Shown one piece after another: positions 1 through 64,000 of a stretch of DNA of 64,000 bases. Under the pieces are notes generated by a model, which saw nothing but the letters and a program-made list of their open reading frames with translations, did no database searches and was not told where the DNA came from. A program made the translations under genes and the position numbers. The stretch comes from Nageia nagi. Taxonomy: Eukaryota > Plantae > Pinophyta. Location of the stretch: the NCBI GenBank assembly GCA_050084985.1, contig JBITNC010000001.1:28148001-28212000 (forward strand), given 5' to 3'. Position 1 is the first letter of the stretch; every line of letters begins with the position of its first letter.

Positions 1-44
1 TATCCAGAAAAATTTAAATCAACAGCATTGTCATCCATCTCACC
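1..44 (-). CDS. TIC236: TIC236 coding exon 9 (partial)
   Basis: aaacag|GGT GAG ATG GAT GAC AAT GCT GTT GAT TTA AAT TTT TCT GGA; GEMDDNAVDLNFSG, truncated by the window edge. Confidence 0.9.
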
Positions 45-3000
45 CTGTTTAAAAATCATCATAATTTATAGATCAGTACATGAACATCAAAAATAGAAGC
101 ATATTATCAGGTACAGTTTATTATGTGTGCCACTGCCAATCTTAAAGTGGAAGAACGTCAATAAAACTCAGACCTAGAAAGCCATTTTAAGGATGAAATA
201 AACCTATTTAAAGTTCTTATCTGTGTTTTCAACTGAACATGACAGACACACAATGTCATCTACTGGTGCTAGATTAACTCAAAGGCAAGGCCAGGGTGCA
301 GACGAAAAAGAATGGTTTTTTGGATGGACTTCAAAAACCAATAAAACTTTATGGATTGATCATGGAGGTTGGGCAGCAATTATGCACCAGACATAATTAT
401 AAAGTTTTTATATTTCAGTTTGTTTGAATTACCTATAAAACTATCTCCTAGAAAATTGATTTTCAATAAAAAAATGATAATCATGATCAAGGCTTTGCTT
501 TGATCATATATTGCACACCATTCAGTAATATACATAATACTTGTTCTTGTCATATCAAAAAGAACAAGAATAAACTACTGAATACCTCTTCACAAATCCA
601 AGCATTTCCAGCACCACGTATTTCACCACCATCTACAAGGGTTGCCCGAATGCCATACAAGTCTGCCATCTGCAAATCAGTTGTCAATTGCACACCAATA
701 TCGTGTAAGTTATGTTGTTTCCCTGTCAAATAACATACCGCTTCATACAAAATTAATGAAACTTCAGCTTGAACATTAAACAAACCTTCATCTATTAGCA
801 TTTATTTGAATAAACGAAAATGTCAAGAGTCAATTTTCACAAAAAAATGATAATTTACATGAAACAAATGCATTATACGTCCTACATGGCCCCATTCAAC
901 AGCTTCTGGAGAGACGCATTTTCATAAAGATATTCTGGAAACTCACACAATTATCCGTGTTAAAAGTGAAATTGCCCGATACATATGAAAGTGGCACACG
1001 ATCAAAAGCTGCTACTGCCCCAATATCCTTATTTTGTCTGACCGATTCATATGCAACAGAGATGGGCATATATAAGCAATCATCACTCTTCTTTGAAATT
1101 ACAGCACTGCCTACTAATACAGGAGCATCCAATGGACCTTGACAGTTGAAGACCGCACTCAATGAACCAGCTATCTGCATTTGACAAACATCCAAAGTGA
1201 AATATATGAGAAAATATTATTTTCCTCTAATGTTTATGATACAAGTATATAAAAAGATTAGTGCATGCCTTATTTTGAAAACTACCATGTGGGCCAAGTT
1301 TTCAACATGTGGTAAGATGAATTTACCACGTGGCCAAGTTTTCAACATGTAAGATGAATTTACCACTTTGGCTACCCAAATGCAAGTTACAAGACTTCAA
1401 CTGTACCTATGGTGATAATTCAACGATGGATGCATGCACACATACAATGTGCATCCTTTTATCTTATGGCTGAGGATAAAATGTCCTAAACAATTGTCTC
1501 ATGATTATTTGCAAACTTGACAGCATGTTTAATGCATCGACACCTAAATCACATTAGCCCTTGCAACATATTAATGTTAAAAGTCAACCATTTGTTAGCA
1601 TCCACATAGCAGCGCTACCACAGAGTCGACTAGGAGGGCCAGCAAGACCCCACCAGACCTCACAAACAGAGTGTCCCCATGCTCCGCCCCAAAGAGGCCA
1701 GGGGAGGGTTCAGTTTTTGCCCGCCACAGTGCTTGATATACTTGAACGTACATTTTCTTTTTAGGGTTTCGGCCCCCCTCTTTATACTCACTTTGGTTGT
1801 AATTGCTTATTTTCCTGCTTTGTTTTTTTTATGACAGCCCCTTCTAAGGGCCCCACTTGCTTTTATTTCATGCTTGCACTCTCTAATCCCATTGAGCATT
1901 TTTGGTCACCCACGGACATTAATATATTTTCTTTCTTTCTTGCAACTTTTTCTGTATCCAGGCACTTCTTTTTGAGTCCTACTGACCAAATTTAGTCGCT
2001 CAAGCGAATGAATAGATCTTTCTTTCTTTCTTTCTTTCTCTAAGTCTAGATCATTTTCCTAAAGGACATCACCAACCTCTTGACTAGCCTTTTGTGGTAA
2101 TTGATGATTGTATGCCCTTCATCTGCTTTCAACTCTAACAAAGACCAAATCCATGTTGTCATTGGGACCCTTTCTTTTATATCAGAAAGAATCTTTTGCC
2201 TTGCCCGAGACCTTCTGTTTACAGGATTGCTTTTTGCTATGTGGCCTTACTTTCCTCTATGATAATTCAAACAGTCAATTATCCAGGTCTTGTCTTCCTC
2301 TACATCTCAATAAATTTTCTTTCTTATGCAATTTAGCGGAGCCATAAGGAAATTAAGTAGCAACAATGCAACTGACTGTCAAGAATTAGAAGCGAAATGC
2401 CTCAAATATGATATTGACACACTTGCGCATCTCATCACAAATTTTTTATGACATATTTACTTTGCTGATATTCACAGGAAATATTCATATACTGATTTAT
2501 CTCTTATTTGTTAGGTTGTCTAATTTGGTTCATCTCCATGGAAGATCCAAACTAGTTTGTCTCCGTTAAGAAGTTGATCCACATTTCTAGTGTAAGTATG
2601 AAGAGTGTCTTGGTAGTTAGATCATACTCCCGACATGGAGGTTGTCTCTCTGCCCGTTCGGTTGTCATGTTGCAAATACTTGTAAGCTAAAATCGAAAAG
2701 CATTAAAATTTGTCTTACCTGTAGCACTTTCCTGTAAAAGCGCCACATTCAATAAAGAAGAACCTCTTAAAATGAATTGAATATCTTATGAGAGTGTGTT
2801 AACGTTTCATATCCAAATTTTTTAGGATGTATATACATTAGGTTTATATCAAGGAAACGAGGGGACAAGTCCCCAAGGACGACAAGGGACAGCGACCCAA
2901 TTTTAGGAAACGGGAGGGGGACGGGAAATTTAGAATTAAGAAAAGTAGATACTAGATATAGTTTCTATGATTCATTCATCATTAGCATTCATGATTCATC

Positions 3001-6000
3001 CAGGGACCAATTCAAATATCTAACATACTTTGAAAATGAAAATTTGTAACTGCTAACATACTAACAAGTAGCATGTAACATGATTATAAAATGAAAACCA
3101 GAAATTTGAATCATAAATGATAAATCAAAATGAGACATAACTATAGTTTAATAATCGTAGTCCATAATCATAATGCCATTAAATTTGAATATGCTAAGGC
3201 CCAAAAACAGTCTTTGATATGAATATGTCAAATAAATCAAAAAAAGACAAAATGTCAAAATAACAAATAAATGTAAACAACAAAGTGATTGCAATGTGAA
3301 TATAAAGGCATGTTTTTAAGGTTGGATGGGTGGCGACCCTTGAGGGACCCACCCCCCAAGGTTTATCAAAAATAAATAAAAAATAAAAGTTGAGATTTTT
3401 TTGTTTAGTGTGCAACATTGGCCAAAAGGGGGGACGGCAAGCTGTCTTCGGGGACGGTTTCCCATCCCCCGGTTGTCCCCATTGGCAAATTTTAAAAGGA
3501 AACATCCCCAGGGCTTGGGAAATCATCTTGGGGACGTTCCCTTTGTACGCCCTAAAAAGGGGATGGTGGAAAAACATCCTTGAGGCATCCCCTAGTTTCA
3601 AGGGTGTGAAGGACGAGAAAACATGAACAAAAACATAGGGGACACATCCCCTGACAACCTTGGTTTATATACATCACATGCCTAATCTTTGAGATGAGTC
3701 ATAATCCCAACATTGAATCAAAAAAATAGAAACTTGCTCTGCTATACAATTTATGCCCATGTCCTTAAACATTGATTGCAAGTTTGGATCCAACGTTATA
3801 TGAGTTGGCCTACTTGTTGTGCCCACACAACACACCCCAAAATACAAGATTCTGCAACCCTATTTTTTGTAAAGACAATGAAGTGCATTACGTTGAGGTT
3901 GGCTTTTGGCAATAGATAGTTCATTCTAAAGAGTGCAAACACAATATAGGGAGCGATTCATGGCAACTACTTGTTGAAGCACATGAAGAGTATCAGAGCA
4001 TCCATTCACCAGTTTTGCAGCAAAGGAGCCAAGATCATAACGACTTCACTAGGAAATAGGATTTTGGATCCCAAATGAGGCCAATGGAGATGGGGTCATC
4101 TTTCAAAGTTTGACAGAGTAGAAATTTGAAGGCACTAGACTGTGAAGGGCGAGAACTCAAGCAGTTTTAAGCTTGGAATTTTTATAATCTGCCCAAAGAT
4201 GCAAAAGTTATTCAAAATAGGGGCTTTTGAAGGTTATTTCTTATAAACCACATAATCACAATGCACTTGAGGTTGGCTTTTGGCAATAGATAGTTCATTC
4301 TGAAGAGTGCAAACACAATATAGGGAGAGATTCATGGCAATTACTTGTTGAAGACCATGAAGAGTATCAGAGCATCCATTCACCAGTTTTGCAGCAACGG
4401 AGCCAAGATCAGAATGACTTCACTAGGAATAGGATTTTGGATCCCAAATGAGGCCAATGGAGATGGGGTCATCTTACAAAGTTTGACAAAGTGGAAATTT
4501 GAAGGCACTAGACTGTGAAGGGCAAGAACTCAAGCAATTTTAAGCTTGGAATTTTTATAATCTGCCCAAAGATGCAAAAGTTATTCAAAAGAGGGGCTTT
4601 TGAAGGTTATTTCTTATAAAACACAAAATCACCATACAAAATGGATAGAAAAGAGAAAAATCCACGAATCTTGATGAAAAAGTTTGAAACTTTTTTTAAG
4701 GCATGCATGGATGAAGGATGCAAAAATGGATGAAAAAAGTTACAAATCACCTCCAAAACTTCCGCCTAGGCTAGAGATACACAATTTTGACCCAAAAACA
4801 AATTTTGATCACTTGATTAAAGGAGAAACGCCATTTCAAATATATTTCAAGTTCAAAAAATTTCAAAACAAGCAAGTTTTGGGCTTCAAAATGCTAGACG
4901 TGGGTATTAAGGGTGACCTATGGAGAGAGAAAACTTAGAAAGCACCTTCAAAACTATCGCCTAGGCTGAAGGAGTGCATTTTTGAGCTAAAAACGAAATT
5001 TGATCATTTGATTGAAAAGAAAATCACATTTGGCACACATTTCTACTTCTAAATATTGCCAAAAACTGAAATTTTATGCTTCAAAAGGCTAGGCATGGGT
5101 TTTGGGAGGCATTCCATGAAAAATTTTCGAAAGTCATCTAAAAGTTGCGTAAAAATGAAATTATTATTTATTAAATAATTCATTTTATAGCATCAAGGCA
5201 TATGTATTGTAAACAGGGTTAGAAATATACCCAAGGCAATGTAATCAATGTTGAACCATCGTGTAATGTAAGAGATGTCAAATATATACAAAGACACCTT
5301 AAACAATGTAAAAGGCAATGATCTCAAGAATCAAAGAGGATCAAAACGTTGCTATAAAAGAATATTAAAGGCAACATAAATGATATCAATGAATATCAAG
5401 ACAAAGAAATCAGAACATGCAATATCATTTCTTCCCGACCAACAATAGTGTTTTGTAACACCACCTCTGCATAGATCTGTTAAACCCTTCGTTCTGCATC
5501 ACATATCTTTATTTTTGTTTGTGGATCTTCATCTTTCACGCAGCTAACAACGTGCTCTTGGGCCGTTGCGGCATTTGCTTCTTATAGTATATTATCGCAA
5601 TTAATGTCTGATCTCTGTTATTTGATTTGGATGCAAGTTGGACTAAGGTACCTCAATTATCATGTTCATTTATTGACATATTTTTTATATGTGCTTCAAT
5701 ATTTCATTGTAGACAAATATTGCATCCATTTATTATTCATGCATTATTTGAAGTCTACATTTCGGTGAACCCGACTATTTTGATTAATCTTGCCCTACCG
5801 GCGAGATCTCGCGAGATTTCTGTCAAAGATTAACACTATTAGTGACGTGCATAGATTGTTTTTAGGTTGTCAACGACGTGAAAAATGGAACAAACCCTAG
5901 CGCAGTTGGCTAAAACAGTGCAAGATCTAGCCAAGCAAGTGGCTCCAATGCAAAGTTCAGGAAGTAATTTGCAGTCAACTATAGATCGAACCCTAGCATA

Positions 6001-9000
6001 GTTAGTTAAATCGATAAGTGATCTACAGAAGCAAATAGATGCACTGCAAAGTTTGAATACCATCCACAATTGTTCCCCACCACCCGATTACATGATCCCC
6101 AAGCATAATGTCGAAGAGCAAGTAACCACTATAATGGGTAATTCCTTTCCATATCCTTTTGTGCATAAAGATGATGATAGTGATGAGGATTTGTGGTCTA
6201 ATGATACTAAACCTATTAAGTTTGATGAGGATTTATAGATTGATGATACTATACCAATTAAATTTGATTTCTCTAATGATGATGATATCTTAGAACACAC
6301 GGGGGCATATTTAGAATTGTCTAAGTCAAATGAAAACATGAAGGCGGATTATGTCCTTAGTGGATATGAAAATTTTGATCAGGAATTGAAAGTTGATGAA
6401 GTGTTTCAAGAAGATGAGAAGCAAATGTGATTTCAGATTTTAATGGATTACTAGTTATTACGCCTACTAGAGGCATAAGACTTGATTGTACATTGCTACA
6501 TGGTGATATGAGGGTAGGTAGCATAGATGGTTTAATCGACGACTTTTCCGAATATATGCCGAATTCTACGAATATGACTTTCCGATTTTTCCCCCAAAAA
6601 TCGGCAAAATCTAGCAAAAATTCATGTAAGTCAAGTAAAAATCATGAAAATCAAGGTTCCAATCTAAAATCGCAAAGTTCGACAAAGTCAACAAATATTC
6701 GTGGAGAAATTCGGCATAAATTCGATGGATTCATCGCGAAATCGCAAGGGGGTATTTTTTAGTCATAGGAGCCAATTTTTAAGTCACATGAGCTGAATAA
6801 ACTGTTTTTTCACTTACTTCGACGCTTATCCGATGAATATCCGACTACTAATCGGAGTAGAGACCAAGAATTCGTTGCAAGACAGAGGCAGCGTTGAAAC
6901 AAAAGGAGAAAATGCCCAATTCAAATTTCTATTTTTCATTTGTGTTGTGCAAGTCTGGGAAAGAGATATTGTGAAGCTAGAGGAGGGTTTAGTGCAAGCA
7001 AAGAGGTTGATTTCCTGATTTGGAGGCTGCATTTGTCCATCCACCGTGATCATTTGTGAGTTTGTCCATTGCAGGAGAATATTCTTGTTGTTGTGTTCCA
7101 AATTATTCTCATTTTCAAAAATGCCAAGGGTGTTGGACAAACTTTGGCAGTATGTAACACCTTTGAGGGTGTTATTGGCAGTTCAACAAAAAACAAATGC
7201 AACCTTTGTGGTAAGGAGTTTGTTGGAGCTATTACATTAACACTCTTATTGCTAAGCTTCCAAACAAAGATGTGGATCCTTGCCCAAATTCATCTCCAGA
7301 TCTTGCCCTAGAGGCAGCAAGAGCCTTGAATTTTGTTGGAGAAAAGAAGACTAAGAAGCAAGCATTTCAAGTACAACTAGCAGTAGGGTTAGGAAGCTCT
7401 TCCACAAGTATTGCAAGTGGAAGTGCATCTCGACCTAGTTCCTATGGAATAGAAATCTCTTCTTACTTTGAACCACGGACAACTTCTGGAGCCCAACCAT
7501 CTATTACTAGTCTTTTAAAGAAGAATGAGAAGAAACATGCAAACTTGATGATTGCCGAATTGATTTACTATGAAGGATGTGCGATCACCATAACCGACAA
7601 CCCTTTTTGGCAACCAGCATTCGATGTAGCTTGTGCGGTTGGGCCTAGGTACAAGGCACCCACTCTTGTAGAAATAAAAGGGCCTCTTATACAGGATCTC
7701 AAGCAAAAATGCACGGATAGGCATATTGAAGTTGAACTTTTATTATTATATTTAAAAAATAAAACAAATTTACTTGTAGTTTTAATTTTTTTTTACTTAT
7801 AGTTTTTTAGTTAGAATTTAAAATTTAGTTGTTTTGTAACATTTCAGATTGGCTGACATTAAAGAGTCTTGGAAGAGAACAGGTTGCACCATAATATCTA
7901 ACGGGTGGACAAATAGAAAGGGTAGAACCCTTATTAATTTTCCAGTGTATTCCAAACAAGGCACAATATTCATGAAATCTGTTGATGCATCCGCATAGTC
8001 AAAGGATCACATTTTGCTATGTGACCTATTAGATCAATTTGTGCAGAAGGTGGGGGTGGAGAACATTGTTCAATTGGTCATGGACAACGCTGCTAACTAT
8101 CTTTTAATAGGAAAGAAGCTTATGGAAAGGTATCCCTCCATAGTCTGGACTCTATGTGCTTGCCATTGCATTGATCTTCTTTGGAGGACATAGGGAAATT
8201 GGATTGGGTGAAGGAGGTGTATGAAGGAGCAAGGTCAATCACCAAGTTCATCTATAATCATTCCACCATACTTAACATGATGAGGGGATTCACCAACAAA
8301 GAGTTGGCACGCCCAAGAGTAACACGATTTGCCTCCCATTTCATCTTTCTTCAATCATTGCAGAGGTGCATGCATGAGCTTTGGGCCATGTTTATATCTA
8401 GAGAGTGGAATGCTTCCCCTATGAGCAAGAGGCCAGAGGGCATGGCGGTGGCTTCTTTGATAGGCAAGCAGGTATTTTGGGATAGGCTAAAAGAAATTTG
8501 TGCAATGACTGAACCAATTGAGTCCTCCGCTTACTAGATGGAGATAGGCCTATAATGGGTTACCAATATGAGGGTATGGATAGGGCCAAGGAGGCCATCA
8601 AGAGATATTACGAGGAGCATCCAGATGAGAATAATGAGTTTGGTGACAAGTACACCATCTTTTGGCATCTCATTGATGCACGATGGCACAACATGCTCCA
8701 TTGCGATATTCATGGAGCAAGGGCCATCTTGAACCCTTCCTTACTATTTGCACTAGGTTCCAATTACATTATTGATCAAGAGGCTAACATGGGGGTAATA
8801 AAATGCATATCCACCTTGGTGATTGATCCCATCATTCGTGCTCGAGTCTTGATGGACCTTGAGAAATACAAGAACTCATTAGGCTTCTTTGGTTATGGTG
8901 TTGCTAAAGAGTCACAGTTTTTGCTCTCTCCATGTGAGAAAAGTTCAAAATTGTTCGTATCATAATTATTTTAACTTTTTATAGAATATAGTTGATATTT

Positions 9001-12000
9001 GAAAACGTTATAAGTTTATACATTTAGAATTAAGCTTTTATCAATTTAAATTTTAATGTTTTATGGTTTGATTTGTATTTTAGAAATGTGGTGGACACAT
9101 TTTGGAGGTGAGACACCGAATTGCAAAGACTAGCCATCTGCATCCTCAATCAAACATGTAGTGCTTCAAGATGCGAGCGCAATTACAGTGCCCAAGATAC
9201 GCAATAGGTTAGCAATTTGATTCATTTCAGCTTTAAGGATTCAATGGAAACTTCCTAAGTTCCTAGTTCTAACTTCTTAGTTCTTAGTTGTCATTTCTAA
9301 ATTCTCACTATGGCAAAATTTGTTCAATGTTAATAGGATAATGCAACGATTACATGACACTGTGTATGTCTATGTCAACTTGCGATTATACGTGAAGCAG
9401 TTAGAGTATAAGGATAACCGTGGTCATAAACCCATAAACTTGTCTACCATTGATCCGACATTTGGTGATGCACCTTCATGCAACGTGGAGGAAGTGCAAG
9501 AGGACCCAGTAAACCGAGAGTTTCAAGCAACATGGATTGACATGGAGGAGGATATTGATAGAATGGTAGACATGGGTGTGGACTTGGACCAGGATGAGGA
9601 GGTGCAGGAGGAGGAGGATGTATTTGGTGATGTTTTGCACTTCAAGGATCCATTACCTCCTGTGGACTTTGGTGTTGGACCTTTGGAGCAGATTCATCCT
9701 AACGATGAGACTTTTCTAGCAGATGATAGTCTGAATCAGCCCCTTTCGTACGCGAGGCTAAGGCCCAGGATATGTAGGATTGCTTTTGGATTGGCACCTC
9801 AGGCTCGTTATGCTCAACCTTCTAGTAGAGCACACTCTCCTAGTATACCTACTAGTTGAGCACATGGTTGTGGTACTGGTAGTGGGGCTATTTGAGAAAT
9901 AAGAGGGATAGATGATTAGATCTTCACATTGATGCCTTTTCAATTCGCTTTCAGCACTATTAGACGTTAGTGTTTACTATTTAGTGATTTACCTATTTAG
10001 TATTTTTTTGTATTGGTTGCTAGTTGGCACTTCAGCACTTATGTTGACATTTTGAGACATTAGACTTATGAGTTATGTTGTTTTATTTCACATATTTTCA
10101 TATATTATGGTTTATAAATATGATATTGTGGATTTTGATATGCAATCATTTTCTTTAAATTTATGAGAAGAATGTGTTGTTGGATGATATGGCCCATGTG
10201 GGAATAATGTATGGCAATTACATAAGCATATTATATTTTTTTAAATAAAAAAATTTACATTTTTTCTATTTTTAATGTAACACGAATTTTTCTCGAATTT
10301 GTCGTATCTTTTCCGAATTTTTTCCAACTTTTTACAATTATGCAGTTTTATATTGCAAGAATTTTTCCCGGATTTGTTGTACTTTTTGCGAATATTCCCC
10401 AAATTTTAAAATTCTACCCTAGCCGACTTTGTCCTGAATCCAAATAAACCAACTATGGTAGGTAGTAGAGCTAGTCATGACAAATTGTCTCTCATGGATT
10501 GATTTTCGAGATATAGTCAGAATTTAATTCTAATGGATTTTGGGAAAGAAGCATATTTCTCCCTATTAGCTACATTATTTGCCTTGGGGCAATGTTACTG
10601 CAAATATTTGATATCAATGTAGTCAAACAAAAGTTTGTAAAAGGATAGGAAATTACAAGTTCAATAGAAAAATTCCCTCAAAATGGTAATACAATGGTAC
10701 ACGAAGAATTTCCGAATGAATCTGATAAGGATTCACGTTGTCAATGGCGTGCAATATTGTCTAAACGCAGACAACAACGTGATGGTGGATAGATGGCATA
10801 CAAAATGTAAAAAAAAATGGAAAAAAAAAGGATAGCATGATGTTTGCGAACAATGGACATAAAAATGCTAGGTCACCGATGACCATCGATACAGCTAGTG
10901 AGAGTTCACTCACTTAAAAAATAAGTCGGCAATGCAACCGTAAGTAGATTTCTAATATTGACTCATCATCAATGGATGACGCGACTCACTGTTCATCCAA
11001 GATATTTTCATGCAGGGTATATCTAACACTTTTTGCAGGTACCTACATAAAAAGAAAGGAAGGAAAATGAAGTAAAATTAATATTGTTAACAGCGTTCCA
11101 TACTGTTTACATGCCATCAACGACATTCACATCAATAAACCTAGAGTTGAAATCAAAGGACCACTTTTGTATCAAGGCATAGACGTGAGAGCATTAGATT
11201 CTTCGGTATCAGAAACGAAGGGACGACCAGATCCATGGTTGAAGAATGTAAGGGGCAAAAGGATGAAGTTCTTCAGGTTTTGTTTAGGTTGCAACATTCA
11301 AGGAGCTTTCCTGGAAAACCAAGCCAAAAAGTGGGTAGCAAAGGACCCCATCATCATCATCAAATGTCAATGTTGGATGGAGATTTCAAAAAAAAAAATA
11401 TTCTACACTTCTTCTTTGGATATGTAATTTCATTTTTTCAATCATACCTCCAAAGAGGGGCAAAATGTAGAAGCCTAAAAATGAAATTATTATTTCTTAA
11501 ATAATTAATTTTACAGCATCAAGGCATATGTATTGTAAAAAGGGTTAGAAATATACCCAAGGCAATGTAATCAATGTAATGGACCCTCGTGTAATGTAAG
11601 AGGTGTCAAATATCAAAAGAGACACCTTAAACAATGTAAAAGGCAATGATCCCAAGAATCAAAGAGGATCAAAACATTGCCATAAAAGAATATCAAAGGC
11701 AACATAAATGATATTGACGAGTATCAAGAGAAAGAGATCAGAACATGCAATATCATTTCTACCTGACCAACAATGATGTTTTGTAACACCACCTCTGCAT
11801 AGATCTGTTTAATACTTCGTTCTACTTCACATATCTTTATTTTTGTTCGTGTATCTACATCTTTCACACAGCTAATGGCGTGCTCTTGGGCTGTTGGTGG
11901 CATTTGCTTAGTATGGTATATTATTGCAATTAATGTATGATCTCAGTTATTTCATTTGGATGCGAGTTGGACGAAGGTACCTCATTTATCATGTTCGTTT

Positions 12001-15000
12001 ATTGACATATTTCTGATATATGCTTCAATATTACATTGTAGATAAATAGTATGTCGATTTATTATTCATGCATTATTTGAAATCTACACACTTCTTTATG
12101 CGGACTAGGGCTGTACTCTAGATTTTCAGGAAGAGCAAAGGGCTGTATTCTTGGGCCAACCTTGCACACAAGGTTGGTAATCTTGTTTCTTGGTTGAGAG
12201 TAAGTGAACTCATTTCAGGGTTCACCTTTGGGCATCACTGTTTAGATTCAGATTTCAGTGAGGGTTTCTAGTGATTATAATTGCAAATTTCAGACTTCAT
12301 CATCTAGAGGAGTGAGCATCTATTGTTTAAAGCATATTGTGGTGTTATTTCTGGAGATTGTGGTGTGATCTGCTTCCTAGAGGAGGACTCCAACCTAGGG
12401 CTTTTTTATTGTGCATTGTGGAGGTTGTTTTGTGTTGTTTGATGGCTGATCTACTCATTGCTACTTTCAGATATTTTCAATAAAATTTGTATGGCTAGAC
12501 CAATGTGATTTTGTAGGATTTGGTGCAATTTTCTGGGTTAATTTGTAGATCAAATTTTTAATTGCATAGACCAAAAATTTTATTGAAAAAAATTTATATT
12601 ATTCTTACCTAGGGTTTGTAAATTTTAATTTGGGAATATTACATGATAACTTCCAGACTGAAGGGAAAAGTTCAGACTAAAAACTAGGCCATGATTTGAA
12701 TGGATCAATCTGAGAGTCACTAAACGTTTAGAGAACTGCTACATTGATCATTTATCAAGCAGAGAAAAAAAATCATATCAAACAGGAAAACAGATCACAA
12801 CAATAATCTAGGTAGCAATGACAAACTTGGAGGACTCGATATGCAAAATAAGCCACATAAAGTCGGTGGTAAAAAGACTAGACCAGAAGCACATAAGAAA
12901 ATATGGTTAAAACTTAAAAGCAAACACACATTGTTTGGAAGAACATTTGGAATTATTCAAAAATTAAAAAGGAGGAAACTTAAAAACATAGAAAAGCTGA
13001 AATACACATCATTTAGCATCTTATACTTACAGGATATACTGGAGGCCTTGCATTCAAAGCCCTCATAAGAGCATTCACTTCGACATTTGGGACCTGTAAT
13101 CAAAAGTTGGAAAAAGAATTTTTTACAAAAGATGGCAGACATTCAGAATAGTCTGATAGAAATTATACGTGCATTGTTCTTCACTAATTTTTGTGTTTAA
13201 TATTAATCCAATATATTTTATTTTCCAAAATCCAAGCTTTCATTCATAAGAAAGATTTAACTCAAACTGATCTCCTAGAGTTCGATAACATGTTGCATTA
13301 AAGTTTGAATACTATCTTATACGAAAATATAAAGTAGTTTACAACTCCTTCCAGTTTTATGTGGATGCCACTTCTCAAGTCTCTTCCTACTTTTGAGACA
13401 AGCAAGAAATAAGTCAATCTTGCTTCTTCACAAAACGCTTGTTAACTGATTGTTGGACCATCATTATATAAAATTAATTGTGGAAGATTGAAGATGATAA
13501 ATATTGAAGGCAAAGATCTATTGCTTCTATGCAAAAAAGAAAACAATTAGACATAGAATGACTTCAAACTTCTGCCTGTTTAATATGAAAATCAAATCAA
13601 GTTCGTTTTACTTTATTAATAGTAAGGACTAAAGTACATTCTTCGCAATTTATATAAAGTAAAAAGATTAAAAAACCAACTGAAAGTATAGGTACGAAGA
13701 GCTCCATCAAACAGCCCTGCCCATTATGCCTGCTACATTTCAGAGACATTCACACACCATTGTCAACTGAATCATACAAAAAAAGCGTGTGACTCAAAAG
13801 ACATTATCATTTATCAGTTATGAGAGCAATGCTTTTTATTCATGTGTGAATATATTATATAATTTCACATATATGCCACATGATCTTCAAATAAATTTTC
13901 CATAATCAATAGGGAACAGAACATGCAATAGTGAATCACAAAACAGATTCAAAGCAAAAGCATGAAAAATTCAATCAACAATAGATGGGCAATACTTTAG
14001 ATTTCAAGAACCAAGTGATCATTCATGTGGATCCAATTCAACACATTTCTCTGCAAGGCCAAGGTCCATCGGTTGAGCCTGACCCAGGCCCTTGTAGTTG
14101 CAGCCAGCTTAAGATCTTTTTTTTAAATTCGTTTTTATTTAAATTTGAAATGTATAGCCATTTTAAGTTAAGACAACAGAACTGATAATAGAATAAAAGA
14201 AACAATAATCAGAAACAACACATGAGATTAAAAAGGAAAACTTTGATGTATGCAAAGAAAAACCATAGGGCAAATGGCAGCTTTGATCTTTATTAATCTT
14301 CAACTTTCGTGCTATACAAAGATAAGGGGTCATTCCTCTTTTATAAAATAATAGGAAGATTCCATAAAACCATGGTACATGCAAACCATACTTAATAATA
14401 GCACCCTCTATCTAAAGATAACAACTAAAAATAGCATTGTACGGTTGTACAGATGAAAATTTTGCCTGGCACATGTGAAAGAGGATTGTCAAGGGGATGC
14501 ACCACTGTATTACCACACCCATGCAACAACATGCATCACCATGCGAGGAACGTTGGAGATTTGGATATTGATTTCACCTCCTAATATTTTATTATTAAAT
14601 TTTTTAATATTCATTTTTATTCAAATTTAAAATTTATACTTTCGTATTATTAATTTTTCAATTCATTTTTATTCAAATTTAAAATTTATACTTTTTTATT
14701 ATTACTTTTTTAATTCTTTTTATTATTAATTTTTTAATTCATCTTTATTAAAATTTCAAAAAATGTATAATTTTTTATTATTAAATACATTGTTTTCAAA
14801 AATTATAAGTATTAATCTAATTTTTTAAATAATAAATATTTTAATTAATTTTTTATATAAAAAATAATATTATTATTTTTATTGAAAAAATTGTTTATCT
14901 TCAAAATGTTAATGTCATATATTTATTATTAAGAAAATCTTTATTAAATGAATTTAGATATATAATTTTACAAAAATATGGATTTTTATTTATTTTTTTA

Positions 15001-18000
15001 AATAATAAACAAATATACATTTTAATTAAAATATTTATTTATATAAAAACAATAATATATCTAAAATTCATTTCCAACTTCTAAAGATGTCGAATTTTTT
15101 TAATGGATATTAATTTTTATTATGTCATTTTATTTTTTATAGATATAATTATGAATATCTATCATTAATTATTTAGCATATACTATGTTGAATTTAATCT
15201 CAAATTTTTTATCAAACTTTAAAGCCTTGTCAAAAAAATTTCGAACTTTATAACTTGTCGAACAAGAATGTAATAACACAAGTAATAAGGATAAGAGTTG
15301 AAATTAGCCCTAGTTCATGATCACTTTCTTATAAAATTAATAGAGGAATAAAGACGAAAAAGTTTAAACACAGTTGCTGGGTCTTAAAAAAATTACACTT
15401 GCACACACATGGTGTTAAAATGCAGTTGTTTTCATCAAAAATGTAGTTGTTTTCATCAATAACATAATTGTTTTCAGCAATACTCTGTTCTTCCATTTCT
15501 ACCATATAATTCTGATGGAATTCCAGAACCATCCACAGTTCACCAAGTTTTCTAAATTAAGCATTAATTATGAAATATATGTCAAGCATATGCATAACAT
15601 TTTTATTAGTTCTACAAAGCAAATTCAACAGTTTCCTATCATTTGAAGAATCAAATCCCTCCAAACATTGCAACACCTGATATAACTGGGGAATCTAACT
15701 TGAATGAGATATTTTCAAACAATTCCTTTTCAACATATGTAGTACTATTTACATGCAATAGTTCACAAGGAAATACAACTAGTCCACGAGAATTAAAATA
15801 TGACCTGGCACATGAGGTGATACTCTCCATCTTCAGGATTTATTCCAAAATCTCCTGAAACTTCCAGTGGCACCTCACCAAAAATGCAGCTTGCATTGTG
15901 TAAAAAATATTCGCTGGCCTTGAAAGCATAAGCTTCCATGTAGAGCCTAATATTCCAAGAAACTGTGTCAAAATACTAAAAGGGATTTTCTGCTTGATTC
16001 ATTCGAGGTAACTATGATATCAAAACAAAATATTACTTTCTCGTTTCTGAATCTTATAGACAAAGCAATAAATTCAAATCATAAAATTTGACCGAAAGAA
16101 ATATTAAGAAAACCATGTAATGAAATAAACGAGCTAATCATCATCCTTAAAGTGCATGACACAGTCACTGCAGAGACTTCATTAGTATAGATTGGAAAGT
16201 AAGGATTTCCTTGAAATGCTGCCTAGGGCCAGCAATGAATACAGAGACCTCAACTGTGTGATGTCCCAAATATTTTCCAGCCTTGTACATATTTTAATTT
16301 CATGTTTTAGAGTGTTATAGGGTGTTCTTTAGCAAGATTTGCTAAATATGATGTAAATACTTGTTTTAGTATTGTTAATTTTATGTTTAGTCATATTTTG
16401 GATAAATTCCAAGTGTATATAATACCTTGGCAACTGTAAATCCGAAATTCACAAATCCCAAGTCTATTTTGTGGATAAGGTTGTGAGTTTGTGGATAAAG
16501 ATTGAGGCTCTAGGCATTAAGTTATCTAGAATTCTACATCTTATCCTCAAGATATAAAATACCTGTATGATCATTATGGGGCTCTAAAACTGCTCCAGCC
16601 AGCCAAACGTCAGCCATAAAGACCATTGCCAGCCAAATTGAGGTTATCTACAGTCTCCTAAATCCTGACGTCACACCTGCCAGGTCATTCCAGCCAAGAT
16701 GTCATCATTTTAGGGCACATATCTGCCAAATGTGGGCCCATTTCAGCTTGCCCAACCATCAAATACAGTTTAGGGGCCTCTCTAACCCTAAACATGGGGT
16801 CTCTAGGCTGAGTTGAAGCCTTTATAACTCTAACATTAACCCTCATGATGGAGATTTGTGTTTAATGCATGTGTGAGGCAAGATTTCATCATTTCCAAGG
16901 GCAGATCTCAATCATTTCCAGCCATTGATCAGATCTGATGGTCGAGGATCAATTTGCAGATTAGGGTTGCAAGATATATATGTGAGGAGGTGCTCATTTG
17001 CACTCACATTGGTGAATATTATTTTGATAATCATTTTGGACAATTTGTTGTAGCTAGCAATTTGTATTCGGCTCTTGAAGAGTGGACAAACTACAGGAGA
17101 AGGAATCCTAAGAGCACTACAACCTCTTAGAGGCTTTTTGGTTTCAATTCCATTGAAACCCCAAAGCTCACACATTCTTTAGGGAAAATTAATAGAGAGT
17201 TTGCATTGGTGCTTCAATAGACAAATCAGTTGGATAAATCAGATCTACAATACCTCACTCCAAGGTGAGAAGATTCTGCCCTAGAAGGGTTTGTTTGTTG
17301 TGTAAAGATTACATCAGGCTTGGAGAGCCCTAGTTTTGCTTCAGTATCAGATCTTGGCCATTTCTAGACAAGCCCTTGGTCCTTTGGACAAGATCTAGAG
17401 TTTGTATGGTGAAAAGACTCTGTTTTTCAGTCTCATCTATTGCTCTAAATAGATCTGGACTGTGGGGCCTTTGGCTGTGAAATAAACTCATTCTGCTAAA
17501 AAATCGGATATAGTAATTTCTGTGGTTTGGTTTTTATTTTTCCAATATTTGTGTGTTATTTTGGCAAGTCTTTTACAAACTACTTTTTACAAACCTAATG
17601 CATATCTAACAAAAAAATTAAAAAAAAAACAATGTTAAATTAATTACTTTCTCAGCTATGCAAAGATAAAGTCCTAAAATCTCAGAAACTTGATCTTCAT
17701 GATATCAGCAATCACCAAATGCATTTTTACATTACAAGATAGACCATTCATTACATGTAAAAAAACAAATAATATGATACATAGTACGCACAGAAAAGGA
17801 AGATGGTGAATCCAACACTTGAAATTCTAATTCCTTCACATCAAGTTGACCATGCAGCTTAGGAAATTGTTCACCCCTTGACATGAAAATATGAACCTGT
17901 AAACAGATGAACACAGTAGTGGGATTAGAATAATAATATTTAGTCATTGTCCTACTTCCATGAAGAACCTCTTCTCTAAACTGTTATAACAAAAAAGCCA

Positions 18001-21000
18001 CAAATTTGGCAATAACAAAAATACAAGCAACAATGTCAGCCACAATGGAGTGGAATAGGAAAATATTTACTTTTTCTCACACATTAGGTGCATTTCAATA
18101 AAATGTCAAATACTTTAAAAGCAAAATGTAAAAAGCAAATGAGTAAGCACAACTGTTCCCACACCATAGAAATATGGATGAACACACAAACACACACGCA
18201 GTGATGGTAGCATTTAGACATTATAAGCCATGCATGTTGATGTAACAATGGTAAATTGAAAAAATCTACAAAATGAAGCTGATTCTCAATGTCAGGAACA
18301 CTGGTAAATTCTAAAATATCACAAAACTGAAAACAGCTTTTTGATGAGAGAACAAAATTAGAAAATGAAAAATGAAGACCAGAAATTCACATTCAGAACA
18401 AGAAATACCATCATACAAAACATTTTGAGCATTTCGTTATCCTGAAATTATGGAGTTTTTAGAAACCACCATGGAATAGTTACAGAAAATCCGCAGAGTG
18501 CAAACCATCTCTGTTACACCTTGGAAAAACATTGGCATCAAATATTCCACATACTAACAAGGGCTCAATGTTTCTCCAAACAAGATGTCTTTTCAAAACA
18601 ACTTTCAAAAAACATACAAGACATTTGAGAAGAGTAAAGATAACGAAACTTATTTTAAGGATTAAAAAATGCTCGAAACTATACAACTTAAGAAATTTCC
18701 ATAGCCACATAAATATAACAGACATAAAAACATAAAATAGAATTTTTAATGTTTGATCTTCACCCTATTTAGCTACAGAAAATAATTCAAAAATTTGACT
18801 TCAGAAAACACAAAATAAGGAATAATGTATCAAAATATATAAAATTATATTATGTCTATGAAATGAAAACACGTTGATAGAGATATTCAATACAAGATCT
18901 AGCAATTAGGATTACGCAAATTCCCAAAAGGATGTACAAACAAGACTTATCTGAATTTCATAGTTTGAAGCCAAGTTTGTGAGCAGCTTGTGATCTTGGA
19001 GGACAAATCTTGGTATTCTAGAGCGAACAAATGATAGACTTTAGCAACACTGGACTACGATCAATTTGGCAAACTTCAATTGATGCATCCTACTGGATTT
19101 TGAACGAATCTAGGGTTCACCTTGGAAGATTTTGCTTCAATAGCTACAAATCTGACTCAAGGAAATATTGGAGAAGAATATGATCAATCATACAAAAGAT
19201 GTTAGCGTTAAGGCTTTTGGAAGTAGGAGTATGTACAATCTTGGACATGAAATCCCAAGATGATCAAATGAGCATTTGCTTTTTGCTTTATAGGCTAATT
19301 TTGAGTTCACCAAGTTGGACCCATCAAGGCTGACTTGTGCATGAGATAACACTAAATTAGAGGATTTTGCTTAAATTAACCTAGATTAGTCCAAAGTAAG
19401 CAAAAAATGGCATTTTGAATAAGTCAAGTAAATCACTTTATTTGCCATTTCAAATAGATAAAATGCAATTATAAGTTTCTACAGTTTGCCCTTATAGGGA
19501 TGTGGTTGAAAAAGAGAACTCATACCACATTCATAAAATAAAAAGGATATAAAGTGAACCTTGTACAATTGCCCCTGTTAAGATTCTTCAAGAAAATGCT
19601 ATACAAAATAAAATGAATTGAAGAAAGCATAGAATGATCAAAACTAGTCATGATTTGAATCAAGACCCATCTTGGTCCCAAGGACTAAAAACGTTAGACA
19701 AAAGCATGGATGAACATGTTATATGAGAGTGAAGAAATGAAACTTGACTGCAACTTTTGCTTTGGCCTACATGTGAAGACTTACACTGAACATGGAGTAC
19801 AAAAAATTGTTTGAGACCAGCAAAATAAAGATAAATTGTAGGAGCATGTTGCCTATTATGAATGGTTAACTAGGGACATGATAACTCTTGATCATGTTGC
19901 TTATCTGAGTTGCCCCTTGCATTGGGTAGTTCTAATTAAGTTCTGGTTGTGGATGATGTCCAATTGAGTATCCTGCAAGAACAGAAATGTCATATTTACA
20001 AAACATTTTAAGTAAAATTTGTTAGTGCAATTGGATCTAAAGATGATCATGATTGGGTAGAATAGAAGGATAGATTCAATTGATGTCAAAGCATGCAAAT
20101 GGCCCAAATTTGCCCCAAAAGCCAAAAAGTTATCTTTTTGGTACCTCTACATCAGAATGTTGACATTTTGGGCCCATGGTCCCAAAACATGGATGTTCTA
20201 GGATTCGTGATAAAATGCCTTGAAATTTGCACCAAGGTTGTGTGGGATATGTTGAATGTGTGTTCAATTTCCAAAATTGGTATCTAAATTGGCAGATTTT
20301 AGTGCTAATGTGAAGGTGCATATTCAGAAATGATTACGTTGTTCAAATCCAGATACTTTTTCATGGTGGTGCCTATGAGATGATTTAGCTTGTGATATGC
20401 CCAAAACTCACAATTGTGCTTATATGGCTAATCTAGAGAGCATGTTAGATACACTTTTGACAATGTAAACCATAGTAGCCAGATTCGGACTTGGTGAGCT
20501 TGTTAACTCTGGATAACACAACCAAAAAACCCATAAAATATATATATTTTCCAATATTAAAAATATTTTTATTAAAAATAATAATAATAGAATCAATATT
20601 TACTTTTCCTCAAAAAATTATATTTAATAGATAAATTTTTCATTTTTTAAAATAAAATAAGATAAAATAAAACAATTTTATTTTTTAATTTTATGCAATA
20701 AAAAAACATAATCAATTTAAATTAAAATAAATTATTTTAATAAACAAAATAAATAAATAACATAATCAAAATAAACAATTAATAATGTTATCTAGATAAA
20801 CAAATTAAATAAATAACATAACCAAATTAAATAAATAACATTTGATTATGTTATCTAAAAAAAGCACTCTAGTTGGCCCACATAGGGCTGCCTTAGCATG
20901 CCCTTAGACATGTTATTTTCTTTTCTTTTATCCTTTGTTATGCTCGCCCTTTTTTTTCATTTTTTTATGCTCGATTATGTTTTTTTTTTCATTTTTTATG

Positions 21001-24000
21001 CTCACCCACGTAGTTAACGCCGAGAGGCGTTCTCTAGCTACAGTACAAGGGCGGAGTGGGGAGTCAAATGTAGCATGTGAGTCCGTCTGTTAAACGTCGA
21101 TTTCAATATTTAAAAAAAACTTAATTTACTTTATTATTTAAAAAATAAAGTCGGTTTTAAAAATATAATTTTAACATTAGAATAGCATATAAAATAAATA
21201 GCATATAACATTAAATAAAATAAATTAATATATAATATAAATAAATTAATATATAAATTAATAAATTAACATTAAAATAAATACCAAGAAATGGGATAGC
21301 CTTATGGGGAATGATATCTTTCAAAAAACTCATGAATACTCACACATTTGCTAAAGACCATGTGCGAACCATGTGCGAGTTACTTATTTAGGTTGACTTG
21401 ATTTGCATACCAACAAGTAAATCAATTACTTGTCGAGTTTGATTACTATGATGCAAACGTATGATAATGAAAATAAATAATATCTAAAAAGTTAATGATA
21501 ATGCAAACAAAAGAATCCAGATTTGGATGTGGAATCAATTAAGAAGGTTTATGGAGAATTATTTGCTAAAGAAAATAGAATCAATGACACAAAAAAGGAT
21601 TTTTAATTAGGGAAACAGAAGACTTTGGATGATGGTGGGCACAAACACACAGCTAGAAGTAGCAAAAGAAGATGATATCTTGTAATGCTAGGGGAATGAA
21701 TGCCCTTAACAGACAAAGGTTGGTTAAAATTTTTATAAAAGATAATCAACCTAATGTTTTTCTTATTCAAGAAACTAAATTAAATTTTCTACCATGGGAA
21801 GAAAATAAACAAAGTATTTGGAAAAGAGACTAATTTGTCGATTAGAAGCAAGAGGAGCTTCAAGATGCCTCTTGACTTTGTGGAATCCATAATTTTTTGA
21901 TGGTAAAGAGATTTAGAGAAGATAATTAGCTAACAATTCTTTTAACTTTTAAATCCCCAGCTTTGTTTTGTTTAGTCACAAATGTTTATGCCCCTAATTG
22001 CTGCAAGGAAAGCAAAGATTTATGGAAAGAATAAGAACAAATTTGTCTATCTGCAATAGGGATTAGGTGGATGGTTGTAGGAGATTTCAACATCCTTTTA
22101 ATACCTTGGAAAAAAAAGGGTACGATTCAAGGTTTCTTAGATAATATGGAGAAATTGATTGAATTTATCACTAAGAATGGTATTCTAGATGTTGCGCTTG
22201 GAATAAAATTCACACAGACTAATAGAAGGGTAGAGGCTAACTTTCGCCGAGTTAGATTGGATAGACTTCTTTTATCCATGGAGTGGCTTGATGGCAATTG
22301 TGATCACTTATTTTATCCAATTTACATTTCTTTTATCCAAGTTAGATTTCATTCTTGTATTGTATCATTCGGCAATAGCAATAGCAAGAGATACTGCTCT
22401 GCAACTTTTCTATGTATGGTGTGTTTCAATTTTTGGGCATGTATGTATGAGAAAACACTTGCAGATATTTTTATAAATGATATGGAGCAAAACCAAGGAG
22501 ATATTTGTCTATTTGGTGGCATTTTAACAAGGTGGGTATTCATTAGTTTTACATTTTATGCATTCGTTAAAGAGTTATTGATGGTTTTCTCAAACTGCCC
22601 CTTTTTTGGATCAATTTGTTTTTGGAGGCTATAACTTTCGTTCTAGACCTTATTTTGATGTGATTATTTTTGTGTTGTATAGCTAGCTTCAATATCTTTC
22701 CAACCATATATAACATGCCATACTTTATTGGCACATCACACTCAAAATCCAGGATTTTCTGACCTGCACTTATGCAATCCTACTCAAGAAGACCCATGAA
22801 GTGTTTCAATTCCAGCTGAGTTTTGACTCATCTATTCTTCTATATATAGCCTGCACTTTTCACCATTTGATAGCCTTTTTCAATACCTTTCCAATGGTAT
22901 ATAACACTCATATCTATATCGGACCCAGATTTTGTCTCCATATAGAACCCAGATTTTAGATTTTGTATCTATTCCGGACCCGGATTTAGTATTACTGATG
23001 TCATCTTCAAAAAACGTCAAGCATCATACAAAATATTGTCCACAATATCTTCCCGGAAACTTCAATGTATGTTCCTAGGCCACAATATCTACCCTAGATA
23101 CTTCACTATTCGTTCTCATATCACTCTATTGACACCAGAAACTTCTAAATCTTCATCACTATGGCTAGCAAACAATTTATGACCATGCAAGATAAATCTT
23201 GGCTTTCTGAAGCGAGCGAATAATAGACTTAGCAATATTGGGCTGGTTTTGGCTCCTAGACTAGGTTCGAGATCAATCTAGCCTAGGGGCCACACTGCCC
23301 AAGTTTTCAAATAACAAAAACACTGTCTAAAACGTCCATGTTATGGGATTTGTCAAATTCCAAATCATAGCAAACTTCGATTGATGGATCCTGTTGGATT
23401 TGGCATGTATATAGGGTTTGCCTTGCCTATACTTTGATACCTAAAAATCTGACTCAAGGAAAAACATGGAGAACAATATGATATGTTAAAATTAGGGCCT
23501 TTAGAAGGAGTATATAGAACCTTGGGTGAGAAAATCCATGATCAAATGAGCATTTGTTTTTTTTTTTGCTTTATATAGACCTGAGAAGTCTGATTTTGAG
23601 TTCACCTAGTTTGACTCACCTAGGCTAATGTGTGCATGCGATAATTGTAAATTAGAAGATTTTGCTAACATTAACCTACAATTCCAAATTGGCATTTTTG
23701 CATAAATCAAGTAAATAATTTTAGATATAGTTAGAATGTCATTTTAAGCACTACAATGTCCATGAATGATGGGCGTAGATCAATGGGATTCATACATTTA
23801 CAATAGAAAAGTACACATGTAAATTTCTTGGTAAAAAAAGCACAATATTGAAAACAAAGTTGGGTGTTGCTTATAATGACTAGAAGCCTAAATTGTCATG
23901 AAAAGAGAGTATATTACTGTCCACAAATGGCCAAAAGCGATCAATGGGACTAACAAGTACAATCATCCACATAGTGCTAGCACAAACAAACACACGGTTA

Positions 24001-27000
24001 CTTGGTTGTCATCCCCATCCTAGACAAACATTTTTGGGGCTTGGGAACATCCCTAGATATACTTAAAGGAATCAATAGCCTCAAAATTGAGAGTAAGAGA
24101 TAGACTCTCAGAATATGATTTGTAAAGTTGGACTTCTAGAAAGACATGAGAAAAGTATTTCTTAATAGAAAGTCTGACAAGCACTTTTATGAGGAGCAAA
24201 TTTGACATCATTCAAGGAAGGTGGCAAAGGTTAATAGCTTCTCCATATGGCAATATATGCAATAAACACAAAGGATTATGCATTTGTGCCAGGAACTGTC
24301 TCCAAATGAGGATAAAGCGATGAGAAAAAGCTTATTTTAATAATAAGGATAACACATCCAAAATATGAGGAACAGGAGTTCCATACTCAAATCATAAAAG
24401 TTCATTGTAATGCAAAATGCCCTTTATCAATCGAAGGTTGCAAGATAAATTGATGAGAATGAGGAACTCAAAAATTTGATCCAAAAAATGACTAAAATAC
24501 ATATTGCTCCAAAGAAGTCAAAGATAAAGCTGAAAACAAGCAAAAGCAGTTTCTAGAAGGATAGAAAACAAAGGGTAGAGATAACTCTAATAACATTTGG
24601 CAATTTAGCATTCTTCACTGCAAGCAAAAAGACTATAATCTTTACAGATTTACAATAACATCCATAAAGAATTCCAGCAGCCAAGAAGCAATATCAAAAC
24701 ATGATTATCAATGTGCCAAATAGAACTGAACAAAGGTAAGCCTGCAACCCATCCCACATGTTAGCCGAGGACCAACACAATTTGTACTTATGGCCTTCAT
24801 CTAAAATTCAAAATAAACATCATGAAACACATCCAAAGCAAAATCCAAATGAATGATCCTCGAGACAAGCTTAGACCAATATCATAGTGAAATAGCAATA
24901 AAATGATACATCTCAACACAACCTAGAATTAATCCATCCATCCATTTGATACATCTCAAAATGATACATTTGATAGTAAGTTCAAGCAAATGAAAAAAGG
25001 AATTAGGATGGCAAACCTCGCATGAAACTGTATAGTAAATCAAGCCAATTAGTTGGTATAGGTGAGAAAAAATGAATGACCCTATCCATATAACAGCATA
25101 CACAATGAACCCCAAGTGTTATGTATTTAAGGATAGGGAATGTATTGTTAATTATTTGTAGAGCATACAACAAATCACACTATCAATGGGAGTGATAACA
25201 AATTCTTTTGATACACTAAAAGAGAGCATAGAAGAAATCAAGGGCTGCATATAGTGATAACAGTAATGGGCAGCATGGCATGGAAAGATGTTAGTAAGGA
25301 ATAAGAAAGTAAAGTTACCGTGATCAAAGAAGAGAAGCTATTGATTTGTAGTGTTTGTAAGAACTAAACAATTGAACAATTACAAACATGAGATTATATT
25401 CACTGTATTAGATGAATTTCATAATGTGTCACTTGTAGATCCTATTCCAAGTTCTTTTCTCTCTGCATTAGACTACATAACATTAAAATCGGTAAAATAG
25501 TGTATAATTAAAGCAAAAGACACCATCAAGAATACCACTTACAAAATGATATTCAATGCCACTTCTTTTCCATGCTACAACAGGTTTAGACTCAGTGATG
25601 TAATGCACAAGCACCTTGTACCAAAGGAATTTAAGTTTGTTGATCCCTATCATACACAACAGAACGATATCTCTACTCAACTATCACCTTATAAATTCAA
25701 CTGACTAGTAGCGTTCAAACATTCATTCAAGATGACAAATAATATTTTTGTTTTATAATTTTACTGTTTTATTTAACGCTTCAATAATATAAATGCACTC
25801 AGATTACTTATTCCCTTGTATGCATATCCCTTTTTAAATAAAACTACTAGTTTTGACTTCAGTATGTCACCTTCGATTGTTAGGCATGCCAAATATGTGC
25901 TACATTCAATGATTGAGTGCATGACAATCATTCTTCTTTAAATCGCATTAACCTACATGGATAAGACGATCATTTCCTATTCAAACTGTTCAACAGAAAT
26001 ATCTCTACAATCAAAGTCAAAACCAGAGAAAGTTCCGAAGAGCACCTTTCCGCTGGCCCTACCATTTGACCAAGCAATCGGAATCTCCAATAACCTTTCA
26101 AAAAGCTGTAGAAAATGAAAGGGGGAAGAAAGTTTAGACCCACAATCTCAAAATACATTACAATTAATTTCAAAATGCATGTCATTCATTTACTCAGAAT
26201 AACACCCAATCAAAAAACAACAAGCTACATAGGCTGAAACTTCATGTTCATCAATATAAAAATGGATAATACATGCACAATATAGGAAGAGACGAGAAAC
26301 TAACTGGAGCAAAGAGATTCATCGCCTGTATGGTAACATGCCAATTCTGTTGTGGGTAATCAACAAATGCATTCACAAACAATTCCCCTCCATCCCTTGA
26401 TCGACAAGCAGTACGCCATTCTTTTGGCCTCCCACTTAATTGTAATTTTACCCGTTCATGTTTGGTTTGAAAGTTCAAGTGTCCATTGACATTCTCCATT
26501 ATCCTACGTAAAGCAAACATACTACAAACATCAATATCTTATCTGATAAACAACAAAAACTTAATATTACTCTCAAGACGACCAAGAATCCAGATAAATC
26601 TTGAATCTAGTAAGTATCAAGTCAAACTCTTAACAGAGCAAAGAATATATAAACATTTAGAAAAATGTAGACACTACAAATAGAGCAACAAGGATCGCCA
26701 TATAAATCAATACATAAAATAATACATAACCATTTTTATATGTCAAGAACAATCGTTTGCATCTTGAGAAATGACCAAACTTTAGTGACCAATCCCAGTC
26801 AAATGTACTTGTAAAATATGTAAAAGTCTAGAGTTTCTAAACTATTTTAAATAATTCATGAAACAAAGCCATGGAACAGAACTTCAAGTTAACAAAGAAA
26901 GAAATAATCAAGGTTATGCAGAAATACATTCCCCCCTCTAGGGGAGGCATTCCCGGGAACTTGGAAGCACCATGGGGAATGCCCATAACCATTCCCCATG

Positions 27001-30000
27001 GCTATGGATAGCCAACCACTTTAGAAAAAATTCAATCTCAAATTTAGAAAAAAAAGATGCAAAATAGATTGGGGGTGAGACCCACCAATGTCCTCAACCC
27101 TTCCAAACCTTAAAATGACTTATATATTCATTACAAAACAAAAATAAAAATTTGAAAATTCTGTGCCGAGGCATTCCCCAAAAATGACCTCCCTCGTTCC
27201 TTGTTCCTAGGAACGCATTCCCCCATTCCTGAGGCCTTGTGGAATCTTGGAAATAATGTTTCAAAATAATTAAAGCTTACCTAATTAGATGTATGGGCAA
27301 AAACTTCAACTTCATATTGTACATAAAATAAATTTTATTTGCATAACAAATACAAAATTGTTTTTCAAAATAAAAAAGGAAAAGGTTTGAAGAGATAAGA
27401 CAATAATGAACTGGTGTTTCAAAATAACTTCACAACTTGAAACTTTAAAAAAGTGCAAAAATAAACAAATAACACTAACCCCTTTCATCATTTGTCCAAA
27501 CTATAATCTACAATACTACACTTGTGGGCAAAAGATTCCTCTTGGCTATCTTGGATTTTGCTCTTATCAATTACAAGTAGAGACAGATCATCACATTTCT
27601 AGATCCAATAGGATTGGATCTATTGCCTAAGCTTCACTTTTCGAAGTCCTTTCTACAATGAAATTCAAGTAACTATTTCTCATGAAAGGATTTACAAGGT
27701 TAACTTGCAACATTATTTCAATACCCCAACCAAAGGTGCTTGGCTTTGTATCTTCAATAAGCAATCACACAAAGAAACCATACCTTGTAGGCCTCTCGAA
27801 TCAACATATTGATGACGTCCTTCTACCCTCTTATCATAGCTACTAAGGCTCTAAATGCCCTTATAATGCTTCTAGGATCCATGTTAATTACGACCAACTA
27901 GTACAACTATGTATCCCCTCACAAATTGCTATTAAGGTCTCAATGATCTTTCATTTGCACAAGATTGGAAGGACCTATTGTTTCGTTTGTGTGGTTGGAT
28001 CTAATTTACAACAAAACTTGTTAGAAAAGCTGTAATATCCCAAAATAATTCCAGCATTGTAAATATTGTTGTCTTTGTGTTTTAACTTTTACATGTCTTT
28101 AGGCATCATTGAGAGTATTTTGTAATATTTTGTAGTTAAAATAGGAGTTATAAGGTTTTATAAGTGTGTTTTGACAAGTTGAATGTTAGTATATAGGTTA
28201 GTAGAGTTAATTATGGCATTATAAAGGTTGGTTTTTGGTGTCAAAAATAAAACTATATTATAGGCATTTGATAAAGTGACGTTTTGCAAATTATTATTAT
28301 TATTATTATTATTTCTTTGTTGTGTGGGGTCCAATATAACTTAATTGATCTCAACATGAGATTATATCATAGCCGTTGAATCTTATGAGATTGAAATCTA
28401 ATCTTAGCCCTCCATGGTTAAAGCTAAGGCTGAGACTTAATCTCACTTTAAGGTTTGAGAATAAAACGGACTTTAGGGTTTCATTTGTGGGATTGTGAAT
28501 TGAAGAATTTGGAATTTGGGAGAGTTTTGCTCTTTTGGGCTCTTGCATTCTACTGCAAGAGATTGATAGGGTCCCCTTTGGAGAGATCCATTGGAGGGTA
28601 TAGGTGTTAAGCCCTAGAGCTAACTACCCGTTGAAGAGGCAGATCTATCAACGGTTTGCATTGGAGCTTATTGGAGAATTTCAATTGGATTATTTCAAAT
28701 TTCAATGTGAGGGTTTGGAACCCTAGTGTGGTTTTCATGTGATTGCATCCAGCTATGTCGAGATAGTTCGATGTATTCAGATTGTATGCAGCATAAGAGG
28801 TTTTTTGTGTGATTCCAAAGTTTATTTGTCTCCTAGAGGAGAACGCTCAGTCTAGGGTTTCTATTTCATGCAGCTTGGTGGTAAATTTGAGTTGTATATG
28901 GGTTTATCTATCATGTGCCATTTGCAGAATATTTTCAATAAAATTGTGTGGCCAAATCTAGCCATTTGAGGGTTTGGTGTTATTTTTTGAAATGAATTGC
29001 AGATATGGTTTCAATAGTAGATTTTGATTTTATTTGCAAGGGTTTGTCTAATTTTATTTTAAGGTTTTAGAACTATTGTAATAATGAAGTGTGTTTTGTA
29101 TTTCTAGGGTTTGGAATTACCTAAGGTTTCTAATTTATTACTAATTATTTCAGCTAAGGTTTGTAAATTTTGATTTGGCAAATTATAAAAGTTCATACAA
29201 ACCATGGAAACCCAAATAAGATTTATAGAACAATTGCATACAAACCAAAGAATCCATTGAATGCCCAAATGAACATGCATATTACAGTTTTGATATAAAT
29301 TACATATGAAGCTTTTAAACAAGCCTGCATACACACACACCAATAGTTGCATTGAATTTACTCCTATAGTCTCTAACACTCTATTGCAACTCTACTGAAT
29401 ACATGGTCACCCTAATATGCAAATGCATAGCCTCATGGGATATTTAAATTCCTTACATATATCAAAATATCAAGTTTTAAGAACACAACTCATGTTTATT
29501 CAAATATCTACATTACAAAATAAACAAGATTAAACAACACATATGTCCAAGGTTATCATTACTTGATGATTCAGCTTTCACAATTGCCTTCATCACCCAT
29601 GCAAACATCATCTCCATGGTAATCAACTCCCAAACCCGACATTCCTTCTAATATTATTAGGCCTATAATCACTTAGCATCCATCAAGTCTTCATTGTTTT
29701 CAATGACCACTTAACTATCATCATTGTGCCTGATAATATTCCTTGTTGCGTTTGTTAGGTTATTTTCATTATCGTTTAACCCATTATTATCAAAATCGGT
29801 CAATTCAACAAGTAATTGTGAATCAAATCAACATTTTGACACATACAATTAGTCATCAAACAATTCGGTAAATTGTTTACTTGCTAATGTGTTCGATTAA
29901 TCAAGGGCAAAAAATTGAGATTAATCATCAATCCTGAGTAAAAAATTGTCGACATCAAGACAGGTGCAGTAATGAAGTTAAAAACAGAAAAAACTACTTC

Positions 30001-33000
30001 ATTTGATCCCGAGTAAAAAATCGTCAACGTCAATACAGGTGCAGCAATGAAGTTAAAAAACAGAAAAAACTACATTTCTAGTGTTCGCTTTCAACCAGCA
30101 GCCAAGAGGGCTAGGCTAAACAAGGAAAACAACATTGTTTACAATTTCGCAAAGACTCCAACACATCCAAATAAGTTTCTAAACCTTTTTCCAATGGTTT
30201 TTTAGTGTTGTTCGGTATTTCTCCATTTGTTTTTCTGCTGTTTTTTTCTAGTTTGTCAATGATTTTTAGTGGGTAAATTTGTTGTTTTTTTACAACTACA
30301 AGTATGATTTCATAATGGCTAAAGAGGGACCCTGTTTTGACTCATTACAAAGAAACTAGAAAAGCAGGCACTAATATTTGCAATTACTGCAACGAAACTA
30401 TTATTGGAAGCACACTCAGGATGAAGTATGATTTCGCGAGAATCCTTGTGAAAAATGTTAGACCTTGCCCCAAGGTGGGCATTGATGTAACTAGGCAAAT
30501 GAATGCCTACTTGGAGGCCCAACAACAAAAAAAGGGACGCAAAGAAAAGGGCACCAAAAGAGATGGTCAGAACTCCATCTTTCCCATTGCCACCTCCACC
30601 TCCACCCATAGGGTTTCCTTCTTCTACCCATGAAGAAGGTAGTGCCAGTGCCAATGTAGAACAAACCAACAAGATTAAGCACTCAACTAGCATTTCATTT
30701 TTTGTAGGCACTAGTGGTGCAAGGAGGTGTGATTTCTTCACCCCTCATGGTGCCCGAACCACACTTGATTCAACATGGAATAGGGTTAAGTTTAAAGAAG
30801 CTAGAAAGGCAATAGGAAATTTTTGGTATTACTTTGATATTCCCTTCAATGTGGCGAACTCACCATATTAGGACTACAAAGTTCATGCAAATTTGTAGTT
30901 TGTGGTCCTGGGCTCAAAGCACCAACTTAACATGAATTGCGAGGACCTATACTTGAGGAGGTTGTCTTAGACATTAGGGAGGCTTATTGAGGAGTAGAAA
31001 AAGATTTGGAAAAGAAAGGGTTGCAACATTCTCAATGATGGCTAAATCGATAAAAGGGGAAAAAATTGTTGAACTTTTTACTTTCTTCTTCAGGAGGTCT
31101 AGTCTTCCTTAAGTCAATGGATGTATCAAGAAATATAAAAAATGCCATGTATTTATTTGGCCAACTACAAAGGTCATCGAGGAGGTGGAGGTTGAGAACA
31201 TTTGTGCGAGTAAATTTTCTATCCATTTCATTTTGGTTTCTTTTGTGCAAGTTATCAAGTTTTGATTTAAATTTCCAATAATTAATTCATCCTTCATTTA
31301 AATTTTATGTTGTGCAAGTTATCACGGCTAATGCTTATGCATATGTTTCAACAGGGAGGGTGATTGAGGACACATTCCCCACCATTTCATACACTCCTTG
31401 TGTTGCACATGTCATCAATTTATGTCTCGAGGACATTGGAAAGATTAGTTGGATGAAGGAGGTTGTAGAAAAAACAAAAATATCACCAAGTATATCTACA
31501 ATCATTCTTGCCTCAATTTGATGAGGACAAAATTCACAGACAGAAAAGAGCTACTACATTCAAGTACAATTTCTATCTTTTCTTAATTTTCATTTATTTT
31601 ATTTTCAATTTTTTCATTAAAATAATTTTCGATTGAAAGACAGATTACAAATTTATTTGTCACTTGTACATGCAAGTGTTACACAATTTGCTACATCATT
31701 TATTTCATTGCGGAGTGTTTATAACAAACGAGTTGCATTGAAGCAAATGTTTGTGTACAACAAGTGGTTGGAGTCTAGATATGCACATGAACCTGAGGGC
31801 GGGAATGTAGTTGTGGCAATCTTTGATGTTGATTATTGGAAGGAAGCACATGAGATTATTAACGTATAAATCTTATAAGTCTATATTAATTTTCTACTTT
31901 CGTACTATTCTTATATAAAATTAATTAACAAATTTATTAATTTAGTTGCGTATTTTGCTTTGCAAATTCTTGAGCCCTAAAAGAGGGTGCTTTGCCTCGT
32001 GGACTAAAACAAACCCTCTATGGTGTACATATACAAGATGATGGATAGGGCCAAGTAGGCCATAGAGACTTTACAATCATGACGCAATTAGGTTTTGTAC
32101 CATTTGGGAGATGATTGATCGTAGGTGGACGAATCAATTGCATAAGCATCTATAGGCAACAGGGTTTTACATGAACCCCAAGTTCTATGAGGAAAATTTT
32201 GGTCCCTTGAATGGGGAGATTAATGAAGGTCTTCACTAGACTATTACTCAACTTTGAGGATTTTGAATTCAATTTTCAAGAATCAACTTTAATTTCAATT
32301 TTCAACTTTACCTATTGAATTACCCTATATTCGCTTTTGATAAACATTTACAAGCCTCCACTGAGCTCTTAATTGTATGGTGACTAATGTGGAAACTAGG
32401 TGCAAAATTTTCAAAAAAGAGATTCAAGATTACAAGAAAGCATCAAGCTACTTGTTTGCACCTCCAGCATGTGTAGATGCAAGGACAACACTAGCTCTAG
32501 ATAGCACAATAAATTTTTATGTTTTTTTAAAGTGAATTACCAAATTATTAACAAGTTCAAAAATGAAAAAAAAAAATTGTGTTCTTTTATTTTTTTCCAG
32601 GTGTGTTGGGATGATTATGGCAATAATGCACAAAATCTTGTCCAACGATGCAGTACTTATGGGTTTGAAAGAAATTGGAGCACTTTCGAGCATATACATT
32701 CGAAGAAGCACAATAGGCTCACCAAAGAGCGCTTGAATGATCTAGTTTTTGTGGATTAGAACTTTCGCCTCCATCATAGACAAATTGAAGGAACTAGTCA
32801 TGATGCAATAAAGTTGGATGAAATTGATCCAACTAACCCGTGGGCCTCATGCTGGAGGGATGTGCCAAAACATGTTAAGAGATTTTGATTTCAATTTTCA
32901 ACTTAACCTATTCAATTTGAATATAATAGCTTTTGATAGGCATTTACAAGTTAAGGATTTTGATTTCAACTTTTTGGATGTTGAAAGGTTCGTACAAGAA

Positions 33001-36000
33001 GCTATTGCAAGGGCAGAGGTAGAGGAAAGGGCAGCCACAACAACAAGATTAGAGTCATGAGCACAAAAAGGGGGTCCATCACAAGGACAAGTAGAACTAG
33101 AACCAAACCAAGGCCAGAGTAGCAAAAGACAGACAAAGAAAGGGGAAAGAAAGCCAAAGAAGATAAATGTTTCATTTTAGATTTTGTTTTGTCAAATTGA
33201 AAATCTTTGATGTATTTTGATCCTTGGACATTAAATATTTAATACAACACTCTACATTTTCCAATGTTACATTATGTTATCACTTGTGTAATGTGTTAAT
33301 TGATATGGAATGTTGTGTTATTTGATATAGAATGTTGAGAGAGTTAAAAATGATTCATTTAAATGTCTAATAGGGAAAATCCTCAATTTTTCTTATTTGT
33401 CGATTCCTAATTAATCAAATCCTCCAACCAAATGATTTTTTGTCGAATCCAATTCTGACAACTATGACTTTAACCTAACTCCCAAGCCATCACCTTAGTT
33501 GTCACCCTTAACAACTTTGTTCCTTACTCTTGCAATGTTGATGTCTATAACCTTTCTTTTTATCAATTAGATTCATTCCAGACATACTCCTTCATGCATT
33601 TAATTATCTCAACTTCCATCTTCTCTATAAGACTAATGAATTGTTGCTACATCAAAGTCTTTTCCAAAATGTTCATCAACACCATAGTGATAATTTCAAT
33701 GATTCCTAATTTCAATGTGTCTTGAGCATAGTTGTAAAACTCAGACTTGGCTTGGAAGTTGTGATGACCAATGTTTTGACCAATATGATAACCAAATAAA
33801 ACTTTCAATCGCCCTTCTAATGTGATGTATATCATTATCTTCTTTGCAACCTCATCCCATGGCCTTGGTAAATGTCATGTGCCTTTTTTACACTTATGCC
33901 TTTTGGAAATTTATAATGACCCATGGGATCCATTGGGGGCTTGACATCACCCTTTAGGGAATGTCTAAGCACATGTTAATTATAATTTAGGAGTGAATTT
34001 GGTAGTAGGAGCATTTATTGATAGTTTCACAAGTATTTACGCATCTTTGTAACCAAGTGAAGGGAATACGTGGGTCCTAGAGACCAAGTTGTGAGTCCAA
34101 TGTGGGAAGTCTCCCTCCTTGGATAGATAATAGGCTTTTAGTTGTGTCATGTTTGATTGTTAAGATCCCAAGGGTGATTATGCACATCCCAAGGATAGAT
34201 TCATGCACTAGAACATTGACGCCAAGCACTTGATGACTTCTAGGTGAGATCTAGATGTCAAGGTGAGGTGTCCAGCTATTAATAGACCCAGAGCAAGATT
34301 GAGAGGGAGCTTACGATGATTTTTGATATATGTTTGACACTTCAAAGTTGGTGTAAGCCATCTCTTGGGCCTCTTGTTGGACGAAAACCTGGCAAGACAG
34401 GAATCTAGCAGGATGCAACCCCGCCAAGTTTAGGAGCATTACTTCTATCCACTCGTGGACCACCAAGAGTTAGGAAGTGCCCTTTGGTGAAGCACCTAGC
34501 TTGTCTAAGGGAGTAGAGATTTAGTTCTTCATTGCGAGCTGAGCGCAAGTTGCATGGCAATAGTCACTTAGGGAGTTCTCATGCTACTTAGCAAGTTTTC
34601 ATGTTACTCGGCAAGTTTGACTATTATCAACACCAATAAGATACTTCTAATTTGACAAGAAACATTACTGCGAAACCCTAATTTTGTAATAACTTGGTTA
34701 GTCAAGCTCTAAATTTGATGAAATTTGAATTTCAACCACTTCAATATGTAATTGACAAATCCTCCAAATTTAACTGGAAATTTTGCAGAAATTTGAAAAA
34801 TATTCAAATTTGAAAACAGCTCTCTAAAGAAAAAACTTATGTGAATTTTCACCCACTAGTTGCCAACATATTGCTCTAATTACCACTTGAAATGATAGTA
34901 CTTATAGATAAGAGATGCAATAGTATTTCAAAATGAATAATTCTTTCAATAATATGAAAGATATAAATCTTCGAAGAATTACAGTAAAGCCACTTCAACA
35001 TGGCAACTCCCCTTTAACCACTTCAAGAGGACTGATCTTCAAATATTCGCCAATGAAAGACAAATATAGAAATATATAATATTTCATATTTGATGAAAAA
35101 TTTGAATGAATCCTTTCCTCTATATAATATATATTCTAGTTAAAGGACACATCCTTAAGAAAATTAATAAACCTATGATTAACACATAAGTAGTATTAAT
35201 TATAAGGTGGTATGATCAGATTATTATTAGCAAATTAATTAATAGATAATTATATTAGGTTCATAACATATACATGACCTCTTTTTTAACACCCTTGTAG
35301 AAAATATCAGCATTCCAAAAGAATTAACGGAAACCTTCGATCTTTCCTTTACTCTCAAATCTGTTCAGTTGAATATGAAGTTTCAAAATGGTAAGTGGAG
35401 GCAAAATCGCCCAGCCACCTAGCCAATGTGTTAGAGAAATGACGGCTAAAGCCACTGGAGGTCAGCACAAAAAAAGGTTGCAAAGTGGGATTCTACTCGA
35501 TACAACTTTTGGGGAAAACACTCATTGTCATGCTCAGAAAATTGAAGCTAGCTACAAGCGAACCCGAACATCAGATGGCATCTTGGGTTAAGATGTTTGG
35601 ACCTCAAAACAATGTATTCATCAAAATTGCTAGGTAGGCTAAAGTAGCTCCATATATAGCCTAGAGTTAGGCTGCAATCGAGATCACAAGGTGGACAACG
35701 TACTACAAGGGATGCAAAAAGTTCACGATTAGGCAAAGCATGTCTAGATGAAGATGAAGGAGGTCCACCAGCTCCTCCAGCATGCGTTGAAAGGCAAGCA
35801 AAAGATGGTACTTCTGGACAAATGCAAAACAATCAAGTCAATGAAAACATGCAAAGGGCCTTAGAATTCACAAAGCTGGAGGAGTTTGATGAGTGGGTGA
35901 GGGAGCTCAATGCAGAAGAGACTCGTATGACCTACTGAAAAGGCTCAGTAAGGAGTATCAGCAGTATGAGAATAAAATATGGAATGTCATGAAACAAATG

Positions 36001-39000
36001 GAACAAGCAGAGGAGCAAGGCTGTTTAGAATGGTGTTGACAAAGCTGCAGCTTGTAATGTCCTAAAAATAAATATTTTTGTAAATGTCTCCTACACTTAA
36101 TTATGAAAGTGAAAAGTGGCTCATGTGACTAGGCGACATAACATTAAGTTATTTTCATTTATGTTTTATTTCTTTATGTTGTAATAAGGCACTTTAAGTC
36201 AAATTAGGGTTTGGAGATGTCAACTTGAAATTAGACCTTCAAGCTATACAAGAGGATGGAGCATCCCATTTTGAGTATGTATTTCCTATTATATGACTTT
36301 GTATCTAAAACCCTAGGTTTCTTAAGGAAGGTTGCGCCCTACTCAAACTCCACCATTGTTTAAGAGATGTGCCCTAGCTCTGTTGGAGGCATTTCCAGTT
36401 GACAAGAGATGAGCCTTGTTGTTGCATTTGCAAACTAAGGAGATGTGCCCTTAGTCACTTGAAATTGTTGTGGAAGAAATCCAACCAGTTCGTGGTGATT
36501 TTTGCTATTGTGTTTTGTGCCCTTGCTGCCCTAGAAGGGGTTTCCAGCTTTGTGAGCAATATTCAGCCAGATTTCTATGTTTTTTTTGAGTTAATAGAAA
36601 CCCTAAGGGGGGTTTATCCCACTCTGGGGAGTTTTCAGGTTCATTTTATGTTCATATTTGAGTACCTTTTTGGATGTTCTTTCATTCTATCCATTCAAAA
36701 ATTAATACAATTCTATCCTGACTGATTTTTCTAATTGTGGTCCAACATTTGTGCTAATTTCTGTGTTTGAGTATTCAGTTTTGTGTAAAAATCAGAAATG
36801 AGTCATTTCACAGCTTGCTCAACAAGGAATAATGTGTCTAGTGCCTACCAAGTGATCATCTTGATAGGTGTCCATGATATCTAAGATATCTACTATAATT
36901 TATTTTGTGTTGGGAATGTAGTCTTCGTAGAAACACGAAGAGCCTTTGCTGTCCAAAAGTCACCAGAGCATTTGGAGGTTTGTGGTGCTTGTTTGCCAAC
37001 ATGATGTGGAAGGCCATTAAAAACATAGCTTTTTGCTTTACAAGAATATAATATAAAGTCTCTTTTTGAGCAAAAAAAGTAGATAAAAGAAATTCATTAA
37101 ACACACAATTAGTCCATGAAAAATGAAAGAAATCAAACACATCAAGCAGCGAGTGATGTGGATTTAATGAATTTAAAGATTTAGAGATGACAAGTCTGTA
37201 AACCTGGGTTCACCATCTCCATAACCTAACAGCATTAGAGTTCCATTCCTGAAAACCACAGAGTCTAAGGCAACAACTGGCAGAAGCTGCTCCGACAGTG
37301 CAATGTTTACTCTTTTCTGGGTAACTGCTACAGATTTAGCAGCATGTTCATTAATCTTGTTTCTTATGTATCCCTCCATTGACTTCACAAATGTATTAAA
37401 GTGATCTGAAAATGCCATCAGAATACTCCCGTATGGAATGTGAAGCATGTGATCCTTTCTAAACACGGACTTTGTTTGGGTGATACTTCTAGATGTTATT
37501 AAGCTTGCAAGAACAGGAGGAGAACCCTGTGCTAAATTATTTTGACTCCATTCTTTTCTGTCTGTCGTACTAGTGTAATTAGCTGCTCCTTTGTCAATCT
37601 TGTTTTCTACGCACACTGATCCCTTACCCTGTGTTTCATAACGATTCTCACCAGTTTTCGAACTTCCAGTTATTTGGCATGAATCATGAATAGCCTGAAC
37701 CAAAGCTTTGTAGATTGAACCCTTTCCACTGTTGACAGTACTCATAGATGAATGCTCTAAATACTGGTGAGATGAGATTGTTCCATGCCCTAGGCTGCTG
37801 ATGTCTCCATCCATCAATGGAACATCATCAAGCTTCTTCAAAGAGACACTAGAATCGTCTGTCCATGTAGACCCAATTCCTGACATTGCATGATGATTCT
37901 TATCTGCCACTTCTTTATTTGATAGAGGTGACAGCAAAAAATTATCTTCATCCATTTTATTTGCAACACTCTTCCAATCATGTTCATCCTGATCTTCCAT
38001 ACCCTTCTTTCTCTCCTCTGCTAAACCAATTCCTCCACTATATCCTCCATCTTCCACATCAGATTGCTGCCCCTTGTCCAGGTTTTCGAAGTATCTTCGT
38101 GCTGCAGCAGCACTGTGATCAAGGTTTCTTCTCCGCAATGTCACTCTCTGAGACAAAGATTCATTCTTCTGAACTGACCTGCCTAGTTGAAACCATATAG
38201 GACTCACCATGTTTTCAATGAACCACCTTTTTACATTTGGGATAGGAATCTTCAAGATGAAAGCTCCATCCAAATTATCAAGATCAAAGCGACCATCTAA
38301 TCCGCTACTTTTACAAATACCTTCCATGCATTTGTGATGAACGTGATCTCTACTTACTTCATGTCTAAAGAAACCCCTTTCTAAAGTAACCTCTTCTTCA
38401 ATGGAATTCATGGAATCACAATTTACCACTTCTCCGGTAGGCAAAGTGTCGTCTCTGCCCAACAAGCTTGGCTCCTCGGCGTCTGCAAAGATATATCCCT
38501 CCTGAGCCCATTTTCTTGCTGCCCTCTTTCTTTCATCAGCTCTGTGAATAGCTGTTTGTTCCCTGGCACACCTCCTAGTTTTTGTTCGATGATCAATGCC
38601 CTCCTCATTTGAACTATGCTTTTCCAAAGAATTTTCTAGAGGAGTTGGAATACCAAGCCATGTCCAGTCTTCTTTCTGGGCAATCAAAATATGCGGTTCA
38701 ACCAAGACAGCATCAAGCACAATCTGCCGCCGCTTTAGGCTGGCCAAAGGTCGAATTCGAAGTCTAACACTTGGAAACTCCCCGCAAGAAAATTCTTCCG
38801 AATGGGGACCCACAGAACAAGATTCTAATGTGATTCCCAAAGGAGAAACCCTCTGAACCCTGCCCAAATTAAGCTTCCGACCCAGATAATCCCCCATAAC
38901 AGAAGCAACAGAAGGCAAAACTCTCTGATCAATGTATGATTGGGCTCTGGCTTTCCCATACAAAAACAGAACTCCAAGGACAACCATTGTAGCAGCATAT

Positions 39001-39503
39001 GCAGCACAGCGGATAAAAAATAGTCCTTCCCTCCAACGAGAAATGTGAGCAAATATTCCTTCCCTCAACCGAGAAAAGTGAGCTTTAATAAAACCCTGAT
39101 ATTGGCCATACAATTGCACTACATTTTGGGATTTCAGTTGCCTTCCGAGGAATTTGGCAACCTCGTTAAACTGCATATATGCTTCTACAAATAGGCTTTT
39201 TCGTTGACAGCAGGAAATCCTTCTTTTGCCTTGTTTGTTTCTACCTTGACCTATACGTTGCAGCTTATGTAACTCACATACTGGACTTTGTTGATCACTC
39301 GGGGGAATCGCAAGAAAACGCTTATTTAACTGCGCTAATCTCTTGTTGCCATTGCTATAAGCACTAAACTCTCCCACGTTCAAGGCATGCCTGTGACATG
39401 AACTTGGAAGAAAAGGATATGCAGCTAATCCATGGGAAAATGTTACACCCAAGGTACTCATCAAACTGCCATTGCAACTGGGCATTGCTGCCCCCAACGA
39501 CAT
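1..39503 (-). CDS. TIC236: TIC236 / EMB2410 / SSG4 (chloroplast inner-envelope TamB-like TOC-TIC linker); spliced gene span, 3' part beyond window start
   Basis: Nine exons join through GT-AG sites. They give motifs recalled from Arabidopsis TIC236: WREGLFFIRC, GPHSEEFSCGE, QKEDWTWLGIP, LDSVVFRNGTLMLLGYGDGEPR, AVFNCQGPLDAP, AAFDRVP, NFTFNTDNC, ADLYGIRATLVDGGEIRGAGNAWIC. Exon 5 carries one extra base. Confidence 0.95.
586..669 (-). CDS. TIC236: TIC236 coding exon 8
   Basis: ttgcag|ATG GCA GAC ... GAA GAG|gtattc; 84 nt; MADLYGIRATLVDGGEIRGAGNAWICEE. Confidence 0.94.
947..1174 (-). CDS. TIC236: TIC236 coding exon 7
   Basis: atgcag|ATA GCT GGT ... AAT TGT|gtgagt; 228 nt; IAGSLSAVFNCQGPLDAP...NFTFNTDNC. 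Confidence 0.94.
1292..1366. repeat. Two-copy ~38-bp tandem duplication
   Basis: ggccaagttttcaacatgt(ggt)aagatgaatttaccac twice. Confidence 0.85.
2850..3662. mobile_element. Non-autonomous hAT-type element (MITE)
   Basis: Perfect 8-bp TSD GTTTATAT (2842-2849, 3663-3670). Imperfect TIRs CAAGGAAACGAGGGGACAAGTCCCC / CAAGGTTGTCAGGGGATGTGTCCCC. Subterminal GGGGAC/GTCCCC motifs. Confidence 0.88.
3893..4632. repeat. Tandem duplication, ~374-bp unit x2
   Basis: Units start ttgaggttggcttttggcaatagatag at 3893 and 4267 and are nearly identical. Confidence 0.9.
6522..10457 (+). mobile_element. hAT DNA transposon, decayed autonomous copy
   Basis: Perfect 8-bp TSD GTAGGTAG (6514-6521, 10458-10465). TIRs CATAGATGGTTTAAT / CATAGTTGGTTTATT. 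Subterminal CGAA/CCGA repeats. Confidence 0.93.
7121..9859 (+). pseudogene. hAT transposase pseudogene (BED finger, DUF659/RNase H-like core, dimerisation domain)
   Basis: KCNLCGKEF, GPRYKAPT, LEDIGKLDWVK, ITKFIYNH, RPRVTRFAS, YEGMDRAKEAI, IDARW, CERN motifs; stops and frameshifts; introns ~7721-7847, ~8934-9083, ~9208-9337. Confidence 0.9.
12089..12643 (+). mobile_element. 3' half of an LTR related to the solo LTR at 28031-29187
   Basis: Shares atattttcaataaaatt and agg(g)tttgtaaatttt..tttgg blocks with the 28031-29187 LTR; ends ...gggaatattACA. Confidence 0.6.
13031..13093 (-). CDS. TIC236: TIC236 coding exon 6
   Basis: ttacag|GTC CCA AAT ... TAT CCT|gtaagt; 63 nt; VPNVEVNALMRALNARPPVYP. 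Confidence 0.9.
14570..15260. repeat. Extremely AT-rich low-complexity tract with short internal direct repeats
   Basis: attcatttttattcaaatttaaaatttatactt x2 and tttttaaataataaa x2; no TSD found. Confidence 0.55.
15805..15946 (-). CDS. TIC236: TIC236 coding exon 5 (apparent 1-nt insertion)
   Basis: attag|GCT CTA CAT ... TGC CAG|gtcata; 142 nt. Reads ALHGSLCFQGQRIF, then in the +1 frame LHNASCIFGEVPLEVSGDFGINPEDGEYHLMCQ. Confidence 0.9.
16257..17700 (+). mobile_element. LTR-like remnant filling most of TIC236 intron 4
   Basis: Start TGTGATGTCCCAAATATTTTCCAGCCTTGTA resembles the start of the 28031 solo LTR; 3' end and TSD not found. Confidence 0.55.
17792..17896 (-). CDS. TIC236: TIC236 coding exon 4
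   Basis: ttacag|GTT CAT ... TTT TCT|gtgcgt; 105 nt; VHIFMSRGEQFPKLHGQLDVKELEFQVLDSPSSFS. Confidence 0.93.
18990..19440. repeat. Dispersed repeat copy 1 (probable LTR fragment)
   Basis: Shares gatagactt(t)agcaa, aaacttc.attgat, aaatctgactcaaggaaa, atgatcaaatgagcatttg and ttttgagttcacc with 23190-23720. Confidence 0.7.
20471..21450. mobile_element. Non-autonomous hAT-type element (MITE)
   Basis: Termini CATAGTAGCCAGATTCG / CATAGTAATCAAACTCG; TSD ATGTAAAC / ATGCAAAC (7 of 8 match); AT-rich interior. Confidence 0.8.
21672..22300 (+). pseudogene. LINE (L1-like) ORF2 endonuclease fragment
   Basis: Degenerate NARG, FLIQETKL, EARGAS..LLTLWNP, TNVYAPN, WMVVGDFN, FT.TNRR and RLDRLL motifs. Confidence 0.85.
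23190..23720. repeat. Dispersed repeat copy 2 (probable LTR fragment)
   Basis: Homologous to 18990-19440, with an extra ~120-bp segment. Confidence 0.7.
26046..26105 (-). CDS. TIC236: TIC236 coding exon 3
   Basis: ctacag|CTT TTT GAA ... GGA AAG|gtgctc; 60 nt; LFERLLEIPIAWSNGRASGK (not in the ORF track frame). Confidence 0.92.
26305..26503 (-). CDS. TIC236: TIC236 coding exon 2
   Basis: tacgtag|G ATA ATG GAG AAT ... GCT CCA|gttagt; 199 nt; completes the AG+G Arg codon; IMENVNGHLNFQ...QQNWHVTIQAMNLFAP. Confidence 0.93.
26909..27249. mobile_element. Short hAT-type MITE
   Basis: Perfect 8-bp TSD GAAATAAT (26901-26908, 27250-27257); termini CAAGGTT / CAAGATT; repeated CATTCCC motifs. Confidence 0.85.
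28031..29187 (+). mobile_element. Solo LTR
   Basis: TGTAAT...ATTATA (decayed TACA end); TSD AAAGC / AAAGT; contains a (TTA)n run at ~28291-28313. Confidence 0.7.
29782..33466 (+). mobile_element. hAT DNA transposon, heavily decayed, with intron-rich transposase pseudogene (~30314-33170)
   Basis: Right TIR CATAGTTGTCAGAATTGG, degenerate left TIR CATTATTATCAAAATCGG, degenerate TSD around TTTAAC. Motifs MAKEGP..HY...CNYC, IPFNVANSPY, FLKSMDVS, TPCVAHVINLCLEDIGK, TQFAT, MDRAK, ERNWSTFEHIHSKKHNRL. Confidence 0.88.
33900..35268. mobile_element. Old LTR-retrotransposon-like remnants
   Basis: Minus-strand TGTTATGAACC start at 35268 with a TATA-like tatatagagg; boundaries unclear. Confidence 0.35.
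36053..36810 (+). mobile_element. Solo LTR
   Basis: TGTAATG...CATTTCA with a perfect 5-bp TSD CAGCT (36048-36052, 36811-36815). Confidence 0.88.
37204..39503 (-). CDS. TIC236: TIC236 coding exon 1 (transit peptide, TM helix, N-terminal region)
   Basis: Lies in ORF 37173..39527. First in-frame ATG at 39503 (MSLGAAMPSC...); nearby downstream ATGs are alternatives. Ends GAA CCC AG|gtttac (phase 2). Confidence 0.92.
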
Positions 39504-40557
39504 TGTCACATTCACCGGGAAAAGCACAAACCCAAAGTCATACTACCTGTTCCAGAATTACCTAACGATGTCTTCCGTTAAAAAAGTATTCCCTTGGAGT
39601 GAGATGCCAAGGTCTGAGAGGAAACTATGCCACATAACACAGACTTTTCCATAATTTCATAATGTGTAAACACCGTTATACCCACGGAATCCAACAAATA
39701 CAAACACCTTAACATCATTTCCATTAGCCCAAGTCCCTAATTTCCTTTCTCATATTGAGCACACTTTCCTGATTGCATACAGTTATGACTCCACCGAAAA
39801 TACCCCCGATACCATACCCTTGATTACTTCCCAGTAGAGAGAGCCCTTATCGGATATCCTTGTGCAGTCTGAAATTTACATTTATGTACACAAACAAATC
39901 TGTCACATAACAAAATACAATTTCCTGTCAATCTCCCGAGTATTTTCCACAAAAGGGTTCTTGTCACAAATCCTTGTACATGATGAAATTCAAATTTTCG
40001 TTCATATGAAAATCTAAATTCCTCTATTATAAAATGAAACTTTTAACATCAAATTCATTAATAGATTCCCCTCAGTATAAACCTGTATGCACCCAGTAAT
40101 TCAAATTCCTCACTATATGAAATTCTAAACTTCTCTGTTACATCAGAAAACGAAGAAATAATGCCCCTATAATTTCTCCTCAAATAAATCCCATGTTATT
40201 TAAATTTAGGGTCATATAAACTTCAAAGTTCTCTATTGCATAAACCAACCCCTAAATTGCAAATCCCTCTGTAAGTGAAATTCAAATGCCTGGTCATAAA
40301 AAGCTCCAAACCTCTCACTTGCATCATAGAACCCTAAAGTTCAAATCCCTCGATAATCTTCCACATAAACAATCCCTCTACCCCCTCAAATTCAAATCCC
40401 TCGACATAAACAAAACCCTACTCTCAATCAAATACTAAAAATCTCGTGAATAATTTAGATTTACCATACAATCCAAATTGACAGTGAAATTTCATCTTAT
40501 TAAATCAAATTTCTTTGTCAAATTCCTCCATGAAAAATCTCAGTAGAATTCTCTTAC

Positions 40558-40930
40558 CTGCGTAATTTGACCGCACGTCAAATTCGAAAAATTCTACATA
40601 TTTTGTCCAAATCTTCACCAAAATCGACAATATGGAGCTCTATAGACGCCTAATTTCATGCCCGCCACAAATCTGGAATTCAAAAGTAAAAATTATCGGA
40701 TTCGAAAGCAAGAAATGCAACGGCAGTATGCAGAGTTTGTGCGGGAATTTTGATTGGATCGCGGATGCACACAAGAAGAGAAATGGAGGGAGCACAGAAA
40801 TGTATGGAAATAAGATTACAATTTCTAGGAGCAACCAAACAAACTCGTGGAATCTACCAAATAAATATCATTAAATTTTACTTCGAGAATTTCGATACGT
40901 GAACGTTGTGTGTAGATACGTACACATCAA
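40558..40930 (-). promoter_or_regulatory. Probable TIC236 promoter and non-coding first exon
   Basis: CpG-retaining patch in a CpG-depleted window. Strong donor CAG|GTAAGA at 40558/40557; candidate acceptor tttcag at 39869; ACGT cores near 40897-40921. TSS not determinable. Confidence 0.55.
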
Positions 40931-41949
40931 TATAGCAAATAATTGTTGTTGGAAAAGAAGGAACATCAAGCACCTTTAATACCTATAAATCTATAATTAA
41001 TTGAACCTTCCTCTTCAACTCTTTGTCAGCATATAATCTAGTCGGTCCAACTTTACATTGCCTAGGTTCTATTTTATTTTCAAACTATTATATTTCATAT
41101 AAATTTCATATCAAATAAAGAATTATATAAAGCCATGAAAGATAATGAAAGGCAACAAGATGATAAACTATTTTTTAATAATATTTCGAAGATTGAAATG
41201 TTAGAGGGGGAATTTGTTCATGAGTCATCGGGTTGAATCTTTCATTTATAATTATTCTTTTATTTGACTAATATAGTTGATATTTTTTTTTGGATTGTAT
41301 ATAAATTCGGGGATATGAAATGTGTAAAAGATATTATAGTGATTTGTGAAAAATATTATAATAATTATTTTTTATAAGTATAGAAAATTAAGTTACTAGT
41401 ATTTTTAGTTTTAAGGAGTATTCTAATGTTCAATAAAGAATAATGGATTTTTTCTATATAATATTTTTTTCAATTATCAGTTCAATTATTTAAGGTATTA
41501 ATGTTTCTAATATGTAAAGTTGATCTCGTTATTACATTTTATTTGAGATTGATTATAATAGTTTTTTATAAAAACTACCCTTCCATTATGAACAATCTAG
41601 GAATTAGATTTTGTTTACAAGGAGTTGTCTTCTATCAAATTCACTCAAGACCCCATCCACACATGCATTATCTCTTCAATAAGATTTTTGATTTCTTGTT
41701 TGCATATGTAGATGGAGATATTAGAACTTTTATTTCTCTCAACTGAGAGCTTTCCAACACCCACTTTCTCCCAACTCACCTAACATGAGTGGACTAGTAA
41801 TGTTGATTTTATGGCTTTGATTATAATTATTATTCCTCTTTTTTATACATTCGAAACATTAATATGCAGTTGATGGGATGATATTTGCATATAAGGAAGC
41901 TATTTATATAAGCATTGTTAATACTAAACATTGATTTTACTCAAATAAA

Positions 41950-43900
41950 TTAATTATAATGAAATAAAAGACTTGAATAAATTGTCAAGTACTTAGAAAT
42001 TACAATTTACAAGACTTAATTCTTTTCTACCCTAGACCTTATCAAATTTGAATAGAAATATTCTACAAACATATTGTTTATCTATTACAAATGGATCGTA
42101 GCTCATATTTGTATCTCACAAACCAAAGACAAGTTCCTCTTAAAGTTAGAACTATCTATCTTAAGTAAGTGTAATTCATTGATGCCCCATAGTACATCGT
42201 TCTCATCTCGGTGCCTTCAAATTCTTGTTTATTGTTAAGGTTCCTTATAACTATGTTATGCTTATACTAAGATATCGCAAAACAAGGAATGCAATAAGAA
42301 GGCTCAAATCCAAACATGATAGTTAGTGTTGAAAAGCATCATACATAGATTATAAAAGTTATTTATCAAGGCTTGGATTCTTATTGACATCATAATCCTT
42401 CCTCCCTTTATAGATGAAGTTCCACCATCTATCAAGATACATTGGCTAGCGCTCCTTAGTTGTATCACCAAAAAGATATGAAAGGAGTGAAATGCCTTTT
42501 ATTTTAGAAATATACCTTAAATATAATAATAATAAATAAGTAAAATAATAAACTAACTAGGATACATAAAACATAATTTTTAATTAAATAAAAAATCAAA
42601 TTTAGTTGCTAACAAATTCCCCTTTTGAATATGTTTTGAGGGATCAAGACATTCTTCAAAGAAAAACTTATAAATAAAAATAACAATATTCCATGTTCAC
42701 AATGACAACTTGGGGTTCCTTTTTTTAATACTTTGTTATTCTTCATAAATCAATACATTGACATCTCGTAGTGCATTATCATATGCCATTAATTCATATC
42801 ATGCCCCCTCTTTATAATCATTGTTGGAATGAAGGCCCAATCAAAATGGAAGGAAATAAGGAAAATAAGAGAATATACAATAACACAAAATAAAATACTA
42901 CACACGTATACATAGCAACCTATATTTCTCCTACTTCGCTTTTCAACATATCATATGAATCACCTTTATTAAAGTAAAGATGAAATATATGTGTGTGTAT
43001 CTTATATCTCATAAATCATCAATAAACTTCTTAAATATCAAAAATTGGAAAACAAAACCTATATGTCATTAATAACTTCTTAATATCTTAGCAATGTTAT
43101 AACCAAGTACTTAATGCCCAAGTATTAAAAAGGGTTTCCTCCCAAGAAAGATCTTCTTGTAAAACTTGACACACCTCCATTATTGAATATGCTAAAATTG
43201 GGACTATTTTGCCCCGAGTACCAAACAAGATACCTCTAAAGTGAGACTTTCTTATGATACTCAACACACCTTCATTAATGATAGTGTTAGAATTCAATAC
43301 TATTTACTCAAGTGTCAAATGGATTACCTCCCAAGCAAGACCTTCTTATAAAACTCTACACACCTCCACCACTAAAAGTGCTATAATTAAATACTTACAA
43401 CCTAAGTACCAAAAATGTGTAGCTTTCAAAATTTTAAAAATCCCTTAAATAAAATAAAATATATACGAGGATTCAAGGATACTACTTATGATCTCTTTAT
43501 GTTGGACTTGGGAACTCAATTCTAGCACCAACATGCTCAAGTAAAGCATCATCATTTTGAAACATATCAATGGAAATTGGAGCATTCAAACATAGGAACC
43601 AATATGAAAATGAATCACTTTGAATCATACATATTACACTAAAAATATCATATAAGAATGTCTCATCATCCTCTACATCCTCAACCAAAGGCTCATTAGT
43701 AGAAGGCTCTTCATACCCAATTTCGATAATCATTTTTTGTTATCCCAAATATTGAGAAAGAAGGAATTTCGTATTGATTATTTCCCAATCCTTTACTCCT
43801 ATAAACATATTTGTTCAGATAATTTATAATGAAATCATAATTTAGGTTCATATCTTCCAAATGCAATTTTATTCTCTCGTTCATTGCTCCTTTAGATTAT
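41950..43900 (-). mobile_element. Degenerate LTR retroelement 3' end
   Basis: Minus-strand PPT AAAAGGGGAATT followed by TGTTAG at 42614; imperfect direct repeats 43080-43400; limits uncertain. Confidence 0.4.
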
Positions 43901-46900
43901 TCTACCTTTGACATCTCTGATTTTGGTGTTATTTATATAGGAAGTCACTACCATTACACCAAAATAGACCTTTAAGGACACTTTTTAAATTAGTATTAAA
44001 TACCTTTACCAATGGTTTTTTAATAGTTGTATACCTATGTGTTATTAAAAATTTGATACTTTACAACAATAGTTCAAAACACTGTAAAAAATTACCTTAG
44101 TTTATACTTAGGACAATAATAAAAAATTATCTTAGGGTATTTTAGGGTTATTATTAACCATCGTAACAAGATATTTTACGATATTTAAAAACCATAGTAA
44201 AATAACCTAATATGATAGTGCCAATTGTCCTCCCAATGTATTTTTTGACGTTATGTAATTGCCTTAAATTAACAAAATATGATGGTTTATGATCACTCCA
44301 AAAGAACGTAAGATGGTAGTTATTAGTCATCATCTTACTATTACTTATAAAAAATGACACATTATCTCATGGAAAATAATGATTACAAATATCCCTAGAT
44401 CAGGATTTCTTAAGGAAGCTAAAAATCCTTTTTTTTTAGTGAAATGCAGCAAAAAGATAGAATCTCATGAAATGCAATGATCACGAGATATGTATATAAT
44501 AGGCATGGTTTAAAGGCTTTATAGTTTTTTCAAAAAATGCAAATGATTACTTTCATACTAGATTCAATAATCATTGCAAGTATGCAATGCAACTTCATTG
44601 TTTATATATGATATATAATAATTATTATTACAAGTATGTGGTAACTACCATTATGCAATACATTTTTCTCTCAAAAATGGTTGCACAAGAAATTATTGTA
44701 AGGGATGCCAACTTTTTTCACTACTTCAAGGATGGATGATGTTCATGTGGTGATTGCTAGTAATTGACCAAAGGGTATTTATTATAAAAATGGAATTAAA
44801 CTTTTTATAAAAAATGGTTTGTTTTAGGAAAGTTTTAACTATAGTGATCTTATCGTTGTTTTGTAGGTAGGCAATCATACAAGCACAATCTCCTCGGGAA
44901 TTCATCCCAACCTATTATTAGATTGGAAAAAAACTTTAAATCTTAAAGGGTGATTTTAAGGCTATAGTTTTTTTATAAGGGTATATTTATTAATGGGTTT
45001 TTTATACAAGGGCCCAAAACCTATTTTTACAAAATATCATCATATTTTGAATACAATATCAAGATGAAACAAAATTGCAGTAATTATATATATTTATCCT
45101 AGTTCTTAGCATTAGAGCATGGGGTATTGATGTTACTACGATCACCACAGTCTTCTTCCTCGTTTAGAACTCTCACAAAACTATCAAAATTTATATTATT
45201 ATTTATTACATGTCTTGAATTGCTTAATTCCTTGAATGTTTGTAAGGTTGTCATATATGCTTACATGAATTCATAATATTTTTGTATCGGTTATTTCATA
45301 TGGATGTACTCCTTTTTTACAACTACTATCACTTCCCATAGCTTTCCCCCCAACTTCCTCTTTGCATAAACATCATCATAGTGAGCTCTTATTTTCTATC
45401 ACACTTCATTCTTTCGAAGAAGAATCATAATCTACCTCATTGTATTTCGTTTTGGGCCTCTCCATGCTATGGACCTACATCTCCAAGCTCCACACTGCTT
45501 GCTTCCCTTTTGAATCCTATGAACCAAATGAGATCCCACTTATAATGTGGCTTCTACCCATGAAGTGCACATCCTCCCCTTTTGAGGGAAAGTATTTGTA
45601 AAAAGTTGATCCTCTCAAATGACTAGAGGACTCGTATGAATATAAGAGGATAACACTTAGGGATGATGATAGTGGAGGGTGAACTATATAGGGAATTAAG
45701 GAAGGTGGGCATATCAAGGATGGGGAAGTGATGGTGGTGGCTAAAGAGGGGAGGAGGGAAGGTTATTAAGAGGAGATGGGTTAAGGATAAATTATTATCG
45801 AGGAACTACAAATATTGTTGGAATGTATAATGCATTATTGTAAAGGTTGTATTAAATCTTTTATGTAAATTCACTAATATTTAAGGGTATCATTTGATAC
45901 CTTAAGTATTTAAGTGAATATGATAATGTAACTTATCCTACACTCCATGTTATGAACATGCCCCTTAGGTAAAAGGATGTGCATGTCATGCTTTTGTACA
46001 TTGGATAAAAGGTGATCTAAAAAGGGATTTTGGCCTATAAATAGAAGGCTCCCTCATTGCGATCATACACCAATTGTGGAGTAAAGTTATGCTATAGGAT
46101 AGAAGTGTAGGAGTTGAGATTAGGAGGATTGTGAGAGAGTTTTATTTGTGATTGAAGTAAAGATCTAGTTAGTGGATGTACTCCTAGTTGGAGGAACCAC
46201 TTTACATCTTGAGTTACTTTATGAGATTATCTTATGTGTCAATTTGTTATATGTGAATTTGAGAGCTTTCATGTGATCTTGGTTGTTTAGTATTGTTCTT
46301 GTTATAGTTCAATTCACACATTTGGTATCAGAGCTTGGTGTGGAAGCTCCTCTTCTTAAAGGTATTCTTTCCTCATCTTACACTTCATCGTTGAGGTAAA
46401 CTAAGAGAAGGTATCAATCCCTTTCCTCTTGGTTATTATTCTTTATTCTTGAATCATGCTACTAACATAATATTCGCTATGTGTTAGTTCTCTTAAGCAT
46501 AAAATGACTAACAAAATTGCAAAAATTGTTAGTTAATTCTAACCTCCTGTGATACTTGCAATTTTTTCTTAATTACTATAAGTTTTTAAGAGAAGGGGTT
46601 ATTACACAAATTTTGTGTAATATTACAAAGATAATATTACAAAATAGTTTAAAATGCAATTTTGTTTAGCATTTTTTATTAAATACTAACCTTTTTTTGT
46701 TAGGTGTTTTTTTTTTCAAAAAGGGTTAATGAACAAATTGCAATTTTTTTTTTATGATATAATGTCATATTTCAAAATACATCTTTTTTGAATATGCATT
46801 TTTAAAAAAATGTAGAAATGTCAAGGTTTAAACTATTTTGTTAATATTTTTTTCTTATAATACATATATATTCAAAAAGGCTGTCTCTCTTCCCTCTATG

Positions 46901-48969
46901 GTGACTTAGCAGTGGTGCCACCAAAAATGGCTCTCACTTGTTTAGCACCAGTGCCAAAGTTCACTCAACCTTGCTCCCCATCATGTCCATGCGAGAGGAG
47001 AGATGAAGAGGGCCATTCATCCCAAACCAAGCTCAACCCTTGCCCAATTGTCTTTTCTCCTTTACGACCTTCTTACAATGTCACAGCCTCCTTTCTTCCC
47101 TGCATGATCTTTTCCTTTACATATTGATAGGCTTTTTTTTATCTTTGCATATTACTTGCAACCTTGCAGGTCTCTCCTCCACACGGTCTTCCTTTTCTGC
47201 ACTATTACTTTTGCAAAACATTTTAACCCCTCCTCTACACACATTTTATTTGCATGACCTCGCAACCTCTCACTGCTCACAGCTTTGTGCCCATGTGATT
47301 GGCAATCATCAATCTCCTTTCATGGTGTGGCTAGTGACCATCAACCTCCACCACCTTGCCCATCAATTTTTTTCTCTTCCTTAAGTGCTATGTCGCTCAG
47401 TTCCCACCCCAACCTCATCGAGTGAATGGGTTGTAGGCATCACTTCTTTAGTTAGTAGGTCCCTCTCATCCCTCCTTGTTGCATAGTGATAGACTCCATA
47501 CTAAAACCATTTTTAACTACGTTTGCATCATTTTGGTTTGACCTGCCTTTAAACAATTCCCAGGCCTTGTGTATTCTTTCACATTTTTCATAGATGGCTA
47601 TCAGGGCATTCACAACCACAACATACGATGAAGAACCATTTTTAACTACTCTTTAATGGATGTCCATACTAAAACCTTTGCCCCCCCTAACACCTACTTT
47701 GCAACCTATCCAAGCTTGGCCCTGTTGCTCAGACCTTTCCTATCATGCTCAGACCTATTGCTCTCCATGTGAAACATTACAATGTAGACTACTTCAATGG
47801 CCTGTCTGCAAAATCAAGGGAGCTCAACAACTCCCTGGCGAGCCTTTTCTCCCTACATGGCCCCTTGCTCATGGCTCCTTGCTTTAGTCAAGGTTCATTT
47901 AATTTTTTTAACTTTCTTGCATGTTAGGGGAAACTTATTTAATACACATAAGAAATACTAACTCTTTTTGCAAAACATATACTCCAAATTTAATGCATAT
48001 GCACTTGCCCATTATAAGTTGCATTTAATATGTCATCATTACTTGCTCTCATTTTTTATGGAAATGAGGTAAATATAATGGGAATTTTTTAAATACACAT
48101 ATGCTTACATAATTTTTTTAATATTAAGAGGAAATATGTTTACTTATTCTTTGTTAAGAAAAAATGAAGAAATTTTTATATAGGAGTATAATTTTGCCTT
48201 AGTGATACCTCAGAAGTATGGTAATTTTTTTTTTGGCAAAATGATAATTGTTTAGTGTAAACATTTTGTTTACTAAAGTAAAACTAGCAATTTTGTTTAA
48301 CCTAAGTATCTATTGAAGAGATAATGTAGCCTAAAATTTTTAAGTGAATAGGAGGGATGAATTTTTATGTGTTTTTTGCTTAAAAATATTAGAGTTTTTT
48401 TTTTTATGAATAAATGCATGTCTAAATTTTTTAAATCTCTCTATGCACTCACTTTCTTATGCAAAGTTAATGGATTAACTTATGCAAACTATGGAATGCT
48501 ACATGCTTCTTGGAATAATATTACTTAATTTAATGGAATAATGTATACTCATGCTTACTACTTAAATTGCATGTTATGCTTAGTACTTGAATTTTATGCA
48601 TGCTTAATACTTATTTGTTAAGTTAATGCATGTTTATGCTTAAAAGATCCATGTTTAGTATTTAAATGTTTAAGTTAATTTTTTAAGTTAGATGTTTAAT
48701 ATTTTTTTTAATAATGCATGCTTATTACTTAAAATCTTAAGTTATGATGCAAACTACTTCCTTATGCAAGAATGGATTTGTGCAAAATTTGGATTGCTAT
48801 AATGATGTCCTTTATGGGTTAGCAAACAAAACCCATTGGACACTTAGGTTTCAAGTTATGAATGGATGATAATTAATTTTATGCTCTTTTACTTCATGTT
48901 TCACATCTTACTTTATTTACTTATGCAAAAATCATAAACATTGATATGAGTAGCCCTTAAAATGAACAC

Positions 48970-49180
48970 ATCTGCATGTACATTTTGCAACATGACTTAC
49001 TTGGGGAGCCATGAGGTGAGGACAGGCAGATTGGATCCTTTAAGTTCGATGATCCAAGTGGTGAAAAGTTCATATTTCTTAATTGCCCCTAAGTCTTCTA
49101 ATGGTCTGGACATAACTCTATTAGGTGGACAGGCATGTGTGTAGTGATACCACATGTCCGCATGTCCATTCAGAGATTAT
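48970..49180 (+). ncRNA. Putative structured cis-acting RNA domain in copia 5' leader (copy 1)
   Basis: Four stems supported by compensatory changes against copy 2 (60780-60988); GUGA tetraloop. Confidence 0.65.
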
Positions 49181-49579
49181 CTTAATAACCTAGAAGGAAA
49201 ACTTGAAATCTAATCAACATCAATAATTTGGTCGATCCAATAAATATCAAAACTTTGAAAAATAGCTAGTACTTCTCCTTGTGAGAATGTATTGCTACCC
49301 AAGAGGAACTAATTGAGGATTGGTAGTACTTGGGCTCCTCTTATGTGGGCATCCAAGTGAAACCTTAATTTTAGATAAGAAAACAAGCTCAACAATGTCA
49401 CTCCACATCTACAGTTCTTGAGATGAGAAATGTATTTAGGTACATGGGTTATTATTTGAATTGTAAAATATTTTCATTTATGAATCAAATCAAGCATGTC
49501 TTTAGTGTTAAATGTAACATGTATTATTTACTTGGTTTATTGAAAACACATGCATATTATTTCATATTTTTTGTAGCAA

Positions 49580-52500
49580 ATGGGAGAATCCTTTTTACCC
49601 AAATACATACTTTATGGTTTCAACTATGGGATTTGAAAACCTCATATGAAAACCAAATTACAAGCAAGAAAGCTATGGCAAATAGTGAATAAGAAAATGG
49701 TACCTCCTACAGATGAGAAGGCACTAAAGACTTACAACATAAAAAATGAGTTAGTAACCTCCATGATTTACCATGTACTTTTAGATGATGTGCTCCTGAT
49801 GATATCCTCTTCAACCTCAGCAAAAGAATCATGGGATAAGTTAAAGCAAATCTACCTTGGTTCAAACTTTTCAAGAAGGTTTACCATTCTCCAAAAGTTA
49901 CTTCAATCTCATCAAGGGGAAGATGAAAATGTGGTTATATACTTGAATAAAATCATTAACCTAAGGACCCAATTTGTTGCTTATGGGTGCAATTGGATTA
50001 ATGATGAGTTTATGGTCTTCATCATTCTTCAAGGCCTCTCTTCAAAGTTTGGAAACTTTGTAACAATTATGGAAATAAGGCTTGATGATGAAGAAGAAAT
50101 CTCCTTTGAGAACCTGTCTAGGTACCTATTGAAGCATAAAGAAACTCTTAACAATAAAAGGTTGATTTCTTCTCCTAAATATAATAACATTGCTCTTAGA
50201 CCAACCAAAACTCCTTTTAAGAAGAAGTTCAACCATCAAAAGAAATCTCACCCTTCTTCCTCCAAAAGGTTTGAGAAAAGAGGCAGTGGTTACAACAGCA
50301 ATAAGAATAATAAAAACAACAACCATAGTAGTAGGAACAATGGTAAAAACATTCATTTCAAGCAAAAAAATGGAAAAGGCAAAGTAAACACTCCTTATCT
50401 TAAGGAAAAGTTTGATGGCAATTGTAACTATTATGGCATTCAAGGTCACAAAGAAGTTGATTGTTACAAAAAGAAAAGAGGGAAAAAGTATAAAGCTAAT
50501 GGAAATGTAAAGAACTACAAATGAAAGAAAAATATTTATGTTGGTTTTATTATGACACTCTACTCCATGTCTCGCACTTTTTCATCATAATGGATTGTTG
50601 ACTCTGGTTGCACTAATCACTTATGCTTTGAAAAGGAAGAATTTAAGAACTTTCACAAGTATAAAAAAGATGTGGTTGTGATAGGTAATAACTCCATATT
50701 TGAAGTCCAAGGAATTGGGAATTTGTTAATTTATGAAAAAGATCTTGAAAATGTTCTCTATGTTCCTAAGTTAAGGATGAACCTTCTCTTCATGATCCAA
50801 GTTGCTAGAAAAGGGTACTCTTTTGAGTTTGACTCTCATTCCTAGTGCATTAAGAAAGGACTTAGCACATTGGTTAAAGGATCAGTAAAATGTAACCTAT
50901 ACATTATGGATCAAGTTCCATCAAAGATGTGTCTTACTTCTAATGTGTGTTCTAAAGGTAATATTTAGCATCATCATTTAGGGCACCTTAACTACAAGAG
51001 TATTCAAATCATGAAAGACCAAGAACTTGTGGAATGTCTGCCTTATATGTCTCCTTCAGTTGGTCTATGTAAGAAGTGCATTCTTGGTAAGATGCATAGA
51101 TAAAAGTTTGAAAAAATATAAGGCAAAAAGGGTATCTGAACCTCTTCAACTTATGCATTTAGATTTGATGGGTCTATTTTAGACTAAGTCACTTGGAGGA
51201 GCATCTTACAGCTTAACTTTCATTGGTGACTTTATTAAGATGACCTTTGGGTATCTACTTGAGCACAAAGATCAAAACTTTGAAATTTTTAAGGTTTTTA
51301 AGGCCTTTGTTGAGAATCAAACTAACTTTAAAATCAAGATGTTGAGATTAGATAATGGAGGAGAATATTGTAAGTATGGAATCAAGAGACAATTTATGAT
51401 TCCTTACAATCCTTAGCAGAATGGTGTTATTGAACAAAAAAATAGAATAATCATGGAGATGGATAGATGCATGTTTGGTAATCTTCCTAAGTTCTTATAG
51501 GGTGAAGCTGTGAGCACTGCTATTTACACCTTGAATAGGTATCCTATAAAATTCATTCAGAGAAAAACTCCTTTTGAGGTATTATTAGGAAGAAAACCTA
51601 ACATTTCTCACCTTAGGGTGTTTAGTTGTGAAGCATTATCCTATATTGTTTATGAGAAAAGGAAAAAGTTGGACAAAAGAGCTAAAAAATGCATCTTTGT
51701 AAGTTATAACAGTTAGCATAGAGGCTATAGGCTTTACTCTCCATCTTATAAAGCAGCGTTTATTTCAAAAGATGTAAAATTTAATGAATGTCCTAAAGAA
51801 TATTTTTATAATGAGGATGTTGATGTTAAGAGGACTCTTCAGTTGCACCTAACTAGTTCGATATTGATATAGATAAGTCACCTTAGGAACAAAATTCTCC
51901 AACATAAAGGATAACTAGGAGCATGACCTTGAATGAATTCTTAATTGCTAAGATTAACAACAAGCATGAGCCCTCAACCTTCAAAGAAGCTTCTAAGCAT
52001 GAGTGCTAGAAGGAAGCCATGAAAGTGGAGTTAAAGGTGTTTATGAAAAATAAAACTTGGGACTTGGTTCTTTATTTTAATGAGAAGAATATGATTGGCA
52101 ATAAGTAGATCTACAAGGTCAAGTTCAATTTAGTTGAAGATATTAAAAAATACAAGGCAAAGTTAGTAGCTAAAGGTTTTGCTCATAAATACAATGTAGA
52201 TTATGATGAAACCTTTGGTCCCATGGCAAAGATGCCTACTGTAAAGATTATCCTTACTCTTTCTACAACTCAAGGATAGAAAGTTTTTGAACTTGATGTT
52301 AAAAGTGCATTTATCAATGGTGACTTAGATGTAAAAATCTTCATGAATCAACCAGAAGGGTTTATTATGGAGGGCAAAGAGTACTTTATGTGTAAACTAA
52401 AGAAGTCATTATATGGACTTAAGCAAGCACCTTGAGCTTGGTATAAAAAGATTTCAAAGTACTTTGTAAACATTAAATTCTCCAAGTGTTTTACTGACTC

Positions 52501-53514
52501 CCATCTATATGTGCTCAATCAAGGGAAAGACATGGTCTTGATTATCCTTTATGTGGATGATCTTTTGATAACTGTGAATAATGATGAAATCATTCAAGAG
52601 TGCATATCCAAACTTAATGTAATGTTTAAAATGATTGATCTTGGTCTCTTGCACTATTATTTTGGAATACAAGTGTATCAATAGAAGGATTATACTTACC
52701 TCAATCAATTTAAGTATATATCAGACATATTGTAAAAGTTTAGAATGAAGGAGTGTAGATATGCCGAGATCCTAGTCTCTTATGGAATCACTATTTCTCT
52801 GAGCTCCAACTTTTAGTTAGCTGATGCTATAGCTTACAGGTAATTAATTGGTAGTCTTTTGTATTTGACTATATCCAAATTAGATATTACCTTTGTAGTG
52901 AATCTGATGGCATGATTCATGCAAAAATCATATGTTAAGCATCTTAATGCTATTAAGCAAATCTTGAGATATGTTGCAAGGACTAAGGATCTTCCTCTCA
53001 AGTATTCTAAGTTGCCTTCATTTGTTCTCTCTTGATTCTTAAATTCTAACTATAGGGGAGATAAAGATGATAGGAAATCAACCTGTACGTATATGTTTAG
53101 CATTGGTTCAGGTGCTATCTTTTGGGCTTCCAAGAAGTAACCTACTATTTTTCTTTCCACCATAGAAGCTAAATACTATGTCATGTCTGTTGTAGCCCAA
53201 AAAGCGTTTGGTTAAGGCATCTATTGAAAGAAATTAGATACGAGCAAGGTGGCTCATCATTGATTTCTTTAGATAATTAATCGATTATTTCTTTAGATAG
53301 GACTCTTGTGTTCCATTAGAGAATAAAACGTGTAAAAATCCATTTCTATTTTATCAAAGAGAAGGTTCTTGATGGCATCATACACCTAGAGTATTGTACA
53401 TCCACCTTAAACTCTGTTGATTTATTCACCAAGCCCCTCTGAGAATCTTAATTCTGTAAGCTTATTGATGCTATCAGGTTGGTGAAGTTGCCCTTAAGGG
53501 GGAGTGAAATTTGA
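49580..53514 (+). pseudogene. copia gag-pol pseudogene (copy 1)
   Basis: gag AKESWDKLKQIY and zinc knuckle CNY.G..GHKEVDC; protease WIVDSGCTNHLC; integrase HLDLMG and LRLDNGGEY; RT KAKLVAKGF, LDVKSAF, LYVDDLL; RNase H SWASKK and DLFTKPL; many stops and frameshifts. Confidence 0.93.
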
Positions 53515-53670
53515 ATTCTTATGTTAAATTCATGTTTGTGATGACAACCTCACCCTTAGGAGGATTTTATGCTATATAGTGTTGATTTTGTTTTACACCT
53601 TCATGGTAAGTTTGCTTTGCATGAGGAACTTGTACAAATTTTTAAAGCAAAATATTAGCCAATCTAACAC

Positions 53671-53873
53671 TATTTAGTTATCCATGTGTGAGGAACTTTT
53701 ATGTGTCTTTTGACATTATTCAGTTATCCATATGTGAGGAACTCGTATGTGCATGCTCTATTTTGGTTAATTTGGTACTGTTCAGTTATCAATGTGTGAG
53801 GAACACTTATGTGTCTTTTAGCATTATTCAGTTATCCATATGTGAGGAACTTGTATGTGCATGCTCTATTTTG
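53671..53873 (+). repeat. Tandem repeat in copia 3' UTR: four ~27-bp cores arranged as a 108-bp dimer x2
   Basis: tattcagttatccatatgtgaggaac-like cores at 53671, 53717, 53779 and 53825 (spacing 46/62/46). Confidence 0.85.
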
Positions 53874-54833
53874 TAATGATAATAAACACATGTCTTATAT
53901 ACAATAGGTGACTATGAGTTTTTGGCATGACATATTTTGATGACTTATAGTGCACCATTAATTAGTTTATGATGGCATTATGTGATTCATCTATCCTTGT
54001 TGAGATTAATATGTTACATCTAACTGATCTTGTTATTTGAGCAGGTTATGACTTGTAGGTTCCTTTGAGATTGTAGGTTACTTACCTCAGGTATGTAAAA
54101 TCTTGGAGACTCTTCATGACCTTAAGTTGGATGACTACTTCATGTACATTGAAACTGGTTGTGGTTAATGATTGTATTTGGCAAAGTAGTGAGTCTCAAA
54201 TTAGATTTTTCTTATTTCATAATTATGTAAAAAAATTTCATTTTTATTGTATCTATTTGAAGGAGAACTCTCTTACTTTCTCTTCTTCTTCTCTCTTATT
54301 CGCTCTATCTCAATATTGCATGAAGGGGGAGTGTTGGAATGTATAATGCATTATTGTAAAGGTTTTGTAATAATCTTCTATGTAAATTCACTAATACTTC
54401 AAGGTATCTTTTAATACATTAAGTATTTAAGTGAATATGATAATGTAACTTGTCCTACACTCCATTTCATGAGCATGCCCCTTAGGTAGAAGGATGTGCA
54501 TGCCATGCTATTATACATTGGATAAAAGGGTGATCCAAAGAGAGATTTTGGCCTACAAATAGAAAGCTCCCTCTTTGTGATTACACACCAATTATGGAGA
54601 AAAGTTATGCCATAGGATAGTGGTTAGGAGAAAAGAGTAGGAAGATTGTAAGAGTTCATATTTGTTAAGAAGAGAGATCTAGTTAGTGGATGTACTCCTA
54701 GTTGAAGGAACCACTTACATCTTGTGTTATATTTGTGAGATTATTTTGGGTGATAGTTAGATGTGATTGAGATATTTCATGTTATCTTGGTAGTTTAAAA
54801 TTATTCTTGTTATAGTTTAATTCTCTCAAATGT

Positions 54834-56417
54834 GAAGAAGTGAATTTGGCATTAATGAGAATAGTTGTGAATAAACTTGAACCTTAAACGATTCATGAAA
54901 CTATTAAGTTATCATATTGGAAGTCAACCATGTAGGCTAAATATGATGCGCTAATGAGAAATAACACATGGAAGTTGGTAGTTATTCAACCAGGGAAAAA
55001 GGTAATTAGATGAAAATAGGTGTTAAAAATAAAATACAAAGTTGATGGGATAGTCAATAAGAATAAGGCCCAAGTTATTGCCAAAGGATATGCTCGATAA
55101 GAAGGTATAAATTATGAGGATACTTTTGCTCCCATGAGCAAGATGAAGATCATCAAAATTGCTTTTACAATGGCAGTATAATTTGGCTAAAAAGTACATC
55201 ATATGGATGTTAAAAGTGCCTTCTTGAATGAAGATTTATAAGAAGTCTACATGTAACAACCTTAAGGGTTTGTGGTTGATCCAGGTCAAAGAAATGTGTG
55301 TAGATTGATAAATTCTTTATATGGTTTGAAATAAGCTCCACAAGCTTGGTACATAAAAATTGATTCCCATCTACTACAAAATGACTTTTATAGGAGTTTG
55401 TATGATCCTAATCTCTATCTTCAATAACATGTTGGGATATTATCATAGTTGTAGTATATGTCGATGATCTAGTTATCACATGTAGTATTATGAAGTTGAT
55501 CACATCTTGCAAAGATGACCTTAAAATATCATTCAACATGATTGACCTTGGTTTACTTCACTATTATCTTGGATTATAGTTCTAGTGTATGTAAGATCGA
55601 ATATTTTTTTCATATATGAAGTACACTAAGAAGTCATTGGTGAAATTTAAGATGAAATATTACCAATTGATGTTGATGTTAGTTGAACTTGATTTATATT
55701 TATCATGCCATGATTATTATCCACTTGTAAATGCAACTCTCTATTATTAACTTATTGGAGGGTTAATTTACCTAAAATACACCTGGCCAAATATTTGCTA
55801 TATCATTAGCTATCTTTTATTATTCATGTATGAACCAAATAAGGTCCATTAAACTACAACAAAGCATATTTTATGGTACATCCATGACAATAATAGTTAT
55901 TGCATGGAGTACTAGAAGAATGATAAGTTCATCTTGTCTAAATACATAGATGCAGATTATGGAGGGTCTTTAGATGATATAATATCAACAACATGATACA
56001 TGTTCTTCCCTAGAGTTGGACCAATTTCGTGGGGTAGCCAAAAACAAAGCATCACACCAATATCTACCATAAAGTTAGAATATTATACTATAGGAGATGT
56101 TGTTTATGAAGCAGTATGGTTATGTTGTATTTTGATAAACATTATAATTCCATATAAAAATCCATAACTTTACATTTCAAAAATCAAGGTGTACTGAAAC
56201 TAGTTCAAAATCTCTATTTTCACGAGCGCACCAAACACATTGAGATACAGGTGCACTTCGTTTAGGATCATGTTTCATTACATAACACCTAGCTCCACTA
56301 CATTTCCATGAAGAAGAAAATTATAAATATATTCACCAAATCTCTTGACAATGGAAAGTTTGAATGCTTTCAGAGCTTCCTCTCATGTCCTCTAAAGACC
56401 TAATGTATTATGGGGGG
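54834..56417 (+). pseudogene. Older, different copia RT-RNase H remnant
   Basis: YDALMRNNTWKLV, AKGYA, TFAP, MDVKSAFLN, LYGLK.APQAW, VYVDDL, PISWGSQKQ and FHERTKHIE motifs; PPT gggggg at 56412-56417. Confidence 0.88.
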
Positions 56418-56686
56418 TATTAGAAATAATACATTATATACATTTAGGTATCTATATTAGATAGATATATTAAATAATAAATTAGTATTGTTACTAATGT
56501 TTAATATTAGAGATTAAATACAAGTTAGAGAGGCTTTTAGAGGGACCATTATTCTACTTGATTGTAACTCCCTCTTTAACTTATATTTAATATCTAGTAT
56601 TAAACATTAGTAATAATATTAATGTATTATTTAATATATCTATCTAATATAGATACCTAAACGTACATAATGTATTATTTCTAATA
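56418..56686. repeat. Long inverted repeat (116-bp arms, 37-bp spacer) in the 3'-LTR position of the old copia
   Basis: Arm 56418-56533 is the near-perfect reverse complement of arm 56571-56686. Confidence 0.92.
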
Positions 56687-57691
56687 AGAATGACTATAAT
56701 TGGTGGGTATCTTATTGGAAAACATGGGTGGTCCTCTAGTAGAGAAGCCTCCTACCTTGAATTTTTGAGCTCAATTTGTGATGAAGAGATATTAATTCAA
56801 TAAGAGTATCATTGGGAATGTATAACAACTTTTGAGATTTGCCTAAATAAACAATGCATTGGAATTTAACTTTTTAGTTAGAGATGATGCATAGTTTCCT
56901 ACATAAATAATTAGTATAAACTAATATTATAATCATCTTCATTACCTTGTCCATTATCTAATGTAGTCATGCTTAAATACAAAATGTAGGTGTTGATACT
57001 AAAAATTGATTAAATAATTAATTATAATAAAATATTTAAATGATTTAACAATAATAGAGAACAAAAATAATACAAATGAGATATAATCACTTATATTCTC
57101 TCAACTTATCAAATATGAATTCAAACGAATACAAACCTATCATTTACTTATTATGTATCAATTGTAGTCCATATTTGGCCAACATAGGATTAAGACAATT
57201 CATTCTCAAAATTCAACCCTCTATCCTGATCACTAGGTGTAAGGTATTGACATATTGTTGTGCATCAATGTATGGGGATACGTTGGTATACAACTCTTCA
57301 GGTTCCCCAAATTCTTTGGATTTGTATGTGTTCTCAAGGTTTTTGTTATAATCAAAATATCAATAAATAGGATTATTTACAATAAATTTAATTTAACTAA
57401 TTAACCATAAAATAATAGTAAATGATGACATGAAAGATGATAATGGCTAATTGATCTTGAATTATCAAACTAGGTTTACGAAAGACACAAACCTCTACTT
57501 TAATTGTCATGGTGAATGAAGGTGATATCTGATCAAAAGAGGATGAATGATGAGCTTCCCTGAATAATGGGACTACAAATCCAATGTCAACCTAGCATTC
57601 ATGCTAGGATCCCAATGGCACCACCTAGTTACCTTTCCAAATTACCTCCCCCTTTTGCTCGATGTTATTGTCTCACCTTCAATGCTAGGAA

Positions 57692-58265
57692 TGTCATACA
57701 TAAATGGATGGAAAATATCGTAAGAATGCAAATGATATGGAATAATCATAATAATGAAATACCTTTTTTAAGCTACCTAATATTCTTCACCAATAAGCAA
57801 TGTAGGTACTGCATTGTACCATTTATAATAAATGTAATATCATGTGCCTTATTCCATGGTATTTGGATCGTAATTGGCCTATTTAAAGGCTTATATTGTT
57901 AATGTAATTCATCCAATTCTTGATTCTACATCATTGGTACCAAAGCGTTGTTCAGCTCTCGTTATGGACCTGGATTAGATCTTCATTCTTCCTTATTGCT
58001 CCTATCTCCTGTCGATATCTTGGCAAGAGAAATGCCAAGAAAGAGGCCATTGAGCTGAGGTTCATGATTCCACATCCATCCACTTGGGTATTTCCACCCC
58101 CTCTGTAAAATCTACTTCCATTCAATGTTCAACTCATAGAGTTTGTGTGTCATTCTCTCTATTCCCACATTCAAAGTATAGCGAGGATACTGCTCCTTTA
58201 TGATGCTCCTCTCCATGAAGGGGGTTGTTTTTTTTTGGTTGGGCATTTTGCCACATCCACCATGT
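57692..58265 (+). mobile_element. 5' LTR, PBS and start of the internal region of another LTR element (target of copia copy 2)
   Basis: ...TACATCA at 57933 followed by PBS tggtaccaaagc; TATA-like ctatttaaagg; LTR start uncertain. Confidence 0.6.
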
Positions 58266-60779
58266 TGTTGGAATGTATAATGCATTATTGTAAATGTTTT
58301 GTAATAATATTCTATGTAAGTTCACTAATACGTAAGGGTGTCATTTGATACGTTAAGTATTTAAGTGAATATCATAATATAACTTGTCCTACACTCCATG
58401 TCATGAGAATACCCCTTGGGTAAAAGGGAGTGCATGACATGCTTTTTACATTAGGTAAAAGGGTGATCAAAAGAGGGATTTTGGCCTATAAATAGAAGGC
58501 TTCCTCTTTGTTATCATACACCAATTTATGGAGAAAAGTTATGTTAGAGGATAGTGTTTAGGAGATGAGTTTAAAAGGATTATAAGAGTTCATATTTGTG
58601 AATGAAGTGAGATCTAGTTAGTGGATGTACTCCTAGTTGGAGGAACCACTTACATATTGAGTTATCTTTATGAGATTGCTTTATGAGTTATTTAGATATG
58701 ATTTGTGAGCTTTCATGTGATCTTGGGAATATAGAGTTAGTTTTATTATATTACAACTCTTTCATTTGGTATCAGAGCTCCTTGGAAGCTCTTCTTCAAC
58801 ATCTTTTAGGTCTTCATTCCTCTTCCTACACTCCATTATTGAGGTAAAATCAAGAGAAGGTATATATTCTCTCCTTATTTATTTATTTATTATTAATTTA
58901 TGATACTAACATTTTTTTATGTTAGTTGCAATTTTTTGTTTATAAAATTGCTCTATATATATTGCTATAATTTTTTTTAAATAGCTTTTCCTACCTTAGT
59001 ACTTCTAAAAAAAATAATTGTATTGTACAATTATTTTTTAATACTAACGCAAAGAAAGGTAATTGCATTTTATTACTATTTTTTTTTAAATTACCATTTA
59101 CTTTGAAAATAATTTCAAAATGGTTTATTCAAGACAAAAGATCTTTTTTTTTTAGTCTATCTTTGTTTCAAAAAAAGGGGGAGGGGTCTAATTTTCCAAA
59201 AAATGGAGCGATTTATTGTTTTCAAAATGCAACAATAAAGAATTATTTTCCATCATACAATTTTTTTTTGAGGTGGCTATTTTTTGCTAAGTAATAGGTG
59301 ATTGAGTAATCTGATGCCCACTATGGCTTTTCTTCTCAGCCCTCTATGTCTTCAGAGAACCTTGTGTTATTCACTTGGCCTTCTGAGAAACCCTTACACC
59401 TCTCTCCTCCAAGGAAAATTCATACTTGTCACCTTCTCCTCATGCAACATCTTCCTACTTGTGTGATTTTTTTTGTCTCCTCTCATGCAACCCTCCTACT
59501 CATTGCATCCTCCAATTTCATGTGAGCTAGTAAAGAACCCTTACATGTTGTTATAAAGGTCCTTGTAGCCTTCACCTCTTCTCAAAACCTTCATTCGTGT
59601 CATCCCCTCGCTCCATCAAAGCCTCTTTTCTCTTCGTGTGGAGCCTCTCCATGTCAGGCCCTTATGACTAACCTTGCTCCTTCTCACTCGACATCTATCA
59701 TTCAGCTACCTTCCATCTCCTTCCTCCCTGTTGGAGTTGCTTGAGAGGAGTATATATATATATTTTTAACCATCATTGTGCTCTTCACCTAATGTCTATC
59801 ATTCCTTAATAAACATGCCCTTCTTGGTTTACGTAGGGGGTAAAAGTCTTTTTTATTATTACTTGGAGTAAACTCTAGCTCTAAATTTAAAGCTTGAGTA
59901 AATTTTAAAGTTTTTTTTTATTACTTGGAGTAAACTCTATCTTCAAATTTAGTGCTTGTCATCATAATATGGAGGTTATGGCAAATTTAGTAAACTTAGC
60001 TAATATTGACTTTTGCCTTAAATTGCACAATTATCTTTTGTCTTTTTTTTTTTGAAAAATAAGATAAATAGTGCAAAAATTAGCATTTTTTTTACCTTAC
60101 TACTTAGGTAAGAATGATAAATAAATTTTCCCTTAGTTAAATTTATAAGGTTAAAATTGCAATAAGATTATTGAAGGGACCTTTTTAAGTAAAAAGGGAG
60201 AATCTTTTGTGAATATATTTTACTTAAAAATCCTTTTGCAAATGTTAAAATGCACTCCTATCAATATTATTGGATACCTCTTAAGTGTTTACCTTAATGT
60301 TCCTTTTTTAAATAAGAATGCAAAGTATGGAAATGATGGAATATTTGATGGATTTTTTTTCTTATGCAAAGTGATAGATAAACTTATGCAAATTAAGGAA
60401 ATGATGCATTTTTATGCCTCTTAAGTGTTTGCTTTAAATTGCTTATGAATGGACTTATTATTGTGTGCAAATAATGTATGCTTACCACTTAGAATTATAT
60501 GAATGATTTTTTTAAGTATTTAAATGTCTTATGAAAGAACTTGAGCAAATTCTCTATTTTTTCTCACGTAAAGTATGGAATGGACTTATAAAAAATAAGG
60601 AATGATGTAAAGATGTCCTTTAAAGGTTGGTAAATAAAATCCATTGAACTCTTAAGGTTCCAAGTTACAAATAGATGATGTTTTACTTATGCACTTTACT
60701 TCATGTTTTTCATTTTTACTTTATTTACTTATACAAAAAAAATGCAAAATTGATATGAGCAACCCCCTAAAATGAACAC

Positions 60780-60988
60780 ATCCACACATACATTCCATAA
60801 CATGACTTGTTTGGGGAGCCATGAGGTGAGGATAGGTGGAATGGAGCCTTTAAGTTCGATGATCCAAATGGTGAAAGTTTGTACTTCTTAATTGCCCTTA
60901 AGTCCTCTGTTGGTCTGGACATAACTCCAATAGGTGGATAAGCTTATGTGTAGTGATACCATATGTTCGTACATCCATTCAGGGATTA
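60780..60988 (+). ncRNA. Putative structured cis-acting RNA domain in copia 5' leader (copy 2)
   Basis: Homolog of 48970-49180 with covarying stems. Confidence 0.65.
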
Positions 60989-61411
60989 TCTTGATGACCT
61001 AGGATGACAATTTGAAACCTAATCAAGATTAATAAGTTGGTCGATCCAATAAACATCATAACCTTAGAAAATAGTAGGTACTTCTCCTTGTGAGAAAGTA
61101 TAATATTGACCAAGGTGAACTGATGGAGGATTGGTAGTAGTTTGGATCCTCTTATGTAGGCATCTAGGTGAAGGCCTAATTTTAAATAAAAACAAGCCTC
61201 AACAATCTCACTTTTCATATATAGTTCTCAAGATGAGAAATGTATTTAGGTAGATGGGTTATTATTTGAGTTGTAAAACATTTGCACTAGTGAATCAAAT
61301 CAAGCATGTCTCAGTTAATTGAATATAACATGTATTACTTAGTTAAAACTTAACATATAATGTTGAATATTGAACCACATGCTTATTATTTTTCATATTA
61401 TTTTGTAGCAA

Positions 61412-64000
61412 ATGGTAGACTCCTTTTTACCCAAACACATTCATGATGGTTCTAACTTTAGGATTTAGGAACCATGGATGAGAGCTGAATTACAGGCAAG
61501 GAAGCTTTGGAAAATAGTGAATGAGAACCTTGTTGCTCCTACATATGAGAAGGCACTTGAGACATATAACACAAAGAATAAGTTAGCTACCTCCATGATT
61601 TTTTATGTAGTTTTAGATTATGTGCTCTTGATGATTTCCACTTCAACCTCAGCAAAAGAAGCTTGGGATAAGCTTAAGCAAATCTACCTTGGTTTAAAGT
61701 TTTCAAGAAAGTTTGCTATTATTTAAAAGTTGTTTTAATCTCATTAAGGGGAAGATGAAAATATGGCTATCTACTTAAACAAAATTATTAACCTTAAGAT
61801 CCAACTTATTACTTGTGGGTGCAATTTGAACAATGATGAGTTCATGGTCTTTATCATTCTTCAAAGCCTTTCTTCAAAGTTTCTTAACTTTGTGATGGTT
61901 ATGGAAATTAGGCTTGATGATAAAGAATAAGTCTTCTCCTTTAAGAACCATTCTAGGCTCTTTTTGAAGTATGAAAAAACCCTTAATAAAAAGGTGTTGA
62001 TTTCTTCTCCTAAGGATAATAACATTGCTCTTGAAGCAACCAAAACTCATTTCAAAAAGAAGTTCAACCATCAAAAGAAATATTATCCTTCTTTTTACAA
62101 AAAAATTGAGAAAAGAGGCAACGATAACAATAGGAACAACAACAAAAGTGGTAGAAATAATGGCAACAATAACCACTTCAAGTAAAGAGATGGTAAAGAT
62201 AAAGCAAATAATTCAAATCCTAAGGCCAAGTTTGATGGAAATTATAACTATTATGGCATCCAAGGTCACAAAGAAGTTGATTTCTATAAAAAGAAAAAAA
62301 AGAAAAAGAATAAAGGTAATCAAAATGTAAAGAACTTTAAAGGAAAGAATAATATTCAAGCTGGTTTTGCTACAATGTTCTACTCCATGTCTCGCACTTT
62401 TTTATTTGATTGGATTATTAATTATGGTTGCATTAATAACTTATGTTTTGAAAAATATATGTTTGAAAACTTTCACAAGTATAAGAAAGATGCAATTGTG
62501 ATAGGTGATAACTCTATCCTTTAAGTCCAATGAATCAGGAGTGTTTTGATTCACGAGAAGGTTCTAACAATGTTCTCTATGTTCCTAAGCTAAGGATGAA
62601 CCTTCTCTCTATGATCCAAGTTGCAAGGAAAGGGTACTCATTTGATTTTGACTCATAATCTTAGTCCATAAATAAAAGTATTACCATGTTGGTTAAAGGG
62701 TCAATGAAAGATTATCTATACATTATGAATCAAATTCCAACAAAAATGTGTCTTACTACAAGTGTGTGTTCTAGAGGCAATCTTTGGCACCATTGTTTAA
62801 GGTACTTTAACCATAAGAGTATTCAAGTCATGAAAGACCAAAAACTTATGAAAGATTTACCTTCAATTTCATCTTCAATTGGTCTATGTGAGAAGTGCAT
62901 CCTTGACAAGCTGCATAGAGGAAGGTTTGAAAAGGATAAGGTAATAAGAGCATCTTAATCACTTCAACTTGTGCATTCAAATTTGATGGGTCCATTTAAA
63001 ACTAAGTCTCTTAGGGGAGCATCTTACATCTTCACCTTCATTGATAACTTTAGTAGGATGACCTTTAGGTATCTACTTGAGCACAAGGATCAAAATTTTA
63101 AGAGTTTTAAGGATTTTAAGGTCTTAGTTGAGAATCAAACTAACCTTAAAATTAAGATGTTGAGATTAGATAATGGGAGAGAGTATAATAGCAATGAGTT
63201 CAATTTCTATTACACTAAATATAGAATGAAATGGTAGTTTACAATTCCATACACTCCTTAATAGGATGTTATTACTGAAAGAAAAAATAAGATAATTATG
63301 GAGATGGCTAGATGCATGTTAGGTAATCTTCCTTGTTTGTTATGGATTGAAGCTATGAGCACTACTATTTACACCTTGAATAGGTGTCCCATAAAAGTTG
63401 TTTAAGGTAAGACTTCTTTTGAGACACGGTTAGGAAGAAAACCTAACATCTTTCACCTAAGGGTGTTTGGTTGTGAAGCATTCTCCTACATTATTTCTAA
63501 GAAATGAAAAAAGTTAGATAAAAGAGCTCAAAAATGTATCTTTATGGGTTATGATAGTTATCATAGAGGCTATAGGCTCTACTCTCCATCCTACAAAGTC
63601 TTGTTTGTTTCAAGGGATGTAAAGTTCAATGAATTTCTTAAAGAATTTACTTCTAATGAGGATGTTGATGATCTAGATGATTAGGTAATTGCTCTTAGCT
63701 GGTTGGATATTCATATAGATAAATCACTTCGAGAATAAAACTCTCCAACATAAAGGGTAATTAGGAGTATGACCTTGAACAAATATTTATTTGCTAAGAT
63801 TGATAACAAGCGTGAGCCCTCATCTTTCAAAGAAGCTTCTATGCATGAGTGCTAAGGGAAGCCATGAAAGTGGAGTTAAAGGTGTTTATGAAAAATAAAA
63901 CTTGGGACTTGGTTCCTTATCCTAATGAGAAGAATGTAAGTAGCAATAAGTGGATCTACAAGGTCAAATTCAATTCTATTGAAGATATTAAAAAATATAA
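61412..64000 (+). pseudogene. copia gag-pol pseudogene (copy 2, partial)
   Basis: ATG at 61412; AKEAWDKLKQIY, GHKEVD, HSNLMGP, LRLDNGREY and KNKTWDLV motifs; many stops. Confidence 0.92.

What the first reader, a model, noticed from the sequence alone, without database searches (positions are those of the whole stretch)
48970..49350. Covariation-supported multi-stem RNA domain in the long 5' leader of a copia family
Seen in sequence: the ~3 kb leaders of the two copies are mostly poorly alignable, but this block aligns well with 60780-61160, and its differences fall in paired positions. (1) Long hairpin 48970-48979/49022-49031: TCTGC/GCAGA becomes TCCAC/GTGGA, plus one further G-C to A-T change (3 compensatory pairs), enclosing an invariant CATGACTT/GAGCCATG stem. 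(2) Closing stem: AGTCTT/GAGATT becomes AGTCCT/GGGATT (T-A to C-G). (3) Stem CTAATGG/CTATTAG becomes CTGTTGG/CCAATAG (A-T to T-A transversion pair), with an identical 13-nt loop UCUGGACAUAACU. (4) Stem TGGAC/GTCCA becomes TGGAT/ATCCA, and GGCATGTG/CACATGTC becomes AGCTTATG/CATATGTT (3 pairs), capped by an invariant GUA-GUGA-UAC GNRA tetraloop. That is eight double substitutions; stems 2-4 form a three-way junction. Further shared hairpins follow (TTCTC/GAGAA, GAGGA/TCCTC). Inference: a cis-acting RNA such as a packaging/dimerisation signal, an RRE/CTE-like export element, an IRES or a ribozyme; I do not recognise it as a described family. Caveat: only two sequences are compared, and methyl-C deamination inflates chance GC/AT double changes.
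Basis: partly seen in the sequence, partly recalled or inferred. Interest (0 to 1): 0.8.

Follow-up and report, generated by a model that had tools for sequence, protein, structure and literature searches.

The report
Ultraconserved non-coding block in copia leader
A jumping-gene family from a gymnosperm (likely conifer) genome keeps a 436-base non-coding stretch in front of its capsid gene less changed than the capsid gene itself; it is likely a folded RNA signal that would mark the unspliced genome copy for export and packaging, but the paired mutations first cited as proof of its fold are mostly decay noise.

Summary
The sequences are as described, but the covariation argument fails. In 9 held-out copies the eight pairs hold in only 46 of 72 cells. 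Two-copy folding gives as many double changes in gag-pol (mean 3.9) as in the block (mean 3.1). Most are methyl-C decay or private to copy A.

The element is real on other evidence. A sharply bounded 436-nt core (48955-49390) shows 0.056 transversions per site, against 0.074 at gag-pol codon positions 1+2, 0.247 at fourfold sites and 0.20-0.35 in the flanks. It has no codon periodicity, no Rfam match, and occurs in runs of 8 organisms. Only its central hairpins fold better than shuffles.

It lies near the 3' end of a 2.5-3.3 kb, AUG-rich leader. The leader opens with an invariant splice donor (7 of 7 copies) and has an AG just before the gag ATG in 5 of 8. Best reading (0.45): an export/packaging signal inside a facultative leader intron, kept only in genomic RNA. 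Rivals are an IRES, an internal promoter, or a ribozyme (a hammerhead-like motif fails the strict test). No expression data were found.

The parts
48955..49390 (+). Conserved non-coding core, copy A (436 nt)
   Evidence: Transversions 0.056 vs 0.074 (gag-pol positions 1+2), 0.247 (fourfold), 0.20-0.35 (flanks) over 8 copies; sharp edges in 20-nt bins; no 3-nt periodicity
60765..61200 (+). Conserved non-coding core, copy B
   Evidence: 82.7% identical to copy A
49092..49178 (+).
   Evidence: Pairs kept in 85-94% of cells; alignment folding z -3.4/-3.8; the hairpin tip was my search pattern, so its invariance in the loci is by selection
49231..49324 (+). Predicted long 3' hairpin domain (49231-38/49317-24 and 49253-58/49299-304)
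   Evidence: 76 of 80 and 54 of 60 cells paired, no double changes; alignment folding z not significant on +. 49315-21 can pair instead with 49092-98 (66 of 70 cells), so two folds compete
49026..49073 (+).
   Evidence: 63 of 76 cells paired; pair 49029/49070 is GU 5, UA 2, GC 1, AU 1, unpaired 2; found by eye, not by the systematic scan
49040..49082 (+). Hammerhead-like motif, probably not an active hammerhead
   Evidence: Strict descriptor 0 of 11 copies, relaxed post-hoc descriptor 3 of 11, shuffles 4-7 of 20000; core and stem I changed in common variants
48805..48842 (+). Smaller conserved hairpin upstream of the core, separated from it by a U-rich linker
   Evidence: 5-bp stem predicted on 11 rows; transversions 0.08-0.14
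46407..46416 (+). Candidate 5' splice site GAAG|GTAT (intron would start at 46411)
   Evidence: Present in 7 of 7 copies that hold the region; splicing itself not observed
46460..46487 (+). Branch-point-like CUAAC plus proximal acceptor GUUAG, which can pair with each other
   Evidence: Motif found in 7 of 7 leaders within about 200 nt of the donor; three copies in A
49566..49582 (+). U-rich candidate distal 3' splice site (AG at 49575-76) and gag ATG (49580)
   Evidence: AG in 5 of 8 copies with gag attached; absent in L001, L002, L008
45816..46320 (+). 5' LTR of element A (TATA at 46035); PBS for tRNA-iMet at 46323-46334
   Evidence: tRNA assignment of the PBS is recalled, consistent with PMC6317226 passages
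49580..53490 (+). Broken gag-pol of element A (Gag, PR, IN, RT, RNase H region) with stops and frameshifts
   Evidence: Pfam PF14223, PF22936, PF13976, PF00665, PF25597, PF07727 with X at stops; 3' end approximate
54332..54828 (+). 3' LTR of element A, preceded by a polypurine tract; 5-bp target duplication with one mismatch
58266..64000 (+). Element B: 5' LTR 58266-58764, PBS 58767, donor at 58860, gag ATG 61412; runs off the window

Best explanation
The block is a 436-nt non-coding element under strong purifying selection in the leader of a Ty1/copia family from a gymnosperm, and it likely works as a folded RNA signal inside a predicted facultative leader intron that would mark the unspliced genomic RNA for nuclear export and packaging. 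Model: the LTR makes one transcript. Splicing from the donor 90 nt past the LTR to the AG before the gag ATG would remove about 3 kb and dozens of AUGs, giving a gag-pol mRNA without the block (inferred). Transcripts that escape splicing keep the block, about 200 nt upstream of that acceptor, where it would bind export factors or Gag and perhaps hold the acceptor back (inferred). Shown: constraint, boundaries, non-coding pattern, invariant donor, AUG load, position. Predicted only: the fold. Untested: splicing, expression, any binding.
For: Constraint: transversions 0.056 in the core vs 0.074, 0.247 and 0.20-0.35 (8 copies, 28 pairs); without the 21-nt search pattern 0.062 vs RT positions 1+2 0.042 and RT fourfold 0.156 (4 copies); against fourfold divergence the core's slope is 0.146 vs 0.280 for gag-pol positions 1+2, r 0.82 (15 pairs). 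The two LTRs of A differ by 0.063 transversions, so most differences between cores can be post-insertion decay, which also explains why covariation is scarce. The core is more conserved than the promoter-bearing LTR half (0.10-0.30). Donor 7 of 7, branch-point/acceptor motif 7 of 7. Leader holds 106 (A) and 70 (B) ATGs, partly inflated by decay, and 5-13 lie between core and gag start. Leader length stays 2.5-3.3 kb in 6 copies though unalignable. L003 keeps the block but lacks gag and protease (one copy). Size matches retroelement export elements (musD MTE about 400 nt, PMC4588558 passages). Central hairpins fold better than shuffles, slightly more on +.
Against: No significant covariation. 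Transversions in 6 held-out copies do not avoid stems predicted from the other 5 (p 0.11-0.90 in 8 tests). Folding signal is confined to 49065-49239, is nearly as strong on the minus strand, and one of 8 gag-pol control windows scores higher. The distal AG is missing in 3 of 8 copies. A proximal acceptor exists, so the donor may serve only a short intron that leaves the block in the mRNA. Described packaging signals of LTR elements usually lie next to the PBS (recalled), not 2-2.6 kb downstream. Only 11 copies, all decayed, and all selected by one exact 21-nt pattern.
Confidence: 0.45

Rival explanations
1. The block is an IRES or ribosome-shunt element that lets the unspliced RNA be translated at the gag AUG despite the long AUG-rich leader.
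For: It sits 160-230 nt before the gag ATG in all copies; the leader cannot be scanned easily; sequence-level conservation above coding sequence is typical of viral IRES leaders (recalled); the distal AG is absent in 3 of 8 copies.
Against: 5-13 ATGs and a poorly conserved spacer (transversions 0.20) separate core and start codon; it does not explain the invariant donor; gag-less L003 keeps the block.
Confidence: 0.17
2. The block acts as DNA: an internal promoter or enhancer that makes a short gag-pol mRNA, while the LTR makes the genomic RNA (two RNA pools, as BARE achieves with two TATA boxes).
For: Constraint is on primary sequence in predicted loops as well as stems; little strand asymmetry in folding; BARE precedent for separate pools (PMC3735527 passages).
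Against: 436 nt of nearly indel-free constraint, well above that of the element's own LTR promoter; no canonical TATA seen by eye in the alignment; stable hairpins with a GNRA loop.
Confidence: 0.13
3. The block is, or contains, a ribozyme (hammerhead-derived or of a new class) that cuts the transcript and releases a gag-pol mRNA.
For: Relaxed type I hammerhead descriptor fits 49040-49082 in 3 of 11 copies and 4-7 of 20000 shuffles; U4C, U10.1-U11.1 and 2a/2b insertions each have natural precedents (PMC3088659 passages); T at core position 4 exceeds the matching G>A decay in all 4 runs, so some lineages may have the canonical CUGA; near-uniform constraint suits a compact tertiary fold.
Against: Strict descriptor 0 of 11; descriptor was relaxed after seeing the sequence; position 4 is C in 45-89% of depth; the A13 position reads T in 85% (X12) and 65% (X18) and 74% (X13); T>C at 60889, 83% in X7, breaks stem I; no Rfam ribozyme hit at E up to 10; cutting between PBS and gag would harm the genomic RNA.
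Confidence: 0.07
4. The block is a captured host non-coding RNA gene or an independently transcribed RNA, like the 5S part of Cassandra or the tRNA part of Helenus.
For: Sharp edges and uniform constraint; precedents exist in LTR elements (PMC10886601 abstract).
Against: No Rfam hit, no tRNA (8 loci); every profile hit in the window and loci lies in this element family; the precedents lie in LTRs of non-autonomous elements.
Confidence: 0.05
5. No function: the block looks conserved because of a recent swap or gene conversion among lineages, or because my search pattern selected similar copies.
For: All 10 loci were picked by an exact 21-nt pattern; gene conversion is frequent in conifer LTR elements (PMC5751070 passages).
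Against: Core divergence tracks gag fourfold divergence (r 0.82); lineage-specific indels persist in the core; rates vary 0.009-0.146 between 20-nt bins; removing the pattern changes little; thousands of contigs lay on the block in 8 runs chosen without the pattern.
Confidence: 0.05

Closest known systems
musD transport element (MTE) and other retroviral export elements (CTE, RRE, MLV PTE); PMC4588558, passages read
   Same: About 400 nt, multi-stem, non-coding, in an LTR retroelement whose genomic RNA must leave the nucleus unspliced
   Different: MTE lies next to the 3' LTR of a mouse retrovirus-like element; this lies in the 5' leader of a plant Ty1/copia. No sequence or Rfam similarity was found; function untested
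CaMV 35S RNA leader (export enhancer, packaging signal, shunt, splice donor); PMC8421220, passages read
   Same: Long AUG-containing leader of a plant reverse-transcribing element, with a splice donor and structured part that serves export and packaging
   Different: CaMV leader is about 600 nt, one large stem-loop starting near the cap and upstream of the PBS; here the block is 2-2.6 kb downstream of the PBS behind an unconserved spacer
BARE1 and EVD/ATCOPIA93 splicing and RNA pools; PMC3735527 and PMC5580714, passages read
   Same: Plant Ty1/copia elements with a facultative intron and distinct RNAs for translation and replication
   Different: Their introns lie at the gag/protease boundary and make a gag-only mRNA; the predicted intron here is in the 5' leader. 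The passages read describe no conserved 400-nt leader element
Retroviral Psi downstream of the major splice donor (MLV, HIV-1); recalled, not checked in a call
   Same: A signal kept only in unspliced RNA because it lies inside an intron
   Different: Psi abuts the PBS and gag is translated from the unspliced RNA; here gag-pol would come from the spliced RNA
Retrozymes (hammerheads in plant LTRs); PMC4918200, abstract read
   Same: LTR element with a hammerhead-like motif
   Different: Retrozymes are non-autonomous, gypsy-related, with canonical hammerheads in each LTR; this motif is internal, in an autonomous copia, and fails the core consensus

Membership tests
Ty1/copia LTR retrotransposon | LTRs TG..CA, PBS, PPT, target duplication, order Gag-PR-IN-RT | tested here: met
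   element broken by stops and frameshifts
Named REXdb lineage (Gymco I-IV, Ivana, Ale, Tork etc.) | Placement of RT/IN/RH in the REXdb trees | not testable with these tools
   REXdb sequence file too large to read; lineage not assigned
Named conifer families (PtCumberland, PtPineywoods, PARTC) | Sequence identity, element and LTR length | tested here: inconclusive
   By length only: PtCumberland 9092 bp but 1500-bp LTRs; PtPineywoods 510-bp LTRs but 5373 bp; this element 9013 bp with 505-bp LTRs. PARTC paper seen only as a reference
Any Rfam 15 family | Covariance-model score at the gathering threshold | tested here: not met
   Best hits 10-26 bits, all far below thresholds, none a ribozyme, IRES or retroviral element
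Hammerhead ribozyme type I | Core C3 U4 G5 A6 N7 G8 A9 / G12 A13 A14 A15 / U16 H17 | tested here: not met
   CUGANGA and GAAA together in 1 of 11 copies (L001); strict descriptor 0 of 11; common variants at positions 4 and 13
Hammerhead ribozyme type I | Three helices closing directly on the core | tested here: inconclusive
   Stems II and III present; stem I needs a 1-2 nt insertion and is broken by common variants; relaxed fit 3 of 11
Hammerhead ribozyme type I | Self-cleavage | not testable with these tools
   needs in vitro assay
Retroelement export/packaging RNA (MTE, CTE, Psi class) | Non-coding, conserved, a few hundred nt | tested here: met
Retroelement export/packaging RNA (MTE, CTE, Psi class) | Conserved secondary structure shown by covariation or probing | tested here: inconclusive
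   central hairpins favoured by folding; covariation not significant and power low
Retroelement export/packaging RNA (MTE, CTE, Psi class) | Present in unspliced but not spliced RNA; confers export or Gag binding | not testable with these tools
   splice-site motifs only
Protein-coding exon or extra ORF | Codon periodicity and frame-keeping indels | tested here: not met
   transversions 0.052-0.064 in all three positions, flat in thirds; shared 1-nt indels

The most novel reading that the evidence does not exclude
The 436-nt core is a large undescribed RNA machine: a conformational switch or ribozyme of a new class, with two competing sets of invariant helices and a hammerhead-like subdomain, that decides whether a plant copia transcript is spliced or cut into a gag-pol mRNA or kept whole as genome.
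Probability: 0.1. Interest if true: 0.88.

Novelty: new variant of a known kind. Interest (0 to 1): 0.52.

Why it matters
A 2025 review states that RNA export of plant LTR retrotransposons has not been studied directly and that these elements generally lack introns (PMC12786077 passages). This family offers a bounded candidate signal, conserved about as tightly as reverse transcriptase codons, and a predicted leader intron, in a high-copy family found in runs of 8 organisms. Both can be tested with reporters and existing RNA-seq. The case is also a warning: methyl-C decay in old plant repeats produces convincing-looking compensatory changes between any two copies.

Tried and rejected
Covariation as evidence: rejected. 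Held-out test that transversions avoid predicted stems: null in 8 of 8 settings. Rfam: nothing in 4 scans. tRNA/tmRNA: 0 in 8 loci. Coding exon or conserved uORF from the AUG at 48963: frame not kept across copies. Likeness to group I core, group II domain 5, RNase P, SRP and snoRNA boxes was considered by eye from recalled motifs only and dropped, since Rfam holds these models and gave no hit. Hammerhead: see rivals. No whole genome is held and the metagenome loci are not searchable as genomes. Pattern scans of viral and genome contigs: 0; gag scans there: 0 confirmed. Profile search of window plus loci found only the 12 known rows. Contig depth was not used to rank parts. No covariance model was built. 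The bacterial promoter scan does not apply to a plant. The RT query was one base out of frame; those RT numbers are void and were redone. Two helices (upstream hairpin, basal helix) were entered out of register and are not used. Literature: 10 searches listed no paper describing such an element; the library lacks most subscription journals, and Repbase/REXdb/ConTEdb entries could not be read. The 2025 plant structured-RNA survey has no mention of transposons or gymnosperms in its main text. Earlier scan findings: none by sequence, place or words bore on this.

Full report
Setting. The window holds two decayed copies of one Ty1/copia family: element A (45816-54828, complete) and element B (from 58266, running off the end). 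LTRs, PBS, PPT and the order Gag-PR-IN-RT are present. The best named relative of a host gene in the window is a Ginkgo protein, at 59% identity over 99% of the query and nearly 50 orders of magnitude ahead of the next named hit. The host is therefore a gymnosperm; conifer is my inference. No genome is held, so relatives came from one pattern scan of metagenomes: 10 loci, of which L004 and L008 are one copy, giving 11 independent copies with A and B. Contigs from 8 public runs of 8 coded organisms in 7 studies also lay on the block: 10761-13172 each on 551 nt and 1016-3211 each on 131 nt.

The observation. They do not show selection on pairing. In the 9 held-out copies the eight pairs are standard pairs in 46 of 72 cells. 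48973/49028 is C-A in 6 of 9. 49130/49164 and 49132/49158 pair in 3 of 9. The T-A at 49096/49174 occurs only in A. The 'transversion pair' 49101/49121 joins a change private to A with a variant that leaves T-T in L001. Only 48974/49027 has both Watson-Crick types in several copies, and both sites are in CpG context. Folding any two copies together gives a mean of 3.1 double changes in the block and 3.9 in gag-pol windows of equal length; A/B, with 7, ties the maximum of both sets. A decay-tolerant scan found 496 possible helices, 19 with a purine/pyrimidine swap, none with a convincing recurrent one.

What is real. Transversions are not inflated by methyl-C decay, so I used them. Over 28 pairs of 8 copies the core 48955-49390 has 0.056 per site; gag-pol codon positions 1+2 have 0.074, fourfold sites 0.247, the downstream spacer 0.200 and the upstream leader 0.351. 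Without the search pattern and against RT, the core has 0.062, RT positions 1+2 0.042 and RT fourfold sites 0.156. The core diverges with the lineages (r 0.82) at half the slope of gag-pol positions 1+2, which argues against a recent swap. It is more conserved than the LTR. The two LTRs of A differ by 0.063, so the differences between cores are about what post-insertion decay alone would give. That means almost no change was accepted while the elements were active, and it also means these copies have little power to show covariation. The block is not coding and matches no Rfam family.

Structure. Only 49065-49239 folds better than column shuffles (z -3.4 and -3.8 on +, -3.1 and -2.6 on -); the other four core windows do not on +, and one of eight gag-pol controls scores higher. 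Single copies agree: mean z -1.84 for 49085-49215, +0.25 for the 5' third and -0.82 for the 3' third. Several nearly invariant helices exclude each other: 49092-98 pairs with 49173-78 or 49315-21, and 49315-24 also pairs with 49231-38. Transversions in held-out copies do not avoid predicted stems. So the constraint is on sequence throughout, and the fold is unresolved beyond the GNRA hairpin and its neighbours.

Context. The PBS-to-ATG leader is 2.5-3.3 kb in 6 copies though its middle cannot be aligned, and it holds 106 and 70 ATGs in A and B (part of this is CpG decay). A donor-like GAAG|GTAT about 90 nt past the LTR is invariant in 7 of 7 copies. A branch-point-like CUAAC and an acceptor-like GUUAG follow in 7 of 7 and can pair with each other. 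A U-rich AG lies 3 nt before the gag ATG in 5 of 8 copies with gag attached; L003 and L010 are rearranged there and were left out of that count. Between core and ATG lie 163-233 poorly conserved nt with 5-13 ATGs.

Mechanism. The simplest model that uses all of this is a facultative leader intron. Splicing would give a short-leader gag-pol mRNA, and the unspliced RNA would be the genome. An element kept only in that RNA, near the acceptor, of the size of the musD transport element (PMC4588558, passages), would serve export, packaging or splice restraint (0.45). An IRES or shunt (0.17) fits the position but not the intervening AUGs or the donor. An internal promoter (0.13) fits the sequence-level constraint but not its length and density. 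A hammerhead-like motif at 49040-49082 is rare in shuffles under a descriptor relaxed after the fact, but fails the strict consensus in 11 of 11 copies and is changed at core and stem I positions in common variants (consensus from PMC3088659, passages) (0.07). None of these was tested on RNA.

Known systems and novelty. It works like retroelement export/packaging RNAs, by inference; it is a member of no described family that I could test. Plant copia introns described so far lie at the gag/protease boundary (PMC3735527, PMC5580714, passages). Ten literature searches listed no description of such a leader element, with the limits given under Tried and rejected; REXdb supplements that could assign the lineage were too large to read. 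Papers seen: abstracts of PMC10886601 and PMC4918200; passages of PMC3762812, PMC6317226, PMC3735527, PMC12786077, PMC4588558, PMC8421220, PMC5580714, PMC5751070, PMC12218528 and PMC3088659; PARTC as a reference only.

Verdict. Interest 0.52: a new variant of a known kind, with strong evidence for function, weak evidence for the fold and an inferred mechanism.

Noticed in passing
window 50016-50095 (+), inside gag: A long conserved hairpin inside gag: alignment folding z -5.3 (+) and -8.7 (-), SCI 1.23, stronger than any window of the leader block. It could be a second cis-acting RNA or a by-product of hydrophobic and acidic codons.
   Followed up: partly
window 46460-46487, 46507-46535, 46685-46705; same motif in B, L002, L006, L007, L009, L010: Branch-point-like CUAAC and acceptor-like GUUAG that can pair with each other across a variable 5-15 nt loop, in 7 of 7 leaders. 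This could keep a short intron from being spliced and lost during retrotransposition.
   Followed up: partly
window 54960-55657 (+): RT of another, older copia (about 41% amino-acid identity) follows the 3' LTR of A, so A probably inserted into another element.
   Followed up: no
L003:156-4148: A copy that keeps the block, with a tandem duplication of the upstream hairpin, lacks gag and protease, has an array of about 90-bp repeats instead, then IN-RT. Possibly a non-autonomous lineage.
   Followed up: partly
window 53500-54330: An 800-nt 3' untranslated region in element A with a tandem repeat of about 108 nt at 53669-53873.
   Followed up: no
window 37173-39542 (-): Large exon of an embryo-defective 2410/TIC236-like host gene (TIC236 name recalled); best named hit is Ginkgo at 59%.
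   Followed up: partly
window 7215-9859 (+), 5147-5759 and 11473-12088, 3893-4638: Fragments that look like a hAT transposase (by eye), a 616-nt repeat pair at 89% identity around them, and a 373-nt tandem duplication at 95%.
   Followed up: no
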